Below are positions 1 through 64,000 of a DNA stretch of 64,000 nucleotides, piece after piece. Source of the stretch: Gammaproteobacteria bacterium (GTDB lineage Bacteria; Pseudomonadota; Gammaproteobacteria; Steroidobacterales; Rariloculaceae); contig JBJHBT010000012.1 of assembly GCA_050485645.1 (NCBI GenBank), forward strand, positions 2,597 through 66,596. Direction: 5' to 3'. Below the pieces are notes generated by a model. That model did not search any database and was not told the origin of the DNA. It saw only the letters and a program-made list of their open reading frames with translations. The position numbers and the translations under genes were made by a program. Every line of letters begins with the position of its first letter. Within the stretch, counting starts at the first letter, position 1.

Positions 1-228
1 CGGGTCGTGCAGCGTCTCAAGCTCGAACAGTGTCGGCAGGCGCCAGTCGCTGTGTCCGTCCAGTTCCAGCGTCGCACAGTACCGGTTTGCCTCCGCCCAG
101 ACGACGTCCTCACCATTGCTGCGTCCCGACCACATCAACTCGCCTATCGTGAAGGCCTGTTGCGTGGTCGCGGTATCCGATTGTGCACAGGCAACCGACA
201 GCCAGAGACAGCCGATGACGGCCAGCAT
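1..228 (-). CDS. Partial putative lipoprotein with DUF1566/Lcl-like domain (C-terminal part cut off by window edge)
   Basis: Own minus-strand translation from ATG at 228: MLAVIGCLWLSVACAQSDTATTQQAFTIGELMWSGRSNGEDVVWAEANRYCATLELDGHSDWRLPTLFELETLHDP... It has a lipobox-like LSVAC and a W..A..YC...DWRLPT..EL pattern typical of DUF1566. Alternative in-frame ATG at 291. Absent from the ORF track because it runs off the window. Confidence 0.5.
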   Translation of the reverse strand, partial: MLAVIGCLWLSVACAQSDTATTQQAFTIGELMWSGRSNGEDVVWAEANRYCATLELDGHSDWRLPTLFELETLHDP

Positions 229-305
229 CCTGGCGATTATCGATGCTGTCCGGGTGGATGCTGCCCACGTCGATGCGATACCGCCGGGCATTGTGGTGCT
301 GCCGT

Positions 306-1643
306 TCATCGCTGGTCGACAACCGCCTGCATGACGGCCATCTCGAAGTCTTCGCGCAGGTTCGCGAAATACGTCTGCGACATCACTATGCCAACCAGAT
401 TCTGTTCGGGATCCACCCAGAAATGTGTGCCGTAGATGCCACTCCAGCCAAAGCTGCCCCTGCTCACCGCCGTACGGCTGGCGGCCGGATCGGTCACGAC
501 CCGTACGCCCAGACCATGCGCCTCACCGGGCCGGCGGCCGGGCAGGGTGTCCGGGATCAGTGGTGAAGACATGATCTGCACACTGCGCGGACTGAGAATC
601 CGCGCGCCATCCAGCTCGCCGCCATTGGCCAGCATCAATGCAAAGCGCGCATAGTCCGAGGCCGTGCTCATCAGCCCGCCGGCCGCGGAGAAGTACACCG
701 GGCTGGACATCGAATCCGGATCGGGCCGCGGATCGAGGTTGCCATCGGACCGCACGTAAGACCCTGCCAGCCGTTCGCGCTGCGATTCATCAGGCCAGAA
801 GAAGGTGTCGTTCATGCGCAGGGGGCGGAAAATGCGTTCGCGCAGGAACTGGTCGAAGGACTGTCCGGAGACGACCTCGACGATGCGGCTGATGACGTCG
901 AAACCGGCCAGCGCACTGTAGGCCCAGCGTTCACCCGGCTGGAACTCCAGCGGTGCTTCGGCGAGTCCGTGAATCCATCGCAGGCCGTCTTCATGTCGTC
1001 GCGCCGAATGCACGGTGCCCTCCGCATTGCTGATCTGACCGCTCATGACGCCGGAGGTATGCGTCAGCAGATCGAATACGGTAACCGGGCGATTCGCGGG
1101 AACGCTGTCGAACGGTGGCGGCCCGCTGGGTGGTCCGCCAGCGCCGAATCCGGCGCCGCCATCGGCACCCGGGTTGGCGCGCGTATCGGACGCGTCGCCT
1201 TCACGGCGAACAGCCACCTGCATGGATTCATATTCGGGCAGAAATCGCGAAGCCGGGTCGTTCAGCCGTACCCTGCCTTCCTCGACGAGGATCATCAGCG
1301 CGACCGTCCCGACGGGCTTGGACATCGACGCAATGCGGAAGAGGGTATCGGTGCGCATCGGCGTGCGTGATTCCAGGTCCCGGTAGCCATGTGCCTGCAG
1401 ATGCGCAATCTGGCCGTCGCGCGCGACCAGCGTGACGGCACCGGCGAATTCGCCGGTGGCCACGGCGCGGTCGGCGAACTCACCGATGCGCGCCAGTCGC
1501 TCCGCCGACAGGCCGACGTGATCGGGTCGGACGGTGTTCTGTGCCGTCGCGACCAGGGGGAGGGCGAGCAGGGCGAGCAGGGCGAGCAGGCGTCGTGCCT
1601 GGGAACTGATGAAAGGCCGTTGCATCGGATGTCCCCCGGACAT
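306..1643 (-). CDS. Secreted serine hydrolase, beta-lactamase (class C / PBP4-like) family
   Basis: 445-aa ORF. Signal peptide RRLLALLALLALPLVATAQ and SxxK active-site motif in FRIASMSKPVG. Alternative start at 1625 (MQRPF). Confidence 0.85.
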   Translation of the reverse strand: MSGGHPMQRPFISSQARRLLALLALLALPLVATAQNTVRPDHVGLSAERLARIGEFADRAVATGEFAGAVTLVARDGQIAHLQAHGYRDLESRTPMRTDTLFRIASMSKPVGTVALMILVEEGRVRLNDPASRFLPEYESMQVAVRREGDASDTRANPGADGGAGFGAGGPPSGPPPFDSVPANRPVTVFDLLTHTSGVMSGQISNAEGTVHSARRHEDGLRWIHGLAEAPLEFQPGERWAYSALAGFDVISRIVEVVSGQSFDQFLRERIFRPLRMNDTFFWPDESQRERLAGSYVRSDGNLDPRPDPDSMSSPVYFSAAGGLMSTASDYARFALMLANGGELDGARILSPRSVQIMSSPLIPDTLPGRRPGEAHGLGVRVVTDPAASRTAVSRGSFGWSGIYGTHFWVDPEQNLVGIVMSQTYFANLREDFEMAVMQAVVDQR

Positions 1644-1730
1644 TACTGATCTCCGGGTCGGCGCCCGGCTTCGGTTCGGCCGCGCCGCTGCGGGCGCTGG
1701 CGCCTGGTTACCGAGTGTACACGGATCGGA

Positions 1731-2963
1731 TCACGGTCTGGCAGTGCGCACCCTGGTGATCGCGGCCAGAAGGCCGATGCCGGCCACGGACAGCATGACC
1801 AGGGCCACGCTGTAGGGTCCCATCGGCAGCAGCATGCCGACCAGCTGCGCCAGTGCCGCACCGGCCAGCAGATGCAGAAAACCGAACAGTCCCGAGGCGG
1901 TGCCGGACAAAGGTCCGGCGCTCACCAGCAGCCCGACCTGTGCGCTGGGCAGCACCGCGCCGATCACTGTTGACAGGATCGCCATCGGGATGAAGAACCG
2001 CCACGGTGAGAAGCCGCTTCCCAGCGCCAGTCCCAGTGCCAGTGCGCACAGCAGCACTGACATGACCGATGTGATCACCACCAGCCGCTCCCTGTCCCAG
2101 CCGCCGGCGAAGCGGCCCGCGATCAGGCTGCCGATCAGATAGCCCGTGGGCACGATCATGAAGTGCCAGCCGTAGGCACTCGCCGACAACCCGAAGTGAT
2201 CCATCGCGACATAGGGCGCGCCGGAAATGAATGACATGAATATGCCGAACATCATCGACCCGAACAGCGCATAGCGCACATAGGCGCCACGCAGCAGCAG
2301 GGCGCCGTAGTCGGCCAGTGGCAGCAGCGCGCCACGGCGGGCGGACGGGTCGAAAGGTGCCGTTTCCGGCAGCCGCAGCGCGAGCAGGCCGGTCAGCCAC
2401 AGCGCGATCAGTCCGACGGCAATGAACACGCTGCGCCATCCGAACGCATCGATGAGCTGGCCGCCGATGACGGGGCCGATCAGCGGCGCCAGCGCCATGG
2501 CGGCGGTGATGTAGCCGATCAGACTGCTCGCACGCTCGTCGCCATAGACATCGCGAACGATGACACGCGCCAGCACCAGGCCGGCGGTTGCACCTGCTGC
2601 CTGAATACCGCGTCCGGCGATGACGATCCACACGGAGGGCGCGGCCGCGCAGATGGCCGAGCCGATGACCGTCAGCACGATGCCCGCGAGCAGCACCGGC
2701 TTGCGTCCGTAGCGGTCGGCCAGCGTGCCGTACAACAGCGAACTCAGCGCCATGGTGATCAGTGACACCGTCAGAGTCAGCTGCGCGACCGCGGTGGACA
2801 CCGAGAATTCGCTCTGGATGACCGGGATCGCCGGGATGAACGAGGACATCGCCAGCGGACCCAGGGCGGTGGCGAGCACGAGCATCAGGATCAGCGTGGC
2901 CGATCCCGGCGGTCGGCGCGTATGGTGCGCGGCCGTCACGGTGTACTGGGCGTTGTCGTTCAT
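1731..2963 (-). CDS. MFS transporter, Bcr/CflA-type drug efflux family
   Basis: 410-aa polytopic ORF. GTLADRYGRKPVLLAG loop motif and RGIQAAGA are typical of Bcr/CflA MFS pumps. Confidence 0.85.
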   Translation of the reverse strand: MNDNAQYTVTAAHHTRRPPGSATLILMLVLATALGPLAMSSFIPAIPVIQSEFSVSTAVAQLTLTVSLITMALSSLLYGTLADRYGRKPVLLAGIVLTVIGSAICAAAPSVWIVIAGRGIQAAGATAGLVLARVIVRDVYGDERASSLIGYITAAMALAPLIGPVIGGQLIDAFGWRSVFIAVGLIALWLTGLLALRLPETAPFDPSARRGALLPLADYGALLLRGAYVRYALFGSMMFGIFMSFISGAPYVAMDHFGLSASAYGWHFMIVPTGYLIGSLIAGRFAGGWDRERLVVITSVMSVLLCALALGLALGSGFSPWRFFIPMAILSTVIGAVLPSAQVGLLVSAGPLSGTASGLFGFLHLLAGAALAQLVGMLLPMGPYSVALVMLSVAGIGLLAAITRVRTARP

Positions 2964-3002
2964 CGGGTTGTGCGGGTATCGGGCGGGCGTGGTGCGTGAT
3001 CG

Positions 3003-3905
3003 TCAGATCGGGTCGCGGGTGCTGAGCATGGCGATCTGGCCACGGCGTGCGTGACGGATCAGTTCACATGTGAACAGTATCAGTGCGATCCAGACCAGCG
3101 CAAACGCCACCAGCCGCGCAATCGGCATCGGCTCGCGGAATACGAAGACACCGATCAGAAACTGCAGCAGCGGCGCGATGTACTGCAGTATGCCCAGGGT
3201 GGTCAGTGCAACCCGGTTCGCGGCTGCGGCAAACAGCAGCAGCGGTACGGCGGTGATCGCGCCGGAAGCCACGAGCAGCATGGAGTGCATCGCACCCGCG
3301 GTGGCGAATGTGGCGCCGCTGCCGGCATGCAGCCAGTACAGAAACAGCAGTGCCGGCAGGGCGAGTACGGCAGCTTCCATCGTCAGGCCCTCGGTCGGCG
3401 GCAGGCCCAGGCGCTTCTTGATGAGTCCGTAGCTGCCGAAACTGAGTGCCAGGACCAGTGCGATGTAAGGCGGTTGTCCATGGTCGAGCGTCAGCAGCAT
3501 CACGCCGGCGGCGCCGAATCCCATCGCCACCCACTGCAGTGCGCGCAGTCGCTCGCCGAGCACGCAGACTCCCAGCAGCACGGTCACCAGCGGGGTGATG
3601 AAGTAACCCAGCGAGGTCTCCACGACACGGTCGGTGTGTACCCCATGGATGTAGGTGCCCCAGTTGATGGCGATGGCAAGCGCCGCGAACGCGATGCCCG
3701 GCAGCACGCCGCGTCTGCGCAGCATTGGCCGCAGCGATCCGATGCGCCGTATGGCGATCAGCGTCAGTACGAGAAAGGCGAGGGACCAGACGATCCGGTG
3801 TGCGAGCACCTCGAGTGGGCCGGCCGCCGCCAGCAGTCGGAAGTACAGCGGGAAAAAGCCCCACAGCAGGTAGGCGGCGATGCCGTAGAGGTATCCGGAT
3901 TGCAT
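3003..3905 (-). CDS. rarD: EamA/RarD family permease
   Basis: 300-aa membrane ORF starting MQSGYLYGIAAYLLWGFFPLYFRLL, the characteristic RarD N-terminus. About 10 predicted TM helices. Confidence 0.8.
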   Translation of the reverse strand: MQSGYLYGIAAYLLWGFFPLYFRLLAAAGPLEVLAHRIVWSLAFLVLTLIAIRRIGSLRPMLRRRGVLPGIAFAALAIAINWGTYIHGVHTDRVVETSLGYFITPLVTVLLGVCVLGERLRALQWVAMGFGAAGVMLLTLDHGQPPYIALVLALSFGSYGLIKKRLGLPPTEGLTMEAAVLALPALLFLYWLHAGSGATFATAGAMHSMLLVASGAITAVPLLLFAAAANRVALTTLGILQYIAPLLQFLIGVFVFREPMPIARLVAFALVWIALILFTCELIRHARRGQIAMLSTRDPI

Positions 3906-3933
3906 TGGCGAAGGCCCGGAAACGGGCGCAGGA

Positions 3934-5106
3934 TCAGCGTGCGCTCAGCGCGATCGGCTGAATGTCCCGAGGCGGGTCTTTCAGCAGGGCGGCCCAGAAC
4001 GACACCGTCAGCTCGCTGACGATATTGCTTTCCGCGTTGGTCAGAATGATGAGGCCCACATCGCGGTTGCGGGACATGGAAATGTCGGCACGAAAGCCCG
4101 ACACCCATCCACCATGATAGATCAGCGGCTCTTCGCCGAACCGATATACACGCCAGCCCAGTCCGTAATACGCGTCGGTGAGATGGCCGCGCCAGTGATT
4201 GCGGTTCATGTCGCTGCGGACGCGGATGGCCGGACTGGTGGCCAGTTCGACGACATCGGCAGGCAGCACATCCTCGCGGTGACCAAGCAGTGCGATCAGC
4301 CACTCGGCCATGTCCAGCGCGCTGGCGTTCACCCCTGCCGCGGGACTGACGCGATAGTAGTTCGGCGTAACGGCACTCTGTCGCCACAGCTTGGCGCGCA
4401 CCCGCACATGCGGTTCGGCGCGGTTCTGTGTCGCGATGAACGGCTCATAGCCGACGGACGCGTTGCGCATGCCCAGCGGCTCGAAGAATCGCTGCGTCAG
4501 CAGCTGCGAATATCCGATGCTCGTCACCGACTCCAGCACCGGCTCGATCAGGCTGAATGTTCCGTTCTGATAGGTGTAGCACGTGCCGGGCTGACACAGC
4601 GGGGCGATGGTCCGGAAATGCGGGATGATCTCGTCCAGCGTCTTGCCGGCCTCGATCAGGTTGTCGTAGGCGTTGGACACGAAGCCGGTGGTCTGCGCAA
4701 GCACATCCCGCACCGTGATGAGCTGATGCGGCCCCTGGAACTCGAAATCCGGCCGGAACCGCGTGATCGGGTCGTCGAACGCGAAACCGCCTTCGCGCGC
4801 GACCAGTGCCGCGACCGTGCCGGCGAAGCCCTTCGATACCGAAGCCAGGCGAAATACCGTCTCCGGGTCCACCGCTCGGCCACTGCCCAGGTCTGTGCGC
4901 CCGAAGCTGCCGATCCTCACCACGCGGCCATCGGCGACAACCGCATAGGCGCCGCCGGGAATGGCTTCTTCCGTGAGCATCTGGTGAAACTGGCGCTCGA
5001 AGGCGAGAACGTGATCCAGCATGCCGTTGAACGGGTCCGCGAGCACGGGCGTCCCGGACAGTGCGAACACGGCGGCCAGGGCGGCAGTCGGCGCGAATGG
5101 TCTCAT
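3934..5106 (-). CDS. Secreted serine hydrolase, beta-lactamase family (second copy in this flank)
   Basis: 390-aa ORF. Signal peptide MRPFAPTAALAAVFALSGTPVLA and SxxK motif in FRLASVSKGFAG. Confidence 0.85.
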   Translation of the reverse strand: MRPFAPTAALAAVFALSGTPVLADPFNGMLDHVLAFERQFHQMLTEEAIPGGAYAVVADGRVVRIGSFGRTDLGSGRAVDPETVFRLASVSKGFAGTVAALVAREGGFAFDDPITRFRPDFEFQGPHQLITVRDVLAQTTGFVSNAYDNLIEAGKTLDEIIPHFRTIAPLCQPGTCYTYQNGTFSLIEPVLESVTSIGYSQLLTQRFFEPLGMRNASVGYEPFIATQNRAEPHVRVRAKLWRQSAVTPNYYRVSPAAGVNASALDMAEWLIALLGHREDVLPADVVELATSPAIRVRSDMNRNHWRGHLTDAYYGLGWRVYRFGEEPLIYHGGWVSGFRADISMSRNRDVGLIILTNAESNIVSELTVSFWAALLKDPPRDIQPIALSAR

Positions 5107-5246
5107 CGGCTGTGGAACTGATTGACTGAACCCGCTGGGATTCTAAACCAGCTGACGGTGGTTATGTCTACCGACCGCGTCAGGGTATTGCCGCGAGGTC
5201 GCCGGCCGGTGTCTGCAGGTGGGCCGCCATGCGTGGGCGGGCATCG

Positions 5247-5876
5247 TCAGCGACGTCGTGATCGCATCAGGAAGTAGTACACGATGCCCGTTGCCGCGCC
5301 ACCCAGATGTGCGCCGTGGCCGATCGGCAGACCACCGCCCTCGTACTGGGCGAACAGGCCCCACAGGTCGATCGCGATGAACGCCAGCGCCGCGACCAGC
5401 GCCGGTACCGGAATCACACCGAACAGCAGGATCTTGTGGCGCGGAAAAATCATGGCGAACAGCAGCAGCAGACCGGCGACGGCACCGGATGCACCCAGTG
5501 CGGCCTGGTCGGGAGGCAGGTTGAGCAGGACGGTGGAGGTCACGACATGGGCCAGCGAGCTGACGACAGCGGCGATCAGATAGAACTGCAGGAACTGCCG
5601 CGTGCCCATCAGCTGTTCCATCGCCAGGCCGAAGCTCCACAGCACGAACATGTTGATCAGCAGATGAAACAGCATGTTGTGCGAAAACGCCGCGGTGATC
5701 AGCACCCAGTACCTGCCGGCGTCCAGAAGCTCTCGGCTGACCAGGAAATTGTCCAGCACCAGTTCGGGAGCAACCATGCCCCGGAAGGCGCCCTGCCAGA
5801 GCAGGAAGACCAGCAGATTCAGGCCGATGAGGACGTAGACGACGTTGATGGCGCGCGCGTTGTACTGATAGCTCAT
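5247..5876 (-). CDS. Rhomboid family intramembrane serine protease
   Basis: 209-aa ORF with 6 TM-like segments. Contains GASGAVAG (GxSG catalytic Ser) and a downstream HLGG catalytic His context. Confidence 0.85.
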   Translation of the reverse strand: MSYQYNARAINVVYVLIGLNLLVFLLWQGAFRGMVAPELVLDNFLVSRELLDAGRYWVLITAAFSHNMLFHLLINMFVLWSFGLAMEQLMGTRQFLQFYLIAAVVSSLAHVVTSTVLLNLPPDQAALGASGAVAGLLLLFAMIFPRHKILLFGVIPVPALVAALAFIAIDLWGLFAQYEGGGLPIGHGAHLGGAATGIVYYFLMRSRRR

Positions 5877-5964
5877 GGCGGCATCATAAGGCTTTCGGTC
5901 GCGACGGCGCCAACGGCATGGCTACTGCAGAGGCCACCGCAGGCTGCGTGCGACGACGCCCCGG

Positions 5965-6390
5965 TCAGCAGACGGCGTTGTGACGGCTGACCGGCCCCGC
6001 GGTGCACTGCCCGTGCGCCGAATACGCCACGGCGTGGCCGTGTCCGAGCAATGCCAGCGTGCCGGCAACCCGCTGTCCCAGCGTGGCGATTGCGGCGCCG
6101 GCGGCGGCATTGAGCGTGCGGCAGCGGTCGGTGATCGCAGCGAGTTCCTTCGCATGCGGTGCCGTGGGGTCCGACAGGGTGTTCGCGATGGCGTCGTTGC
6201 GGCGCCAGAAGCGGTCGACCCGGCCAAGCTGCGCGCGTTTGGTACTGGTGGCGGCGATCAGCGCCTCGTGATCGTGTTGAGCCAGCGCCTCGAGCTCGAG
6301 CTCGATGGCCCGCGCGAGTTCATCAAGCAGGTCGATCAACTGCTGCCGCGGTGGTGCGGCCGCGGCCCCTGTCGATGGATGGTCGGTCAT
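5965..6390 (-). CDS. flgN: Flagellar export chaperone FlgN-like protein
   Basis: 141-aa helical ORF directly downstream of flgM on the same strand. The coiled LIDLLDELARAIELELEALAQHDHEAL region resembles FlgN. Call rests on position plus weak similarity. Confidence 0.6.
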   Translation of the reverse strand: MTDHPSTGAAAAPPRQQLIDLLDELARAIELELEALAQHDHEALIAATSTKRAQLGRVDRFWRRNDAIANTLSDPTAPHAKELAAITDRCRTLNAAAGAAIATLGQRVAGTLALLGHGHAVAYSAHGQCTAGPVSRHNAVC

Positions 6391-6405
6391 TCGATCCTCC
6401 GGCGG

Positions 6406-6744
6406 TCAGCGCGGCAGTCCCGTCTCGAGCCGGATCAGACCGGCTGCGATACGTTCAGGATTCACCTGGTAGGTGCCATTGGCGATCGCGTCGCGGATGC
6501 TCTGGACGCGCTGGCTGTCCAGCGGCGCGCCGGCTTCATCGGCTGCCGCCAGGATGCTGCGGGCGGTGGGTGTCAGTGTGACCTGCTCACTGGCGGGTTC
6601 GCGCTGCGCGGCCTGCTGCCGTACTTCGCCTCGTCCGGTTTCCGGCTTGATCGCGTCGACCGGTTCGATTCTGGAAACGCCGTTGGTGTTCTTGATATCC
6701 ATCACTTCAGCCTTGTCAGGTACCCTGCGGACCCCGCAATCCAT
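6406..6744 (-). CDS. flgM: Anti-sigma-28 factor FlgM
   Basis: C-terminal SQRVQSIRDAIANGTYQVNPERIAAGLI matches the FlgM sigma-28-binding region. The likelier start may be the internal ATG at 6702 (MDIKNTNG, AAGG 9 nt upstream). It lies between flgA and flgN. Confidence 0.8.
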   Translation of the reverse strand: MDCGVRRVPDKAEVMDIKNTNGVSRIEPVDAIKPETGRGEVRQQAAQREPASEQVTLTPTARSILAAADEAGAPLDSQRVQSIRDAIANGTYQVNPERIAAGLIRLETGLPR

Positions 6745-6766
6745 GAATACAGGGGCTCCATAGGGA

Positions 6767-6794
6767 ACATCGGCAGCGGAATCCGGATCTTTAG
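6767..6794 (-). promoter_or_regulatory. Sigma-28 (FliA) type promoter for flgM-flgN
   Basis: Minus strand reads CTAAAG-N14-GCCGATGT (plus strand ACATCGGC-N15-TTTA). Consensus is TAAA-N15-GCCGATAA; the -10 matches 6/8 and the -35 TAAAG is exact. Confidence 0.6.
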
Positions 6795-6919
6795 GGCTCG
6801 GTCAGAAATAACTTGGCATTCCTGGCCGCCGATCCATCCCGTTCGGCTGCGTTGCTCGTCGCTTACACATCAACAATATGCGCGCTCCTCGCGCCCTGCC
6901 AGTCACTCTGCCGGTCGTG

Positions 6920-7762
6920 CTACCAGCCGGCGACCACCGTACCGTCCGCGTCGACCGTACCCTCGATGATCCGCCCGGAGCGGGTGTTGCGAACCCGCAG
7001 CCGCTGGCCCTCGGCCGCGTCGGCCAGCGCCTCGCCCTCGCCCTGTACCAGAAAGCTGTCCCGGCCCGAGCGGATGACCACGCGCTCGCCGCGTCGGACC
7101 AGTCGAGCCGGTTCCAGCATGTCGGGTGTGATGGCCGTGCCTGGCCTGACCGCGCGGCGCATCACCATGCCCTCGACGTCCGCGATCGTCGTCATGTAGC
7201 CACCGCCCAGCGTCGCGAGATTGCGTGATTCCATACCCAGATGCGTGGCCGTCAGCTGATCGCCGCGGTTCGCCGGCGCCACCAGCACCAGAACCTGCGC
7301 CAGCACCTCAACCCGCACCGGCACATACAGCGACCACGCGATCGCGCCGGTGCAGCGTACACCGACCGTCATGCTCGGCCCGGTGCGCTGGCCGGGCGGT
7401 TCGAATGCCACCGGCGTCGTCGGACATTGCGGCAGACGCAGCCTCGAATCCAGTACCGCGGTTTCGATGTTCACGGCGGCGTCCCGCGGCGCCGCAGCCC
7501 GTGCCTGCGCGAGCGCGTGTGCGCCGGCAACAGCGGTGATGCGTTCATGCGCCTCGAACGCCGGTGTCGCCGCCATCGCCGGTGTCGCCGCCATCGCACA
7601 GATCGCGGCCAGCGACAGCGCGTTTGTGCGTTTCAGAAGGGTGATGCATCGGGTCGGGCACCCACGCATCGGCCCTGTCGCCCGGTTCGTCCCGTTCGCC
7701 CGGCCGGCTGGCGGTTCATGGTCGGCTCCGGCCATCGCCTGTTCGCTGTTGCTGTGCTGCAT
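6920..7762 (-). CDS. flgA: Flagellar basal-body P-ring formation chaperone FlgA
   Basis: C-terminal SAF-like RVRNTRSGRIIEGTVDADGTVVAGW. Divergent from flgB. The true start is probably internal, giving the signal peptide LSLAAICAMAATPAMA. Confidence 0.8.
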   Translation of the reverse strand: MQHSNSEQAMAGADHEPPAGRANGTNRATGPMRGCPTRCITLLKRTNALSLAAICAMAATPAMAATPAFEAHERITAVAGAHALAQARAAAPRDAAVNIETAVLDSRLRLPQCPTTPVAFEPPGQRTGPSMTVGVRCTGAIAWSLYVPVRVEVLAQVLVLVAPANRGDQLTATHLGMESRNLATLGGGYMTTIADVEGMVMRRAVRPGTAITPDMLEPARLVRRGERVVIRSGRDSFLVQGEGEALADAAEGQRLRVRNTRSGRIIEGTVDADGTVVAGW

Positions 7763-8046
7763 GAGTCGCTGCCTGTCACCTGTTCATACTCAATCGCCAC
7801 AGGGTGTTGCAAGGCGCATGCCACCGGAAGCGGTTGATGCGCCGGTTGTCGCCCGTGGCTGCCTGCGCGTCCGTTGGCGTGGCCGATACCCATCCGTTCA
7901 ACGGCCCGCGCGGCGACAGCGGCAGCCTCTGTGGACGGTCTCTGTGGTCGATGTTTGCCGGAAAAGCGGCAACGGATTGCCGCTGCGATCCGCCGCCGCG
8001 GCCGGCTCAGCCGGCGTTGCCCGGACGCACCGCGCCTGTCGCGAGT

Positions 8047-8062
8047 TGGCATGGCTCTTGCT
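8047..8062 (+). promoter_or_regulatory. Sigma-54 promoter upstream of flgB
   Basis: TGGCAT-GGCTC-TTGCT versus consensus TGGCAC-N5-TTGCW. GG and GC are at the correct -24/-12 spacing, 38 nt upstream of the flgB GTG. Confidence 0.75.
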
Positions 8063-8099
8063 CAGAGGTCTGCACAGCGATGCTCACGGAAGCACAACG

Positions 8100-8504
8100 G
8101 TGAACAAACTTCTCGATGCCGCACTCGGCATACAGCCACAGGCCATGAGCCTCAATGCACAGCGTCTTGAGTTGCTGGCCGCCAACATGGCCAACGCCGA
8201 TACGCCGGGCTACAAGGCACGCGATATCGATTTTCGCGCTGCGCTGGATCGTGCCGTTTCGGCGACCGATGGCGCTGCGTCGCGACTGCGCGCCACGAAG
8301 GCCGGTCATCAGCATGCCGATGGCACCGTCGGTGGTGCGCAACTCAGGTATCGCGTACCGAACCATCCGTCGCTGGACGGCAATACGGTGGACAGCCAGC
8401 TGGAGCAGGCCGCGTTCGCCGAGGCCTCGGTGCGCTATCAGGCCAGCCTGGATTTTCTTGAAAGCCGTATCGCCGGCGTACGCAAGGCGCTGCGCGGCGA
8501 GTGA
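8100..8504 (+). CDS. flgB: Flagellar basal-body rod protein FlgB
   Basis: GTG at 8100 gives VNKLLDAALGIQPQAMSLNAQRLELLAANMANADTPGYKARD, the canonical FlgB N-terminus. The track ORF from 7350 is an upstream read-through artefact crossing the sigma-54 promoter. Confidence 0.9.
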   Translation: MNKLLDAALGIQPQAMSLNAQRLELLAANMANADTPGYKARDIDFRAALDRAVSATDGAASRLRATKAGHQHADGTVGGAQLRYRVPNHPSLDGNTVDSQLEQAAFAEASVRYQASLDFLESRIAGVRKALRGE

Positions 8505-8577
8505 TCAGGCGGCTAACCGAAGATGAAGCGAGTTTCGTGATGAGCAGTGGGCGATCAACCAGTTCCGGAGAGATTCA

Positions 8578-8994
8578 ATGAGTCTGTTCAATGTGTTCGA
8601 CCTGTCTGGCGGTGCGCTCAGTGCGCAGTCCGTACGGCTGAATACCGTAGCCAGCAACATAGCCAATGCCGAAGTCGCCAGTTCCACGGCGGAAGGCGCG
8701 TACCGCGCACGCCATCCGGTGTTCTCCGCGGTGCTTGAGCAGATGTCGGCGAAACCCGGGGTCGCCGGCGTGCGCGTCGATGGCATTGTCGAGAGCACGC
8801 TGCCGCCGCGCATGGAGCACATGCCCGGTCATCCGCTCGCCAACGAAGACGGCTACGTGTTCTTTCCATCGGTGAACGTGGTGGAGCAGATGGCCGACAT
8901 GATGTCCGCGTCGCGCGGTTACCAGAACAACGTTGAAGTCATGAACACCGTCAAACAGCTGATGCTGCGAACGCTGCAGCTTGGCCGGCCGTAA
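8578..8994 (+). CDS. flgC: Flagellar basal-body rod protein FlgC
   Basis: MSLFNVFDLSGGALSAQSVRLNTVASNIANAEV and C-terminal GYQNNVEVMNTVKQLMLRTLQLG. GGAG RBS. Confidence 0.95.
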   Translation: MSLFNVFDLSGGALSAQSVRLNTVASNIANAEVASSTAEGAYRARHPVFSAVLEQMSAKPGVAGVRVDGIVESTLPPRMEHMPGHPLANEDGYVFFPSVNVVEQMADMMSASRGYQNNVEVMNTVKQLMLRTLQLGRP

Positions 8995-9010
8995 TCGGAG
9001 CCCCTGAAGC

Positions 9011-9682
9011 ATGTCCACGAGCATAGACACATCGACCCTCAACCAGCTCGGCCTCGCTCAGCGGGCGCCGGAAGGGCCCCGGGACAAACTTGGCCAGGAT
9101 GATTTCATGCGCCTGATGATCACGCAGCTGCGCAACCAGGATCCGTTCGCGCCGATGGAAAGCGGCGAGTTCCTCGGCCAGCTGGCGCAGTTCGGCACCG
9201 TATCGGGCATCGATGACGTGCGGCGCGTGCTGGAAACGCTGTCCGGCGCACTCACCGCCAACCACGCGCTGCAGGCGGCCAGCCTCATCGAACGCGATGT
9301 GCTGGTGCCGTCGCATGAAGCCTGGCTGCCGCCGGAAGGCCAGGTCAGCGGCGCGGTAGCGGTGCCGCCCGGTGTGGCCGACGTGACGGTGAGCATTTAC
9401 GACCTCAACGGGCGACTGGTGGGCGCCGTGCCGGTCGGCGACGGCAGTGAAGGTCACAGCCGTTTCGAATGGGACGGCGTGTTGGCCGATGGCACGCAGG
9501 CGCCCGCGGGTTTTTATGAACTGCGAGCCAGCGGTCTTGCCGGCGGCCGCAGTGTCGCGCTGGAAGCGTTGGTGTCCGGTCGCGTCGAGAGCGTCAGCGT
9601 GGGCGCCGGCGACGGCCTGATCGCGCTCACGGTGACGGGTCTGGGTGTCGTCGACTTCAGCCGCATACGCGGCATCGGTTGA
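9011..9682 (+). CDS. flgD: Flagellar hook assembly (capping) protein FlgD
   Basis: DDFMRLMITQLRNQDPFAPMESGEFLGQLAQF is the FlgD signature. Position between flgC and flgE. Confidence 0.95.
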   Translation: MSTSIDTSTLNQLGLAQRAPEGPRDKLGQDDFMRLMITQLRNQDPFAPMESGEFLGQLAQFGTVSGIDDVRRVLETLSGALTANHALQAASLIERDVLVPSHEAWLPPEGQVSGAVAVPPGVADVTVSIYDLNGRLVGAVPVGDGSEGHSRFEWDGVLADGTQAPAGFYELRASGLAGGRSVALEALVSGRVESVSVGAGDGLIALTVTGLGVVDFSRIRGIG

Positions 9683-9754
9683 CGGCCGACGCAGCACCTC
9701 TGGAACGTACTTTTTCGGATCTGATGACCAGAATTTTCGATCGGGAGTTCAAAC

Positions 9755-10972
9755 ATGCCATTTCGCACAGCCCTGAGCGGACTCAACGCGGCATCCGCCG
9801 ACCTGCGGGTTACCGGGCACAATATCGCCAACGCCGGCACCACCGGCTTCAAACAGTCGCGTTCGGAATTTTCGGACGTGTTCGCAACTGCCTACGGCGG
9901 CATCAGTCAGACGGCCGTGGGCGCCGGCGTGCGCCTGTCGAGCGTTACCCAGCAGTTCACGCAGGGCAACATCGATTTCACCGGCAACAATCTGGACATG
10001 TCGCTGTCCGGGAAGGGCTTCTTCGTTCTCGAGGACTCCGGCGGCCGCAGCTACTCGCGCGATGGTTCCTTCCAGATCGATCGTGATGGCTACGTCGTCA
10101 ATGCGGCCGGCAAACGGCTGCAGTCCTACGCCGTGCAGGACAGTCTGTCCGGCGCCTTCAATATGGGCGGTCTGGCCGACCTGCGGCTGTCGACCACCGA
10201 ATCCAGTCCGCGCGCCAGCAGCCAGGTGGAGGCGGTGTTCAACCTGCCTTCCGGCGCTGAAGATGTGTCCGCGATTCCATTCAGCGCGTCCGACCCGTCG
10301 AGCTTCACGTTTTCCACGTCGATGACGCTGTACGACTCGCTCGGACAGTCGCATGTCGCCACCATGTTCTTCCGCAACACCGGCCAGCTGACATGGGATG
10401 CTCACCTGACCGTGGATGGCGATGATGTGGGCGACGCGCAGCCGCTGCAGTTCTCGGACGACGGCCTGCTGCAGTCGCCGGCATCGCCGTTCGGTTTTGG
10501 TGCATGGACGCCGCCGAACGGCGCCGGTCCGATCGACGTAGCGTTCGACTTCAGCAATGCCACCCAGTACGGCAATCATGGCAGCGTCACATCGCTGCGT
10601 CAGGATGGTTTTGCCAGCGGTCGTCTCAGCGGCGTGGATATCAGCGAGTCCGGCGTCGCCTACGCACGTTTCACCAACGGCCAGTCACAGCCGCTGGGAC
10701 AGGTGGCGGTGGCGAGTTTCGCCAACCCCCAGGGTCTTCAGCAGGCCGGTGACAACGCCTGGCTGGAAACCTTTGCGGCGGGCGATCCGGTTTTCGGCGT
10801 TGCCGGCAGCGGCGACCTCGGCACTGTGCAATCCGGCGGACTGGAATCTTCCAACGTCGATATCGCGGAGCAGCTTGTCAAGCTCATTACCGCACAGCGT
10901 AACTTCCAGGCGAACGCACAGGTGATCAGCACGGCGGACTCGATTACCCAGACCGTCATCAACCTCCGCTGA
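9755..10972 (+). CDS. flgE: Flagellar hook protein FlgE
   Basis: N-terminal MPFRTALSGLNAASADLRVTGHNIANAGTTGFK and C-terminal LESSNVDIAEQLVKLITAQRNFQANAQVISTADSITQTVINLR. Confidence 0.95.
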   Translation: MPFRTALSGLNAASADLRVTGHNIANAGTTGFKQSRSEFSDVFATAYGGISQTAVGAGVRLSSVTQQFTQGNIDFTGNNLDMSLSGKGFFVLEDSGGRSYSRDGSFQIDRDGYVVNAAGKRLQSYAVQDSLSGAFNMGGLADLRLSTTESSPRASSQVEAVFNLPSGAEDVSAIPFSASDPSSFTFSTSMTLYDSLGQSHVATMFFRNTGQLTWDAHLTVDGDDVGDAQPLQFSDDGLLQSPASPFGFGAWTPPNGAGPIDVAFDFSNATQYGNHGSVTSLRQDGFASGRLSGVDISESGVAYARFTNGQSQPLGQVAVASFANPQGLQQAGDNAWLETFAAGDPVFGVAGSGDLGTVQSGGLESSNVDIAEQLVKLITAQRNFQANAQVISTADSITQTVINLR

Positions 10973-11084
10973 TCATCCACGAGTCGCCGACAGACCTCAC
11001 CAAGGTGGTTGCCCGCATGAAACACGCCGCAGCTGATCACGACAGACAGCCGATACAAAGGCGCAGTCAGGGAGTTCGTTGCTG

Positions 11085-11828
11085 ATGGACAGAATGGTTT
11101 ACGTAGCGATGACCGGCGCGCGCGAAGCGCAGGTCGCCCAGGCGGTCACCAACCACAATCTCGCCAATGCCTCCACGGTCGGGTTTCGTGCCCAGCTGGC
11201 GGGCGCCATGCCTGTGCCGATCACCGGCCCCGGACACGCCCAAGCCAGGACGTACTCGGTAACGGCCGGTGGCGCGACGGACTTCACGCCCGGCGCGTTG
11301 ATCGCGACCGGCCGTGATCTGGACGTGGCGGTGGAAGGTGTCGGCTGGATCGCCGTGCAGGCCGCCGATGGTTCGGAAGCCTACACCCGCGCCGGCGATC
11401 TGCGCGTGGACGCGTTCGGCATCCTCACCAATGGCAGCGGACATCCGATCATGGGTGATGGCGGGCCGATTGCGTTGCCGCCCTACGAATCACTGGAAAT
11501 CGGCGGCGACGGCACGATCAGCATTCGTCCGCTCGGACAGGAGGCAACGGGTATGGCGGTCGTCGAACGCATCCGGCTGGTGAACCCGTCGGATGCCGAC
11601 ATGGTGCGCGGCGAGGATGGATTGATGCGGCTCGCCAATGGCGGCGCGGCCGAGATGGATGCCGGCGTGCGACTCGTTTCCGGGATGCTGGAAGGCAGCA
11701 ACGTGAACGTGGTGGGCGCGCTGGTGGAAATGATCCAACAGGCGCGCAGCTTCGAGCTGCACGTGAAGATGATGAGCGCGGCCGAAGACAACGACCGTGC
11801 GTCGGCCAATCTGATGCGGCTGGGCTGA
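11085..11828 (+). CDS. flgF: Flagellar basal-body rod protein FlgF
   Basis: [39 protein letters not shown] at 11085 is preferred over the track TTG at 11079 (AGGGAG RBS upstream). Confidence 0.9.
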
Positions 11829-11848
11829 CCGGTCGGGGAGTCAATATC

Positions 11849-12640
11849 GTGAATCAGGCATTGTGGATAGCGAAGACGGGACTGGATGCGCAGCAGACGC
11901 GCATGTCGGTGATCTCCAACAACCTCGCCAACGTCAACACCACCGGCTTCAAGAAGGGGCGTGCGGTGTTCGAGGATCTGGTCTACCAGAACATTCGTCA
12001 GCCTGGTGCGCAGAGCTCGCAGGGCACACAGCTGCCTTCGGGGCTGATGCTGGGTACCGGCGTGCGCACCGTGGCTACGGAAAAGACCTTCACCCAGGGC
12101 AATGTGGTGCAGACCGACCGGCAGCTCGACGTGGCCATCGAGGGTCGCGGGTTTCTTCAGGTGCTGATGCCCGACGGCACGCTGGCGTTCACGCGTGACG
12201 GCTCCATGCAGATCAACAGCGATGGCGAGATGGTCACGGCGGCCGGCTTCACCGTGCAGCCGGGCATCGTGATTCCCGACAACGCGCTGTCGGTGACGAT
12301 CAGTCGCGACGGCATCATCTCGGCCGCGGTGCCGGGCAGTGTCGGTGTGATGGAGGTCGGTTCGCTGCAGCTGGCGGACTTCGTGAATCCCGCCGGCCTG
12401 CAGGCCATCGGCGGCAATCTGCTCATCGAGACCGCGGCCAGCGGTGCGCCGCAGGTCGGCATGCCGGGCATGACGGGCCTGGGCACGCTGATTCAGGGGG
12501 CGCTGGAGAGTTCGAACGTCAACACCATCGAGGAACTCGTGAACATGATCGAAACGCAGCGTGCCTACGAGATCAATTCCAAGGCGATCAGCACGGCCGA
12601 TCGCATGCTCGAGTTCGCCAACAACAATCTCGGTCGCTGA
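11849..12640 (+). CDS. flgG: Flagellar distal rod protein FlgG
   Basis: [35 protein letters not shown] and C-terminal [39 protein letters not shown] start with GGGGAG RBS. Confidence 0.95.
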
Positions 12641-12676
12641 TTTCACGGCGACTGAATCCTGAAGGAGTATTCATTC

Positions 12677-13378
12677 ATGCATCGGTTCACATCACTCTGG
12701 CGCATCCCGGCCTGCACGATGCTGATCGTATTCGCGACCGGCTGCGCGACCGCACCGCCATCCATGCAGCGCGGCAACGACCAGCGTTTCGCCGCCACCG
12801 CGCCGCTGACGCCGGTCGCGCCGGTACTCAACCAGGGCGCCATCTACCAGCCGGCTTCGGCACAGTCGTTGTTCGAGGACTACAAGGCGCGGCGCGTCGG
12901 CGACGTGCTGACGGTGCTGTTGTCGGAAGAGACCAGCGCGCGCAAGTCGGCCAATGCATCGGCTTCTCGCGACGCCAATGCGCGGCTGCTGAATCCCACC
13001 ATCGCCGGTCGTTCGGTGACATCCAACGGCGTACCGATACTGAATACCGACGTGACCGGGTCGCAGGGCTTCGAAGGCCAGGGCGATGCCGCCCAGAGCA
13101 ATCAGCTGGAGGGCTCGATCACGGTCACGGTGGCCGACGTGCTGCCCAACGGCAATCTGCTGGTGCAGGGTGAGAAATGGATACGCATCAACCACGGCGA
13201 GGAATACATCCGCCTGCGCGGCATCGTGCGGCCGGTGGACATCAGTGCCGACAACACGGTGCTGTCACTGCAGGTGGCCGATGCCGAGCTCGCCTATGGC
13301 GGCACCGGCACGCTGGCGCGTTCATCCACACCCGGCTGGCTGAGCCGTTTCTTCATGAGTCCGCTATGGCCATTCTGA
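12677..13378 (+). CDS. flgH: Flagellar L-ring lipoprotein FlgH
   Basis: Lipobox LIVFATGC, then [20 protein letters not shown] and [35 protein letters not shown]. Confidence 0.95.
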
Positions 13379-14553
13379 ACCAACGTCTGTCACGCGTTGC
13401 GACGCGCCACAGGCTGGCTGTGCGCGGCATTCTGCGACGCAGAATCGCGGCGGCGGCGCTGCTGATGCTGATGCTGGCGGTGATGCCGATGAATTCACTG
13501 GTTTTCGCGCAGGAGCGAGTGAAGGACCTGGCCAGTGTCGCCGGTGTGCGCAGCAATCAGCTGATCGGCTACGGTCTGGTGGTTGGCCTGGATGGCACCG
13601 GCGACCAGACCACTCAGGCGCCGTTCACGTCGCAGAGCCTGCGCAACATGCTCGGCCAGCTTGGCGTGACCATACCGCCGGGCGTGAACCTGCAGCTGCG
13701 CAATGTGGCGGCGGTGATCGTGCATGCGGATCTGCCGCCCTTCGCCAAGCCCGGACAGACCATCGACGTGACCGTCTCGTCGATCGGCAACGCGGCGAGC
13801 CTGCGCGGCGGCAGTTTGTTGATGACGCCGATGCGCGGTGCCAACGGCGAGATCTATGCGGTTGCACAGGGCAATCTGGTGGTCGGCGGATTCGGTGCGT
13901 CCGGCCGCGATGGTTCGCGCATTTCCGTGAATGTGCCCAGTGCCGGGCGGATTCCTTCCGGCGCCACGGTGGAGCAGGAAGTGCCCAGCAGCTTCAATCA
14001 GGGCGACAGTCTGGTGCTGAACCTGAACCGCGGTGATTTCACGACTGCCCACCGCCTGGCCGAGGCCATCAACAACACATTCGGCGACGGGCTGGCGATG
14101 CCGTTCGATGCCACATCGGTGCGGGTGCGCGCACCGCTGGATCCGGCGCAGCGGGTGGCCTTCGTATCGGTGCTGGAGAATCTCACCGTGCAGCCTGGCA
14201 CGCCGGCGGCGCAGGTCATTGTCAACGCCCGTACCGGCACGATTGTCATGGGCGGCAATGTGCGCGTGCTGCCGGCGGCCGTGTCACACGGCAGTCTCAC
14301 GGTGTCGATCACCGAGAGCTTCGACGTGTCGCAGCCGTCATCGTTCGGACGCGGCAATACCGTGGTCACGCCGCGCAGCGATCTGGATGTCGATGCCGGC
14401 GGTTCGCGGATGTTTCCGTTCGGTCCGGGCACGACGCTCGACGAGATCGTGCGCGCGGTCAATGACGTGGGCGCTGCGCCGGGTGACCTCGTGGCGATAC
14501 TCGAGGCCCTGCATCACGCGGGCGCGTTGCGTGCCGAGCTGATTGTCATCTGA
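13366..14553 (+). CDS. flgI: Flagellar P-ring protein FlgI
   Basis: Internal ATG at 13366 (MAILNQRL..., signal peptide) overlaps the flgH stop. [30 protein letters not shown] is the canonical FlgI motif. The track start at 13177 lies inside flgH. Confidence 0.9.
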
Positions 14554-15584
14554 TGACCGCATCACTGGACGCCGCCTTCAACTTCACGGACATCGCGGGC
14601 CTTGCCGCGCTGCGCCGTGAAGCGAAGGCCGACACGCCCGAAGCACTGCATGCGGTCGCACAGCAGTTCGAGGCGATGTTCCTGAACATGATGCTTCAGC
14701 AGATGCGCTCGTCCGTGGGCGTGGACGGCGGACTCATCGATCGTGAACAGGTCGCTTTTCACGAGCAGATGTTCGATCAGCAGCTGTCGCTGACGCTGTC
14801 ACGTGGCAATGGCATCGGCATCGCCGAAGCCATCGTGCGTGATTTCGGCGGCCGGTCGGGTGTGACACCTGCCGTATCCGCAGGCATCGGCAGGGCGGAT
14901 CCGGGGCGGGCGCCGCGCGGTGTCACGGCGGGTGCGCTGGATGCGGTGGCCGCATCAGGTCCGGCGGCTGACCGGCGTACCGGTTCCACGGACGGTGCCC
15001 CGCCATCCGGACGGGCAGCCCGCGCCACGCCATCAGCTACCGGTGCCGATACGTCATTCCGGCCCCGCACTCAGGAAGAATTCGTGCAGGCGCTGTGGCC
15101 GCATGCCGAACGTGCGGCGGCCAGGCTGGGAATCGCGCCCGATGTGCTGGTGGCACAGGCCGCACTGGAATCCGGCTGGGGACAGCATCAGATACGTGGC
15201 GCACACGGCGAGCCATCGTTCAATCTGTTCGGCGTGAAGACAGGCAGTGTCTGGACCGGAGGGCGCGCCCAGGTCTCCACGCTGGAATTCATCGACGGCG
15301 TGCCGCAGCGGAAACGGGAAGCGTTTCGCATGTACGGCAGCATTCGTGAAAGTTTCGACGACTATGTTGCGCTGGTACGTGGCAATGCGCGCTACGCGCC
15401 GGCCGTGTCGGCCACCAGTGCCGAAGGCTATCTGCGCGGCCTGCAGGCCGGCGGCTATGCCACCGATCCGGACTACGCCGACAAGATTCTCGGCATTCTC
15501 GAGCGCGGCCTGCCCGGACGGCCGGTGCGCGCCAATCAGGCTGCGGTTGCGACACAGCCACAGGATCTGCGTGCCCTTTTCTGA
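14553..15584 (+). CDS. flgJ: Flagellar rod-assembly protein / peptidoglycan hydrolase FlgJ
   Basis: N-terminal rod-binding region (AVAQQFEAMFLNMMLQQMRSS) and C-terminal glucosaminidase region (LVAQAALESGWG...FNLFGVK...YATDPDYADKI). Start overlaps the flgI stop by 1 nt. Confidence 0.9.
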   Translation: MTASLDAAFNFTDIAGLAALRREAKADTPEALHAVAQQFEAMFLNMMLQQMRSSVGVDGGLIDREQVAFHEQMFDQQLSLTLSRGNGIGIAEAIVRDFGGRSGVTPAVSAGIGRADPGRAPRGVTAGALDAVAASGPAADRRTGSTDGAPPSGRAARATPSATGADTSFRPRTQEEFVQALWPHAERAAARLGIAPDVLVAQAALESGWGQHQIRGAHGEPSFNLFGVKTGSVWTGGRAQVSTLEFIDGVPQRKREAFRMYGSIRESFDDYVALVRGNARYAPAVSATSAEGYLRGLQAGGYATDPDYADKILGILERGLPGRPVRANQAAVATQPQDLRALF

Positions 15585-15597
15585 ATGAGGCTCTGCC

Positions 15598-17481
15598 ATG
15601 AGTGGTAACGGAATTTTCGGCATAGGCAGCTCAGCGCTGCTCGCCTATCAGCGTGCGCTGCAGGTGACTGGCCACAACATCGCCAATGTCGGCACCGAGG
15701 GTTACAGCCGTCAGCGCGTGGAGCTTGCCGCGCTGTCACCGGCCACGGCCGGTGCGGCGTCGCCCGGCAGCGGCGTCAGGCCGGTGGCCGTGAATCGTGT
15801 GATGGACGGCTTCGTTGAATCCTGGCTGGGCATGAACGCCTCGGCGGCCGCCTACGAACGCACCTATGCGCAGTTCGCCTCGCATCTGGACAACATTCTG
15901 GCCGATCCCGTCACCGGACTGACGCCGGCACTGAACAGTTTCTTCGCCGCCATGTCGGATGTCGCATCCGATCCGACCTCAACCGCGGCGAGGCAGAACC
16001 TGCTGGCCGAAGCCGAGTCGCTGCTCGATCGCTTTGCCCAGCTGGATCGGCGCATTGGCGAGCAGCGCGCGCTCGCCAATGGTGCAGCCACCGATACCGT
16101 CGAGGAAATCAATCAGCTCGCCGGGGGTATCGCCGCGCTCAATCGCCAGATCGTCGAAGCACGTGGTCGCGGCAATCTACCGGCGGACCTGCTCGACAGG
16201 CGCGATCAGCTGGTGCGTGATCTGGCCGACCGGGTGTCGGTGAACACGATGGAGGAGTCGGACGGCAGCCTCAATGTCTATGTCGGCCGGGGCCAGGGAC
16301 TGGTGGTCGGCACCCATGCGTCACAGCTGATCGCACGCAGTGCCGCGGGCGGCGATCGATTGGAGGTGGGAATCCGCAACGGCTCGACCTTCGTTCCGAT
16401 TACCGACTCGTTGAGCGGCGGACGTCTTGGCGCGCTGCTGGACCTGGGGCCGGACCTGCTGGATGAGTCGGCGAACGCGCTGGGACGCGTGGCGATCGCG
16501 CTCACCGATCAGTTCAACGAGCTGCATGCGGCCGGTATGGACCTGACCGGTGCGCTGGGCGGTGTGTTCTTTTCCCGTCCCGAGCCCCGGGTCTCCGGCA
16601 ATCCGTCGAATACCGCCACCGGTGTGCCGGCGTTGACGATCGCCGACATCGGTGAGCTCGGCACCAGCGACTATCAGCTGCGCTTCGATGGCAGCGCCTG
16701 GAATGTACGTCGCGTCGCCGATGGCGCGCTGGTGGCGACGGCCCCGGAAGGTGGCAGCGTCGACTTCGATGGTCTGACACTGAATCTTGCGTCGGTCACT
16801 GGCGCCGTGGCCGGCGACACCTTCGCACTGCAGCCAACGCGCGTGGCCCGCGATCTGGCCGTCGCCATCAGTGACCCGCGTGCGGTGGCCGCGGCGCTGC
16901 CGGTGCGGTCCTCGGCATCCGCCGACAATGCCGGCCAAGCGCATTTCGTTGATCTGTCGGTGACCGGTGCATCCGATCCGGCGCTGCTCACGGAGGTCAC
17001 CATCGTATTCAGCGGCGGCGAGTATCTGGTGAATGGCGATCCGGTTCCGCTGGATCCTTCCGGTGACACCACGATCAGTGTCAACGGCTGGACGGCGGTG
17101 CTGCGTGGCACGCCGGCGGACGGCGACACCTTCACGGTACGCGACAACATCGGCGGCGTCGGTGACAACCGCGGCGCCTTGGCGCTGGCCGGCCTTGCCG
17201 GCATGCGTGTGCTGTCGGGTGGCACGGCAACCCTGTCGGACAGCTACGCGGAACTGGTTGTCGACGTTGGCGTGAAAACCCGTCGTGCGCAGATCAACGC
17301 CGATGTACAGGAAAAGATGCTGCACGATGCGCGCGCGCATCGCGACAGCATCTCCGGCGTGAACCTCGATGAGGAGGCGGCGAATCTGCTTCGTTACCAG
17401 CAGGCCTATCAGGCGGCGGCTCAGGTGATCGCCGTGGCCGGCTCCATGTTCGACACGCTGATCGCCGCGGTGCGGCGGTGA
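15598..17481 (+). CDS. flgK: Flagellar hook-associated protein 1 FlgK
   Basis: 627 aa. N-terminal GIGSSALLAYQRALQVTGHNIANVGTEGYSRQ and C-terminal NLDEEAANLLRYQQAYQAAAQVIAVAGSMFDTLI. Confidence 0.95.
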   Translation: MSGNGIFGIGSSALLAYQRALQVTGHNIANVGTEGYSRQRVELAALSPATAGAASPGSGVRPVAVNRVMDGFVESWLGMNASAAAYERTYAQFASHLDNILADPVTGLTPALNSFFAAMSDVASDPTSTAARQNLLAEAESLLDRFAQLDRRIGEQRALANGAATDTVEEINQLAGGIAALNRQIVEARGRGNLPADLLDRRDQLVRDLADRVSVNTMEESDGSLNVYVGRGQGLVVGTHASQLIARSAAGGDRLEVGIRNGSTFVPITDSLSGGRLGALLDLGPDLLDESANALGRVAIALTDQFNELHAAGMDLTGALGGVFFSRPEPRVSGNPSNTATGVPALTIADIGELGTSDYQLRFDGSAWNVRRVADGALVATAPEGGSVDFDGLTLNLASVTGAVAGDTFALQPTRVARDLAVAISDPRAVAAALPVRSSASADNAGQAHFVDLSVTGASDPALLTEVTIVFSGGEYLVNGDPVPLDPSGDTTISVNGWTAVLRGTPADGDTFTVRDNIGGVGDNRGALALAGLAGMRVLSGGTATLSDSYAELVVDVGVKTRRAQINADVQEKMLHDARAHRDSISGVNLDEEAANLLRYQQAYQAAAQVIAVAGSMFDTLIAAVRR

Positions 17482-17563
17482 AAGTGCGCGGTTCTGTTGA
17501 TGGCAACACGGCCGGTGAGCGCGGACCTGGCGATGTGGAGACTTTGAGCGTGGAGAGACGGAA

Positions 17564-18544
17564 ATGAATGGCACACGAATGTCCACTTCCATGGTGTACG
17601 CCAACGGCATCAACAGCATCCAGCGCCAGCAGACGGAACTGGCGAGGCTTCAGCAACAGCTTGCCACCGGGCGCCGGATCCTGTCGCCTTCCGATGATCC
17701 GGCAGGGGCGGTGCAGTCGCTGAAGTTTCGCGAGGGCATTGCCGCGGTCGATCAGTACGCACGCAATGCGATGATGGCGAACACTCGCCTGGAACTCGAG
17801 GAGAGCGTGCTGGCGCAGTTCGGCGACGTGCTCCAGCGCGGCCGCGAGCTGGCATTGACCGCCGCCAACGGCACACAGACCAATGAGTCGCGGGCGGCGA
17901 TTGCCGTGGAGATCCGGCAGCTCGCGGACGCCCTGGTGGACCTGGGCAATACCCGTGATGCGAACGGCGAGTATCTGTTCGCCGGGTATCGTTCCACGGA
18001 ACCCCCGTTTGTGCGCAATGGCGGCGGCGAGGTGGTGTTTCAGGGCGATGGCGGGCAGCGCCGGGTGGCGATTTCGCCGGACCGCAGCGTTGCGGTGGGC
18101 GACAGCGGGGATGCCTTCATGCGGCTGACGATTCAGGGCGTTGCAGACCCGGACGACGATCCGCCCGTGGTGCCTGATGTGCGGGTTTCGATGTTCGGCG
18201 TGCTCGACGACATGGCCACTGCCCTGTCCACGCCGCGCACCACGCCGGCCGCCGTCGCGCAGCTTCACGATGAGATGAACCTGTCGTTGCAGGGGTTCGA
18301 TCAGGCGCTGGGCCGTGTTCTCGAGCTGCGTACCGGCGTCGGAACGCGCCTGAACACCATTGAACGCCAGTCCGTCGCCAACGATGACCACAGGCTGCAG
18401 CTGCAGACCGCACTGTCGCAGATCGAGGACCTGGACTACGCCGAGGCGATCAGCCGTTTCAACCTGCAACAGGTGGCCCTGGAAGCGGCGCAGACGACCT
18501 ACGTGCAGTTCGGCCGGCTGAGTCTGTTCGATTATCTGAAGTGA
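17564..18544 (+). CDS. flgL: Flagellar hook-associated protein 3 FlgL
   Basis: Flagellin-like N-terminus (LARLQQQLATGRRILSPSDDPAGA) and C-terminus (DLDYAEAISRFNLQQVALEAAQTTY). Follows flgK. Confidence 0.9.
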   Translation: MNGTRMSTSMVYANGINSIQRQQTELARLQQQLATGRRILSPSDDPAGAVQSLKFREGIAAVDQYARNAMMANTRLELEESVLAQFGDVLQRGRELALTAANGTQTNESRAAIAVEIRQLADALVDLGNTRDANGEYLFAGYRSTEPPFVRNGGGEVVFQGDGGQRRVAISPDRSVAVGDSGDAFMRLTIQGVADPDDDPPVVPDVRVSMFGVLDDMATALSTPRTTPAAVAQLHDEMNLSLQGFDQALGRVLELRTGVGTRLNTIERQSVANDDHRLQLQTALSQIEDLDYAEAISRFNLQQVALEAAQTTYVQFGRLSLFDYLK

Positions 18545-20178
18545 ACGGTGTGGTGAGCGGCAGGGCGATCCCGACGGCGGAAGAACCGCGCCATCGGCCA
18601 CTCCCAGCGGAGGCGGCAGAGGACGTGGGAGGGGCGGCTGATGTCCGGGCGACGCCGGTTCAGCAGGCCCAGGCGCGCAAGCGGGCTCAGGCGGCGCTGG
18701 CCGACGGGGAATGGCGCGTGGCGGAACGACTTTTCCGCGCGCTGCTGAGCGTGGATCCGGGAGACCGGCATGCGCTGAAGGGGATGGCGGCGATCTGTCT
18801 GTCGACACGACGTCACAATGAGGCCCTTGCGTTCGCAACGCGTCTGCGCGAGCTGGCGGATAGCGACGCGGAATCCTTCAATCTCCTGGGCGCGGTGTAC
18901 TACGAGCTGGGTCGACCGGATGCCGCCGCGGAGGCGCTGCGCGAGGCCTTGCGTCTGGACCCTTCCAGCGATGCGGCTCTGGACAACTACGCTCTGATAC
19001 TGCGGTCGCAGGGGCAACTGGAAACCGCATCCAGCATGTTCGGGGCGTTGCTGGCCAGACATCCGCGCAATCCGCGACTGTGGCAGCGCTATGCGGAGTC
19101 ACGTGCGTTCGCCGCCGACGCGCCCGAGGTGGAACTGCTGGACACGCTGCTCGCCGCGACCGAATCCGACACCACCCCTGGCACTGGCCAGGGTGATCGT
19201 GCGCTGCTGCTGTCATCCAGAGCCAAGATGCATCTGGATGCCGGTGACGCAGACGCCGCATTCGCCGCTTTCCGTCAAGCCAACGCCTTGCGCCGTCAGT
19301 GTCATGCCGACGCTTTCGAACCATTCCGCCGTGGTGAGCCGCTCGATCGGGCCGAGCGGTTGATCCGGGGGATCACGGCGGATGTGTGTGAGCACTGGCG
19401 CGGGCGGGTACGGCCAAGGCGCGGCGTCACCCTGCTCCTTGGGCCTCCACGATCAGGGAAATCACTGCTCGAAAGTGCGCTGGCCGCACACGCCGCGATC
19501 ACGACCTACGGCGAGATGGACACGCTGGACCTGTCGCTGAAGCAGCTCGGGCCGGTATTTGCCGGCCAGGATCCCGCCGCACTGGTCCGCATCGGCAAGG
19601 CGGAAGCCAGACGGGCAGCGGCCGTCGTGGATGCAAGCCTTGGCGATGCGTCGCAGCAGCAGGTGTGTACCCGCCTGTTGACAACGCCGGCGCTGAATCA
19701 GCATGCAGGTACCCTGATGCTGCTCAATCCGGCAATGCGCCTTGTGATCTGTCAGCGGGATCCGGTAGCGAATGCGATGGCGATCTATACGCGACATTTC
19801 GATCGGCCTCAGCCCTACGCCTGGCAGGTGGATACGGTAGCCGAGTATGTGGCGGTGTATCGACGTCTGGCGCGTCATTGGGCGGACCTGTTTCCGAATC
19901 GGGTGGTGTGCGTGGACTACGAGGACCTGGTTGCAGCGCCGGACGAGACCGTTGCGCGCGTGTTGGCATTTCACGACCTGCCGTGGCAGTCCGCCTGTGC
20001 CAATCGGCACGGCTTCGAGCTGTCGCCGGCAACGGTTGGTTATTCCGGCAGCGTCGACGGCCGGGCACGCATCAGTCCCGCGTTCAGCAACATCAAGGCG
20101 GTGTTCGGCAACCAGGTGCCCCTGTTCCGGGATGCGCTGGAACGGGCCTTCGATCGCGTGCGGAGGCGGCTCGGATGA
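18541..20178 (+). CDS. TPR-repeat protein fused to a sulfotransferase domain (putative flagellar modification enzyme)
   Basis: GTG at 18541 overlaps the flgL stop (GTGA). The N-terminal half has TPR-like repeats (NLLGAVYYELGRPDAAAEALREALRLDPSS). The C-terminal half has sulfotransferase PAPS-binding-like motifs LLLGPPRSGKSLLES and ICQRDPVANAMAIY. Confidence 0.7.
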   Translation: MNGVVSGRAIPTAEEPRHRPLPAEAAEDVGGAADVRATPVQQAQARKRAQAALADGEWRVAERLFRALLSVDPGDRHALKGMAAICLSTRRHNEALAFATRLRELADSDAESFNLLGAVYYELGRPDAAAEALREALRLDPSSDAALDNYALILRSQGQLETASSMFGALLARHPRNPRLWQRYAESRAFAADAPEVELLDTLLAATESDTTPGTGQGDRALLLSSRAKMHLDAGDADAAFAAFRQANALRRQCHADAFEPFRRGEPLDRAERLIRGITADVCEHWRGRVRPRRGVTLLLGPPRSGKSLLESALAAHAAITTYGEMDTLDLSLKQLGPVFAGQDPAALVRIGKAEARRAAAVVDASLGDASQQQVCTRLLTTPALNQHAGTLMLLNPAMRLVICQRDPVANAMAIYTRHFDRPQPYAWQVDTVAEYVAVYRRLARHWADLFPNRVVCVDYEDLVAAPDETVARVLAFHDLPWQSACANRHGFELSPATVGYSGSVDGRARISPAFSNIKAVFGNQVPLFRDALERAFDRVRRRLG

Positions 20179-20234
20179 CCACGACGCCAATGACCACGAC
20201 GCCGATGACCGCGGCAGGGATGACAGCGGCACGC
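20175..20234 (+). repeat. 15-bp tandem repeat x4 (ATGACCACGACGCCA-like)
   Basis: Units at 20175-20189, 20190-20204, 20205-20219 and 20220-20234. They read MTTTP MTTTP MTAAG MTAAR in the frame of a possible 78-aa ORF (20175-20411). Confidence 0.8.
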
Positions 20235-20325
20235 GTGAACGTGACCGGATTCACAGCCGTCGTCGTTGCGACTGTCGAATGCGTCACACCCTGCGCCGGA
20301 TCGGTGCGCGCATGCCATACCGGAC

Positions 20326-20352
20326 TAAAGGTCGGCGCACTCGGGTCGATAC
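20326..20352 (+). promoter_or_regulatory. Sigma-28 (FliA) promoter of fliC
   Basis: TAAAG-N14-GTCGATAC versus consensus TAAA-N15-GCCGATAA (-10 matches 6/8). About 100 nt upstream of the fliC ATG. Confidence 0.7.
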
Positions 20353-20450
20353 CTTGGTCGCAAGCGGTGCCTTCCGGCCGCCGGCACGGTGCCCGCCGCT
20401 GGCGGCAATGAAAGAATCGAACGCAATTGTAAAGAATCAGGAGTATCCAA

Positions 20451-21929
20451 ATGTCCCAGGTCATCAACACCAACGTGATGTCGCTGAATGCCCAGCGCAA
20501 TCTGGCGAACTCGGGTGGGCAGCTCGCAGTGTCGCTGCAGCGTCTGTCGTCGGGCCTGCGCATCAACAGCGCAAAGGACGACGCGGCAGGGCTCGCGATT
20601 TCCGAGCGGTTCACAACACAGATTCGCGGCCTGAATCAGGCGATCCGCAACTCCAACGACGGTATCTCACTGGCACAGACCGGTGAAGGCGCCCTGCAGG
20701 AGATTTCCAACAACCTGCAGCGCATCCGCGAGTTGGCCGTGCAGTCGGCGAACGCCACCAACAGTGCCTCCGACCGTGCGGCGCTGGATGCTGAAGTGCA
20801 GCAGCGGCTGGCGGAAGTGAACCGCATCGCCAACCAGACGTCGTTCAACGGCCAGAAAATTCTCGACGGCAGCTTCGGTTCGGCCGTGTTCCAGGTTGGC
20901 GCCAATGTTGGCGAAACGATTTCGCTGAGCCTTGGCACCAGCATGCGCACCACCGACATCGGTGCGATCGCCACGGCCACTTCGGTGGATCTGGGCACGC
21001 TGATCTCGGAAGCCGAGGATGCGGTGCCGACGACGTCCGTGGCGGCAGGCGCCTTCACCGACGCCACCGGCGCCACCGGATCGACGTTCACGCTGACGGT
21101 GGGTGGTGTACAGATCGTCGATCTGGCGACCACGGGAGCTGCCGTTCCGATCACCGCAGCGGATCTTGACGCCGACTTCGACGTCGCCGCTCAGGGAGCA
21201 CTGGCTGCCGCCGGGATTACGTTCTCAGGCAGCTTCGCCGACGGGACGATGACGTTCACCCGCGCCGACGGGCAGGATTTTGATGTTGCTCGTGGCGGTA
21301 CGGCGGCTGGCGGTACGTTTGCCGACGGCGCGTTTGTCGGTACGCACAGCAACGGTACCGAAGCTTCCCCGGCCGAGGCGCTGACGATTACCGACCTGAC
21401 TCTGCAGATCGGTGACGCCGAGGCGGTCGCGGTGACCGCCGACGACTATGATTCGGTGCAGGGCTTCATCGATGCACTGAACTCGGCGCTGGGCAGTGAC
21501 GGCACCGCTACGCTGAACGAGAACGGAACGGTCAGCATTCTGGCTTCGCAGCCGATCACCATCAGTGGCGCGGATCAGGCCACGGTGTTCAGTGCGGCGA
21601 GCTACGCGGCCTCGGGCGACCTGGCTGGTGTAACGGTGACATCGGTTTCGGCGGCCAATGATGCGATACAGCGTATCGACTCGGCGCTGACCGCCGTGAG
21701 CAGCCTGCGCAGCGATTTCGGCGCGGTGCAGAACCGCTTCGAATCGGTGATCGCGAACCTGAACACGGTATCCGAGAACCTGTCGGCCTCGCGGTCGCGC
21801 ATCATGGACGCGGACTTCGCGGCGGAAACCGCGAACCTGACCCGCGCCCAGGTGTTGCAGCAGGCCGGTGTCGCGATCCTGGCACAGGCCAACGCGATGC
21901 CGCAGAACGTTCTTGCGCTGCTGCGCTGA
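20451..21929 (+). CDS. fliC: Flagellin FliC
   Basis: 492 aa. N-terminal MSQVINTNVMSLNAQRNLANSGGQLAVSLQRLSSGLRINSAKDDAAGLAISERF and C-terminal AAETANLTRAQVLQQAGVAILAQANAMPQNVLALLR, with an Ala/Thr/Gly/Asp-rich central domain. Confidence 0.97.
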   Translation: MSQVINTNVMSLNAQRNLANSGGQLAVSLQRLSSGLRINSAKDDAAGLAISERFTTQIRGLNQAIRNSNDGISLAQTGEGALQEISNNLQRIRELAVQSANATNSASDRAALDAEVQQRLAEVNRIANQTSFNGQKILDGSFGSAVFQVGANVGETISLSLGTSMRTTDIGAIATATSVDLGTLISEAEDAVPTTSVAAGAFTDATGATGSTFTLTVGGVQIVDLATTGAAVPITAADLDADFDVAAQGALAAAGITFSGSFADGTMTFTRADGQDFDVARGGTAAGGTFADGAFVGTHSNGTEASPAEALTITDLTLQIGDAEAVAVTADDYDSVQGFIDALNSALGSDGTATLNENGTVSILASQPITISGADQATVFSAASYAASGDLAGVTVTSVSAANDAIQRIDSALTAVSSLRSDFGAVQNRFESVIANLNTVSENLSASRSRIMDADFAAETANLTRAQVLQQAGVAILAQANAMPQNVLALLR

Positions 21930-21945
21930 ACGGACGTTGACTGAC

Positions 21946-21975
21946 GATGGCGGCGGCCTTCCGGTCGCCGCCATC
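21946..21975 (+). terminator. Stem-loop downstream of fliC (candidate terminator)
   Basis: GATGGCGGCGGCC-TTCC-GGTCGCCGCCATC, a 13-bp stem with one mismatch, 17 nt after the stop. No T-tract follows, so intrinsic termination is uncertain. Confidence 0.45.
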
Positions 21976-22053
21976 CATGTCTGAAACGCGGTGCCGGCAC
22001 GATCAGAGGACCGGGAAAACATGAGACCAGGACCTTATGCGGAGTGATCGGCA

Positions 22054-23400
22054 ATGAGCGGTTTCAGCGGCCTTGGCATCGGTTCGGGCCTTGATCTGGG
22101 TACCCTGGTCGCCGGCCTGGTACGGGCCGAACGCGAGCCGGTGGAAAATCGCATCAATCGCAATCGCACCAGAACCCAGACGACACTGTCGGCCTTGGGC
22201 ACACTGAAGTCCGCGGTGGCCAGATTGGATGATTCGGTGGCCGCGCTGTCGGGTTTCACGCCTGGCATGCGGGCCAGCAGTTCCGATGCAACGGCCGTTG
22301 CCGTTGCGATATCCGGGCAGGCATCGCCATCGTCCTGGCAGGTGCGTGTGCTGGAACTTGCCAGTGCGCAGTCGCTGGCCAGCGCGCCATTCAGTGGCGC
22401 TGATGAAGTCATCGGTGCCGGTGCATTGACTGTTCAGATCGGCGGCGACGAGGTCACACTGGAGTTCGACGCCGATGCAACGCTGGCCGATGTCGCCGCC
22501 GCCATCAATTCAGGCGGGCTCGACGTTCAGGCGGCCATCGTGCGCGACGGTGATTCATCCCGGCTGCTGCTGACGTCCGGCCGCACCGGGAGTGATGGCG
22601 CCATGGTGCTGTCTGTCACCGGTGGACTTGATCCGCGTCTGGCATCAGCAGCAATGGACGAAACCGCCGCCGCCGGTGACGCCGTATTCGTCGTCAACGG
22701 CCTGCAGCTGAGCAGCGCATCGAACGTTGTTGATGACGTGCTGCCGGGTGTGACGCTGACGCTGCGCCGGCCTACCGAAGACGACATCGTCGCGGTGCGC
22801 GTGGAACCGGATCGGCAGGCGCTGAAATCGCGCCTGGACGCAATGCTCACCGCCTACAATGCACTGGTCGACAACATCCGCAGCAGTGGTCGTGCCGATC
22901 CCCAGGGAGGCAACAGCGGCCCGCTGGTCGGCGATGCCACGCTGCGTTCGTTGCAGACTGGCCTGTCGGGCATCTTCTCATCACGCGTGGACACCGGAGC
23001 GGAAGGCCCGGCACTGACCATGATGCTGGAGCTCGGAGTGAGCACCGACGTGAACGGTCGCGCGACACTGGATGCGGCCCGCTTCGAGGAAGCCTTCGCG
23101 GCGAACCGGGATGGCGTGGAATCACTGGTGATTGCCTTCGGTGATCGCGTCGCCGGAACGCTGGAACGATTCGCCGGCAACAGCGGAGTTCTCGGGTCGC
23201 GTTCCGACAGTCTCAACGCACAGCTGCTCACCCTGGCTCGTCAGCAGGAATCGCTGGACCGTCGTATGGAGCAGCTCGAGAACCGCCTGCGCGCGCAGTT
23301 CACCGCCCTGGATGGTCTGCTGGCGCAGTTCCAGAGCACCAGCACGTACCTGGCCCAGCAGCTGAGCGCGATCAGCAATCTCCAGCCCGGCGGGCGTTGA
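22054..23400 (+). CDS. fliD: Flagellar filament cap protein FliD
   Basis: 448 aa. N-terminal GLGIGSGLDLGTLVAGLVRAEREPVENRI and C-terminal RLRAQFTALDGLLAQFQSTSTYLAQQL. Confidence 0.95.
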   Translation: MSGFSGLGIGSGLDLGTLVAGLVRAEREPVENRINRNRTRTQTTLSALGTLKSAVARLDDSVAALSGFTPGMRASSSDATAVAVAISGQASPSSWQVRVLELASAQSLASAPFSGADEVIGAGALTVQIGGDEVTLEFDADATLADVAAAINSGGLDVQAAIVRDGDSSRLLLTSGRTGSDGAMVLSVTGGLDPRLASAAMDETAAAGDAVFVVNGLQLSSASNVVDDVLPGVTLTLRRPTEDDIVAVRVEPDRQALKSRLDAMLTAYNALVDNIRSSGRADPQGGNSGPLVGDATLRSLQTGLSGIFSSRVDTGAEGPALTMMLELGVSTDVNGRATLDAARFEEAFAANRDGVESLVIAFGDRVAGTLERFAGNSGVLGSRSDSLNAQLLTLARQQESLDRRMEQLENRLRAQFTALDGLLAQFQSTSTYLAQQLSAISNLQPGGR

Positions 23401-23504
23401 TCCGTTATTTCCGCGCTGTTCCGCCTTCAGTTTTTCCCGCTTGCGGTCGATAAACCGGTATCACGAACAGCGGCCTTGACGGCCAACCTCTGCAGGAGAC
23501 AACG

Positions 23505-23930
23505 GTGATGATGCGTGGCGGGATTCACAGTGGGGTGAAACAGTACCAGCAGGTGGGCATGCAGATGCCGGTGCACGATGCCTCTCCGCATCAGCTGATC
23601 CAGATGATGTTCGATGGCGCCCTGCAGGCACTGGCTGCCGCGCGGGGTGCACTTCAGGCCGGAGAAATCAGCGCCAGGGGCGAGCATATCGGCAAGGCCA
23701 TCGATCTTGTGGAGGGATTGCGCATCAGTCTGGATATGGAACGCGGTGGCGACCTGGCACAGAACCTCGCCGCGCTCTACGACTACATGGCGCGACGCCT
23801 GCTGGAAGCGAACATGCGCGGGGATGACAGCCTACTGGTGGAGGTCACCAGCCTGCTGCGCGAACTGAACACCGGCTGGCAGGAACTTGGCGAGCTGCTG
23901 GTCAGGCACGCGACGGACGAAGTTCGGTGA
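23505..23930 (+). CDS. fliS: Flagellin-specific export chaperone FliS
   Basis: ASPHQLIQMMFDGALQALAAARGAL...KAIDLVEGLRISLDMERGGDLAQNLAALYDYMARRL is a typical FliS core. Confidence 0.9.
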   Translation: MMMRGGIHSGVKQYQQVGMQMPVHDASPHQLIQMMFDGALQALAAARGALQAGEISARGEHIGKAIDLVEGLRISLDMERGGDLAQNLAALYDYMARRLLEANMRGDDSLLVEVTSLLRELNTGWQELGELLVRHATDEVR

Positions 23931-24340
23931 CCGGCGCGACGCTGACGCCTCCCGCTTGCAAGACGCTGCCACCGGGCGACGAGGCTGGCGAGGCCAGTCT
24001 CCACAAGGCACTGGTCGAGCGCGTGGATGCCTGCATCTCGGATGCCGCGCGGGCCGTTCAGGAACACGACTGGCAGGCGGCGGCAGAGGCCAATCAGGCG
24101 CTGCATCGCGTGCTGCTGGAGGTGGAGAAACTGGCCGGTGCGCATGCCGCCGGACAATGGAGTGCGCAGGATCTGTATCCGCTGCTGGCCTGCCTGCAGG
24201 CCGCCAGTGCCGGGCATCGGCGTCTGATCGCAACCCTGGACGCGCAGAAATCAGACACGCTGGAGCAGTTGCGCGGCGTTCGTGCCGGCCACAGACTGAT
24301 GGCCGGGTTTCCGGAGCCGATGGCACAGCCGCCACGATGA
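23927..24340 (+). CDS. Hypothetical helical protein, possibly FliT-like flagellar chaperone
   Basis: 137-aa all-helical ORF. Its GTG overlaps the fliS stop (GTGA) and it sits in the position fliT occupies in related clusters. No strong motif recognised. Confidence 0.35.
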   Translation: MTGATLTPPACKTLPPGDEAGEASLHKALVERVDACISDAARAVQEHDWQAAAEANQALHRVLLEVEKLAGAHAAGQWSAQDLYPLLACLQAASAGHRRLIATLDAQKSDTLEQLRGVRAGHRLMAGFPEPMAQPPR

Positions 24341-24963
24341 GCGATTCGACGACCAGCACGCAAGCACTGTCAGTGGCGCAGCTGCGCGCACTGGGAGATC
24401 ACGTGTACTGCGACGACGAGCTGCGTCTGGAATGGCGACGCATCGACGATCTTCCCCAGGAGCCGGTGCTGGCGCGTTGCAACGCGCGAAACGAGACGAT
24501 GCTGCGCGCATTCGCGATGCTCGAGGAACACGATGTCACCCAGGCCGACGGCGCGGAACGGGCCGAGTTTCACCGACTGGAAGGCAAGCTGGACCTGGCC
24601 CTGGAGCTGCTTGCGGATGTCGTGCGTGAACGCGAGCAGGACGTGTCGCCCGTGCCGGTGCGCTTCAATATGCGCGGTCTGTGCTGGAGCAGCCCGAAGC
24701 GTGCGGAGTCCGGCGAGCTGCTGCGTGTCGACTGCCATCTGCTGCCTCCCTGGCCGTTGCCGCTGCGCCTGTATGCGCAGGTGGTGGGTGTCGAGCGGCA
24801 AGCGGATCTCTGGCTTGTCTGTTCGCGACTGCAGGGCCTGACTCCGGGCGTCGAAGACTGGCTGGCCAAGCTGGTGTTCCGGCGCCATCGTCGCCAGGTT
24901 GCCCGACAGCGTTCGCGCAACCACCGCGCCGTGAGCGACCGGCACGCGGGGGATCCCGACTGA
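24337..24963 (+). CDS. Hypothetical protein, possibly atypical PilZ-like c-di-GMP receptor
   Basis: ATG at 24337 overlaps the upstream stop (ATGA). 208 aa with a beta-rich C-terminal half (VPVRFNMRGLCWSS...LLRVDCHLL...LRLYAQVVGVE) and an Arg-rich tail FRRHRRQVARQR. A PilZ-type gene is known at this position in Xanthomonas-type flagellar clusters. Assignment is tentative. Confidence 0.35.
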   Translation: MSDSTTSTQALSVAQLRALGDHVYCDDELRLEWRRIDDLPQEPVLARCNARNETMLRAFAMLEEHDVTQADGAERAEFHRLEGKLDLALELLADVVREREQDVSPVPVRFNMRGLCWSSPKRAESGELLRVDCHLLPPWPLPLRLYAQVVGVERQADLWLVCSRLQGLTPGVEDWLAKLVFRRHRRQVARQRSRNHRAVSDRHAGDPD

Positions 24964-25140
24964 AGCCGGGCCGCTGCCCGGAAAGAATTCGCAAGATTCA
25001 CGGGTTCCGACAGTGCGGAAAGCCGTCACTGGTGCCTGGTTCCGTGACTGAATACACTTGCGCGTATCGACATTCGGTTCATACTTCACCGGCATGAATG
25101 ACCTGTCCGTGGCTTCGGAAATGAAAATATCCGCTTATCC

Positions 25141-26493
25141 GTGCGCACGTGCATTCGGCGCATGCCGGCAAAGTGCCTCCCCTTCGGCGGTGAAAGGCGC
25201 TGCCGTCACCCGACATCCCGTACACCCATTGACTGTCCCGACGTGAGCAACCCGAACGACGTGAATGCCGGTGGCGCGTTGACCACCGAAGGCGATGCCT
25301 TGTTCAGATCGCTTGTCGGCGACAGCGCTGCGGTGAAGAAAGTGCGTGAGATGATCGCGCAGGTCGCACCGACCGACGCAACGGCGCTGATTCTTGGTGA
25401 GACCGGAACGGGCAAGGAAGTCGTCGCCCGCAATCTGCACTATTTCAGCACGCGTCGCAGCCAGCCATTCGTTGCCGTCAACTGTGGTGCGATTCCGGCT
25501 GAGTTGCTGGAAAGCGAACTGTTCGGCCACGAAAGGGGCGCCTTCACCGGAGCGCTCACCGCCCGCAAGGGGCGTTTCGAACTCGCATCCGGCGGCACGC
25601 TGTTTCTCGACGAGATCGGCGATATGCGGCTCGATATGCAGGTCAAGCTGCTGCGGGTTCTGCAGGAGCGGCGCTTCGACCGCGTCGGCGCGTCATCGAG
25701 CATGAATGTGGACGTGCGTGTGATTGCCGCCACGCACAGGGATCTGGAGCAGATGATCGCGGAGGGCACGTTCCGTGAGGATCTGTACTATCGGCTCAAC
25801 GTCGTGCCTATCGAGATGCCGCCGCTGCGGGACCGCCTCGAGGACATTCCACTGCTGATGGCGGAACTGAATTCGCGTCTGGAAGGACGCGGCCTGACGC
25901 CTTCACGCTTCAGCGACGAAGCCTTCGCCGCGCTGTTTCGCTATGGCTGGACGGGTAACGTCAGGGAACTGGCGAATCTGGTGGAGCGTTTCGCGATACT
26001 GGTACCGGGACGGGAAGTACGGCTGGCGGATCTGCCCGCCAAGATCACAGCCGCACAGAGGCCGGCAGCAAGTGTCGGGTCGCATCATCCTGTTCGGTCG
26101 GCAATACCGGGTGTGACATCGCACGGTTCTATCCCCCAGGGTTCAGCACCCCAGGGTTCACAGCTCCGGGGTTCATTGCCAGAAGGAACGGCCGCCCGTG
26201 GTTCGACGCCGGATCCACTGGCGGTTCCGGGCTCCGGAACGCTGCGCGAACCGGGTCTCCCGCCCGACATCGGCTTCGGTCACGAACCTATCGAGCTCAA
26301 AGGCGTGCTGGAAACCCTGGAGATCAGACTGATCTCGCAGGCACTGGATCGCTGCGGCGGCGTCGTTGCCCACGCGGCACGCAATCTCGGGCTGCGCCGC
26401 ACCACACTGGTGGAGAAGATCCGCAAGTTCGGTATCGAACGCGAAGGCGGTCTGGTCGAGAACGATCAGGCCTCGAGCGCCTCGCACGCCTGA
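25141..26493 (+). CDS. Sigma-54-dependent transcriptional activator without receiver domain (FleQ-like master regulator candidate)
   Basis: AAA+ core with Walker [15 protein letters not shown] loop (HERGAFTGA) and ESELFGH, plus a C-terminal Fis-type HTH ([21 protein letters not shown]). Only about 20-55 aa precede the AAA+ core. Start is uncertain (GTG 25141, ATG 25162 or GTG 25243). Confidence 0.85.
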
Positions 26494-26611
26494 CCCTGGC
26501 GTCGTTGCCGGTGACGGCTGGCCGTCACGGTGCCGTCGCATTGGCGTCGGGATTCCGGCGCCTGCCTGATGCGCTGCCCGCAATCCACTGAAATATGAAC
26601 ACTTTATCGAT

Positions 26612-26627
26612 TGGCACGCTCCTTGCT
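26612..26627 (+). promoter_or_regulatory. Sigma-54 promoter upstream of the second activator gene
   Basis: TGGCAC-GCTCC-TTGCT, an exact match to the -24/-12 consensus, 50 nt upstream of ATG 26678. It is preceded by an AT-rich tract (GAAATATGAACACTTTATCGAT). Confidence 0.8.
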
Positions 26628-26677
26628 TGTGTTCGCTGTGTAGTGAATTCGGCAGCAGAGTCAGGGAGTGCCGCGAT

Positions 26678-27688
26678 ATGCGGGAACAGCGCACCGAAGC
26701 ATCGAACGGATCGGACCATTCGCTGGTAGCGGACGATGCCGCCAGCCGCAATGTGCTGGCGCTGGCGCGGCGGGTTGCAGCGGCCGATGTCACCGTGATG
26801 CTCACGGGTGAATCCGGCGTCGGCAAGGAACTGTACGCGCGCTTCATTCACGAAAATTCCCCGCGCCGCTCACAGCCGTTCGTCGCCGTGAACTGTGCGG
26901 CGATACCGGCGTCGATGCTGGAAGCCACGCTTTTCGGTCACGACAAAGGCGCATTCACAGGCGCCGCCGATGCCCGCTCCGGAAAGTTCGAGCAGGCCGA
27001 TGGCGGCACGCTGCTGCTGGATGAAATAACCGAGATGGCGCTGGATCTCCAGGCCAAACTGCTGCGCGTTCTGCAGGAGCGTGAAGTGGAACGCCTTGGC
27101 GCGTCACGCGCGCGCCGCGTCGACGTGCGCGTCATCGCAACGTCGAATCGTGATCTGCGGCAGGCGGTGCGCGACGGCATCCTGCGCGAAGACATCTACT
27201 ATCGGCTGAACGTGTTTCCGTTGTCGATTCCACCGCTGCGGGAACGGCGCGCGGACATTGTCGTACTGGCGGAACATCTGATCGCCCGCCATGCGGGCGG
27301 TGACACGCTGCCGAAGCTCAGCGCGGGCGCCGCCCGCCACCTCGCCGACCATGACTGGCCCGGCAATGTGCGTGAGCTTGAGAATGTGATCCAGCGTGCG
27401 CTGATCCTTCAGCATGGCGGCAGCATCGAAATCGCCGATCTGCAGCTCGATGCGCTGCCGCTGCATCAGCAGCTGAACCCGGCTCAGGGCATGAATTCGG
27501 GTCAGCCGCAACACCGTGCCGATGACCTTGAGTCGTCGCTGCGCGAATCCGAGGAGCAGCTGATCCTGCATGCCCTGAAAGCCGAGTCCGGGCGCCGCGG
27601 CGCGGCCGCGCAGCGGCTTGGTATCAGCCCCAGGACGCTGCGTTACAAGCTTGCACGCATGCGCGACATGGGCGTCGCCTTGCCATAG
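26678..27688 (+). CDS. Second sigma-54-dependent activator without receiver domain (FleT-like position, first gene of the fliE operon)
   Basis: ATG 26678 with GGGAG RBS; the track TTG at 26627 lies inside the promoter. Walker [15 protein letters not shown] (HDKGAFTGA) and C-terminal [24 protein letters not shown]. About 25 aa precede the AAA+ core. Confidence 0.85.
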
Positions 27689-27761
27689 GGCGGCGGTCGG
27701 GGTGCATGAATCAGATGCGGGTTCGATCAGGTATCGCCGGATCGCAGAGGGAGAGTGAATC

Positions 27762-28073
27762 ATGAGCGACATGCGAATCGATCAGGTGATCGCGCAGATG
27801 CGCGAGCTCGCCGCGCGAACCGGCGCGCCGGAAACGACGCAGTCGAACGGCACACAGTTCGCCGGTCTGCTGAAGACCACGCTGGAGTCGGTGAATGCCG
27901 GCCAGCAGCAGGCCTCCGATCTGACGACGCGTTTTGTCAGCGGCGCGACGGACGCGAGCCTGCCGGATGTGGTCGTTGCGATCCAGAAGGCCAGTCTGCA
28001 GTTCGAGGCCGTCACCCAGGTGCGCAACCGGCTTGTGGCCGCTTATCAGGAAATCATGAACATGCCCGTGTAG
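27762..28073 (+). CDS. fliE: Flagellar hook-basal body protein FliE
   Basis: 103 aa. C-terminal VVVAIQKASLQFEAVTQVRNRLVAAYQEIMNMPV is the FliE signature. Confidence 0.95.
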   Translation: MSDMRIDQVIAQMRELAARTGAPETTQSNGTQFAGLLKTTLESVNAGQQQASDLTTRFVSGATDASLPDVVVAIQKASLQFEAVTQVRNRLVAAYQEIMNMPV

Positions 28074-28164
28074 ACGGCCACGCCGCATGGCGTGATCGCG
28101 GCACCGGCCGCCAACCGCAAGATAGAGAACAGTCGCAAGCAACCGATTCGGGGAGCCCGAGAGC

Positions 28165-29835
28165 ATGTCAGATACACTGCCTGCCGCATTGACCAGACAA
28201 CTGGCCGGACTGTCCCGGCTGCCCGCCCATCGTCAGTTCGGGCTGGTGCTGGGTCTTGCCGCCGTTGCCGCCATCGGGATCGCGCTGCTGCTGTGGGGGC
28301 TGCAGCCCCGCTACCAGACGCTGATGCACGATGCCGATGGTCGCGACGTGAGCGAAGCGATCGCCGTGCTCGATCGCAACGACATTCCGCATCGTCTCGA
28401 CCGACGCAGCGGCGCGCTGATGGTGCCCGCCAGCCTGGTCCCGCGCGCTCGTCTGAATCTCGCCAGCAGCGGTTTGCCGCGTGGTCAGGGCATGGGGTTC
28501 GAACTGCTGGAACAGGATACGCGGCTGGGTACCAGCCGCCAGCTGGAAAGCGCGCGGTTCCAGCGCGCTCTGGAAGGCGAGCTGGCACGATCCATCGTGA
28601 CGCTGGACAGCGTGGGCGCCGCCCGGGTGCATCTGGCCATGCCGCGTGAAACGGTGTTTCGCCGTGACCGCGCGCGTCCCAGTGCGTCGGTGCTGGTGAA
28701 TCTGCGTCCCGGCCGTCAGCTCGACGAGACACAGGTGGCCGGTATCGTCCACCTGGTGGCTGCCAGCGTCCCGGAACTGGAGGTGGAACAGGTGACCGTG
28801 GTCGATCAGCGCGGCCGCATGCTCAGCCAGGTGGCGGCGAGCAGTGGCGGCGCCATGCCGGCGCAGCAGCTGGAGTACACGCGGCGCATCGAAGACGCCT
28901 ATCGTCAGCGTGTCGAGGCTATTCTCGCGCCGCTGGTCGGCCCGGATGGACTGCGGGTTCAGATTACCGCCGAAGTCGATTTCACTCAGGTGGAAAGCAC
29001 GCGTGAAACCTTCGATTCCAGCAATCCGGCACTGCGCAGCGAACAGATCCGCGAGGAGGACGCCGTCGGCAGCAGCAATGGCGGGGTGCCGGGCTCGCTG
29101 ACCAATCAGCCCCCCGCGGCCGCCACGGTGGCTGCGGCGAACGGTGATCAGGACTCGGTGGCCGGTGAACCGGTTGCCGGCGCGCCAACCACCCGCAACC
29201 GTAGCAGCACACGCAACTTCGAGCTGGACAGAACCATTGATCACATCCGGCATGCACCCGCCACGCTGAAGCGTCTGTCCGTTGCCGTCGTCGTCGATCA
29301 TCGCATGGTGGCTGGCGAAGATGCGGCCGCCGCCACCCGGATGCCCTGGGATGCGGAAGGCCTTGCGCAGCTCAATGCGCTGGTGCGTGAAGCGGTGGGT
29401 CTTGACGAGCAGCGTGGCGATCGGCTCAACGTGGTCAACGCCTCGTTCCGCGATCTGGAGGTGGCCGATTCGCTGCCGGAAACACCCTTGTGGCAGATGC
29501 TCCGTCAGGAACCATGGGTGGCTGACGCGGCCCGCTATGCGCTCGCGACGCTGGGCTTTCTGATGCTGATCATGATGGTGCTGCGTCCTGCGCTGAAGTC
29601 TCTGGCGCAGCTGCCACCCGCGGCCCTGCCGGCAACCGCGGCAGCCGGCTCCCATGCCCAGGGCCTGCCGGCGCCGGCTGGCGCCGCGCTGACCCGGCAG
29701 GCGGATGCCTCGGCCAGGCAGGCGGCGGATGCGTCTGCCGAACAGGACCTTGGCAAGGCGCGCCAGCTGGCCACGCAGGATCCGCGCATGGTCGCGCAGG
29801 TGGTCCGTCAATGGATGAATGAAGATGGTCAATGA
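28165..29835 (+). CDS. fliF: Flagellar MS-ring protein FliF
   Basis: 556 aa with an N-terminal TM segment. GFELLEQDTRLGTSRQLESARFQRALEGELARSI and HLAMPRETVFRRDRARPSASVLVNL are typical FliF. Confidence 0.95.
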   Translation: MSDTLPAALTRQLAGLSRLPAHRQFGLVLGLAAVAAIGIALLLWGLQPRYQTLMHDADGRDVSEAIAVLDRNDIPHRLDRRSGALMVPASLVPRARLNLASSGLPRGQGMGFELLEQDTRLGTSRQLESARFQRALEGELARSIVTLDSVGAARVHLAMPRETVFRRDRARPSASVLVNLRPGRQLDETQVAGIVHLVAASVPELEVEQVTVVDQRGRMLSQVAASSGGAMPAQQLEYTRRIEDAYRQRVEAILAPLVGPDGLRVQITAEVDFTQVESTRETFDSSNPALRSEQIREEDAVGSSNGGVPGSLTNQPPAAATVAAANGDQDSVAGEPVAGAPTTRNRSSTRNFELDRTIDHIRHAPATLKRLSVAVVVDHRMVAGEDAAAATRMPWDAEGLAQLNALVREAVGLDEQRGDRLNVVNASFRDLEVADSLPETPLWQMLRQEPWVADAARYALATLGFLMLIMMVLRPALKSLAQLPPAALPATAAAGSHAQGLPAPAGAALTRQADASARQAADASAEQDLGKARQLATQDPRMVAQVVRQWMNEDGQ

Positions 29836-30826
29836 GGTTCTTAGCATGGATGGCGCAACGCGTGCCGCGGTGTTTCTGATGAGTCTGGGCGAGGACACTG
29901 CTTCGGCCGTGCTCAAGCACCTCGGTCCCAAGGAAGTACAGCAGATCGGGATGACCATGGCGACACTGCCATCGGTGTCGCGTACGGACATTCGCAAGGT
30001 GGTGACGGACTTCAATGCGGCTGTCGACGGCGGTGGCGGCATCAGCGTGCCGGGCGAGGAATACCTGCGCAAGGTGCTGACGCAGGCGGTTGGCGAACAG
30101 CAGGCACGCGGACTTGTGGATCGCATTCTGGCCGGTACGTCATCGGGTGGCCTGGAGTCGCTGAAGTGGATGGATGGCCGTTCGGTAGCCGACATGATCC
30201 GCAATGAGCATCCGCAGATCATCGCCATTGTGGTGTCCTATCTGAACAGCGACCGAGCGGCCGATGTGCTGACCCATCTGCCCGACGCGGTGCGCAGTGA
30301 CGTGATCATGCGTGTTGCGTCGCTCGAAAGTATCAATCCGAACGCGCTGCAGGAACTGGACAGGATTCTCGAACGGCAGTTCTCCGGCAGCACCACCAGC
30401 AACGCGGCTATCAGCGGTGGCCTCAAGCGTGCGGCCGACATACTGAACTTCATGGACAGCTCGGATGAGGAATCCATCCTCGCCACCATTCGCGGCAGTG
30501 ACGAAGTGCTCAGTACCAAGATCCAGGAGCTGATGTTCACGTTCGACAATCTGCTGGAGCTGGACGATCGCAGCATCCAGCGTGTGCTGCGTGAAGTTTC
30601 CAGCGAGCAGCTTGTGCCGGCCATGAAGGGTGCGACACCGGAAATCAGGGAGCTGCTGCTGAAGAATATGTCCAAGCGTGCCGCCGAGGCGCTGGTCGAA
30701 GATCTGGAACTGCGCGGTCCGATGCGTGTCTCGGATGTGGAAGCCGCGCAGAAGGACATTCTCGCCGTGGTGCGCAGGCTCGCGGACGAAGGCGAGATCG
30801 CGCTGGGTGGCGAGGCCTATGTCTGA
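29819..30826 (+). CDS. fliG: Flagellar motor switch protein FliG
   Basis: GATRAAVFLMSLGEDTASAVLKHLGPKEVQQIG and C-terminal MSKRAAEALVEDLELRGPMRVSDVEAAQKDIL. The start could be 29846 (GAGG RBS 8 nt upstream). Confidence 0.93.
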   Translation: MKMVNEVLSMDGATRAAVFLMSLGEDTASAVLKHLGPKEVQQIGMTMATLPSVSRTDIRKVVTDFNAAVDGGGGISVPGEEYLRKVLTQAVGEQQARGLVDRILAGTSSGGLESLKWMDGRSVADMIRNEHPQIIAIVVSYLNSDRAADVLTHLPDAVRSDVIMRVASLESINPNALQELDRILERQFSGSTTSNAAISGGLKRAADILNFMDSSDEESILATIRGSDEVLSTKIQELMFTFDNLLELDDRSIQRVLREVSSEQLVPAMKGATPEIRELLLKNMSKRAAEALVEDLELRGPMRVSDVEAAQKDILAVVRRLADEGEIALGGEAYV

Positions 30827-31559
30827 GGTCGGCGCACACACGCAACACCGCGCAGCGAACCGTGTCACCGGCATCGCCGATGTCACGGATGTCACGGATG
30901 TCAGCGACGTCACCGGCGCTGCCGGTGTCGCGGCAGGTGAGCCCGGGGTGGCACGCTGGCAGGCGCCGCCGATCACCGGCACCGCGGCGCGCGAAACGTC
31001 CGGCGGCGGTACGCAGCCGCTGACCGCACAGCGCCTGGCGCAGATCGAGGACGAAGCCCGACGCGAAGGTTACCGTGCGGGCCTGGAGGAGGGTCGGCAG
31101 GCCGGGGCCCATGAACTGGCGCATCAGGGACGACGTCTGGAACGTCTCATGGCCACTATCGATCCGCGCAGCAATGTGCTCGACGACGCGCTGCTCGATC
31201 AGCTCGGTGAACTGGTGCTGGTGATTGCCCGGCAGCTCATTCGCCGTGAGCTGAAGCGGGAGCCGGGCGAGATCGTTCAGGTCATCCGGGAAGCGCTGAC
31301 GGTGCTGCCGGTTTCCGATGCCGCCATCAGGCTGTATCTGCATCCGGATGATGCGGCGCTGGTTCGCAGTGTGCTGCGACCCGACGGCATGGAGCGGCCG
31401 CTGCACATCCAGGAGGAACTCACGATGACGCCGGGTGGCGCCAGGATCGAGACGGAAACGTCGCTGGTGGATGCCACCGTGGAAGCGCGCATCAACGCGA
31501 TCGCCGCACGGATTCTTGGCGACGAACGAGGCAATGGCGGTGGCGGCGAAGGTGATTGA
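30819..31559 (+). CDS. fliH: Flagellar export apparatus protein FliH
   Basis: ATG at 30819 overlaps the fliG stop. EARREGYRAGLEEGRQAG and LVLVIARQLIRRELKREPGEIVQVIREAL are FliH-like. The track start at 30678 lies inside fliG. Confidence 0.85.
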   Translation: MSEVGAHTQHRAANRVTGIADVTDVTDVSDVTGAAGVAAGEPGVARWQAPPITGTAARETSGGGTQPLTAQRLAQIEDEARREGYRAGLEEGRQAGAHELAHQGRRLERLMATIDPRSNVLDDALLDQLGELVLVIARQLIRRELKREPGEIVQVIREALTVLPVSDAAIRLYLHPDDAALVRSVLRPDGMERPLHIQEELTMTPGGARIETETSLVDATVEARINAIAARILGDERGNGGGGEGD

Positions 31560-32964
31560 GCTGGAAGACAGCCCCGGTCTGACGCACCGCAGGGCGCATG
31601 CCCTGGCGCGCGTGGCCGAATGGCGCGAAGCGGCGAATCAGCGTGTGCCGCTGATCGCCGAGGGCCGGCTGGTGTCGATGGTGGGCATGACGCTGGAAGC
31701 GGTGGGCTGTGAGGTGCCGGTCGGCGGGCGATGCCGGATCGTCGGGCACGATCGGCGCAGCATCGAAGCAGAGGCCGTCGGCTTTGCCGGCGACCGGCTG
31801 TACCTGATGCCGGTGGGCCGCATCGGCGGTCTGATGCCCAAATCCCGTGTCATTCCCACCTCTCTGCGGCATTCGGTGCCGGTGGGTGACGCGCTGCTCG
31901 GCAGGGTCGTCAATCCGTTCGGTGAGCCGCTGGATGATGGTGAGCCGCCGCGCTGCCCGGACAGGGCGCCGCTGGAAGGCCAGCGGATCAATCCGCTGGG
32001 CCGTGACCCGGTGCGACAGACACTGGATGTGGGTGTGCGCACCATCAACTCGCTGTTCACCATAGGTCGCGGGCAGCGTATCGGGCTGTTCGCCGGCAGT
32101 GGTGTCGGCAAGAGCGTGCTGCTGGGCATGATGGCGCGCTTCACATCGGCCGATGTGATTGTCGTCGGGCTGATTGGCGAGCGTGGCCGCGAAGTCAACG
32201 AATTCATCCGCGAAACGCTGGGCGCGGCCGGCCTTGCCCGGTCGGTCGTGGTGGTGGCACCGGCGGACGATCCGCCGCTGATGCGTCTGCAGGGCGCCAG
32301 GACCGCGACGGCGATCGCCGAACACTACCGCGATCGCGGCATGAACGTGCTGCTGCTGATGGATTCGCTGACCCGCTACGCCCAGGCACAGCGTGAGATC
32401 GGCCTGGCCATCGGCGAGCCGCCGGTGACGCGCGGGTACACGCCATCGGTTTTCGCGCGGCTGCCGCAGCTGCTGGAACGTGCCGGCAACGCGGGACCGG
32501 GCGGCGGCTCGATCACCGGCATCTACACCGTGCTCGCGGAAGGCGACGACGTGCAGGATCCGGTTGCCGATGCCGCACGCGCGGTGCTGGATGGTCACAT
32601 CGTGCTCACGCGTCGCATCGCCGAGAGCGGCCGCTATCCGGCCATCGATATCGAGGCCTCGGTGAGTCGTGTGATGCATTCCATCGTCTCCATGGAACAC
32701 CGCACGCTCGCACAGCAGTTCAGGCGGATCCATTCGTGTTACGAGCAGCACCGCGACCTGATCAGTGTCGGTGCGTATCGGCGCGGCAGCGATCCCGACG
32801 TGGATCGGGCGATCGCGCTGCGACCGGCAATGGAAAGCTTTCTCCAGCAACAGCCGGAAGCCGCTGTCGATGTGCAGCGCAGCATTGCGGAGCTGGCCGA
32901 TCTGCTGGCGGAGCCGGAAGCACCCGCTGCCGGGCCTGACGAAGGCCGCGAGGCCCGGTCATGA
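31534..32964 (+). CDS. fliI: Flagellum-specific ATPase FliI
   Basis: Walker A GSGVGKSVLLGMM and Walker B VLLLMDSLTRYAQAQREI; F1/T3SS-ATPase-like throughout. Start chosen at ATG 31534, overlapping the fliH end. Confidence 0.93.
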   Translation: MAVAAKVIELEDSPGLTHRRAHALARVAEWREAANQRVPLIAEGRLVSMVGMTLEAVGCEVPVGGRCRIVGHDRRSIEAEAVGFAGDRLYLMPVGRIGGLMPKSRVIPTSLRHSVPVGDALLGRVVNPFGEPLDDGEPPRCPDRAPLEGQRINPLGRDPVRQTLDVGVRTINSLFTIGRGQRIGLFAGSGVGKSVLLGMMARFTSADVIVVGLIGERGREVNEFIRETLGAAGLARSVVVVAPADDPPLMRLQGARTATAIAEHYRDRGMNVLLLMDSLTRYAQAQREIGLAIGEPPVTRGYTPSVFARLPQLLERAGNAGPGGGSITGIYTVLAEGDDVQDPVADAARAVLDGHIVLTRRIAESGRYPAIDIEASVSRVMHSIVSMEHRTLAQQFRRIHSCYEQHRDLISVGAYRRGSDPDVDRAIALRPAMESFLQQQPEAAVDVQRSIAELADLLAEPEAPAAGPDEGREARS

Positions 32965-33428
32965 AGCAGCGCGCCGATGCCGGTCTTGCCACGGTGCTGC
33001 GGCTCAAGACCGAGGAAGAACGGGTGGCGGCGGCCTCGCTGCGGGCCGCGCAGGCACGTCACGACGTGGAGGTTGCGCACCTGGAGACGGCACAACGTTA
33101 CCTGGATGACTATCGTCTGAGCGCGACGACTCTGAGCGCGACGACGCCGCAGTCGAATTCGCGCCTGCTGCGAGACGGTCACCGCTTTCTGCTGCAACTG
33201 GAACAGGCGCTGGTGACACAGCGTCAGGCGGTGGAAAACGAGCAGCGCAACGTCGAGTTTGCGCGCGCGCACTGGGTTGCCGCCCGCGTGCAGCGTGAGG
33301 CGATCGAGAAACTGATTGGTCGCCGCAGCGAACAGACCGAACGCGAGCAGCGCTGGCTGGAACAACGCCAGTCAGACGAACATGCCATGCAGGCGGCAGC
33401 GCGCGCGCGGGTTGTCAATCAGGGCTGA
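32961..33428 (+). CDS. fliJ: Flagellar export protein FliJ
   Basis: 155-aa coiled-coil ORF. ATGA overlap with the fliI stop. Position and heptad character fit FliJ. Confidence 0.8.
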   Translation: MKQRADAGLATVLRLKTEEERVAAASLRAAQARHDVEVAHLETAQRYLDDYRLSATTLSATTPQSNSRLLRDGHRFLLQLEQALVTQRQAVENEQRNVEFARAHWVAARVQREAIEKLIGRRSEQTEREQRWLEQRQSDEHAMQAAARARVVNQG

Positions 33429-33438
33429 GTGCGCCGGC

Positions 33439-33454
33439 TGGCACTGCGCTTGCA
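33439..33454 (+). promoter_or_regulatory. Sigma-54 promoter upstream of fliK
   Basis: TGGCAC-TGCGC-TTGCA, an exact consensus match. It starts 11 nt after the fliJ stop and about 108 nt upstream of the fliK ATG. Confidence 0.75.
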
Positions 33455-33561
33455 TAAGTTTCCGGATGAGACCCCTCGGTGGGTACCTGTGAGTACGCTC
33501 GAGCGCCGCATGGCGGCGCGCGGGCAGACGCGGATGTGACCAACACAACGGATCGGATGAC

Positions 33562-34599
33562 ATGCAGGCATTGAATACTGGCGTCGCGGACATGCTCGGC
33601 TCGGGCACTGCTGGCGCGGCGAAAGGTACCGCAGGCGGCGGGCAGGCGGTTGCCCGCCGCGGCGGTGACGACGACACACAGCCATCCGGCCGCGCCGCGC
33701 CGGCATCGGGCTGGGAAAGGGTGTGGCACGGTGCGGTCGATGGCCGGCCTTCGGGCGAGGCCGGTATGGAAGCCGGTGCCGGGTCGGCAGCGGCGACACT
33801 GACGCCCGAGGGCGCGCCGCCGCCGGCTGCGACGGATCCGGCACTGGCGGGCACGCAGCCGGACGCGCTGTGGCTGCATGCCTCACCAGTCGGCTGGGCC
33901 GCCGATATCGAAGCCGCCCTGGCCGACCCTGGCGGCGAGGAATTGCCGCTCACCGGCCGGCTGCTGCCGCCCGGCAGCCTGTATGCGCCATCCTGGCTGC
34001 TGGCCGGCCGGATGTCCGGGCACCTGGCGAATGATCCGCCGGCGTTGATGGCCGGTACGGGTCCGGCACCCGGGTCCGTATCGACCCCGACCGCTGCTGG
34101 TGTCGAAGGCGACATCCGGATCGCATTGTCCGTTCCGGGCAGCGAGCGGGGCATGCCTGCAACCCTCGAGATGCCGTCCGCCGCGCAGCCGGTTGCCGCC
34201 GGTCAGCCCGCCCGATCCATGTCGGACGCGATCGGCATGCGGTTGCAATGGATGGCACAGCACGGTCATCAGCAGGCCACTCTGCAGTTGCATCCCGAAC
34301 GGCTGGGCACACTCGACATCCGACTGCGGGTCGAGGGCGACACGGCGCACCTGCAGCTCAACGCCCATGCGCAGGCGCGGGAGTCGCTGGAGCAGGCGGC
34401 GCCACGTCTGCGCGAGATGCTCGCTGAACTCGGGCTGGCCGGTGCGCAGATTGATATTCAGACGCGTGCCGACCACCGCAACCAGCCCGGCGAAGAGCCG
34501 CAGCCGATGGCGCCCGGGTCGGCGTCGGACGACGTGCCCGAGGATGTAGCGCACGCCGTGGCCGTGGTGCCGGATCGGCTGCTCGACGTCTACGCCTGA
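33562..34599 (+). CDS. fliK: Flagellar hook-length control protein FliK
   Basis: Pro/Ala/Gly-rich N-terminal two-thirds. C-terminal Flg_hook-like domain ATLQLHPERLGTLDIRLRVEGDTAHLQLNAHAQARESLEQAAPRLREMLAELGL. Confidence 0.85.
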   Translation: MQALNTGVADMLGSGTAGAAKGTAGGGQAVARRGGDDDTQPSGRAAPASGWERVWHGAVDGRPSGEAGMEAGAGSAAATLTPEGAPPPAATDPALAGTQPDALWLHASPVGWAADIEAALADPGGEELPLTGRLLPPGSLYAPSWLLAGRMSGHLANDPPALMAGTGPAPGSVSTPTAAGVEGDIRIALSVPGSERGMPATLEMPSAAQPVAAGQPARSMSDAIGMRLQWMAQHGHQQATLQLHPERLGTLDIRLRVEGDTAHLQLNAHAQARESLEQAAPRLREMLAELGLAGAQIDIQTRADHRNQPGEEPQPMAPGSASDDVPEDVAHAVAVVPDRLLDVYA

Positions 34600-34789
34600 C
34601 TTCGAGCGGGTTGCACGGCCCGCACGTCCACCGTCGCCGTTCCGTCGCCGGCGCGTCAAGCCCTTGACGCGGCACCTCGAAATTCCCGCCGGCATGCGCC
34701 GGATGCGCTTCCCGCCGGCGCTTCGCCGAAAGTAAAAAATATCGATAAAACATCGATATACGATGCCCCGCGACGATGATCCGCGCGGC

Positions 34790-34805
34790 TGGCACGGCTC
34801 TTGCT
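34790..34805 (+). promoter_or_regulatory. Sigma-54 promoter upstream of fliL
   Basis: TGGCAC-GGCTC-TTGCT, an exact consensus match with the same spacer as the flgB promoter. About 57 nt upstream of ATG 34862, with an AT-rich island at 34728-34765 upstream. Confidence 0.8.
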
Positions 34806-34861
34806 CTGGAGACGCCATGACCGCCGCATCGGCGGTCGAGCAGGTTTTTCGGGGACACGTG

Positions 34862-35362
34862 ATGAGCGATGAACAATCCATGGCAGCTGCGCCGTCGACA
34901 GGCGGCTCGAAGTCCAGCCGCATGACTGTGGTGATCGCGGTGCTGGCGATTGCCGTCGCGGGCGGCGGCGGGGCCGTGTGGTATCTCGGCCTGGCCGGCA
35001 ATGCCGCCGACAGCGCCGCGCCGGTGGTAGCCACACCGGCGCGGCCACCGATCTATTACACGCTGGACGACAACTTCATCGTGAATTTCAGCGCCGGCAG
35101 CGGCGCCCGCTATCTGCAACTGGGCATCGATCTGATGGCGCGCGACCCGCGCACCATCGACGCGCTGCGTGCCCATGCGCCGGTCCTGCGCAACCGCCTG
35201 ATCCTGTTGCTCAGCGATCAGTCCGCGGCGGAGCTGGAAACCCGCGACGGCAAGGAGGCGCTGCAGGTTGCGGCGCTGGCCGAAGTCCATGCGGTGATGA
35301 GCGAGCTGCACAGCGGACCGCCTGTCGAGTCGCTGTACTTCACCACTTTCGTGATGCAGTGA
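34862..35362 (+). CDS. fliL: Flagellar basal body-associated protein FliL
   Basis: MSDEQS... with a single TM (MTVVIAVLAIAVAGGGGAVWYL). YYTLDDNFIVNF...RYLQLGIDLMARD is typical FliL. The track start at 34763 lies upstream of the sigma-54 promoter and is rejected. Confidence 0.88.
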   Translation: MSDEQSMAAAPSTGGSKSSRMTVVIAVLAIAVAGGGGAVWYLGLAGNAADSAAPVVATPARPPIYYTLDDNFIVNFSAGSGARYLQLGIDLMARDPRTIDALRAHAPVLRNRLILLLSDQSAAELETRDGKEALQVAALAEVHAVMSELHSGPPVESLYFTTFVMQ

Positions 35363-35372
35363 GGGCGACACG

Positions 35373-36446
35373 ATGACCCGTCAGGATGTCCTGTCACAGG
35401 ATGAGCTGGACACGCTGCTGGAAGGCGTGGAGAACGGCAACGTCGACACGCGGTCGTCGCTGCGACTGCGCGATGGGATCGCCCGCGCGGTCGATCTCAC
35501 GGCCAACGACCGCATCGTTCGCGGACGCATGCCGACACTGGAAATGATCGGAAACCGCTTCTGCCGCAATCTGCGGGTCAGCCTGTTCAATCTGCTGCAC
35601 CGTTACGTGAACGTGTCATTCGGGGCCGTACGGGTACTGAAGCTGTCCGAATACATGGCCACCCTGACGGCGCCGACCAGTCTGAACATGGTGCGCATGG
35701 CGCCGCTGCATGGCAACGGCCTGTTTCTGTTTGATTGCGGCCTCGTGTACTCACTGGTGGAGACCTACTTCGGTGGTGAGGGACGCCCCTACAGCAGCAA
35801 TGACAGCCGCGAGTTCACGGCGACGGAAACGCGCGTCGTGCAGCTGGCGCTGGATCGCTGCCTGGAAGCCATGAACGACGCCTGGTCGCCGGTGTCGGCC
35901 ATCGAATTCGAGTATGTGAGTTCGGAAGTCAACCCGCAGTTCGCGACCATTGTCAGCCCGACGGAGATGGTGGTCGTGCTCACTTTCACGCTGCAGCTGG
36001 ACGCGGTGGGTGGCGAACTGCACGTGGCGCTGCCGTACGCATCGCTGGAGCCGATACGCGATCTGCTCGACGCTGGCGTGCAGAGCGATCGTGACGTACG
36101 CGATGACCGCTGGCTGAAGTCGATTCTCGCCGAACTCGAATGCGCCGAAGTGGAACTGCATTCCACCCTGCTGCGCACCCAGCTCAGCCTCAGCCGACTG
36201 CTGGCGCTCAAGCCCGGCGACGTGATTCCGATCGAACTGCCGGATCAGGTTTCGCTGTGCGCCGAAGGCGTACCGCTGTACCGGGGTCGTTTTGGTGTGG
36301 CGAACGGCAGCAATGCGATCGAGCTGACCGAGCGGGTGGTACTGGACGGCGCGACCACGATCAACGCCGACTCCCGAACCGTGAAGCAGAGTGCCAGCCG
36401 CCGCCTGGCCACGACGGCGACGGTCGAGCCCGACAGCGCCCCGTAA
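35373..36446 (+). CDS. fliM: Flagellar motor switch protein FliM
   Basis: N-terminal VLSQDELDTLL (CheY-P binding-like LSQxEIDxLL motif) and a middle domain with GGEGRPY. 357 aa. Confidence 0.95.
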   Translation: MTRQDVLSQDELDTLLEGVENGNVDTRSSLRLRDGIARAVDLTANDRIVRGRMPTLEMIGNRFCRNLRVSLFNLLHRYVNVSFGAVRVLKLSEYMATLTAPTSLNMVRMAPLHGNGLFLFDCGLVYSLVETYFGGEGRPYSSNDSREFTATETRVVQLALDRCLEAMNDAWSPVSAIEFEYVSSEVNPQFATIVSPTEMVVVLTFTLQLDAVGGELHVALPYASLEPIRDLLDAGVQSDRDVRDDRWLKSILAELECAEVELHSTLLRTQLSLSRLLALKPGDVIPIELPDQVSLCAEGVPLYRGRFGVANGSNAIELTERVVLDGATTINADSRTVKQSASRRLATTATVEPDSAP

Positions 36447-36487
36447 CGAAACGTCCCAGGACAACGTCAACTGCAAGGAACCCCGAC

Positions 36488-36850
36488 ATGAGCGAAACCA
36501 AACAGGCCGCCGCCGCGACAGGCGGCGCCAGCGAGGCGGTGAAGATGCCGGAACTGAAGTCCGGTACGGCGACCGCCGGCGATGCGTCCGATCGCAATCT
36601 CGACATGCTGCTGGACATACCGGTGACGATCTCGATGGAAATCGGCCGCACGCGAGTGCCGATCCGCAATCTTCTTCAGCTCACCCAGGGTTCGGTGGTG
36701 GAACTGGATCGTCTCGCCGGTGAACCGCTGGATGTGACCGTGAACGGCACGCTGATCGCACACGGCGAAGTCGTGGTGGTGAACGAGCGCTATGGCATTC
36801 GTTTCACCGACGTGGTCAGCGCCGCTGAGCGCGTACAGAACCTGCGCTGA
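36488..36850 (+). CDS. fliN: Flagellar motor switch protein FliN
   Basis: ATG 36488 with AAGGAA RBS. NLDMLLDIPVTISMEIGRTRVPIRNLLQLTQGSVVELDRLAGEPLDVTVNGTLIAHGEVVVVNERYGIRFTDVV is the SpoA/FliN domain. Confidence 0.95.
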   Translation: MSETKQAAAATGGASEAVKMPELKSGTATAGDASDRNLDMLLDIPVTISMEIGRTRVPIRNLLQLTQGSVVELDRLAGEPLDVTVNGTLIAHGEVVVVNERYGIRFTDVVSAAERVQNLR

Positions 36851-36858
36851 CCGGGAAC

Positions 36859-37299
36859 ATGAAGATGTGTGCCAGAGGCTGGATCCTGTGCGCCGTGATG
36901 GCGACGGCGGCCGTCGCAGCGCTTGCGCTGCTGCCCGCTGTCGCCGAGGGATCGTCGGGTATATCGCCCGCGGCATCGCTGGCGCGCCTCGTGATCGGCC
37001 TGGCCGTGGTCATCGGCGTGCTGCTGGTGGTTGCAAGACTGCTGCCGCGTCTGAACGGCGCGACCCTGGCAGGCGGAGAATCGTTTCGCGTGGTGGCGGC
37101 ACTGCCGGTGGGACAGAGGGAGCGGGTGCTGGTCCTGCAGGTGGGTGACACGCAGGTGCTGATCGGCGTCGCGGCCGGCAACGTGCGGTTGCTGCAGACG
37201 CTGGATCGCCCTCTGGCGCTGCGTGACAGCCGCACCGGTGGTGGCGCGGAGACGCGCAACGCCCATTGGCTGCGACGCGTTCTGGCCGGGGGACGATGA
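36859..37299 (+). CDS. fliO: Flagellar biosynthesis protein FliO
   Basis: 146 aa with a TM helix LVIGLAVVIGVLLVVARLL, then FRVVAALPVGQRERVLVLQVGDTQVLIGV. Confidence 0.85.
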   Translation: MKMCARGWILCAVMATAAVAALALLPAVAEGSSGISPAASLARLVIGLAVVIGVLLVVARLLPRLNGATLAGGESFRVVAALPVGQRERVLVLQVGDTQVLIGVAAGNVRLLQTLDRPLALRDSRTGGGAETRNAHWLRRVLAGGR

Positions 37300-38063
37300 T
37301 GACTCGCCGGCCACTGTTTCGCCCTCTGATCGCGTTGCTCGCCTGCATGCTGCCGCTGCTGGCGGCGCCGCTCGCCCACGCACAGACGGGCCTGGATCTG
37401 GTGACCATCACCGATGCGGACGGGGTGGCGCAGTCCTGGTCGGTGAGCCTGCAGGTGCTGCTGTTCATGACCCTGCTGTCGGTGCTGCCGGCACTGCTGA
37501 TCACGATGACCTCGTTTACACGCATCGTCATCGTACTGGCGATCCTGCGCCAGGGACTTGGCACCCAGCAGACACCGTCGAACCAGATTCTGGTCGGCAT
37601 CGCGCTGTTTCTGACGGCATTCGTGATGGCGCCGGTTGGCAGTGAGGTGCACGCGCGCGCCGTGCAACCGTATCTGGAGCAGAGCCTGGCCCCTGATCAG
37701 GCGCTGGTGGAGGCCATCGGCCCGCTGCGCGGTTTCATGCTGGAGCAGACCCGTGAGACGGATCTGGCGCTGTTCGCCGGACTGTCCGGTCACGACGGCT
37801 ACGACACCGTGGACGACGTGCCGCTGTCGGTGCTGCTGCCGGCTTTCGTGACCAGTGAACTCAAGACGGCCTTCCAGATCGGCTTCCTGCTGCTGGTGCC
37901 GTTTCTCATTATCGATCTGATCGTCGCCAGCGTACTGATGTCGGTGGGCATGGTCATGCTGTCGCCGCTGATCATCTCGCTGCCGTTCAAGATCATGCTG
38001 TTCGTGCTCGTTGACGGTTGGTCGCTGGTGATGACCACGTTGGTTGGCAGCTTTTTCCGATGA
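37296..38063 (+). CDS. fliP: Flagellar export gate protein FliP
   Basis: Start at MMTRRPL overlaps the fliO stop. SFTRIVIVLAILRQGLGTQQTPSNQILVGIALFLTAFVMAP and AFVTSELKTAFQIGFLL are canonical FliP. Confidence 0.95.
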   Translation: MMTRRPLFRPLIALLACMLPLLAAPLAHAQTGLDLVTITDADGVAQSWSVSLQVLLFMTLLSVLPALLITMTSFTRIVIVLAILRQGLGTQQTPSNQILVGIALFLTAFVMAPVGSEVHARAVQPYLEQSLAPDQALVEAIGPLRGFMLEQTRETDLALFAGLSGHDGYDTVDDVPLSVLLPAFVTSELKTAFQIGFLLLVPFLIIDLIVASVLMSVGMVMLSPLIISLPFKIMLFVLVDGWSLVMTTLVGSFFR

Positions 38064-38118
38064 TGGTTGCGCACCCCATGGCTACGACACGTGATGACAG
38101 TCGACAGGGAGCCTCTTC

Positions 38119-38388
38119 ATGACGGCGGATGACGTCCTGCAGGTGGGCTATGGCGCACTGTCGGTGGCGATGATGGTCGCGGCGCCGGTGCTGCTGACCG
38201 CGCTGGCGATCGGTCTGTTCGTGGGCATCATTCAGGCGGCCACGCAGATTCAGGAAATGACGCTGTCGTTCATTCCGAAGCTGATCGGTATCGCCGTCGT
38301 GCTGCTGCTGGCCGGCCAGTGGATGCTGACGCTGATGGTCGACTGGTTCCAGGAACTGGTCACCGGCATTCCGGCCCTGCTCGGATGA
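38119..38388 (+). CDS. fliQ: Flagellar export gate protein FliQ
   Basis: 89 aa. GLFVGIIQAATQIQEMTLSFIPKLIGIAVVLLL is the FliQ signature. Confidence 0.95.
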   Translation: MTADDVLQVGYGALSVAMMVAAPVLLTALAIGLFVGIIQAATQIQEMTLSFIPKLIGIAVVLLLAGQWMLTLMVDWFQELVTGIPALLG

Positions 38389-38407
38389 TGGATCGGTCGG
38401 CACGGTA

Positions 38408-39196
38408 ATGGCATTGATGAATTTCACCGAAGGCGAACTGATGAGCTGGCTGAGCAGCCTGCTGTATCCGTTCGTTCGTATCGGGGCGCTGCTGCTGGCG
38501 GCGCCGATGTTCGGCGCCCGAACCGTGCCGGTTCGCGTGCGTCTGGTGCTGGCGATGCTGCTTGCCATCATCGTGTTTCCCCATGTCAGTGCGCCGGCCG
38601 ACGTGCAGCCGCTGTCGCTGTCCGGCGGGCTGCTGTTGCTGCGCGAAGTACTGATCGGCGTGTCCATCGGCCTGCTCATGCAGATGATGTTCGCTGCCGT
38701 TGCGATTGCCGGCGAGGTCATCGCGCTGTCGATGGGTCTGGCCTTCGCCAGCATGGTCGACCCGGAACGCGGCGGCAGTGTGCCCCTCGTCGGTCAGCAT
38801 TTCGTGGTTTACGCGACGCTGCTGTTCCTGGCCTTCGACGGTCATCTGGCACTGCTGATGCTGTTGATTGAAAGCTTCGAATGGCTGCCGCCCGCCTCGT
38901 CGGGGCTTGGTGCCCTCGGGTTCCGCGAGCTGGCGGGCTGGGGCAGTCGGATGTTCGAGGCGGCCATTCTGGTTGCGCTGCCGGCGTCAGCCGCATTGCT
39001 GGTGGCCAGCGTGTCGATGGGACTGATCGCGCGCAGCGCACCGCAGCTCAACATTTTCGCCGTCGGGTTTCCAATGACGCTGATGCTGGGTATCGCCGCG
39101 CTGCTGTTCAGCATGCCGCTGCTCGTCGGGCAGGTGGAGCTGGTGCTGAGCGCCGTGCTCGATCATGCGCGCACGGTGTTCGGAGGCTGGCAGTGA
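38408..39196 (+). CDS. fliR: Flagellar export gate protein FliR
   Basis: 262-aa polytopic ORF. LLYPFVRIGALLLAAPMFG and IGVSIGLLMQMMFAAV are typical FliR. Confidence 0.93.
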   Translation: MALMNFTEGELMSWLSSLLYPFVRIGALLLAAPMFGARTVPVRVRLVLAMLLAIIVFPHVSAPADVQPLSLSGGLLLLREVLIGVSIGLLMQMMFAAVAIAGEVIALSMGLAFASMVDPERGGSVPLVGQHFVVYATLLFLAFDGHLALLMLLIESFEWLPPASSGLGALGFRELAGWGSRMFEAAILVALPASAALLVASVSMGLIARSAPQLNIFAVGFPMTLMLGIAALLFSMPLLVGQVELVLSAVLDHARTVFGGWQ

Positions 39197-40335
39197 GCGA
39201 ACAGCAGGCCCAGGAACGCACCGAGCAACCCACGCCCAAGCGCTTGCAGAAGGCTCGGGAGAAGGGCCAGGTGCCGCGCTCCCGTGAGCTGAACACGATG
39301 GCGGTGGCACTGGCCGGTGCCGCTGCGCTGGTGATGTTCGGCGGCTGGATGGTCGAAGGTATGCGGCAGGTGATGGTGACTGCGCTGTCCGCACCCGCCA
39401 CGGCGGGACAGGAACACAGCATCGTGGTCGAGGCGCTGGCTGGCGCGATGATCGACGCGCTGTTCGTGATCACGCCGATTCTGGTGGTTGCGTTTGTCGC
39501 GGCCCTCGCCGGACCGGTGATGATCGGCGGCATGAATTTCAGTTTCGCCGCGGCCCGTCCGAAATTCGATCGCCTGAATCCCGTCAGCGGCCTGAAACGG
39601 ATTTTCTCGGCGCAGGGTGCGATGGAACTGGTCAAGACGGTGTTGAAGTTCACCGTGCTCACCAGCGTCGCCATCGTACTGCTGTGGATGGTCAGCGATG
39701 AACTGCTGGCGCTGGGACGCGGCTCGGTCGAGGCGGGCATGGTCAATGGTGCAAGGATCGTGCAGCGCGCTGCGCTGCTGCTGGCCGGCGGGCTGGTGCT
39801 GATCGCCGCCATCGACGCGCCGTTTCAGCTGTGGAATCACCTGCGCCAGCTGCGCATGACGCGCCAGGAAATCAAGGACGAACTGAAGGAAAGCGACGGC
39901 AATCCGGAGATGCGCGGGCGACTGCGTCGCGCGCAGCGTGCCGCCGCCAATGCGCGCATGATGCACGAAGTGCCGGATGCCGATATCGTGATCACCAATC
40001 CGGTGCATTTCGCCGTGGCGCTGCGCTACACCGATCGCCCGGACCGCGCGCCGCGCGTGGTGGCCAAGGGACGCGATCTGGTTGCCGCGCGCATCCGCGA
40101 TCTTGCCGCCGAGCATTCCGTGGTGACCTGTCAGTCGCCGGCGCTGGCGCGCGCCATCTATTTCCATACCGAGCTTGGTCACGAGATTCCCGCGGGGCTG
40201 TATCTGGCCGTTGCCCGCGTGCTTGCGTGGGTCATGCAGGTGAATGCGGCCATGAAGGGCGGCACGCCGACGCCGGCGTTCCCGCAGGGACTGGTGGTGC
40301 CGGATGAGTTCTTTGTCGGCGAGGTGGCGCGATGA
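39193..40335 (+). CDS. flhB: Flagellar export switch protein FlhB
   Basis: GTG 39193 overlaps the fliR stop. VSEQQAQERTEQPTPKRLQKAREKGQVPRSREL is the canonical N-terminus, and the NPVH autocleavage site (ITNPVHFAVALRY) is present. Confidence 0.93.
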   Translation: MSEQQAQERTEQPTPKRLQKAREKGQVPRSRELNTMAVALAGAAALVMFGGWMVEGMRQVMVTALSAPATAGQEHSIVVEALAGAMIDALFVITPILVVAFVAALAGPVMIGGMNFSFAAARPKFDRLNPVSGLKRIFSAQGAMELVKTVLKFTVLTSVAIVLLWMVSDELLALGRGSVEAGMVNGARIVQRAALLLAGGLVLIAAIDAPFQLWNHLRQLRMTRQEIKDELKESDGNPEMRGRLRRAQRAAANARMMHEVPDADIVITNPVHFAVALRYTDRPDRAPRVVAKGRDLVAARIRDLAAEHSVVTCQSPALARAIYFHTELGHEIPAGLYLAVARVLAWVMQVNAAMKGGTPTPAFPQGLVVPDEFFVGEVAR

Positions 40336-42446
40336 GCGCGATCAGTACACCGGTGAATCGCTGGCAGGTGCTGAGTCTGGGTACGCCGCTGCTGGTGCTG
40401 GCCCTGCTGGGCATGATCGTCATGCCCGTGCCGCCGCTGGTGCTGGACGTGTTCTTCACCTTCAACATCGCGCTGGCGCTGATCGTCATTCTCATGACCG
40501 TCTATACGCAGCGGCCGCTGGAATTCAGCATCTTCCCGAGCGTGCTGCTGGTGGCGACGCTGCTCAGGCTGGCGCTGAACATTGCCTCCACACGGGTGAT
40601 TCTGCTCAACGGACACTCCGGCACGGGCTCGGCAGGGCGGGTGATCGAGTCGTTCGGCGAGTTTGTGATGGGCGGCAATTTCGCCGTGGGCCTGGCGGTG
40701 TTCGCGATTCTCGTCATCATCAACTTCGTGGTCGTGACCAAGGGTGCCGGCCGCGTCTCGGAAGTCAGCGCCCGCTTCACGCTCGACGCCATGCCCGGCA
40801 AGCAGATGGCCATCGACGCCGATCTGAATGCCGGCATCCTCACCCAGGACGAAGCCAGACGGCGGCGCGAGGAAGTGTCGCAGGAAGCGGATTTCTACGG
40901 CTCCATGGACGGCGCCAGCAAGTTTGTGCGCGGTGATGCCATCGCCGGCATCCTGATCCTGTTCATCAACATTCTCGGCGGCCTTGCCATCGGCATGGCA
41001 TCGCACGGCCTCAGCCTGGCGGATGCGGCAACCAACTACGTGCTGCTCACGGTGGGTGACGGCCTGGTCGCGCAGATTCCGTCACTGGTGCTGTCCACGG
41101 CAACGGCCATCATTGTCACGCGTGTGTCCGCGGCCCGTGACATGGGCGAGCAGGTGGGTGAACAGCTGCTCAGCAATCCGCGGGCGTTCTTTACCGTGGC
41201 CGGCGTGATCGGTGTGCTGGGTCTGGTGCCGGGTATGCCCAGCGGCGTGTTCCTGCTGCTGGCCGCACTGTTCGTGGCCGTCGGCTGGGTGATACGCGCG
41301 CGTGCCACGCAGCAGGACGCGGAGGAGACGCCCGAGGTCGGCAAGCCGGCGGTTGACCAGGAGCGCGATCTGTCCTGGGACGACGTACCGCCGGTGGATC
41401 TGATCGGGCTGGAGCTGGGTTATCGGCTGATTCCGCTGATCGACACGAAGCAGGGCGGCAGCCTGCTCGGGCGCGTCAAAGGCGTGCGGCGCAAGCTGTC
41501 GCAGGAGCTGGGCTTCCTGCTGCAGGCCGTGCACATACGCGACAACCTGGAACTGGCGCCCACGGGTTACCGGATCAATCTGCTCGGCGTTCCAGTGGGT
41601 GACGGTGAGGTCATTCCGGACCGCGAACTGGCCATCAATCCCGGGCGTGTGTACGGCACCATCGGCGGCCAGGAAACCCGCGATCCGGCTTTCGGCCTGG
41701 AAGCGGTGTGGATCGAGCCGGCGCAGCGCGAGAAAGCCCAGCAGCTGGGTTACACGGTGGTGGACGCGGGCACGGTGATCGCAACGCATCTCAGTCGCGT
41801 GCTGAAGGAGCACGCACACGAACTGCTGGGTCACGAGGAAGCGCAGGCACTGCTCGACATGCTGGCGCGCACACATCCGAAGCTGGTGGAGAACCTCGTG
41901 CCCAAGGCACTGGAACTGGGTGTGGTGCTGCGCGTGCTGCAGAACCTGCTCGCCGAACAGGTACCGGTGCGTGACATGCGCAGTATCGCCGAAGCGCTCG
42001 CGCAGCAGGCAGGCAGAACACAGGATGCGGATGCGCTGACCGCGACGGCACGTGCAGCGCTTGGACGTTCGATCGTGCAGTGCATCGCCGGCGGCAGCGG
42101 AGAGCTGCCGCTGATTGCACTGGATCCGGCGCTGGAGCAGTTGCTGCACAAGGCGTTCGGGCAGGGTGGCGGTGGTGCGATCGAACCTGGTCTGGCCGCC
42201 CGGTTGCAGCAGTCGCTGCGCGATCTGGTGCAGCGTCAGGAAGTGGAAGGTCAGCCCTCGGTGCTGGTGGTGGGTCCGGAGATCCGCACGCTGGTTTCGC
42301 GCTGGCTCAGGCCTTCGATCTATGGCCTGCATGTGATGGCCTATACGGAAATTCCGGACAACCGGGCGGTGAAGATCGTCGCGAGTGTGGGTGGAGATAA
42401 CGGCGCCGGCCTGTTGCCGGCAGGTTCGGGCGGTGCAACCGCCTGA
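40332..42446 (+). CDS. flhA: Flagellar export gate protein FlhA
   Basis: 704 aa. ATGA overlap with flhB. FPSVLLVATLLRLALNIASTRVIL, VVTKGAGRVSEVSARFTLDAMPGKQMAIDADLNAG and a conserved cytoplasmic domain. Confidence 0.97.
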   Translation: MSAISTPVNRWQVLSLGTPLLVLALLGMIVMPVPPLVLDVFFTFNIALALIVILMTVYTQRPLEFSIFPSVLLVATLLRLALNIASTRVILLNGHSGTGSAGRVIESFGEFVMGGNFAVGLAVFAILVIINFVVVTKGAGRVSEVSARFTLDAMPGKQMAIDADLNAGILTQDEARRRREEVSQEADFYGSMDGASKFVRGDAIAGILILFINILGGLAIGMASHGLSLADAATNYVLLTVGDGLVAQIPSLVLSTATAIIVTRVSAARDMGEQVGEQLLSNPRAFFTVAGVIGVLGLVPGMPSGVFLLLAALFVAVGWVIRARATQQDAEETPEVGKPAVDQERDLSWDDVPPVDLIGLELGYRLIPLIDTKQGGSLLGRVKGVRRKLSQELGFLLQAVHIRDNLELAPTGYRINLLGVPVGDGEVIPDRELAINPGRVYGTIGGQETRDPAFGLEAVWIEPAQREKAQQLGYTVVDAGTVIATHLSRVLKEHAHELLGHEEAQALLDMLARTHPKLVENLVPKALELGVVLRVLQNLLAEQVPVRDMRSIAEALAQQAGRTQDADALTATARAALGRSIVQCIAGGSGELPLIALDPALEQLLHKAFGQGGGGAIEPGLAARLQQSLRDLVQRQEVEGQPSVLVVGPEIRTLVSRWLRPSIYGLHVMAYTEIPDNRAVKIVASVGGDNGAGLLPAGSGGATA

Positions 42447-42462
42447 CAGGAGCAGATGATTC

Positions 42463-43851
42463 ATGAACGTTAAACGATTCCTGGCGCCGGACATGCGCCG
42501 TGCGATCAATCAGGTCAGGGCCGTTCATGGTCCGGACGCGGTGATCCTGTCGAGTCGTTCGGTGGGCGAGGGCGTGGAGATCGTCGCGGCCATCGACTAC
42601 GACCCGGAGCTGCTGGCCGCGCTGTCGCGCGAGTCGGCGTCGCAGGAGGAATCGGATCAGGCGCAGTCCCGCGCCACCGCCACCGCCACCGCCGACAGAC
42701 CGGGTGACAGCAGCCCCGATAGCGGGCCGGATGCCGGCGTGGGTGCCAACGCCCGGACCGAATCGCGGGGCGACGCACCGCTCGACGTACAGGCCGACGT
42801 ACAGGCCGACGCACAGGCCGACGCACGGGGAGAGAAGGGGTCGGCCGACATGGCATCGACAGCGCTGGCTCAGGATGCGTCCGCGGCGCCAGCGACGGAG
42901 ACGGTGACCACCGGTGCCGCAGGTGGCGTGAAGGGCGTTGTGGTTGACACATCGGATCCGGCGCTGGCAACCCTGGAGCTGGAGGTGAAGGCACTGAAGA
43001 ACATGCTGCGGGAGCAGTTCGCGCGGCTGAGCTGGGCCGACATGAAAACCTTCGATCCCGAGCGTGCGGCACTGCTGCGCAGAGTCGAATCCATCGGCAT
43101 TGCCCCGGCGCTGGCCGCGACACTGGTGGCGGAGGTGGCGAACATCAACGAGCCGGACAGGGCGTGGCGCGAGGTGCTGTATGCCCTGACGCGGCGTGTG
43201 CAGGTGCTGCGTGACGATCCGCTGGAGCAGGAAGGCGCGATCGCGCTGATCGGTCCCACCGGCGTCGGCAAGACGACCACGATCGCCAAGCTCGCCGCGC
43301 GGCATTGCCTGCGCTACGGCCGCGATTCGCTGGCACTGATCACCACGGACAATTTCCGCGTCGGCGCGCAGCGGCAGCTGGATGCCTTCGGCGCCATTCT
43401 CGGTGTACCGGTGCGTCGTGCCGACACCGGAGAAGAACTGACCGTGCTGCTGGACGAGTATCGCAGCAGGCGACTGGTGCTGATCGACACCGCCGGCATC
43501 GCGCCGCGCGACGCCCGGCTTGCAGCGACGATGAAGCCGCTCGAGACGGCACCCGGACTGCGCCGTTTCCTCGTCCTGTCGGCCAACCTTCAGGAATCGG
43601 TGATGCGCGATGCGTTGCGGTGCTTTGGCGGCGCGTCGCTGTCGGGCGTGGTGCTGAGCAAACTGGACGAAGCCAATGGTCTGGGTGCCGCATTGTCGGC
43701 GCTGGTTGATGAGCGGTTGCCGGTTGCGTGGCTCAGCGATGGTCAGCGGGTTCCGGAAGACCTGCGACTGGCACGCATCGCCAATCTGATCGGCTGGGCG
43801 ACCCGGCCGGTCGATGATGTGGAAAAGGATGTGCGGCATGCGGCAGCCTGA
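42463..43851 (+). CDS. flhF: Flagellar biosynthesis SRP-type GTPase FlhF
   Basis: N-terminal MNVKRFLAPDMRRAINQVRAVHGPDAVILS. G-domain motifs LIGPTGVGKTTTIAKLA, LIDTAG and LSKLDE. Confidence 0.93.
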   Translation: MNVKRFLAPDMRRAINQVRAVHGPDAVILSSRSVGEGVEIVAAIDYDPELLAALSRESASQEESDQAQSRATATATADRPGDSSPDSGPDAGVGANARTESRGDAPLDVQADVQADAQADARGEKGSADMASTALAQDASAAPATETVTTGAAGGVKGVVVDTSDPALATLELEVKALKNMLREQFARLSWADMKTFDPERAALLRRVESIGIAPALAATLVAEVANINEPDRAWREVLYALTRRVQVLRDDPLEQEGAIALIGPTGVGKTTTIAKLAARHCLRYGRDSLALITTDNFRVGAQRQLDAFGAILGVPVRRADTGEELTVLLDEYRSRRLVLIDTAGIAPRDARLAATMKPLETAPGLRRFLVLSANLQESVMRDALRCFGGASLSGVVLSKLDEANGLGAALSALVDERLPVAWLSDGQRVPEDLRLARIANLIGWATRPVDDVEKDVRHAAA

Positions 43852-44719
43852 AGACCAGGCCGCCGGCCTGCGGCGGCTCTATGCACCTTCGCAACTGAAA
43901 GTAATCGCAGTGGCCAGCGGTAAGGGCGGCGTGGGCAAGACCACGGTGGCCATCAATCTGGCCGTGGCGCTGGCGAAGCAGGGCAGGGGAACGCTGCTCA
44001 TGGACGCCGACCTGGGGCTTGCCAACGTCGATGTGATGCTCGGTCTGAAGCCCGTCGCGACCGTGGAACAGGTGTTGTCCGGCGAGCATCGACTCGAGGA
44101 CGTCATGCTCGAAGGTCCGGCGGGGCTGAAGATTCTGCCTGGTGCTTCGGGCGTGTCGGCGCTGGCGCGTCTGGATTCCAGTGTTCAGCACGGCCTCATC
44201 AGTGCGTTTTCGACGCTGCCCTATACACCGGATGCGATGGTCATCGATGTGGCCACCGGCATCGATGCGTCCGTGCTCGGCTTCTGCGGTGCCGCGCACG
44301 AAGTCGTCGTCGTGGTCTGCGACGATGCGGCATCGATCACCGATGCCTATGCGCTGATCAAGCTGCTGTCGCGCGAGCGCGGCGTGAAGTGCTTCCGGAT
44401 TTTGTGCAACCGCGTGAATCACGCGACTCAGGGAATGGCGCTGTTCCGCCGACTGGAAAAAGTCTGTGATCGCTTTCTCAGCATCACCCTGCACCACTTC
44501 GGTTCCGTACCCGACGACCCGGCCGTGGCGTTCTCGGCGCGTATCCGGCGCTCGGTGGTGGAGTCGCTGCCCACAAGCCCTGCCGGCCGGACATTCAAGG
44601 ATCTGGCCGCCCGTGCCGATAAATGGGCAGTACCTCGGTCATCGAGTGCCAGGCCGCTGTTCTTTCTGGAGCGACTGCTGCGGAACGGTGAGGCCTCGGC
44701 CATGACGGCGGGGGGCTGA
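43838..44719 (+). CDS. flhG: MinD-type ATPase FlhG/FleN (flagellar number regulator)
   Basis: ATG 43838 overlaps the flhF end. Deviant Walker A VASGKGGVGKTTVAINLA. Follows flhF and precedes fliA. Confidence 0.9.
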   Translation: MRQPEDQAAGLRRLYAPSQLKVIAVASGKGGVGKTTVAINLAVALAKQGRGTLLMDADLGLANVDVMLGLKPVATVEQVLSGEHRLEDVMLEGPAGLKILPGASGVSALARLDSSVQHGLISAFSTLPYTPDAMVIDVATGIDASVLGFCGAAHEVVVVVCDDAASITDAYALIKLLSRERGVKCFRILCNRVNHATQGMALFRRLEKVCDRFLSITLHHFGSVPDDPAVAFSARIRRSVVESLPTSPAGRTFKDLAARADKWAVPRSSSARPLFFLERLLRNGEASAMTAGG

Positions 44720-44720
44720 C

Positions 44721-45440
44721 ATGTACGCCGCGAACGCTTCGGAAGAGTGGGGACGCCTGGTCGAGTGCCACATGGAGCTGGTGCGGCGTATCGCGTTTCA
44801 TCTGCTCGGGAGGTTGCCACCCGCGGTGCAAGTGGAGGATCTGATACAGGCCGGTGCCATCGGATTGCTGGACGCGGCGAAGCACTACGACAGCAGCCAT
44901 GGCGCGAGCTTCGAGACCTACGCCGGTCTGCGCATACGCGGCGCCATGCTCGACGAACTGCGCCGCAGCGACTGGTCGCCGCGCTCGGCCAATCGCCTTG
45001 CGCGTCAGATCAGCCAGGCCATGCAGGCGGTGGAAGCGAGCACCGGCAGCGCGGCGGGTTCGGCCGATGTGGCTGCGGCACTGGGCGTGGATGTGGAGAG
45101 TTATCACGACATGGTGCGTCGTGCGAGTCAGGCGAGGGTGTTCAGCCTGGAGGAAATCTACGGGCCGGACGATGGCGCCGACGTGCTCGGCGGCGGTGAT
45201 GACCCGGCCGGCGAAGTGCTGCGCGGTGACTTCGGCGAAGCACTGCAGGCGGCGATTGCCGAACTGCCGGAACGGGAGCAGCTGGTGATGTCGCTGTACT
45301 ACGACGATGAGCTGACGCTGAAGGAAATCGGCGCCGTGCTCGGCGTAACCGAATCGCGTGTGTGCCAGCTGCACGGGCAGGCACTGATCAGGCTGCGATC
45401 GAAGCTGAGTGAATGGGAATACGACGAGATATCGGTCTGA
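44721..45440 (+). CDS. fliA: Flagellar sigma factor FliA (sigma-28)
   Basis: Region 2 (DLIQAGAIGLLDAAKHYD) and region 4 HTH (LTLKEIGAVLGVTESRVCQLHGQALIRLR). 239 aa. Confidence 0.95.
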   Translation: MYAANASEEWGRLVECHMELVRRIAFHLLGRLPPAVQVEDLIQAGAIGLLDAAKHYDSSHGASFETYAGLRIRGAMLDELRRSDWSPRSANRLARQISQAMQAVEASTGSAAGSADVAAALGVDVESYHDMVRRASQARVFSLEEIYGPDDGADVLGGGDDPAGEVLRGDFGEALQAAIAELPEREQLVMSLYYDDELTLKEIGAVLGVTESRVCQLHGQALIRLRSKLSEWEYDEISV

Positions 45441-45464
45441 GGACCAACCTGCGGAACGGGATTT

Positions 45465-46205
45465 ATGGACGTACTTAGCCTGCTTGGAGTCGTACTCGCG
45501 ATCGTCGCCATCCTTGGTGGCAGCGTGCTCAAGGGCAGCGGAGTGGCCGCGCTGTGGAACGGAGCCGCGTTCCTGATCGTTGTCGTGGGCACATTCGCTT
45601 CGGTGTTCATCCAGGTGCGCATGCAGGTGTTCACGCACGGACTTCGCATTCTGCCGTGGATATTCAAGTCGCCGACCGCTGATGCGGAGCGGCTGATCGA
45701 GCAGGTGGTGGGCTGGAGTCAGGTGGCGCGCAAGGACGGCCTGCTGGGTCTGGAGAGCATCGCCGAACAGGAAACCGATCAGTTCGTGCGCAAGGGTCTG
45801 CAGCTGCTGGTGGACGGGGCCGAGCCGGAAACGATCCGCCATGTCATGGATGTGGAAATCGAAAGCCGCGAGCACTTCGATCAGCAGGGCGCGAAGGTGT
45901 TCGAGAGCCTGGGCATCTATGCGCCGACGCTGGGCATCATCGGCGCGGTAATGGGCCTGATCAGCGTCATGCAGAACCTCGCCGAGCCGGAAAAGCTGGG
46001 TCCGGGTATCGCCACCGCATTCGTGGCGACAATCTACGGCATTGCATCGGCCAATCTGCTGTTTCTGCCCATCGGCAACAAGCTCAAGGGGCTGATACAG
46101 GCAACCGTGCAGCAGCGTGAACTCGTTCTGGAAGGCCTGGTCAGCATTGCCCGCGGTGACAATCCGCGCGGTATCGAAACCAAGCTGCGCGGCTTTCTGG
46201 TCTGA
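45465..46205 (+). CDS. motA: Flagellar stator protein MotA (MotC/PomA-like size)
   Basis: 246 aa with 4 TM segments. GIYAPTLGIIGAVMGLI and TAFVATIYGIASANLLFLPIG are MotA/ExbB-family motifs. Confidence 0.9.
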   Translation: MDVLSLLGVVLAIVAILGGSVLKGSGVAALWNGAAFLIVVVGTFASVFIQVRMQVFTHGLRILPWIFKSPTADAERLIEQVVGWSQVARKDGLLGLESIAEQETDQFVRKGLQLLVDGAEPETIRHVMDVEIESREHFDQQGAKVFESLGIYAPTLGIIGAVMGLISVMQNLAEPEKLGPGIATAFVATIYGIASANLLFLPIGNKLKGLIQATVQQRELVLEGLVSIARGDNPRGIETKLRGFLV

Positions 46206-46215
46206 AGTCTTCGCG

Positions 46216-47169
46216 ATGGCACGGCGCAAGCGGCATGAAGATCACGTGAACCACGAGGCGTGGGCCATTCCCTACGGCGACCTGATCACGCTGCTGCTGG
46301 CCTTCTTCGTCGTGATGTATGCGCTGTCATCGGTCAACGAGGGCAAGTACAGAATCCTCTCCGACTCCCTGATAGCCGCGTTCCGTTCCCAGCCGAAGTC
46401 GCTGGAGCCGATCCAGGTGGGTCAGCCATCGCGCTCCGCATCGGTGCCGGATGTTCGTCAGCAGCGCACGCTGGTGCCTCTGGAAATCGACAGCTACCTC
46501 GCCACACAGATGGCACGGATGCCCGAAGGCGGGCGCCACGAACTGGCCATGATGCGTACCGCGGGCCTCACGCCGGACGAAATCGATGCGGCGATGGCAC
46601 TGATCGAGGACATCACCACGCAGATCGCCGACGAACTGTCCGAGTTGATCGACGCCGACATGGTGCGGCTGCGGCCGGAACGTTTCTGGCTGGAAGTGGA
46701 AATCAACACCAGCGTGCTGTTTGCGACGGCCAGCGCGGAACTGGCCGCGGATGCGGAGCCGATCGTGCGGCGGCTGGGCGACATCCTCGCGCACACGCCC
46801 ACACGCGTGCAGGTGGAGGGCCACACGGATTCGCTGCCGATCAGTACGGCAACCTATCCGTCGAACTGGGAGCTGTCCGCAGGCCGGGCCGCCACGGTCG
46901 TCAGGCTGTTTGCCGGTGGTGGCGTGAATCCCGCGCAGCTGTCGGCGGTCGGTTTCTCCGAGTTTCGCCCGGTGGACGACAACGAATCCGCTGCCGGGCG
47001 CGCGCGCAACCGGCGGGTTGTGATCGTGATCATGGCCGGGCGTGATGATCACGCGGGAAAAGTCTGGACCGAAGCTGAAATGGGCGAACGCGGATGGACA
47101 ATGGGTGAACCCTCCGCTTCTTTTACACTCGATGGAGCTGGCTATGGAATTCAATATCACGACCACTGA
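46216..47169 (+). CDS. motB: Flagellar stator protein MotB (OmpA-like peptidoglycan-binding domain)
   Basis: MARRKRHEDHVNHEAWAIPYGDLITLLLAFFVVMYALS includes the conserved plug/TM Asp. OmpA-like VEGHTDSLPI...SNWELSAGRAATVVRLF...NRRVVIVI. Confidence 0.92.
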   Translation: MARRKRHEDHVNHEAWAIPYGDLITLLLAFFVVMYALSSVNEGKYRILSDSLIAAFRSQPKSLEPIQVGQPSRSASVPDVRQQRTLVPLEIDSYLATQMARMPEGGRHELAMMRTAGLTPDEIDAAMALIEDITTQIADELSELIDADMVRLRPERFWLEVEINTSVLFATASAELAADAEPIVRRLGDILAHTPTRVQVEGHTDSLPISTATYPSNWELSAGRAATVVRLFAGGGVNPAQLSAVGFSEFRPVDDNESAAGRARNRRVVIVIMAGRDDHAGKVWTEAEMGERGWTMGEPSASFTLDGAGYGIQYHDH

Positions 47170-47587
47170 TCTCATCTATCTGGTGCTCGGGCCTGGCGCC
47201 CTGTTGATCGGCGCGTTGCTGCTGCGGAGCGATCTGCGACTGCAGCGTCGTCATGACGCGCTGCAGGTCGAGCATGCCGGACTGCGGGAGAGCTGTGCGG
47301 GACTGACGGGGAAACTGGACGAACTGCGTGACGAATGTCATGCGGTTGCCGAACGCGAACGGCAGCTGCGCGAGCGGGTCGAGCAGTTGCATCGGGATCT
47401 TCAGCATGTGCTGCTCAAGGATGCCGAGACGGGCCCGTATTTTCGTGCCGTGCGTCAGGCCGAGAGTGGTGTCGGAGTGGATTCCCTGGTGGAACGTACC
47501 GGCATCACGCGCGCCGAGGCGGCGCTGATCGTGCAGCTGCATGGCAGCTCCACAGTCAGCCCGGCGCCGATGCAGGCCAGTGCCTGA
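47144..47587 (+). CDS. Small membrane-anchored protein, DUF2802-like (flagellar-cluster associated)
   Basis: ATG 47144 with GGAG RBS, overlapping the motB 3' end. N-terminal TM (LIYLVLGPGALLIGALLL), a coiled coil, and a C-terminal GITRAEAALIVQLHG helix-turn-helix-like tail as recalled for DUF2802. Not verified by search. Confidence 0.5.
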   Translation: MEFNITTTDLIYLVLGPGALLIGALLLRSDLRLQRRHDALQVEHAGLRESCAGLTGKLDELRDECHAVAERERQLRERVEQLHRDLQHVLLKDAETGPYFRAVRQAESGVGVDSLVERTGITRAEAALIVQLHGSSTVSPAPMQASA

Positions 47588-47670
47588 TCCCGAAGTCCGC
47601 TGACGCTGACGACCGCTTCCGGTGACATCCGCCGATCATCGGCACGGCACCGAACAGCAGAGCCGCTGAA

Positions 47671-48546
47671 TCAGGACAGGGTCGCTTCCAGTTCCTCGGT
47701 GACGCCGGCAAGCGTCGCCGCGATCTGTTCGACATCGTCATTATCCAGGCCGAGCGCGGACAGTGCCGGACGCTGCAGCTGCTGCGCCTGCGGGTCGCGC
47801 ACGAAGCCGATGTGCTGTTTGTGAGCCAGCACATCGGCCAGATGCACCACACAGCGTTGCGGCAGGGTGGCCGCGGGGCCGGTGGCGGGATCATGGTGGG
47901 AGCCGATGGCATCGGCGATTGAATCGGGCAGTCGCCAGTTGCGTGCGAGGCTGTAGCCATAGTCGTGATGGCCCACTGCCAGGGCGCTGAGTTCACCGAG
48001 CAGCTCGACCAGTTGCGCATCGGCCGCTGCCGCGGACTCGCGCGCATGTGAAACCTGAAGTTCGATCACGAAGCCGATGTCGTGCAACAGGCCGGCCAGA
48101 AAGGCTTCGTCACCGTTGATCCTGCCCGACACCGTCGCGGCCAGGCGCGCGGCGCCGGCAACCGCCAGCGAGTGTCGCCACAACGCCCGCGGAGAAGCTT
48201 CGCCGCGCCAGACCTTGCCGCGCAGCATGGCGCCGACACTGGTGGCGATGGCGATATTGCGGATTGCCGGTCCGCCGAGAACGATGACCGCGCGCTGTAT
48301 CGTGCCGATGCGTCCGGCTGTGCCATAGAACGCCGAGTTGACGACCTTGAGAATACGCAGGCACAGGGCGGGATCCGTCGATACAAGTTTTTCCAGTTCA
48401 TGGCTGGTGTAATCGTGATCCTGCATCAGTTCGATGATGCGCAGCGTCACGTCCGGCAGCATGGCCACGCGCCGGACACGCCGGATCGCGCTGTCGGCCA
48501 GCTCCGCTCTGCGAGCGCCGTCGTTCGCGGATACCGCATTCAGCAT
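47671..48546 (-). CDS. HDOD domain protein
   Basis: MLPDVTLRIIELMQD...STDPALCLRILKVVNSAFYG...IQRAVIVLG...LWRHSLAVA...EAFLAGLLHDIGFVI is a typical HDOD pattern. Start overlaps the upstream gene stop. Confidence 0.85.
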   Translation of the reverse strand: MLNAVSANDGARRAELADSAIRRVRRVAMLPDVTLRIIELMQDHDYTSHELEKLVSTDPALCLRILKVVNSAFYGTAGRIGTIQRAVIVLGGPAIRNIAIATSVGAMLRGKVWRGEASPRALWRHSLAVAGAARLAATVSGRINGDEAFLAGLLHDIGFVIELQVSHARESAAAADAQLVELLGELSALAVGHHDYGYSLARNWRLPDSIADAIGSHHDPATGPAATLPQRCVVHLADVLAHKQHIGFVRDPQAQQLQRPALSALGLDNDDVEQIAATLAGVTEELEATLS

Positions 48547-50324
48547 CGGGCGCCGCCAGTCGGCAATGCCGCGAGCTGTCCGGCCGGTGAGCCGTTACAC
48601 AGATTGAACAGTGCCCGCGCCGGTAGCGGTCGCGACAGGTAGAAGCCCTGCGCGTAGTCGCAGCCCAGCGCCTGCAGTGTGATCAGCTGGTCGCTGGACT
48701 CCACGCCCTCGGCGATGGTGTCGATGCCAAGGTCATGTGCCAGTTCGATGATGGCATTCAGCACCGCGACCAGATCCCGGCTGTTGCCGATGTCGGTAAC
48801 GAAGGCCGGCGCGATCTTGGCGATGCTCAGCGGGAACTGACGCAGGCAGGCCAGCGACGAATAGCCGCTGCCGAAGTCGTCCATTGCGATACGCACACCC
48901 AGCTCCGCCAGTTCGCGCAGTGCATTGCGCGATACGTCGGTGTCGCGCATCAGGCTGGCTTCGGGCACCTCGACGACCAGATCGGTCGGTTCAAGTCCGG
49001 AGTCGGCGAGGATGTCGGTGTAGCGTCGGGCGTTTTTCCGTGCCAGCAGCTGCTGCACGGCGATGTTGACGGCCAGTGTCGCGGGCGCGCGTTCTGCCAG
49101 CAGCATGCGCCAGTCCTTCATCTGCCGGCACGCCTCGCCCAGCACCCATTCCCCGATAGGCACGATGAGGCCGGTGTCCTCGGCGACGGACATGAAAGCA
49201 GCCGGCGACAGCAGGCCGTAGTCCGGATGCTGCCAGCGCAGCAGTGCTTCCACCGATGTGATCTGTCCGCCGTGCAGCGAAAACACCGGCTGATAGACGA
49301 GCAGGAACTGTTCCCGGTCCAGCGCACGGTGCAGGTCGCGCTCCATGGACAGGCGCTGTCTGGCCACTTCGCGCATCCGGCCATCGAAGACCACGTGGTG
49401 CCCCTTGCCGGCAGCCTTGGCCGAATACATGGCCGTGTCCGCATCGCGCAGCAGTTCGTCCACTGAATCGTGACCCAGTTCGCTGGTGACGATGCCGACA
49501 CTGGCGGTGGAGCATATTTCATGCCCGTCGATGAGATGAGGCTTCTCGAACGCCGCCAGCAGCCGCTCGGTGACACGCGCCGCGTCCTCCGGTCTGCTCA
49601 GTCCGGTGAGCAGCACGACGAACTCGTCACCGCCCACCCGCGCGACGGTGGTCTGGTTGGTGGCGGTCTGACCGACGGTATCGTGCACGCGCAGATTGTT
49701 GCGGAACCGTAACGCGATTTCGCGCAGCAGTTTGTCACCGACATCGTGACCAAGACTGTCGTTGATGGCCTTGAAGCGGTCGAAGTCGAAGTAAAGCACC
49801 GCGAAGCAGAAGTCCGGCATGGCCTGACTCTGCTCGATGGCGCGGGTGATACGGTCTCCGAGCAGATGGCGATTCGGCAGACCCGTCAGGTTGTCGTGCA
49901 GAGCCTGCTGCTGAAGACGTTGCAGCAGACTCTGGGTCTTGATCGCGGCGCCGACCCTGGCGCGCACCTCGGCCGCGCAGAATGGCTTGCGGATGTAGTC
50001 GCAGGCGCCGAGTGTGAATGCCTCGGACACCGTGTTCGAATCGGCAGCCGACGTGACCATCATCACCGGAATACGTGCCGTGGCGGTGTCATCCTTGAGC
50101 TGTCGCAATACCGACAGGCCGTCCATGTCGGGCATCTGATAGTCGAGCAGGATCAGCGCCGGATCAGCACGCGTGGCAAGCTCCAGGCCTTCCTGCCCGG
50201 ACGTGGCGCGCAGCAGCTCCAGCGGCAGCGAGCGCAGCTGTGCGGCGAGCAGGTCGTGTATCTGCGGTGTATCGTCGATGGCCAGTATGCGTTTCACAGC
50301 CGACTCCTTCTCCACTGCCGTCAT
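48540..50324 (-). CDS. Response regulator with REC-GGDEF-EAL domains (c-di-GMP turnover)
   Basis: REC (ILAIDDTPQIHDLL...LILLDYQMPDMDG...KPF). Intact GGDEF (VARVGGDEFVVLL). Intact EAL (VEALLRW...DDFGSGYSSL...KIAPAF). Confidence 0.92.
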   Translation of the reverse strand: MTAVEKESAVKRILAIDDTPQIHDLLAAQLRSLPLELLRATSGQEGLELATRADPALILLDYQMPDMDGLSVLRQLKDDTATARIPVMMVTSAADSNTVSEAFTLGACDYIRKPFCAAEVRARVGAAIKTQSLLQRLQQQALHDNLTGLPNRHLLGDRITRAIEQSQAMPDFCFAVLYFDFDRFKAINDSLGHDVGDKLLREIALRFRNNLRVHDTVGQTATNQTTVARVGGDEFVVLLTGLSRPEDAARVTERLLAAFEKPHLIDGHEICSTASVGIVTSELGHDSVDELLRDADTAMYSAKAAGKGHHVVFDGRMREVARQRLSMERDLHRALDREQFLLVYQPVFSLHGGQITSVEALLRWQHPDYGLLSPAAFMSVAEDTGLIVPIGEWVLGEACRQMKDWRMLLAERAPATLAVNIAVQQLLARKNARRYTDILADSGLEPTDLVVEVPEASLMRDTDVSRNALRELAELGVRIAMDDFGSGYSSLACLRQFPLSIAKIAPAFVTDIGNSRDLVAVLNAIIELAHDLGIDTIAEGVESSDQLITLQALGCDYAQGFYLSRPLPARALFNLCNGSPAGQLAALPTGGARC

Positions 50325-50427
50325 CGCCGCAACTTCCCTGGCAACCAGACCGATCCCCGTGTCACGACACCCGGTGCCGTGTCACTACGCTTGTGGCACC
50401 AGCATCATCCGGCTGATGCCACGGCTG

Positions 50428-51273
50428 TCATCCCAACCCCAGACTGTCGCGGAGTTCGTCGCGCTCGGCGATGAGACTGTCCAGCTTCGACCTCGCGATG
50501 CCCAGACGCTGAAGGTCGGGGCGGCCGTCCAGCAGCGCCAGTGTTTCGTCGGCAACCGGGGTGGAGATCCGCGACACCAGGATTCCCAGCGTCAGCACGT
50601 CGATCATCGGTTCGCGCTCTTCGACGTCGGGTTCGCACTGACGTTCTATCGCCGTCGCGGCGTCGTCCGGCAGGCGCCAGTACTCGGCGATGGCCTTGCC
50701 AACGCTCGGGTGCCAGGTGCGGATGAGTTCTTCCGCGGATTCGGCGTCGGCGAACAGTTCCGGATACTGCGGCGCCCTGCTGTAAAGGTAGATCACGCCG
50801 ATGTTGTGCAGCAGGCCAACCACCAGTGATTCGTCCGCGGAAACCCTGCCGCTGCCGCGGGCGATCAGGTAGCACGATGCCGCGGTGCGGGCGGCATCGG
50901 CCCACGCCGGCCGCAGCAGATGTTCAACCTGGCGGTACTCCTCGCGCTCGCGCAGCTGGCGCATCGCGAATGTCATTGTGGCGGACTGCACGGCGCTGGC
51001 ACCCAGACGCGAGATGGCGGCTGAGATGTCCGTCGTTGGTTTGCCGTTGCGTCGGAAGGTGAAGGAGTTGGCCATGGTCAGTATGGTGCCGACAAGGGCC
51101 GGTTCACTGCGCAGCACCCGGGCGAGCCTGTCGATGGAATAGTCCGGGTCCGCGAGTGCACTGCGAATGTTCATGACCGATTCTGAAAGCGCGGGCAGAT
51201 GCAGATCGCCCGCAGACAACTCGTCCGCCAGCCCCTGGACCAGCGAGTAGGCATCAGCTTGATTGACAGACAC
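50428..51273 (-). CDS. HDOD domain protein
   Basis: LPALSESVMNIRSALADPDYSIDRLARVLRSEPALVGTILTMANS...ISRLGASAV...LVVGLLHNIGVIYL is the HDOD pattern. First gene after the sigma-28 promoter at 51320-51346. Confidence 0.85.
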   Translation of the reverse strand: MSVNQADAYSLVQGLADELSAGDLHLPALSESVMNIRSALADPDYSIDRLARVLRSEPALVGTILTMANSFTFRRNGKPTTDISAAISRLGASAVQSATMTFAMRQLREREEYRQVEHLLRPAWADAARTAASCYLIARGSGRVSADESLVVGLLHNIGVIYLYSRAPQYPELFADAESAEELIRTWHPSVGKAIAEYWRLPDDAATAIERQCEPDVEEREPMIDVLTLGILVSRISTPVADETLALLDGRPDLQRLGIARSKLDSLIAERDELRDSLGLG

Positions 51274-51319
51274 GGGATCTCCTGTTCGAAGGCGGCACGG
51301 CGCCGTGGTCTCGGTCCCG

Positions 51320-51346
51320 TTATCGGCCGATTCAGCGCGGCCTTTA
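51320..51346 (-). promoter_or_regulatory. Sigma-28 (FliA) promoter for the HDOD / REC-GGDEF-EAL / HDOD operon
   Basis: Minus strand reads TAAAG-GCCGCGCTGAATCG-GCCGATAA (plus strand TTATCGGC-N15-TTTA). The -10 matches 8/8, the -35 is exact and the spacing is consensus. About 47 nt upstream of ATG 51273. Confidence 0.8.
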
Positions 51347-51382
51347 GCGCGGCCTTTAGCGCGGCCTTTAGCGCGGCCCTTA
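51335..51382. repeat. 12-bp tandem repeat x4 (GCGCGGCCTTTA), each unit carrying a TAAAG element on the minus strand
   Basis: Units at 51335-46, 51347-58, 51359-70 and 51371-82 (last unit CCCTTA). The promoter-proximal unit supplies the -35 of the sigma-28 promoter. Confidence 0.9.
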
Positions 51383-51460
51383 GCGCGACATGGCGCCGCG
51401 GACCAGGTTCAGCGCGAACGAAGCTGCGGACGCCGGTTCGCCGCGCGCCGGGTGGATCAT

Positions 51461-52711
51461 CTAGCCGATCCGGTGCGACAACAGGCCATCGACGAGCTTG
51501 GGTTCGAACCAGGTGGATTTCGGCGGCATCGCAAGCCCGGCGTCGGCCACGGCCATCAGCTGGTCCATGCGCGTGGCGAACATCGAGAACGCGACGGCCG
51601 CCCGCCCGCCGTCCACGCGTCGCTCCAGCTCCGACAGACCGCGTATGCCGCCGACGAAGTCGATGCGAGCATCGGTGCGCGGGTTGTCTATGCCCAGCAC
51701 CGGTCGCAGCAGCAGTTCCTGAAGCAGGCTCACGTCCAGACTTGCCACCGGATCGTTCCGCGGCCGTGTCTTCGGTGGCAGTGTCAGACGGTACCAGCGA
51801 TCGGCCATGTACATGCCGAAGGTGCCCGGCTGGTCGGGCGCCACGGCTGCGGATTCCGGGTGAACGTGAAACTCGCCGGCAATGCGCGTCAGCAGCTGAT
51901 CGGGCGACAGGCCGTTGAGATCACGCACCACGCGGTTGTAGTCGAGTATGCGCATCTGGTCGTCGGGGAACGCGACGACGAGAAAGTATTCGCTGTCACC
52001 GCCGCGCTCGCGTGCGACGCGCGCGGCCGCCGCGGCGCGATGATGGCCGTCGGCGATGTAGATCGCCTCATGGCGATCCAGCGCATCCTGCAGGGCCTGC
52101 ATGTTTGCCGCATCGCTGATGCGCCAGATCCGGTGCCGCACATCGTTCGGGCCGATGGCGTCGAGCAGCGGTGCCGACGCCGTGGTTTCGGCCAGCGGCT
52201 GATCCAGAGCCGGATCGGCCCGGTAGGCACACAGCACGGGGCCGGTCTGCGCGTTCAGCGCCAGAATGTTGCGTACCCGGTCGTTTTCCTTGTTTGGCCG
52301 CGTGAATTCGTGTTTGCGGACGCGGTTCGCGTCGTAGGCCTGCGTGGACGCGGTGAAGGCGATGCCGGTTTGCACATGATCGCCGTCGTTCATGCGGTAC
52401 ACGTAGAAGCACGGGGATGCTTCGCGCACAAGTACGCGCTGTTCGATCATGCGCTGCAGCTGCGCGGCGCCGGCCGCATATACCTGATCTGAATAGGGAT
52501 CGACGCCGTCAGGCAGGTCGATTTCCGGTCGTGAGATATGCAGGAACGACCATGGACGGTTCGCGGCCAGACCGCGCGCTTCGGCAGTGTCGATCACGTC
52601 GTAGGGCGGTGCAATGACATCCGCGGCCTGGGCGGCGTCGGGCCTGAGCGCGGCGAACGGCCGCGCAAGCGGTTGGTGTTTCTGGTTCATCGCGCCATTA
52701 TAAGGGTACAC
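51461..52711 (-). CDS. DUF1015 family protein
   Basis: 416 aa. N-terminal ARPFAALRPDAAQAADVIAPPYDVIDTAEAR matches my recollection of the DUF1015 N-terminal signature. Function unknown. Confidence 0.65.
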   Translation of the reverse strand: MYPYNGAMNQKHQPLARPFAALRPDAAQAADVIAPPYDVIDTAEARGLAANRPWSFLHISRPEIDLPDGVDPYSDQVYAAGAAQLQRMIEQRVLVREASPCFYVYRMNDGDHVQTGIAFTASTQAYDANRVRKHEFTRPNKENDRVRNILALNAQTGPVLCAYRADPALDQPLAETTASAPLLDAIGPNDVRHRIWRISDAANMQALQDALDRHEAIYIADGHHRAAAAARVARERGGDSEYFLVVAFPDDQMRILDYNRVVRDLNGLSPDQLLTRIAGEFHVHPESAAVAPDQPGTFGMYMADRWYRLTLPPKTRPRNDPVASLDVSLLQELLLRPVLGIDNPRTDARIDFVGGIRGLSELERRVDGGRAAVAFSMFATRMDQLMAVADAGLAMPPKSTWFEPKLVDGLLSHRIG

Positions 52712-52777
52712 AGGGCACTTCGTTGGGTGTGCTCCGCCCGTAGACAGACCATCAGCACGATGTCAGGAGAATGCGCG

Positions 52778-53239
52778 ATGCAGCGAACCGTTACGCGAGA
52801 GCAGCTGGATGCGTTGACCGGCCAGCGGCTGGGCGTGTCTGATTGGCTGGAAGTCGATCAGAAGCGCATCAACGAATTCGCCGATGTCACCGACGATCAT
52901 CAGTACATCCATGTCGACGCCGAGCGCGCACGGCAGTCGCCGTTCGGTACGACCATTGCGCATGGGTTGCTCACGCTGTCACTGATCGTGCGGCTGTGCC
53001 TGCCACTGGTGCCGCGACTCGATACGATGACCATGGTGCTGAACTACGGCTTCGACAGGGTGCGGTTTCCTGCGCCGCTGAAGTGCGGCAGCCGCATTCG
53101 CGCCGTCGTGGATCTGGATTCGGTGGAGCAGCGTCAGCCCGGACAGGTTCTGATCCGCCTTGGCGTCGTTGTCGAGATCGAGCATGAGTCCAGACCAGCC
53201 CTGGCCGCTGAGTGGCTGGCACTGCAGCTGACCGGCTGA
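52778..53239 (+). CDS. MaoC-like (R)-specific enoyl-CoA hydratase / hot-dog fold dehydratase
   Basis: ATG 52778 with AGGAGA RBS. INEFADVTDDHQYIHVDAERARQSPFGTTIAHGLLTLSL is the MaoC dehydratase motif. Confidence 0.85.
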   Translation: MQRTVTREQLDALTGQRLGVSDWLEVDQKRINEFADVTDDHQYIHVDAERARQSPFGTTIAHGLLTLSLIVRLCLPLVPRLDTMTMVLNYGFDRVRFPAPLKCGSRIRAVVDLDSVEQRQPGQVLIRLGVVVEIEHESRPALAAEWLALQLTG

Positions 53240-53268
53240 GCTTTCCGTGCCGCACACGTTTGCTGTTG

Positions 53269-53294
53269 CCGGCCACCACCCGGGCGGTGGCCGG
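53269..53294 (+). terminator. Stem-loop after the MaoC-like gene (candidate terminator)
   Basis: CCGGCCACC-ACCCGGGC-GGTGGCCGG, a 9-bp perfect stem 30 nt after the stop. No T-tract. Confidence 0.4.
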
Positions 53295-53329
53295 GACGTG
53301 TACTGAGTCCGCAAATCGGCCGTGCCGGC

Positions 53330-54817
53330 GTGACAGGGCTCACAGCCGTGGCCACTTGCCTGCGTCACAATCACCAAGTTCAGGATGGTTCTCTTCTGGT
53401 TAAGGTCGCAGTGGTGTTGCAGGACGACGATTTTCTCTCGACGGCCGGTTCGGATACCGGCAACAGGACTCGTGCCAGTGCGAGCCTGCGGTTCATGGAG
53501 CACTATCTGCGAGGAGACGGTGGGCGAGGAGACGGTGGGCGAGAAGACGGTGCGCGAGGCGAGGGCGGCAACCGTCTGACCGGGCTCCTCCTCGGTCAGC
53601 TGGACGCGTTCAATCGCATCAGCACCACGTTCGGCCACGATGCCTCCAGCGCCTTCTGCGCACGCTATACCACCGGACTTCGAGACCTGCTGCCCGAAGG
53701 CACGCCGGTAATACGCCTGTCGGAACGCCGGTTCGCGATCCTGCTGCGACTGGACAGTGTCTCGGCGGTCGTCGATGTGGCCGCCGGCCTGGCGGATCGC
53801 AGTCAGCCATACATGGAACACGGCGACGATCGCTTCATCGTCGACCTGACCCTCGGTATCGCCGTGTACCCGACGCATGCCGACGATGCGGCCACTCTGT
53901 TCAGGCGTGCCGAACTGGCGCTCAAGGAGGCCCGCGACCAGGAACTGACGTTCGACATGTATCAGCCGGAGTCGACACAGCAGCACGCCGCGCTGTGGAA
54001 GCTGGAAAGCGACCTGGACAGCGCGGTGCGCGAGGGACAGCTGGAGGTTTTCTATCAGCCGCAGCTGGAGCTCGGGCGTCCCCATGTCGGGGGACTCGAG
54101 GCGCTGGTGAGATGGCGACGCAGGTCCGGCCAGTTCGTGCCGCCGGAGGAATTCATTCCGATCGCCGAACGCGGTGGCAGCATCGTGCCGATCACCTGGT
54201 TCGTGTTCGACTCGGTGGCCGCGCACGCGGCCTCCTGGGCGGCCCTGCCGAAACCGTTAAATGTGGCGGTGAACCTTTCACCGTCGGTGCTCGGCCATCG
54301 CGAGCTGGATTCGCGGCTCGACCGGCTGCGGCGGACGCTGGCAGGCCACGGGATCGGTCTGTCGGTGGAGATTACCGAAGACAGCCTGGTGCAGAACTCG
54401 GAAGCCACTCCGGCGAGCCTGAAACGACTGCGCGATGCCGGGATCGGACTTGCGATCGACGATTTCGGCAAGGGTTACTCGTCACTTACCTACCTCAAAC
54501 AGATACCGGCGACAGAGATCAAGATCGACCGACACTTCGTGTCGTCGATCGCGAAAGACGACACGGACAGGGAGATCGTGCGCAGTGTGGTCGATCTGGC
54601 ACATGCATTGAACATGCGCGTCGTTGCCGAGGGCGTGGACAGCAGTGACAACCTTGAAGTCGTCACCCGTCTGGGGTGTGAGGTGGCACAGGGGTTCTTC
54701 ATCGCCCGTCCGATGCGGGCGGATCTCGTGTACGACTGGATCAACAGCCACGCGGTGGCGACCAGGAGCCTCGAAGCGAAAACGCGCGCCGCGGCTGCGT
54801 TGCGTCCCGACACCTAG
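53330..54817 (+). CDS. Degenerate-GGDEF / EAL domain protein (probable c-di-GMP phosphodiesterase)
   Basis: The GGDEF-like domain lacks the motif (SERRFAILL sits where GG[DE]EF is expected). The EAL domain is intact (LEALVRW, DDFGKGYSSLTYLK, EIKIDRHF). Start is uncertain (GTG 53330, GTG 53411 with AAGG RBS, or ATG 53495). Confidence 0.85.
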   Translation: MTGLTAVATCLRHNHQVQDGSLLVKVAVVLQDDDFLSTAGSDTGNRTRASASLRFMEHYLRGDGGRGDGGREDGARGEGGNRLTGLLLGQLDAFNRISTTFGHDASSAFCARYTTGLRDLLPEGTPVIRLSERRFAILLRLDSVSAVVDVAAGLADRSQPYMEHGDDRFIVDLTLGIAVYPTHADDAATLFRRAELALKEARDQELTFDMYQPESTQQHAALWKLESDLDSAVREGQLEVFYQPQLELGRPHVGGLEALVRWRRRSGQFVPPEEFIPIAERGGSIVPITWFVFDSVAAHAASWAALPKPLNVAVNLSPSVLGHRELDSRLDRLRRTLAGHGIGLSVEITEDSLVQNSEATPASLKRLRDAGIGLAIDDFGKGYSSLTYLKQIPATEIKIDRHFVSSIAKDDTDREIVRSVVDLAHALNMRVVAEGVDSSDNLEVVTRLGCEVAQGFFIARPMRADLVYDWINSHAVATRSLEAKTRAAAALRPDT

Positions 54818-54841
54818 CCGTTCGCCGCGTCCGCTGCGCGT

Positions 54842-56206
54842 CTATGGCATCGGCAGGAAACTCGACGCTATCGCGAAGTAGATCAGCACACCGGCGATGT
54901 CGGCTATGGATGTGATCAGCGGCGCGCTGGCGGTGGCGGGATCGAAGCCCAGCCGCGTGAGTATGAATGGCAGGGTCATGCCGATCGTACTGCCGGTGAT
55001 GACGATAAGTATCATTGCCGACGAAACGACCAGCGCGATCTCGGGTCCACCACGCACCACGCCGATCAGTGACACGGCCAGCGCCATCGACAGCCCCAGC
55101 AGCGCGGCCACGAACAGTTCGCGGCCGATCAGGCTGCCCCAGTCCTTCATCTGTACATCGCCGGTGGCCAATGCGCGCACCATCAGTGTCGCCGACTGTG
55201 AGCCGGCATTGCCGCCGGATGCGATCAGAATCGGCAGGAAGAACAGCAGCGCCAGGTAGGCGGCGATCGTCTCCTCGTACGCCGCGATGCCGGCGCCGGA
55301 AAAAATATTGCCGAACACCAGAACAACGAGCCAGACGATGCGCGCGCGATACAGCATGAACACACCGGCGTCGCGCACATTCGTTACCAGTTTGGAAACG
55401 GTACCGGCTTTCTGGAAGTCTTCCGTCGCTTCTTCCTGGAGGACGTCCAGCGCGTCGTCGTGCGTGACGATGCCGACAAGGCGGTTCTCGCTGTCGACAA
55501 CCGGAATGGCCAGTACGTCGTACTTGGCGATCTTGCCGGCCACGTCTTCCTGGTCGTCGTCGACGTGCACGGCAATGGGATTGCGTTCCATCAGTCGACC
55601 GACCGTTGCCTTGGACGGGGCGAGTATCAGGTCCTGAAGGCGAACCGACCCGATCAGCCGCCGTTCGTCATCGATCACATAGGCGCGGTAGATCGTTTCC
55701 TTGTCCGGTGCCTCGCGCCGCAGTTTTTCGATGGCTTCCGCGGCGGTCTGAGGCTGGGCCACGGTTGCGTAGTCCGAGGTCATGATCGCGCCGGCGGTAT
55801 CTTCCTCGTACGACGACAGGCGGCGTATGTCCTCGCGCTCCGCCTGGGCCAGCGCCGGCAGCAACGCCTCCCTCTGTTCGCCGGACAGTTCGTTCAGCAG
55901 GTCGGCGCGTTCGTCGGAATTCATTTCTGTGACGATGCGGGCAAGCTCCGCACGGGTCAGCACCGTGGCCGCGTCCACCTGATTGTCTGGTTCCAGGTAA
56001 CCGAATACACCGGCCTTGCGCCGGTCCGGCAGCAGCCGCAGGACCTCAGCGGTTTCCTCAGGCGTCATTTCGGCAATGCACGCGGCGATGTCCGCGGCAT
56101 GCACCTCGCTCAATGCCAGCCGTATGCCTTCGAGATTGTTCTGTTGCAGGCGTTCGCGCAGTGCTTCGGTGGAGATGTTGGCGGTCATGGCAGAACTTCC
56201 TTGCAA
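54842..56206 (-). CDS. mgtE: Magnesium transporter MgtE
   Basis: 454 aa. MgtE N-domain, CBS pair (IGSVRLQDLI..., LVGIVTHDDALDVL) and C-terminal TM domain with GGNAGSQSATLMVRALA. Confidence 0.93.
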   Translation of the reverse strand: MQGSSAMTANISTEALRERLQQNNLEGIRLALSEVHAADIAACIAEMTPEETAEVLRLLPDRRKAGVFGYLEPDNQVDAATVLTRAELARIVTEMNSDERADLLNELSGEQREALLPALAQAEREDIRRLSSYEEDTAGAIMTSDYATVAQPQTAAEAIEKLRREAPDKETIYRAYVIDDERRLIGSVRLQDLILAPSKATVGRLMERNPIAVHVDDDQEDVAGKIAKYDVLAIPVVDSENRLVGIVTHDDALDVLQEEATEDFQKAGTVSKLVTNVRDAGVFMLYRARIVWLVVLVFGNIFSGAGIAAYEETIAAYLALLFFLPILIASGGNAGSQSATLMVRALATGDVQMKDWGSLIGRELFVAALLGLSMALAVSLIGVVRGGPEIALVVSSAMILIVITGSTIGMTLPFILTRLGFDPATASAPLITSIADIAGVLIYFAIASSFLPMP

Positions 56207-56436
56207 GGGATCCGGGGACGTAGCCGGTTACGGGCGGCGCGGGCCGGTGACAGGCATCGTCCCGCAGGCGGGAGTGGCCGTACCTGTCGCGGAGCGCGAA
56301 GTTGGCCTGGGGCCGGACGCTGCGGATGCCCGGTCCGCCTGCCAGGTCGACGGCGAGCAGTTTACGTCAGAACCTCGGCGCGATGCATCGTGCAATAATG
56401 GCCAAATCGACCGCAGCTTTTCCGGAGTCAACTCAC

Positions 56437-56751
56437 ATGGCGTACAACCGCAACCATGCCCGTGCATTGTGTAATGCCAATGAACTGGCGCTCTTCGAGG
56501 CCAGTCTCGCTGACAGCATCGAGGCGCATTCGGCCGCCGCACTCAGGGACAAAATCAAGCGGGCGCGAACATTGCGCGACAAGTACCGTGATCTGTACAA
56601 GCGTCAGCGTCTGGCCACGCGTGATCGCACCGGAACGAAAAAAGGTGTGCGGTCCGACAGCAACGCGCGCACCGACAGCAAGGCCAGACTTTTCGACGAA
56701 GTCCTCAAGCGCTTCCAGACGCGGGCCGACGCGCTGGCGAAGCGGCAGTAG
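56437..56751 (+). CDS. Hypothetical small basic protein
   Basis: 104-aa Lys/Arg-rich ORF (MAYNRNHARALCNANELALFEASL...) upstream of and co-oriented with the Kdo-type operon. No motif recognised. Confidence 0.4.
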   Translation: MAYNRNHARALCNANELALFEASLADSIEAHSAAALRDKIKRARTLRDKYRDLYKRQRLATRDRTGTKKGVRSDSNARTDSKARLFDEVLKRFQTRADALAKRQ

Positions 56752-56818
56752 TTCCCGTATCGACGGGGGCGGCACCACCAGCCGCGTGACGTCGGCCGGG
56801 CCGCTGAGGCAGCGGGGT

Positions 56819-58156
56819 ATGAGGTTCGTCGTTGATCTGATCTGGCTGCTGTTCGGGCTGCTGGCTTCGCCTTGGCTGCTGTACAGGGCGGTCGTGACTG
56901 GCGGGTGGCGGCGTCTGCCGGCGAGGCTGGGATCGGAGGTTTCCAGCCCCGCGCCTGCCGGTATCTGGCTGCACGGTGCGTCCGTGGGTGAGGTGACGCT
57001 GCTCAGGCCGCTGGTGGCACGCTTGGAGCGTGAGCTGCCGCATCTGCCGCTGACCATTTCGGCGGTGACCTCCACCGGCGCCGCCGCCGCCCACAAGCTC
57101 TGGCCGCAACACCACGTCGTGCTGCTGCCGCTCGATCTGTCGTTTATCGTGCGCCGCGTGATGGGTCGCATGGCGCCGCGCATGATCGTGATCGTCGAGG
57201 CGGATTTCTGGCCCAACTTTCTGCTGGCCGCCGACGCACGCCGCATACCGGTTGTGGTGGTGAATGCGCGCGTATCGGAGCGATCGGCGCGCCGGCTGCT
57301 GCGCACGCGCGTCGTTCCCGGCGTTCTGCGTCGCACGGCCATGATCGCGGCGCAGAACGAGACGTTCCGGCAGCGGTTCGTGTCGCTTGGCATCCCGGTG
57401 CGGCAGACCCTGGTGACCGGCAACATGAAGTACGATCAGGTTGCCACTTCCGCCGAACCCGGGCGCGACGGACTGCGAATGTCGCTGGGCTACGCGCGCG
57501 ACGAACTGATCCTGATCGGTGGCAGTCTGCATGCCGGCGAGGACGAAGTCGTGCTGGAAGCCTTTCGGAATCTGCGTCGCGTGCAGCCGGTCAGACTGAT
57601 TCTGGTGCCGCGATATCCCGTGGAGGCCGCCGCGATCGCGGCGCGTATCGCGGCGACCGGTGACAGCGTCACGCTCAGAAGCCAGCCCGGCGGCGCGGCG
57701 CCGCCGGATGTCCTGGTGGTGGACACGCTGGGTGAGCTGGCCGGCCTGTATGCGCTGGCGGACATCGCGTTTGTCGGCGGCAGTCTGTATTTCCGCGGCG
57801 GCAACAAGGGCGGACACAACCTGATGGAACCGGCGGTTGCCGGCCTGCCGGTGCTGTTCGGGCCCCACCACTACAGTTTTCGCGATACCGTGGCGGATCT
57901 GCTCGCGGCCGGAGGCGGCATGCAGGTGCATGACAGCGTGGAACTGACGCAGGCGCTGGTCGCGCTGGGTACCGATCCGGAGCGGCGCAGGGCAGTCGGA
58001 GCGGCGGCCCGTCGGGTTGTGACTGACGGTCAGGGCGCCACGCAGCGCAACTTCGAGCTGCTTCGCGAACTGCTGGTGGAGCCGGGCGATGGCTTGCGAC
58101 CGCAGGGCTTTGACATCACAATGCTTCGCACGACACCCGGCACGGATACAGGATGA
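56819..58156 (+). CDS. 3-deoxy-D-manno-octulosonic acid (Kdo) transferase family protein, divergent paralog
   Basis: ATG 56819. GT30 N-domain pattern IWLHGASVGEV...ISAVTSTG...VEADFWPNFLL...VVVVNARVSERS and C-domain GGSL...GGHNLMEPAVAGLPVLFGPHHYSFRD. The track ORF start at 56456 is an upstream extension. Confidence 0.8.
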   Translation: MRFVVDLIWLLFGLLASPWLLYRAVVTGGWRRLPARLGSEVSSPAPAGIWLHGASVGEVTLLRPLVARLERELPHLPLTISAVTSTGAAAAHKLWPQHHVVLLPLDLSFIVRRVMGRMAPRMIVIVEADFWPNFLLAADARRIPVVVVNARVSERSARRLLRTRVVPGVLRRTAMIAAQNETFRQRFVSLGIPVRQTLVTGNMKYDQVATSAEPGRDGLRMSLGYARDELILIGGSLHAGEDEVVLEAFRNLRRVQPVRLILVPRYPVEAAAIAARIAATGDSVTLRSQPGGAAPPDVLVVDTLGELAGLYALADIAFVGGSLYFRGGNKGGHNLMEPAVAGLPVLFGPHHYSFRDTVADLLAAGGGMQVHDSVELTQALVALGTDPERRRAVGAAARRVVTDGQGATQRNFELLRELLVEPGDGLRPQGFDITMLRTTPGTDTG

Positions 58157-58989
58157 CCAAGAAACACGTACAGGTTGGCGATATCGACTGCGGTTCGGAT
58201 CAGCTTTTCCTGATTTCCGGGCCCTGCGTGATCGAAGCCGAGTCGATGATGATGAACACGGCGGAGCGGCTCAAGAAGATCGCCGAATCGCTGGGTGTTC
58301 CGCTGGTGTTCAAGTCGTCCTTTTCCAAGGACAACCGCAGCTCGCTGGACTACTACCAGGGGCCGGGCCTCGACGAAGGGCTGAAAATCCTGGAGAAGGT
58401 CAAACGCGAGTTCGACCTGCCGGTACTCACCGACATCCACTATCCGAACCAGGCCGCGCCCGCGGCTGACGTGGTCGACATACTGCAGATTCCCGCCTAT
58501 CTGTGCATGCAGACCGAACTTGTGGTCGCCGCAGCGAAGACCGGCAAGGTGGTGAATATCAAGCATGGCCAGTTCATCGCACCGGACAACATGGCCAAAC
58601 CGGTGAAGAAGATCGAGGCGGTGGGCAATGAGCAGATCATCGTCACCGAACGCGGCTATACCTTTGGTTACAACGATCTGATCGTGGATCCGCGTGCCTT
58701 TCTGCTGTTGAACCAGATCGGTTATCCGGTGGTGTTCGACATCACGCATACCATTCGCAAGTACGGCATCCCCAGCAAGGATCCGCGTGGCGGCACTCGT
58801 GAGTTTCTGGCGGTACTGGCGCGCGCCGGTGTCGCGGCCGGCATCGACGGCATCTTCATCGAAGCGCATCCCAACCCGCCGGAAGCACTTTGCGACGCCG
58901 CGAGTCAGTACTACCTCGATCAGCTGGCCGAATTCGTCAAGCCGCTGCTCGAAATACACAATCTGGTCCGATCTCAGCAGAAGATCTGA
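58153..58989 (+). CDS. kdsA: 3-deoxy-8-phosphooctulonate (Kdo8P) synthase KdsA, Cys-type (metal-dependent-like) variant
   Basis: ATGA overlap with the upstream stop. Collinear with E. coli KdsA as I recall it (FKSSFSKDNRSS, LQIPAYLCMQT, FDITHT, FIEAHPNP). Cys25 in GPCVIE sits where E. coli has Asn (GMNVLE). Confidence 0.92.
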   Translation: MTKKHVQVGDIDCGSDQLFLISGPCVIEAESMMMNTAERLKKIAESLGVPLVFKSSFSKDNRSSLDYYQGPGLDEGLKILEKVKREFDLPVLTDIHYPNQAAPAADVVDILQIPAYLCMQTELVVAAAKTGKVVNIKHGQFIAPDNMAKPVKKIEAVGNEQIIVTERGYTFGYNDLIVDPRAFLLLNQIGYPVVFDITHTIRKYGIPSKDPRGGTREFLAVLARAGVAAGIDGIFIEAHPNPPEALCDAASQYYLDQLAEFVKPLLEIHNLVRSQQKI

Positions 58990-59015
58990 ATCCGGCTCAA
59001 CCTGAAGGTTATTCC

Positions 59016-60053
59016 ATGGAACTGTATCTGGACTCCGTCGATTTCAAGGAGATCGAAACCGCGTTCGAATTCGGCTTTCTGAAAGGGCTGACAACCACGC
59101 CGACATTCATGCATCGTCACGGCATCACGGATGTCGACGGTGCCATCGTGAAGCTGTCCGGCATGGTGCCTGAGCTACAGGTTGAGGCGCTTGGCGATAC
59201 GCCCGACGAGATTCTTCGTGAAGCCGAACGTATTCTGGCGCTTCCCGGCCTCCAGCAGGCACCGGTATTCAAGGTGCCGATTTCCAACGCCGGTGTGAAA
59301 GCCTGTGATCGGCTGACGAGGAAGGGTTATCGGGTCAACGTGCACCTGATCTATACGTTGAACCAGGCCTACATGGCGATGGCGGCGGGCGCTGCGTTCG
59401 TGTGTCCGCTGGCGGGGCGCCTCCAGGACCAGGGCCATGACGCGATCAAGCTGTTTGAGCAATGCGTCGATGTGATCGTTACCCATGGCTATGATGCCAA
59501 GGTCATGTTCTCGTCCGTGCGTCATGCCGAGCATGTGCGTCAGGCGCTGTTGTGCGGCGTGCATGTGTGCACCGTGCCTTTCGGCGTCATCAATAATCTA
59601 TGCGAGAACTCGTTGACGACCGTGGGTACCGCCCAGTTCCGCGAGCACACGCAGCTGATGACGCTCAAGGTCCGCGACCTGATGGGCAGCGTCAATCCGG
59701 TATGTGAAGCGTCCGAGACGCTGAGCTCGGCGATGGTGAAAATGACGGAATCCAGGCTCGGTATCGTCAATCTCGTCGACGGCGAAGGCCGCATGGCGGG
59801 TGTGTTCACCGATGGCGATCTGCGCCGCAAACTGCAGGAAGGCGGACGCCGGATTCTCGACAAGACGCTTGCGGAGATCGGCTTCTCGCCGAGCCCGGTC
59901 AGCATACCGAAAGACAGCCTGCTCAACGAAGCGGTGAAACTGTTCAAGGAGTTCAAGGTCGACAGCATCGTGGTTCTGGACGGCGAACGTCCGGCCGGCG
60001 TGCTCGACATCCAGGACCTGGTGAAGCTGGGCCTGCTCGGCCCGCAGCGCTGA
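59016..60053 (+). CDS. Fusion protein: fructose-6-phosphate-aldolase/TalC-type TIM barrel plus KdsD/KpsF-type CBS pair
   Basis: The N-terminal 215 aa resemble E. coli FSA (MELYLDS.D, GLTTTP, Schiff-base Lys context VFKVPIS..G.KA). The C-terminal 125 aa is a CBS pair with GVFTDGDLRRKL, nearly identical to the KdsD motif GIFTDGDLRR. No SIS domain. Confidence 0.75.
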   Translation: MELYLDSVDFKEIETAFEFGFLKGLTTTPTFMHRHGITDVDGAIVKLSGMVPELQVEALGDTPDEILREAERILALPGLQQAPVFKVPISNAGVKACDRLTRKGYRVNVHLIYTLNQAYMAMAAGAAFVCPLAGRLQDQGHDAIKLFEQCVDVIVTHGYDAKVMFSSVRHAEHVRQALLCGVHVCTVPFGVINNLCENSLTTVGTAQFREHTQLMTLKVRDLMGSVNPVCEASETLSSAMVKMTESRLGIVNLVDGEGRMAGVFTDGDLRRKLQEGGRRILDKTLAEIGFSPSPVSIPKDSLLNEAVKLFKEFKVDSIVVLDGERPAGVLDIQDLVKLGLLGPQR

Positions 60054-60057
60054 TCTC

Positions 60058-60741
60058 ATGTTTGAGCCGGCAGAGCTGCAGGCTCGCTACACGGCATCCG
60101 GCGCTTCGTTCCTGACGCCCGCCACGACGCTGGCGGCGCGGGTCGCGTCGCTGCGCGGCATCGTGTTCGACTGGGACGGCGTATTCAATGCCGGCGTCAA
60201 GGGCGAACACATGCCCAGTCCGTTCAGCGAGCCCGATTCCATGGGAACCAACCTGTTGCGGTACGGGCTGTGGCTGCGCGAACAGCGGCTGCCCGTCGCG
60301 GCAATCGTGTCCGGCGCGGCCAACCCCGACGCGGTGGCGTTCGCCAGACGCGAGCATTTTCAGGCGGTGTATCCCGGCGTGCGTAACAAGGCGGACGCGG
60401 TGGCGGCCCTGTGCGCCGTCCATGGCGTGGACGCGTCACAGCTGGCGGTGGTGTTCGATGATGTCAATGATCTGCCGATGGCCGCCGAATGTGGCATGCG
60501 CTTTCTGGTGCGTCGCGCTAGCAGTCCACTGCTTGCGGAGTTCGCGGCGCGCGAGGGACTGTGCGACTACGTTACAGCCTGCGAGGGGGGGCGCCATGCA
60601 GTGCGTGAAGTCACGGAACTGCTGCTTGGTCTCACCGGCCGGTTCGAGCAGGTGATCCGCTCCCGGATAGCCTCCGATGATGCCTATGTGCGCTACTTCA
60701 ATGCGCGCCAGGCACTTGAAACCCGGCTTGAAAGCCACTGA
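60058..60741 (+). CDS. HAD-superfamily phosphatase, KdsC (Kdo8P phosphatase)-like with extended termini
   Basis: DxDGV motif (IVFDWDGVFNAG), RNKADAV...VVFDDVNDLPMAAECGM and GGRHAVREVTELLLG parallel the KdsC motifs. 227 aa versus about 180 for typical KdsC. Confidence 0.65.
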   Translation: MFEPAELQARYTASGASFLTPATTLAARVASLRGIVFDWDGVFNAGVKGEHMPSPFSEPDSMGTNLLRYGLWLREQRLPVAAIVSGAANPDAVAFARREHFQAVYPGVRNKADAVAALCAVHGVDASQLAVVFDDVNDLPMAAECGMRFLVRRASSPLLAEFAAREGLCDYVTACEGGRHAVREVTELLLGLTGRFEQVIRSRIASDDAYVRYFNARQALETRLESH

Positions 60742-60762
60742 TCCGCGTTACGGACGAGACAT

Positions 60763-62052
60763 GTGACTGTCTGGGGTGTCGTCGCTTATCTGCTGCTGCC
60801 ATACGCGATACTCAAGCTGTTGTGGCGCGGCTTTCGTTATCGTGCCTACTGGTATCGCTGGCCGGAGCGCTTCGGCTTCATCGACCCGCCTTCCGACGAA
60901 CACGTGATCTGGATTCATGCGGTTTCGGTGGGCGAGGTGCGTTCCTGCGTGGTGCTCGTTGACGCATTCGCGGAGCGCTTTCCCGATCACCGCATTCTCA
61001 TCACGACGATGACCCCGACCGGATCGGCGCAGGTCCGCGAACTGTTTGCCGATCGGGTCAGCCATGCCTATGTGCCATACGACGTGCCGTTTGCGGTGGA
61101 GCGTTTTCTGAATCGGGCCCGGCCCGCGTTCGCGGTGATAGCCGAGACGGAGTTCTGGCCCAATATATTCCGTGCCTGCAATCACCGCGACATTCCGCTG
61201 CTGCTGGTCAATGTGCGGATATCCCAGACCTCGCTGCGCGGCTACTCGCTGGTACCGCGCACGTTTCGCGCCATGCTGGGTCACGCCGACATGATCTGCG
61301 CTCAGACACGCACCGACGCTTATCGGCTGCGCACGCTCGGTGCACCGGAGGGTCGCATCCACATCACGGGTAATCTGAAGTTCGACGTGGAAACGCCGGC
61401 TCGCCTGCTGGAGGAATCAGCCGCCCTGCGCGCCTCATGGGGGCGCGATCGTCCGGTGTTCATCGCCGCGAGTACGCATCGCGGTGAGGAGAGAATTCTG
61501 CTCAGGGCCTTCGGCGAGTTGCGGCAGCACTACCCGTCCATGCTGCTCGTGGTGGTGCCAAGGCACCCGGAGCGTTTCGAACCGGTGGCCAGACAGAGCG
61601 AACGGGCCGGATACCAGATCGCCCTGCGCAGTGAAACGCGCGGCAGTCTGCCAGAAGGCACCGACGTGCTGGTGGGCGACACCATGGGAGAGCTTCAGCG
61701 TCTGTATGCGGCATCCGATGTGGCATTCATCGGCGGCAGTCTGGTGCGCAAGGGTGGACAGAATCTGCTCGAGGCCTGTGCCGTTGGCGTGCCGGCGCTG
61801 TTCGGCCCGCATATGTTTCATTTCGAGGAGATCAGCGTCATGGCGCTGGAACGTGGCGCCGGACGTCAGGTGCACGGGGTTGCGGATCTGGTCGAGGCGG
61901 TGTCGGACTACCTTCAGAATCCGCCGGCGCGTCAGGCGGCCGGTGCTGCCGGCCGCCGGCTGGTGGCCGACAACCGCGGCGCGCTGGACAAGACCATGAA
62001 GCTGATGACCGATACGCTCAAGGAACGCGGTCGCGTCAGTCGCGCCACTTGA
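60763..62052 (+). CDS. waaA: Kdo transferase WaaA (KdtA)
   Basis: GTG start. LLLPYAILKLLWRGFRYRAYWYRWPERFG, IWIHAVSVGEV, ITTMTPTG, ETEFWPN and GGSLVRKGGQNLLEACAVGVPALFGPHMFHFEE are canonical WaaA. Confidence 0.9.
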   Translation: MTVWGVVAYLLLPYAILKLLWRGFRYRAYWYRWPERFGFIDPPSDEHVIWIHAVSVGEVRSCVVLVDAFAERFPDHRILITTMTPTGSAQVRELFADRVSHAYVPYDVPFAVERFLNRARPAFAVIAETEFWPNIFRACNHRDIPLLLVNVRISQTSLRGYSLVPRTFRAMLGHADMICAQTRTDAYRLRTLGAPEGRIHITGNLKFDVETPARLLEESAALRASWGRDRPVFIAASTHRGEERILLRAFGELRQHYPSMLLVVVPRHPERFEPVARQSERAGYQIALRSETRGSLPEGTDVLVGDTMGELQRLYAASDVAFIGGSLVRKGGQNLLEACAVGVPALFGPHMFHFEEISVMALERGAGRQVHGVADLVEAVSDYLQNPPARQAAGAAGRRLVADNRGALDKTMKLMTDTLKERGRVSRAT

Positions 62053-62204
62053 TGCGGCAGCCGATGCTCGCGGTCTGGTCGGCGGCCGGCGACCTCCCCT
62101 GCAGAACCGCATCCGCGGCCGTCCTGCGATCCGGATCGGGGTGCCCGCGCGCGTAAATCCGCCGCTTGCGGACCTGTATGGCCTGTTCGCGTAGCATCGA
62201 CGGT

Positions 62205-63008
62205 ATGAGGTTTGCCATCGCATCCCGCCCGTTCGCGTTTCTCGTCGCCCTGTCGGCGTGCGCTGCGCCGCCGACGGCGCTGGCGTACGGCGCCGACGGC
62301 CACAGGATTGCCGGCCTGGTGGCGGAGCGGATGCTGTGTGCCGATGCGGCACAGGCCGTGGAGGACCTGGGCCGTGGCGAAGGGCTGGCGGAGCTGGGAT
62401 TGTGGCCCGACCGCATCCGGTCGCAGGCACGCTGGTCGCATACCGGGCCGTGGCACTATATGAACATTCCCGACGACATCGCCATCGACGACTATGTGAC
62501 GCCGCCGGAGCGCGACATTCTCTGGGCCATCGACGATGCCTCCGAGGCGCTGCGCAACACCCGTCTACCGCACAATGATCGCCGCGATGCGCTGCGGTTT
62601 CTCGTGCACTTCATCGTCGATCTGCATCAGCCGCTGCATGTGGGTCGTGCCGGGGATCGTGGCGGCAATCGCATCGATGTGCGGCTGGATCGGCGGATGC
62701 TGAACCTGCACCGCTTCTGGGATACCGAGGTCGTCACGCTGACCGGTCTGACACCGGCCCGGTACGCCGAACGCCTGCTGCCTGTGGTGGACGAGCACCG
62801 TGAATCGTGGTCCGCGGGAACGCCGCGGGACTGGGCCGCCGAAAGCCAGGCGCTGCGCGGAGACGTCTATGCCTTCGATGGTCCCGGCACGAGGCTGTCC
62901 GACCACTATATCGCCGAGGCCATACGTGTCACCGCAACCCGGCTGGCGCAGTCCGCCGTCCGCCTGGCGGCGACACTGAACGACATTTTCTGCGCCGCGC
63001 CTGATTGA
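62205..63008 (+). CDS. Secreted S1/P1-family nuclease
   Basis: Signal peptide MRFAIASRPFAFLVALSACAAPPTALA. YGADGHRIAG, GPWHYMNIP, LRFLVHFIVDLHQPLHVG and GGN are the zinc-ligand motifs of S1/P1 nucleases. Confidence 0.85.
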   Translation: MRFAIASRPFAFLVALSACAAPPTALAYGADGHRIAGLVAERMLCADAAQAVEDLGRGEGLAELGLWPDRIRSQARWSHTGPWHYMNIPDDIAIDDYVTPPERDILWAIDDASEALRNTRLPHNDRRDALRFLVHFIVDLHQPLHVGRAGDRGGNRIDVRLDRRMLNLHRFWDTEVVTLTGLTPARYAERLLPVVDEHRESWSAGTPRDWAAESQALRGDVYAFDGPGTRLSDHYIAEAIRVTATRLAQSAVRLAATLNDIFCAAPD

Positions 63009-63035
63009 TCGGCACGCTGCCTCGACTCCGTCGAA

Positions 63036-63053
63036 GCCGGGCCAGGACCCGGC
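63036..63053. terminator. Short stem-loop between convergent nuclease and trxB genes
   Basis: GCCGGG-CCAGGA-CCCGGC, a 6-bp stem. Weak candidate for a bidirectional terminator. Confidence 0.25.
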
Positions 63054-63073
63054 GTATCACGGCGATCGGCCGC

Positions 63074-64000
<927 letters not shown>

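Follow-up and report, generated by a model that had tools for sequence, protein, structure and literature searches.

The third gene of a five-gene Kdo operon encodes a transaldolase-fold domain fused to a pair of CBS domains, and it occupies the slot of kdsD in the lineage studied here, in Desulfobacterota and in Bacteroidota. We judge, at a probability of roughly 55%, that this fusion provides a KdsD-independent supply of D-arabinose 5-phosphate (A5P) to KdsA in a variant of the kdsA-kdsD-kdsC operon. The SIS isomerase domain of KdsD would have been swapped for a specialised transaldolase-fold domain, with the KdsD-type CBS pair kept. In Gram-negative envelope assembly the synthesis of Kdo is an almost universal step of textbook standing, and KdsD and KdsA are both under study as antibiotic targets. 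A literature search found no published description of such a replacement of KdsD by an aldolase.

Operon layout and the two Kdo transferases

The operon lies on the + strand at positions 56819–62052 of the window, by which the whole analysed stretch of 64 kb is meant. The first gene, GT30a (56819..58156, 445 amino acids; PF04413, E = 3.5e-50), encodes a diverged WaaA-family (GT30) Kdo-transferase paralogue and overlaps kdsA (58153..58989, 278 amino acids) by the four nucleotides ATGA. The fusion gene (59016..60053, 345 amino acids) follows after 26 nt, the gene of a KdsC-like HAD phosphatase with an N-terminal extension (60058..60741, 227 amino acids) after a further 4 nt and waaA (60763..62052, 429 amino acids, GTG start) after another 21 nt. 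The first-pass annotation had described five co-oriented, closely spaced genes without kdsB; all five were found again at the same positions, and neither kdsB nor a SIS/kdsD gene was found anywhere in the 64 kb window.

Genes in this order are also present in a 5.45 Mb contig (L001) and in many JGI metagenome contigs and, with the HAD gene missing, in three GTDB species representatives (L002–L004), so that the operon is not a product of chance. In 80 related metagenome loci kdsA was directly upstream of the fusion in 52 of 52 assessable cases, the HAD gene directly downstream in 41 of 47 and a GT30 gene upstream of kdsA in 24 of 34; some of these relatives show the order kdsB(-)/GT30a-kdsA-fusion-HAD-waaA. 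The arrangement is typical of Ca. Rariloculaceae-like Gammaproteobacteria, and the five genes are the normal LPS inner-core Kdo operon of their lineage. One of two initial readings had been an unusual consolidated LPS inner-core locus; consolidated it is, but being lineage-typical it is not unusual, and clustering of Kdo genes is unremarkable given that kdsB-kdsA-kdsD-kdsC operons are frequent outside Proteobacteria. GC at third codon positions (GC3) is uniform and gives no sign of recent acquisition, so any transfer was not recent. The earlier suggestion of a possibly acquired module holds in part, for an ancient event: the KdsA clade adjoins FCB-type KdsA and is shared with Bacteroidota and Desulfobacterota (64–70% identity).

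The two GT30 proteins are clearly diverged, as had been proposed, with 37% identity between them. The downstream protein is a canonical lipid IV(A) Kdo transferase (PF04413, E = 1.1e-66; NF004388, 476.5 bits against a cut-off of 438), and its orthologues (60–65% identity) hold the same position at L001–L004. GT30a reaches no WaaA cut-off (best NCBIfam WaaA equivalog score 302.3 bits, cut-off 438). Aligned to Aquifex WaaA (2xci) it retains the HxxSxGE, GNxK, PR and GGHNLxEP motifs, and orthologues with 47–64% identity occur throughout the lineage, Ca. Rariloculus sp. included. Both proteins are predicted to transfer Kdo to lipid A.

A transaldolase-fold domain in the kdsD slot

Residues 1–212 of the fusion (59016..59651) form the transaldolase-fold domain (PF00923, E = 1.3e-31) and residues ∼216–341 (59661..60053) a KdsD/KpsF-type CBS pair (two PF00571 matches). 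The database name of the protein is transaldolase family protein, and the first-pass annotation had listed an aldolase–CBS fusion without recognising its place in the KdsD position. An AlphaFold2 model of the transaldolase-fold domain (pLDDT 91.9) gave target-normalised TM scores of 0.93 to the T. maritima (1vpx) and 0.92 to the B. subtilis (3r8r) transaldolase. The catalytic and phosphate-binding residues Asp6, Glu57, Lys86 (the Schiff-base lysine, codon 59271–59273), Arg135, Ser167 and Arg169 are retained. The transaldolase Thr-Ser-Phe set is replaced by His110 (59343–59345), Cys130 (59403–59405) and Leu132 (59409–59411), which are invariant in every Kdo-linked member and match neither Thr110/Ser130/Phe132 of transaldolases nor the Thr/Ala/Tyr set of FSA; in FsaA the residues equivalent to Glu57 and this set are Gln59, Thr109, Ala129 and Tyr131. 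Judged by these residues, the active site seems to be functional, with its specificity changed.

Outside the transaldolases, the CBS pair matched KpsF/KdsD/GutQ models best, in their C-terminal parts (E = 4e-16 to 3e-10); the pair also matched the CBS domains of solved arabinose-5-phosphate isomerases (4o9k, 3fna and 3k2v) and was 38% identical to that of one canonical KdsD. The KdsD models align by their CBS part only, and no Pfam or NCBIfam match to a SIS domain was found in the fusion.

In many phyla kdsA is the immediate upstream neighbour of kdsD, at 17 of 62 canonical loci, and at six more it lies within ∼1.6 kb; kdsB often precedes the two genes and a KdsC-type HAD gene often follows them. 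The order kdsA-fusion(-HAD) was found at 18 of 21 fusion loci, which span Gammaproteobacteria, Desulfobacterota, Bacteroidota and, in addition, three deep branches at 35–40% identity; an adjacent kdsA is missing at the other three (L009, L014 and L017). The fusion is very strongly conserved (76–91% identity over at least 120 clusters). A cluster in Plebeiibacterium marinum combines kdsA and the fusion with kdsB and a KdsC-like gene, and a Desulfobacteraceae locus also carries the genes of both heptosyltransferases (I and II) and a GT30 gene; these clusters, and those of some relatives of the window, contain the full pathway except KdsD. Searches of the window, of 20 fusion loci and of 80 metagenome loci (∼100 loci in total) turned up no SIS/KdsD gene.

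The HAD protein likewise stands where a KdsC-type HAD follows kdsD in canonical loci. It has motifs I (FDWDGV) and IV (DDVNDLP), and its matches to models of KdsC, the Kdo8P phosphatase of HAD subfamily IIIA, are specific but weak, both cut-offs being missed (NF007019, E = 2.4e-13, 50.1 against 208 bits; TIGR01670, 39.9 against 107). Its best PDB match (4nav), from Xanthomonas, was deposited as a hypothetical protein, and most of the next are annotated as KdsC/YrbI, the first being E. coli YrbI (2r8e). The HAD protein belongs to a separate subfamily.

The fold, the catalytic Asp, Glu and Lys and the database name would also suit a pentose-phosphate-pathway enzyme of the ordinary kind, a transaldolase or F6P aldolase under CBS regulation, that only feeds pentose phosphates toward Kdo, with a normal KdsD encoded elsewhere in the genome; an ordinary talC does adjoin kdsD at two Myxococcota loci. 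We regard this as unlikely: the invariant His-Cys-Leu replaces three first-shell residues conserved in transaldolases and FSA, the fusion falls well short of the fsa/talC equivalog cut-off (TIGR00875, 131.9 against 245.95 bits) and it would be left unexplained why, in three phyla, the protein has a KdsD-type CBS pair and its gene stands in the kdsD slot.

The partner KdsA and the proposed route to A5P

KdsA passes both Kdo8P-synthase equivalog cut-offs (NF003543, 355.2 against 242; TIGR01362, 341.5 against 314). In metal-dependent Kdo8P synthases a Cys replaces Asn at the metal site, with His, Glu and Asp as further ligands, and a conserved Cys-Asp-Gly-Pro motif surrounds the metal-binding Asp (PMC3052366). 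The Cys25 reported earlier (codon 58225–58227) is present in the window enzyme and the set is complete with His199, Glu237 and Asp248, from which the metal-dependent class is predicted. Cys at this site had been stressed, but it is the common form, found also in 20 of 22 sampled KdsD-linked KdsAs. In the tree the window KdsA groups with Bacteroidota/FCB-type enzymes, far from E. coli KdsA, and the fusion-linked clade is monophyletic (98/100 bootstraps). Sole gene copies with ordinary phylogenetic placement among relatives, in a lineage-typical arrangement, had been named as one finding that would refute the initial reading; the arrangement is indeed lineage-typical, whereas the placement of KdsA is not ordinary for Gammaproteobacteria.

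The window KdsA belongs to a variant subfamily with the motifs KDNRSS, YLCMQT (Met119, codon 58507–58509) and CDAAS. CDAA in place of CDGP, together with KDNR and LC(M/Q)QT, occurs in 17/17 fusion-linked KdsAs, whereas KANR and L(C/S/A)RQT occur in 22/22 KdsD-linked ones. The Arg absent from the fusion-linked clade is presumably the one that binds the phosphate of A5P (Aquifex R106/E. coli R120). Its loss and the CDAA motif could indicate a different substrate and count against A5P supply. The cassette of kdsA, fusion and HAD gene would on that account make a Kdo-like but different ulosonic acid from another aldose phosphate, with co-adapted KdsA and phosphatase, and in the window it would be an additional module next to a normal Kdo pathway; the separate HAD subfamily and the polysaccharide clusters around distant members, with methyltransferase, radical-SAM and Wzy-like genes, fit this idea, which the first-pass annotation had offered as an alternative. 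It is nevertheless improbable. KdsA passes both equivalog cut-offs, the flanks are those of the inner core (canonical WaaA in the window, kdsB in Bacteroidota, heptosyltransferases in Desulfobacteraceae) and, given the monophyly of the core fusion-linked KdsA clade, the motif differences may trace to a single ancestral event. In addition, stand-alone proteins with His-Cys-Leu exist, and in one of five contexts examined such a gene directly follows a KdsA-like gene, beside a cytidylyltransferase gene; this KdsA-like partner keeps the canonical KANR/LCRQT site.

It is very improbable that the fusion serves KdsA as a regulatory or non-catalytic partner, such as a CBS-based nucleotide sensor: CBS pairs are ligand sensors and the catalytic Lys and Asp are lost in four diverged relatives, but every Kdo-linked member has the full, very strongly conserved catalytic and phosphate-binding set, P0142, the one Lys-less variant with an examined context, is not next to kdsA and the CBS-less stand-alone relatives keep the kdsA linkage.

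Supply of A5P by the fusion is the reading favoured by the equivalence of the slot, the KdsD-type CBS pair, the lack of a SIS gene at these loci, the re-specified active site, the chemical precedent of FsaA and TalB F178Y, the strong conservation of the fusion and the stand-alone relative that follows a KdsA-like gene. We infer that KdsD itself is absent; a canonical isomerase elsewhere in the genome would make the argument much weaker. Lys86 would form a Schiff base either with glycolaldehyde or with C1 of an aldopentose phosphate. In route (a) glycolaldehyde would be added to glyceraldehyde 3-phosphate in an aldol reaction to give A5P; free glycolaldehyde is no obvious central metabolite, which counts against this route. 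In route (b), a speculation without enzymatic precedent in the transaldolase fold, ribose 5-phosphate would be epimerised at C2 by retro-aldol and renewed aldol reaction, the C2 fragment never being released. KdsA would then form Kdo8P from A5P and PEP, and the KdsC-like phosphatase would free Kdo, to be activated by KdsB encoded elsewhere and passed to lipid A by WaaA and GT30a.

More tentatively, and at a little less than even odds, the His110-Cys130-Leu132 proteins, fused or stand-alone, may constitute a new enzyme class that makes A5P by covalent aldol chemistry and gives entire lineages within Gammaproteobacteria, Desulfobacterota and Bacteroidota a KdsD-independent start to Kdo and LPS synthesis; the cassette would have spread between phyla, accompanied by KdsA and KdsC variants of its own. 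If this is true, the first Kdo enzyme has undergone a widespread non-homologous replacement, pathway reconstruction would change for many environmental and marine bacteria, in which annotation pipelines at present label the fusion 'transaldolase' or 'CBS domain protein', and KdsD inhibitors would fail against all these lineages. It would also be a clean case of a catalytic-domain swap in a conserved operon with retention of the regulatory domain, and a natural, presumably efficient 'Ara5P aldolase'. Plebeiibacterium, Saccharicrinis and Labilibacter are cultured carriers of the fusion.

Comparison with known systems

The closest solved structures to the transaldolase-fold domain are subfamily-5 transaldolases (B. 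subtilis 3r8r, T. maritima 1vpx and T. acidophilum 3s0c; target-normalised TM 0.87–0.93, ∼30% identity), with which the fusion shares the Asp, Glu and Lys, Asn108, Arg135 and Arg169. It differs from them by His for Thr110, Cys for Ser130, Leu for Phe132 and, in most members, Thr for Asn28, and by the added C-terminal CBS pair. E. coli FsaA and TalB F178Y share the fold, the Schiff-base Lys and the Asp, and the proposed chemistry is theirs: both form A5P from glycolaldehyde and glyceraldehyde 3-phosphate (TalB F178Y also ribose 5-phosphate) and serve as 'Ara5P aldolase' in synthetic glycolaldehyde-assimilation pathways, whose authors explicitly wanted a natural enzyme of this kind (PMC9947464). 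FsaA has neither a CBS pair nor a Kdo linkage, its A5P formation being a side activity that only engineered pathways exploit, and its Gln59, Thr109, Ala129 and Tyr131 differ from the Glu57, His110, Cys130 and Leu132 of the fusion.

KdsD/KpsF/GutQ have a homologous CBS pair (33–43% identity, including the GxFTDGDLRR motif), the same operon slot and, presumably, the same product. The fusion lacks their SIS domain and, if it forms A5P, would do so by a covalent Schiff-base aldol reaction rather than by ene-diol isomerisation of ribulose 5-phosphate. The window operon resembles kdsA-kdsD-kdsC (often kdsB-kdsA-kdsD-kdsC) operons in gene order, KdsA- and KdsC-type neighbours, a CBS pair in the middle gene and LPS-core context; it differs in the transaldolase barrel that stands for the SIS isomerase domain, in the distinct subclades of its KdsA and HAD proteins and, in the window lineage, in the two GT30 genes that bracket the cassette. 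KdsA has the Cys-His-Glu-Asp ligands of the metal-dependent Aquifex aeolicus-type KDO8P synthases and ∼50% identity to solved enzymes, with CDGP changed to CDAA, the Arg of LxRQT to Met and the Ala of KANRSS to Asp. Finally, more than one enzyme adds inner-core Kdo residues in systems with split transfer, such as WaaA plus KdoT in Acinetobacter, or WaaZ (PMC12856342), which by analogy is a plausible reason for the two transferases here; KdoT has no assigned characterised GT family (PMC12856342), whereas the second enzyme of the window operon is a GT30 paralogue of WaaA itself.

Operon architecture and lineage distribution

Five closely spaced genes on the forward strand form what is, as a well-supported reading, an apparently undescribed variant of Kdo biosynthesis, with a specialised transaldolase-fold domain in place of the isomerase domain of KdsD. 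The first gene (56819–58156, +) encodes GT30a, a diverged paralogue of the WaaA family (GT30) with a Kdo-transferase N-terminal domain (Pfam); it lies below all WaaA equivalog cut-offs (NCBIfam), the best match scoring 302 bits against a cut-off of 438. It overlaps by 4 nt (ATGA) with kdsA (58153–58989, +; 355 bits, passing the 242-bit cut-off), which is followed after 26 nt by the gene for a 345-residue protein (59016–60053, +) composed of a TAL_FSA domain and two CBS domains (Pfam/NCBIfam), termed the fusion. A gap of 4 nt separates this gene from that of a HAD protein of 227 residues (60058–60741, +) with weak but specific similarity to the phosphatase KdsC (E = 2.4e-13), and a further 21 nt lead to a canonical waaA with a GTG start (60763–62052, +; 476.5 bits, cut-off 438). 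The first-pass annotation had described this minimally spaced five-gene operon, and gene calls and Pfam/NCBIfam searches agreed with it in every detail. Its remaining observations were also borne out: the two GT30 proteins are diverged (37% identity, with the GT30 motifs of Aquifex WaaA kept in both in the alignment), KdsA carries Cys25 at the codon claimed, alongside His199, Glu237 and Asp248 as metal ligands, and kdsB is missing from the operon and was found nowhere in the 64 kb window.

A promoter scan of the operon region found no sigma-70-like sites, and a terminator scan gave one weak terminator-like site within the operon, fewer than expected by chance. A basic open reading frame of 102 residues without a Pfam match (56443–56751, +), separated from GT30a by 67 nt, may be co-transcribed with the operon, because no sigma-70-like promoter was found between the two. 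An mgtE Mg2+ transporter gene with a CBS pair of its own (54842–56206, −) separates the operon from a GGDEF-EAL gene; in L001, a 5.45 Mb contig from a lineage relative, GT30a directly follows the GGDEF-EAL gene, which argues for a local insertion or rearrangement of mgtE in the window. Most of the window is occupied by a flagellar and chemotaxis-related cluster (∼8500–47200; flg, fli, flh, fliA, motAB, a fleQ-like sigma-54 activator and flhF/fleN), and serine-hydrolase (beta-lactamase-like) genes are located at 306–1730 and 3934–5142.

The first-pass annotation had laid stress on Cys25, on the consolidated arrangement and on a possible second, acquired module; the first two of these proved largely ordinary. 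The consolidated arrangement is typical of the lineage: L001 has the same order GT30a–kdsA–fusion–HAD–waaA, with the S1/P1 nuclease gene again coming next, and the order without the HAD gene is found on a Ca. Rariloculaceae chromosome and in two further gammaproteobacterial species representatives. Orthologues of GT30a (47–64% identity) occur throughout the lineage, including Ca. Rariloculus sp., and a copy of 100% identity (library protein P0272) is present on an NCBI contig. Among 80 JGI metagenome loci with an aldolase domain 69–85% identical, and counting only assessable loci, kdsA lay directly upstream of the aldolase in 52/52, the CBS pair was fused to it in 49/49, and a HAD gene followed in 41 of 47; a GT30 gene was present upstream in 24/34 and waaA downstream in 20/35. 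A divergent adjoining kdsB was seen in four of the 80. The HAD gene is missing between fusion and waaA, with a gap of only ∼30–80 nt, at loci L002–L004, L099, L109, L115, L126 and L132, so that there the Kdo8P phosphatase would be encoded elsewhere or be dispensable. Recent horizontal acquisition was rejected because GC3 is even (0.75–0.80) in the five genes as well as in the genes around them, and the lower total GC of kdsA and the fusion gene (0.58–0.60) is due to a dip at codon position 2. The Cys-type KdsA is likewise no rarity, since Cys is present in 20 of the 22 KdsD-linked KdsAs sampled. The unusual part of the operon is the fusion.

The fusion in the place of KdsD

Residues 1–212 of the fusion form a transaldolase barrel (AlphaFold2 model, pLDDT 91.9), with target-normalised TM scores of 0.93 to the T. 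maritima and 0.92 to the B. subtilis transaldolase. The C-terminal CBS pair matched best the CBS part of KpsF/KdsD/GutQ models and the CBS domains of solved A5P (D-arabinose 5-phosphate) isomerases, and in profile and structure-sequence matches is closer to these than to any other CBS protein; no SIS domain was found in the fusion. The fusion belongs to a large, strongly conserved family (76–91% identity over the best 120 clusters). Among the matches listed in the genome scan, fusions from Desulfobacterales share 57–66% and many from Bacteroidota 49–57% identity; cultured Bacteroidota carriers are Plebeiibacterium, Saccharicrinis and Labilibacter, and deep-branch relatives stand at 29–40%. Database names are limited to 'transaldolase family', 'TalC/MipB' or 'CBS domain-containing protein'. 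Full-text literature searches turned up neither a natural transaldolase–CBS protein described in Kdo synthesis nor an experimental study of any family member, and nothing useful on Ca. Rariloculaceae.

The fusion loci were compared with the 62 canonical KdsD loci among the matches listed in the same genome scan. No KdsD locus among the 80 listed belonged to a fusion-bearing assembly, a sign of too little weight to count as evidence. The canonical order (kdsB–)kdsA–kdsD(–HAD/kdsC) occurs in Omnitrophota, Planctomycetia, Nitrospirae, a deltaproteobacterial MAG, Chitinophagaceae, Pelobacter and others; kdsA is directly upstream of kdsD in 17 of these 62 loci and within ∼1.6 kb in six more. The order kdsA–fusion(–HAD) was found in 18/21 fusion loci, including three distant members at 35–40% identity. 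The shared operon position and the retained C-terminal CBS pair put the fusion exactly in the place of kdsD, and the simplest history is that the SIS-coding part of kdsD was replaced within the operon. The surrounding clusters hold the set for CMP-Kdo synthesis whole except for KdsD: in Plebeiibacterium kdsA, the fusion, a DegT-type aminotransferase, an Fe-dependent alcohol dehydrogenase (Fe-ADH), kdsB and a KdsC-like HAD gene stand in a row. In a Desulfobacteraceae locus, heptosyltransferase I and II genes and a GT30 gene adjoin kdsA–fusion–HAD. Neither the window nor any of ∼100 fusion loci showed a SIS-type gene. A second, independent neighbourhood link of transaldolase-fold genes with the A5P step is seen in Myxococcota (L018:4199–5846 and L019:6992–8651), where an ordinary talC divergently adjoins an ordinary kdsD; these pairs were rejected as split versions of the fusion because the talC product has the ordinary Thr-Ser-Phe site.

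At positions 110, 130 and 132 (fusion numbering) the Kdo-linked fusions have His, Cys and Leu, where canonical transaldolases, including the Myxococcota one, have Thr, Ser and Phe; E. coli FSA, included for orientation only, has Thr, Ala and Tyr. Asp6, Glu57, Lys86, Arg135, Ser167 and Arg169 are kept in every Kdo-linked fusion, Asn108 is replaced by Ser in one deep-branch member (L083), and most have Thr in place of Asn at position 28. The His-Cys-Leu signature also occurs in stand-alone proteins of 215–230 residues. One of these, seen in three contigs, directly follows a KdsA-like gene with overlapping stop and start codons, near a CMP-sugar cytidylyltransferase gene, and a second adjoins a cytidylyltransferase gene; the KdsA pairing indicates that the link is one of the aldolase subfamily with KdsA, for which the CBS pair is not required.

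Several relatives lie in other contexts. A diverged transaldolase–CBS branch (P0131, P0133, P0142 and P0156) no longer has the Lys that forms the Schiff base, the Asp or the phosphate ligands but retains the CBS motif GVFTDGDLRR, and its members may be pseudo-enzymes that serve a different role; P0142, the only Lys-less relative with context seen, is flanked by phosphodiesterase and M61 peptidase genes, not by kdsA. On a TARA contig (L087:200–5068) a stand-alone His-Cys-Leu aldolase has GH108 lysozyme plus PG_binding_3, PD-(D/E)XK nuclease-like, epimerase and radical-SAM/SPASM neighbours of phage-like appearance, and the subfamily may also be a viral auxiliary gene. Distant fusion and stand-alone members are found within large polysaccharide clusters (L082:1–15340 and L088:1–14666) containing several radical-SAM/B12 enzymes, GT2, GT61, GT9, a GHMP kinase and a second nucleotidyltransferase, a setting that points to O-antigen or capsule-like glycans with modified octulosonic acids.

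The partner KdsA

A neighbour-joining tree of KdsA was calculated from 265 columns with our own distance code and 100 bootstraps. The core fusion-linked KdsAs form one clade (98/100), to which the distant L083 enzyme is sister; the clade neighbours Bacteroidota/Ignavibacteria-type enzymes and is distant from E. coli KdsA, the latter sequence being included for orientation only. The window KdsA is 51–84% identical to other fusion-linked and 42–52% to KdsD-linked KdsAs. The motifs KDNRSS, LC(M/Q)QT and CDAAS are present in 17/17 fusion-linked enzymes, whereas all 22 KdsD-linked ones have KANR and L(C/S/A)RQT, and most CDGP. The Arg lost in the fusion-linked enzymes probably corresponds to Aquifex R106 (E. 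coli R120), a residue that in the Aquifex structures reaches across from the adjacent subunit to the phosphate of A5P. The motif difference could be due to a changed substrate or to coupling with the aldolase, and it may also go back to a single ancestral event. As proof of a new substrate the Arg-to-Met/Ala-to-Asp covariation is weakened by its confinement to one clade and by the KdsA-like partner of the stand-alone His-Cys-Leu aldolase, which retains canonical KANR and LCRQT; the motif change is therefore not obligatory.

Proposed pathway and comparison with known systems

KdsA requires the acyclic aldose A5P, which corresponds to F6P minus C1; A5P can therefore occupy an F6P site, where the Schiff-base Lys would take C1 and the conserved Arg/Ser/Arg site the phosphate. 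We infer that KdsA receives its A5P from the fusion, for which two routes are proposed. One of these is speculative: ribose 5-phosphate would be cleaved to a Lys-bound C2 enamine and G3P, which would then recombine with C2 in the opposite configuration, so that no free glycolaldehyde is needed; the logic is analogous to that of L-ribulose-5-phosphate 4-epimerase. The other route would be aldol addition of glycolaldehyde to G3P, a reaction by which FsaA and TalB F178Y give A5P, the latter also yielding ribose 5-phosphate (PMC9947464). From A5P the usual path would be followed, with KdsA forming Kdo8P, the HAD protein releasing Kdo and a KdsB encoded elsewhere producing CMP-Kdo, before Kdo transfer by WaaA and GT30a. 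The two GT30 proteins are possibly two monofunctional enzymes, or one may add further Kdo; a division of Kdo transfer between enzymes is known, but from other enzyme families (PMC12856342).

In Bacteroidota and some metagenome relatives the kdsA–fusion cassette is accompanied by genes for a DegT-type aminotransferase and an Fe-ADH (L007, L008, L012, L013:9159–11573, L015 and L016; also L134, L139, L154 and L166). The pair could be tied to the supply of the aldolase substrate. It resembles KdnA/KdnB of Shewanella, which convert Kdo to 8-amino-Kdo (Kdo8N) (PMC5125639, citing Gattis 2013), and by analogy the bacteria that carry it may make Kdo8N.

What the first reader, a model, noticed from the sequence alone, without database searches (positions are those of the whole stretch)
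59016..60053. Aldolase-for-SIS domain swap: FSA/TalC-type aldolase fused to a KdsD-type CBS pair inside a Kdo operon
The canonical arabinose-5-phosphate isomerase KdsD/KpsF is a SIS domain plus a CBS pair. This 345-aa ORF keeps a CBS pair very close to KdsD (GVFTDGDLRRKL versus E. coli GIFTDGDLRR, from memory). Its N-terminal catalytic domain is a class-I transaldolase-family barrel resembling fructose-6-phosphate aldolase (MELYLDS, GLTTTP, Lys in VFKVPIS). It sits between kdsA and a kdsC-like phosphatase, exactly where an A5P-supplying enzyme would be expected, and no SIS isomerase is in the operon.

Established knowledge, as I recall it: FSA-type aldolases accept glycolaldehyde as donor, and glycolaldehyde plus glyceraldehyde-3-phosphate gives D-arabinose-5-phosphate.

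Inference: the fusion may supply A5P, or a related pentose or hexose phosphate, to KdsA by an aldol route rather than by isomerisation of ribulose-5-phosphate. That would be a non-canonical entry into Kdo-type sugar synthesis.
Basis: partly seen in the sequence, partly recalled or inferred. Interest (0 to 1): 0.7.

Follow-up and report, generated by a model that had tools for sequence, protein, structure and literature searches.

The report
Transaldolase-fold stand-in for KdsD isomerase
A gene in a lipopolysaccharide (Kdo sugar) operon fuses a remodelled transaldolase-type barrel to the regulatory tail of the usual arabinose-5-phosphate isomerase, and its relatives sit next to the Kdo synthase gene in many bacterial groups, so it probably supplies that enzyme's sugar-phosphate substrate by a route nobody has described.

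Summary
ORF 59016-60053 (+) encodes 345 aa: a transaldolase/FSA barrel (residues 1-215) plus a CBS pair whose best matches are the C-terminal halves of KdsD, KpsF and GutQ. It lies in a tight waaA-like / kdsA / fusion / kdsC-like / waaA operon. No SIS isomerase was found in the 64 kb window.

It is neither an FSA nor an ordinary transaldolase. It belongs to a distinct clade I call "HCL". This clade keeps the Schiff-base Lys86, Asp6, Glu57 and the phosphate site. Three first-shell residues are swapped as a block: Thr110 to His, Ser130 to Cys, Phe132 to Leu. The window's subclade also has Asn28 to Thr.

Of 134 HCL loci with at least 1 kb of upstream DNA, 127 have a kdsA homologue within 1.6 kb. 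These come from at least six phylum-level labels and from phage-like contigs. Several loci are complete kdsB-kdsA-HCL-kdsC cassettes, and none of the 160 loci encodes a SIS domain. Paralogues that lost the Lys are not next to kdsA.

Best reading (about 0.6): a non-homologous replacement of KdsD that supplies arabinose-5-phosphate. The chemistry is open: glycolaldehyde + G3P aldol, or ribose-5-phosphate 2-epimerisation. I found no literature on it. Whether these genomes lack kdsD could not be tested.

The parts
56834..58156 (+). waaA-like Kdo transferase paralogue 1. The ORF opens at 56456; homology starts near 56834. Its stop overlaps the kdsA start by 4 nt.
   Evidence: Pfam Glycos_transf_N 3.4e-50. 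NCBIfam lipid IV(A) Kdo transferase models give 302 bits, below the 438 cutoff. It is 36-37% identical to waaA2 and is conserved upstream of kdsA in gammaproteobacterial loci.
58153..58989 (+). kdsA (Kdo8P synthase), metal-type (Cys at E. coli position 26). It belongs to an unusual subtype with KDNRS instead of KANRS and Met instead of Arg120.
   Evidence: NCBIfam PRK05198 355 bits (cutoff 242) and TIGR01362 341.5 bits (cutoff 314). The motif differences are shared by 63-67 of about 70 family loci and by distant loci L081, L082, L085 and L086. The PDB Kdo8P synthases shown in alignment have KANRS and Arg.
59016..60053 (+). The finding: a 345-aa fusion of an HCL-clade transaldolase-fold barrel with a KdsD-type CBS pair.
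   Evidence: AlphaFold model: mean pLDDT 85.7. Foldseek best hits are small transaldolases 1vpx, 3r8r, 1wx0 and 3s0c, with target-normalised TM 0.80-0.87.
59016..59660 (+). Catalytic barrel (residues 1-215). Key codons: Asp6 59031-59033, Thr28 59097-59099, Glu57 59184-59186, Lys86 59271-59273, His110 59343-59345, Cys130 59403-59405, Leu132 59409-59411, Arg135 59418-59420, Ser166/Ser167 59511-59516, Arg169 59520-59522.
   Evidence: These residues are invariant in 64 of 64 family members from loci carrying at least six phylum-level labels. The positional equivalence to B. subtilis, T. maritima and T. thermophilus transaldolases is shown in the HMMER alignments. Clade-specific positions are listed.
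59658..60038 (+). CBS pair (residues 215-341) of the KdsD/KpsF/GutQ type, with the invariant ribose-binding-type motif G-V-F-T-D-G-D-L-R-R.
   Evidence: F264 to R271 are invariant in alignment A1.
60058..60741 (+). KdsC-family HAD phosphatase, divergent, with an N-terminal extension. It starts 4 nt after the fusion's stop.
   Evidence: NCBIfam KdsC PRK09484 2.4e-13, 50 bits against a cutoff of 208. It is 31% identical to E. coli KdsC across the whole protein, including the DxDGV motif. It lies downstream of the fusion in 48 of 70 genome loci.
60763..62052 (+). waaA (lipid IV(A) Kdo transferase), the canonical-scoring paralogue.
   Evidence: NCBIfam PRK05749.1-4 476.5 bits against a cutoff of 438.

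Best explanation
The gene encodes a neofunctionalised enzyme of the small-transaldolase fold (the 'HCL clade') that works with Kdo8P synthase (KdsA) in CMP-Kdo synthesis. Most probably it supplies KdsA's aldose-phosphate substrate, D-arabinose 5-phosphate, taking the place of the SIS-type isomerase KdsD. It has kept KdsD's CBS regulatory pair.

Proposed mechanism (inferred, not shown):
- Lys86 forms a Schiff base with C1 of a 5-phospho-aldopentose, or with glycolaldehyde.
- Arg135/Ser167/Arg169 hold the phosphate four carbons away, as they do for fructose 6-phosphate in transaldolases.
- The pocket that holds the donor's C1 hydroxymethyl group in transaldolase and FSA is refilled (Ser130 to Cys, Ala166 to Ser). 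This would make the site aldose-specific.
- His110 replaces the Thr-bound catalytic water next to Glu57 and would act as the new acid/base.

The only reaction with biochemical precedent is glycolaldehyde + glyceraldehyde 3-phosphate to A5P. I put that specific reaction at about 0.3. The broader claim, that the enzyme makes KdsA's substrate in place of KdsD, I put at about 0.6. The CBS pair is inferred to confer nucleotide or CMP-Kdo-type feedback control, as presumed for KdsD.
For: Shown:
1. Architecture and KdsD-type CBS pair.
2. Tight operon waaA-like/kdsA/fusion/kdsC-like/waaA. The genes overlap by 4 nt or are separated by 26, 4 and 21 nt, and internal promoter- or terminator-like sites do not exceed chance.
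3. 127 of 134 HCL loci with at least 1 kb of upstream DNA carry a kdsA homologue within 1.6 kb. By record titles, the loci span Gammaproteobacteria, Desulfobacterales, Bacteroidota, Nitrospirota, Leptospiraceae, Aminicenantes and Chloroflexota, plus unassigned metagenome contigs.
4. Complete cassettes have the HCL gene where kdsD would be: L128 and L131 (kdsB-kdsA-HCL-kdsC), L135 (kdsC-HCL-kdsA-kdsB), L125 (kdsC-kdsA-HCL-kdsB), L068. KdsB-like/KdsA-like/HCL trios also occur inside polysaccharide clusters.
5. No SIS domain was found in any of the 160 loci or in the window.
6. The active-site signature D-[N/T]-E-K-[N/S]-H-C-L-R-S-R is bimodally separate from canonical small transaldolases (DNEKNTSFRSR) and from FSA (DNQKLTAYRSK). 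It is invariant in 64 of 64 close members. With the signature columns masked, all 53 canonical sequences fall in one clade that holds no HCL member.
7. Natural control: paralogues that lost Lys86/Asp6 are not next to kdsA.
8. Solo HCL genes pair mostly with canonical KANRS/Arg120 KdsA, which points to A5P as the shared metabolite.

From the literature:
- E. coli FsaA interconverts A5P and glycolaldehyde + G3P (PMC6900487; PMC9947464).
- A5P forms a covalent adduct with a transaldolase (Light & Anderson 2014, as cited in PMC7895386).
Against: - No enzyme assay exists and no cultured host was identified.
In many bacteria kdsD is not linked to kdsA anyway, so its absence from within 8-10 kb either side is weak evidence on its own.
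- No glycolaldehyde-producing gene is conserved nearby, and glycolaldehyde is not a central metabolite.
- FSA's proton-relay Tyr is Leu here.
- The linked KdsA has changed acceptor-site residues (KANRS to KDNRS; Arg120, a ligand of the A5P phosphate, to Met; new Arg182 and Arg205). This could mean the acceptor is not A5P.
Confidence: 0.6

Rival explanations
1. Same role (A5P supply) but different chemistry. The enzyme would take a central pentose phosphate rather than glycolaldehyde. One version is a Schiff-base-assisted ribose-5-phosphate 2-epimerase: C1 iminium, deprotonation at C2, reprotonation on the other face by the newly gained His110/Cys130 pair. Another version is a Ru5P to A5P isomerase using Glu57/His110, possibly with a metal held by Asp6/Glu57/His110/Cys130.
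For: - The module is portable and self-contained: two to four genes inside polysaccharide clusters and on phage-like contigs, never with a glycolaldehyde-forming gene.
- The clade-defining changes add two ionisable residues at once, His and Cys. This is the pattern of two-base epimerases and sugar-phosphate isomerases (my own knowledge).
- TalB F178Y, mutated at the position equivalent to Leu132, yields both A5P and R5P from glycolaldehyde + G3P (Yang 2019, as cited in PMC9947464). So this barrel can handle both C2 epimers.
Against: - No transaldolase-family member is known to act as an epimerase or isomerase.
- Asp6 and Glu57, the residues that make and break the C-C bond, remain invariant.
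- A Schiff base at C2 of Ru5P would lead to an Amadori-type dead end (chemical reasoning).
Confidence: 0.25
2. The pair makes a Kdo-like sugar that is not Kdo. The HCL enzyme would produce a different aldose phosphate, and the variant KdsA (KDNRS/Met120) would condense it with PEP. The product would go into a core or O-antigen modification, transferred by the divergent waaA-like paralogue, while a canonical kdsD/kdsA pair exists elsewhere in the genome.
For: - The linked KdsA departs from the KANRS motif and lacks the Arg that binds the A5P phosphate, in 102 CBS-fused loci.
- The operon has its own divergent waaA-like gene, which scores below all NCBIfam cutoffs, and a divergent KdsC-like phosphatase.
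- Distant members sit among methyltransferases, radical-SAM enzymes and glycosyltransferases in polysaccharide clusters.
Against: - The KdsA still passes two Kdo8P-synthase equivalog cutoffs.
- It keeps Lys55, Lys60, Asn62, Arg63, Ser64, Asp95, Arg168, His202, Glu239 and Asp250 (alignment).
- Solo HCL genes pair with fully canonical KdsA.
- A canonical-scoring waaA and, in many loci, kdsB, lpxL-like, heptosyltransferase and Kdo-kinase-like genes are adjacent. This fits the housekeeping inner-core pathway.
Confidence: 0.12
3. An ordinary transaldolase or FSA of the pentose-phosphate pathway, or an A5P-cleaving 'safety valve'. It would be co-transcribed with Kdo genes only to balance pentose-phosphate pools, with KdsD encoded elsewhere.
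For: - Databases annotate it as transaldolase, TalC/MipB or K00616.
- The catalytic Lys/Asp/Glu triad and the phosphate site are intact.
- A5P inhibits transaldolase and RpiA (PMC7895386), so controlling the pool could matter.
Against: - All NCBIfam transaldolase and FSA equivalogs are missed by wide margins.
- Four first-shell residues that are invariant in real small transaldolases are replaced, including the Ser that binds the donor C1-OH.
- The linkage to kdsA holds across phyla and on phage-like contigs, and it disappears when the catalytic Lys is lost.
- The CBS pair is of the KdsD type rather than any transaldolase-associated type.
Confidence: 0.05
4. A non-catalytic sensor or regulatory subunit. 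It would bind A5P or Kdo8P in the old active site and a nucleotide in the CBS pair, and control KdsA.
For: - Lys-less relatives exist, so the scaffold tolerates loss of catalysis.
- The co-variation between the CBS fusion and the KdsA subtype could reflect a protein-protein interface.
Against: - Lys86, Asp6, Glu57, His110, Cys130 and Leu132 are invariant in every kdsA-linked member examined.
- The Lys-less forms are exactly the ones that are not linked to kdsA.
Confidence: 0.03

Closest known systems
Small (about 215-aa, decameric) transaldolases, e.g. B. subtilis 3r8r, T. maritima 1vpx, T. thermophilus 1wx0, T. acidophilum 3s0c
   Same: Closest sequences and structures: E = 2e-32 to 9e-25, Foldseek target-normalised TM 0.80-0.87. 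They share the TIM barrel, the Schiff-base Lys, Asp6, Glu57, Asn108 and the phosphate site Arg135/Ser167/Arg169.
   Different: Thr110 to His, Ser130 to Cys, Phe132 to Leu and Ala166 to Ser in the whole clade, plus Asn28 to Thr in the window's subclade. It is fused to a CBS pair. It is linked to kdsA rather than to pentose-phosphate pathway genes.
Fructose-6-phosphate aldolase FsaA/FsaB (TalC/MipB) of E. coli
   Same: Same fold family and Schiff-base chemistry. FSA is the one characterised enzyme that interconverts A5P and glycolaldehyde + G3P (PMC6900487; PMC9947464). Like FSA, the HCL clade lacks the Ser that binds the donor C1-OH.
   Different: Only 25% identity, and E about 1e-11 against FSA structures. 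It has Glu and Leu where FSA has its diagnostic Gln59 and Tyr131, and His where FSA has Thr109. It scores far below the FSA equivalog cutoff (131.9 against 245.95). FSA has no CBS pair and no known link to Kdo genes.
Arabinose-5-phosphate isomerases KdsD / GutQ / KpsF (SIS + CBS pair)
   Same: The C-terminal CBS pair aligns end to end with KdsD 202-328, including GxFTDGDLRR. The position in the pathway, next to kdsA, kdsC and kdsB, is the same. The proposed product, A5P, is the same.
   Different: There is no SIS domain at all. The catalytic domain has an unrelated fold and, presumably, an unrelated mechanism (Schiff base rather than enediol). So this would be a functional analogue, not a family member.
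Sulfofructose transaldolase (BmSF-TAL, 8bc3/8c4i)
   Same: Another small-transaldolase-fold enzyme recruited to a specialised sugar pathway. It is detected at 1e-17.
   Different: It acts on different substrates, in sulfoquinovose catabolism. It has no CBS pair and no link to Kdo genes. I did not check its residues at the signature positions.

Membership tests
Pfam PF00923 TAL_FSA (transaldolase/FSA superfamily) | Profile match above the gathering score, with the TIM-barrel fold | tested here: met
   110.5 bits against a cutoff of 27. The AlphaFold model has mean pLDDT 85.7, and its Foldseek top hits are all small transaldolases.
Fructose-6-phosphate aldolase (TIGR00875 fsa_talC_mipB equivalog) | Score at or above the curated equivalog cutoff | tested here: not met
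   131.9 bits against a cutoff of 245.95. NF009299 gives 81.9 against 214.
Fructose-6-phosphate aldolase | Gln59 and Tyr131, the residues that distinguish the aldolase from transaldolases (role recalled from the literature; the PDB variants 4xz9 E60Q/F132Y and TalB F178Y are consistent with it) | tested here: not met
   Glu57 and Leu132 in 64 of 64 members.
Transaldolase (small subfamily; equivalogs TIGR02134, NF003026 and others) | First-shell set Asn28/Thr110/Ser130/Phe132 (T. acidophilum numbering) and the equivalog score | tested here: not met
   The window has Thr28/His110/Cys130/Leu132. All 53 canonical representatives have T/S/F at positions 110/130/132, and all 146 HCL members have H/C/L. 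All transaldolase equivalogs score far below their cutoffs.
Class I (Schiff-base) aldolase chemistry | Catalytic Lys on strand beta-4, with Asp6 and Glu57 | tested here: met
   Lys86, Asp6 and Glu57 are invariant. Actual Schiff-base formation cannot be tested with these tools.
KdsD/KpsF/GutQ arabinose-5-phosphate isomerase | N-terminal SIS catalytic domain | tested here: not met
   KdsD aligns only from residue 202 onward. TIGR00393 matches only profile positions 154-267.
KdsD/KpsF/GutQ arabinose-5-phosphate isomerase | C-terminal CBS pair of the KdsD type | tested here: met
   Among CBS-containing NCBIfam models the best are kpsF, KdsD and GutQ. The best PDB CBS hits are API CBS pairs 4o9k, 3fna and 3k2v.
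KdsD/KpsF/GutQ arabinose-5-phosphate isomerase | Catalyses Ru5P to A5P and rescues a kdsD gutQ mutant | not testable with these tools
   This needs an enzyme assay or a complementation experiment.
Kdo8P synthase (the neighbouring kdsA) | Equivalog score, the KANRS acceptor motif and Arg120 (E. coli numbering) | tested here: inconclusive
   The score is met: 355 bits against 242, and 341.5 against 314. The motif is KDNRS and position 120 is Met. The PDB enzymes shown in alignment have KANRS and Arg.
KdsC Kdo8P phosphatase (the neighbouring HAD gene) | Equivalog score and the HAD DxDGV nucleophile motif | tested here: inconclusive
   50 bits against a cutoff of 208. It is nevertheless 31% identical over the full length of E. 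coli KdsC, with FDWDGV aligned to LDVDGV.

The most novel reading that the evidence does not exclude
The HCL clade is a new enzyme activity on the transaldolase scaffold. It would make arabinose 5-phosphate directly from a central metabolite, for example by Schiff-base-assisted 2-epimerisation of ribose 5-phosphate, or by an aldol reaction with a bound or activated glycolaldehyde unit. That would make the SIS-type isomerase KdsD dispensable in thousands of uncultured Gram-negative lineages and in mobile, even virus-borne, Kdo cassettes. It would have co-evolved with a KdsA subtype (KDNRS/Met120), perhaps as a channelling complex controlled through the inherited CBS pair.
Probability: 0.25. Interest if true: 0.9.

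Novelty: new variant of a known kind. Interest (0 to 1): 0.74.

Why it matters
The four-step CMP-Kdo pathway (KdsD, KdsA, KdsC, KdsB) is treated as universal in bacteria that make lipopolysaccharide, and KdsD is pursued as an antibiotic target.

A widespread replacement of its first enzyme by an unrelated fold would have several consequences:
- It would revise the textbook pathway.
- It would explain genomes whose Kdo module looks incomplete.
- It would correct thousands of 'transaldolase' annotations (K00616), which distort reconstructions of the pentose-phosphate pathway in metagenomes.
- It would give the FSA/transaldolase family its first natural role in making an aldose phosphate.

Synthetic-biology groups building glycolaldehyde and ethylene-glycol assimilation pathways have said they want a better 'A5P aldolase' (PMC9947464). 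A natural enzyme dedicated to A5P could provide one.

The co-varying KdsA subtype breaks a motif (KANRS) that, by my recollection of the literature, is regarded as invariant.

Tried and rejected
- Exact look-up of the window protein in public assemblies found nothing on record, so the source genome could not be identified.
- Testing whether genomes with the fusion lack kdsD was not possible. The single genome-contig scan went to the family itself. Homologue searches list only the best 120 hits, so a KdsD from a particular MAG cannot be pulled out. The 'same longest-contig length' fingerprint idea was abandoned for that reason.
- Literature: eight full-text searches found no paper on a transaldolase/FSA-CBS fusion, on a non-SIS source of A5P, or on the KDNRS KdsA subtype. 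The 'KANRS' search returned only kanamycin-resistance noise.
- The lead that A5P isomerase is depleted in Calvin-cycle genomes (PMC7895386) was checked. It concerns copy number in a subtree dominated by Burkholderiales, not absence, so I dropped it.
- The cyanophage TalC lead failed. The GenBank phage collection holds only hits of 41% identity or less, annotated as transaldolase or TalC (I did not check their signature residues), and no HCL-clade member close to the query. The cyanophage paper that has kdsA, kdsB and talC does not link them.
The two cluster look-ups returned only MAG or metagenome names.
- Recent horizontal transfer judged by base composition is rejected: GC3 is 0.77, like the neighbouring genes.
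- The longer TTG start at 58890 is rejected: it overlaps kdsA, and homologues start at MELYLDS.
- Transfer of a glycolaldehyde unit from central aldose phosphates (G6P, M6P, E4P, R5P) was considered and rejected on stereochemical grounds. None has the D-threo C2/C3 configuration that a single active-site geometry would need. This is reasoning, not a computation.
- Action on Kdo8P itself was rejected. The phosphate would lie six carbons from the Schiff-base carbon, whereas the retained site fits four.
Full report
**1. The observation**

The ORF at 59016-60053 (+) is real and encodes 345 residues.
- Pfam finds a TAL_FSA barrel over residues 3-212 (1.3e-31) and two CBS motifs (1.9e-15).
- The C-terminal 130 residues match the C-termini of the KpsF/GutQ, KdsD and GutQ models best among all NCBIfam families.
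- In the PDB they match isolated CBS pairs of arabinose-5-phosphate isomerases best: 4o9k, 3fna, 3k2v.
- BLASTP aligns residues 215-341 with E. coli KdsD 202-328, that is, from the SIS/CBS boundary to the end. Identity is 29% and includes GVFTDGDLRR against GIFTDGDLRR.
- An AlphaFold model (mean pLDDT 85.7) matches small transaldolases with target-normalised TM 0.80-0.87.

The gene sits in a compact operon:
- waaA-like, 56834-58156
- kdsA, 58153-58989
- the fusion, 59016-60053
- a KdsC-family HAD, 60058-60741
- waaA, 60763-62052

The genes overlap by 4 nt or are 26, 4 and 21 nt apart. Internal promoter- or terminator-like sites do not exceed chance. Codon-position GC matches the neighbours. 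No SIS domain and no KdsB occur anywhere in the 64 kb. The rest of the window is mainly a flagellar cluster and c-di-GMP signalling genes.

**2. It is not an FSA and not an ordinary transaldolase**

The barrel is closer to the small decameric transaldolases (3r8r 2e-32, 1vpx, 1wx0, 3s0c) than to E. coli FSA (about 1e-11). It misses every curated transaldolase and FSA equivalog by a wide margin; the FSA model gives 131.9 bits against 245.95.

I aligned 64 full-length family members from loci whose record titles span at least six phylum-level groups. The active-site set is invariant: Asp6, Thr26, Thr28, Glu57, Lys86, Asn108, His110, Cys130, Leu132, Arg135, Ser166, Ser167, Arg169.

Canonical small transaldolases have Asn28, Thr110, Ser130, Phe132 and Ala166. 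FSA has Gln59, Thr109, Ala129, Tyr131 and Ala165.

A search of 1.84 billion cluster representatives, followed by a tabulation over 226 sequences, shows a clean bimodal split:

| Group | Signature | Count |
|---|---|---|
| Canonical small transaldolase | DNEKNTSFRSR | 42 solo, 1 with CBS |
| HCL clade | D[N/T]EK[N/S]HCLRSR | about 100 with CBS, nearly 40 solo |

- Thr110 to His, Ser130 to Cys and Phe132 to Leu always occur together.
- Ala166 to Ser and His/Gln55 co-vary with them.
- Asn28 to Thr marks the window's subclade.
- With the signature columns masked, a neighbour-joining tree still puts all 53 canonical sequences in one clade that contains no HCL member.

**3. The link to kdsA is close to universal and follows the catalytic signature**

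- In 75 genome loci, kdsA lies directly upstream of the fusion in nearly all. A kdsC-like gene follows in most, and waaA, kdsB, lpxL-like, heptosyltransferase and Kdo-kinase-like genes are common nearby.
- Distant HCL members (about 35% identical) were examined through their contigs. All have a KdsA-like gene immediately upstream, usually preceded by a KdsB-like cytidylyltransferase, inside polysaccharide clusters. One contig is from Chloroflexota.
- Solo HCL genes without CBS lie one small ORF away from kdsA on phage-like contigs. Those contigs carry DNA polymerase B, chaperonins and 7-deazaguanine-type genes, or NeuB, sialyltransferase and ribonucleotide reductase.
- A metagenome scan with a profile of distant members added 80 loci.
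- Overall, 127 of 134 loci with at least 1 kb of upstream DNA have a kdsA homologue within 1.6 kb. None of the 160 loci encodes a SIS domain. All 114 KdsD hits fall on the CBS half of the fusion itself.
- Four loci are complete four-gene CMP-Kdo cassettes with the HCL gene where kdsD would be: L128, L131, L135 and L125. L068 holds the same four genes but less compactly: kdsB lies directly upstream of the fusion, and kdsC-like and kdsA follow about 2 kb downstream.
- A natural control exists. Bacteroidota paralogues that lost Lys86 and Asp6 keep the CBS pair, but sit next to a phosphodiesterase and an M61 peptidase, not kdsA.

**4. A second, unexpected co-variation**

The KdsA next to CBS-fused HCL genes is a distinct subtype.
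- KANRS becomes KDNRS.
- Arg120 becomes Met. By my recollection this is Aquifex Arg106, a ligand of the A5P phosphate.
- Phe117 becomes Tyr, new Arg residues appear at 182 and 205, and Gly251, Pro252 and Ala254 change to Ala, Ala and Gln.
- PEP-binding, metal-binding and other catalytic residues are intact.

The PDB Kdo8P synthases shown in alignment have KANRS and Arg. Across loci, CBS-fused HCL pairs with KDNR/Met in 102 cases and with the canonical form in about three. Solo HCL pairs with canonical KANR/Arg in 9-10 cases and with KDNR/Met in four.

Because fully canonical KdsA also pairs with HCL, A5P remains the most economical shared metabolite. The variant subtype may reflect a changed binding mode or a physical complex with the fusion. 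It also keeps alive the rival reading that a Kdo-like sugar is made.

**5. How it most likely works**

Shown:
- the fold;
- an intact Schiff-base triad and phosphate site;
- a remodelled donor pocket;
- a KdsD-derived CBS pair;
- pathway-level linkage to kdsA, kdsB, kdsC and waaA, with no SIS domain nearby.

Inferred: the enzyme supplies KdsA's acceptor, A5P.

The geometry fits. A5P bound as a C1 aldimine places its phosphate four carbons from the Lys, exactly as F6P does when bound at C2. Two literature facts are consistent with this: E. coli FsaA turns over A5P well (KM 0.65 mM, kcat 3.6 per s; PMC6900487), and A5P forms a covalent adduct with a transaldolase (Light & Anderson 2014, cited in PMC7895386).

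The residues lining the pocket for the donor's C1 substituent are Ser/Ala in transaldolase and Ala/Ala in FSA. Their roles are recalled from the FSA engineering literature. Here they are Cys130 and Ser166. This should disfavour dihydroxyacetone-type ketose donors and favour an aldehyde bound at C1.

Two chemistries then compete.
- **(i) Aldol addition of glycolaldehyde to G3P.** It has precedent in vitro and in engineered cells. But it needs a glycolaldehyde supply that no neighbourhood encodes.
- **(ii) Conversion of a central pentose phosphate.** The leading version is 2-epimerisation of R5P through the C1 iminium/enamine, with the newly gained His110 and Cys130 as the two bases. This would explain why the module is self-sufficient in phage-like and O-antigen contexts. 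It is hinted at by TalB F178Y producing both A5P and R5P. It has no precedent in this family.

I put the general role at about 0.6. Within it, roughly half goes to route (i) and most of the remainder to route (ii).

**6. Comparison, novelty and limits**

The protein is a member of the TAL_FSA superfamily. It fails the defining features of FSA, of transaldolases and of KdsD (no SIS domain). If the proposed role is right, it works like KdsD without being one.

No paper in the searchable library describes the fusion, the HCL signature or the KDNRS KdsA subtype. Public annotations call it 'transaldolase', 'TalC/MipB aldolase' or 'CBS domain-containing protein'.

The main gap is that I could not determine whether genomes with the cassette lack a SIS-type kdsD or a second kdsA. 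That test, together with simple coupled assays and complementation of an E. coli kdsD gutQ mutant, would decide the matter.

Noticed in passing
window 58153-58989; also L081, L082, L085, L086 and about 100 other loci: The kdsA linked to CBS-fused HCL genes is a distinct subtype. It has KDNRS instead of the KANRS motif, Met instead of Arg120, Tyr117, and new Arg182 and Arg205. Solo HCL genes mostly pair with canonical KdsA.
   Followed up: partly
L168 7001-8005, L169 7001-8008, L170 7001-8005 (Bacteroidota metagenome contigs): These transaldolase-CBS paralogues have lost the Schiff-base Lys (Lys to Arg) and Asp6 but keep the CBS pair. They are not next to kdsA. In all three loci they follow a Phosphodiest gene and a Peptidase_M61 gene. 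They are likely pseudoenzymes of unknown role.
   Followed up: partly
L083/L084 5888-7636; L085 5896-7696: kdsA plus a solo HCL gene occur on phage-like contigs. One type carries DNA polymerase B, Cpn10/Cpn60, GTP cyclohydrolase I, PTPS and a radical-SAM gene. The other carries NeuB, two cytidylyltransferases, a GT29 sialyltransferase-like gene and ribonucleotide reductase. This suggests virus-borne Kdo or ulosonic-acid cassettes.
   Followed up: partly
window 56834-58156 and 60763-62052: Two waaA paralogues, 36-37% identical to each other, flank the kdsA/fusion/HAD core. The upstream one scores below every NCBIfam Kdo-transferase cutoff. This two-waaA arrangement is conserved in the gammaproteobacterial relatives.
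   Followed up: no
window 60058-60741: The KdsC-like HAD phosphatase is far below the KdsC equivalog cutoff (50 bits against 208). It has an N-terminal extension of about 25-30 residues relative to E. coli KdsC. It co-occurs with the fusion in 48 of 70 genome loci, while some other cassettes carry a more typical KdsC (44% identical to E. coli KdsC).
   Followed up: partly
window 18541-20178: A TPR plus sulfotransferase (Sulfotransfer_3) protein is encoded between a flgL-like flagellin-family gene and the flagellin gene, inside the flagellar cluster. It may be a flagellin-modification enzyme.
   Followed up: no
window 28168-30228 (-) and 44595-46229 (-): Two long ORFs with coding-like codon-position GC (686 and 544 aa) have no Pfam match at 1e-5.
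   Followed up: no
window 51334-51387 and 53509-53559: A 12-bp tandem repeat (4.5 copies, 97% matches) lies in the gap between the HDOD and DUF1015 genes. A 15-bp repeat (3.4 copies) encodes a Gly/Arg/Asp-rich stretch near the N-terminus of the GGDEF-EAL protein.
   Followed up: no
L001-L074 (genome loci): The fusion and its kdsA are unusually similar across phylum labels: the fusion is 57-70% and KdsA 65-80% identical to the window's proteins in loci labelled Desulfobacterales, Bacteroidota, Nitrospirota or Aminicenantes. By comparison, the window's KdsA is roughly 45-50% identical to E. coli KdsA. This points to strong constraint, to horizontal spread of the module as a unit, or to both.
   Followed up: no
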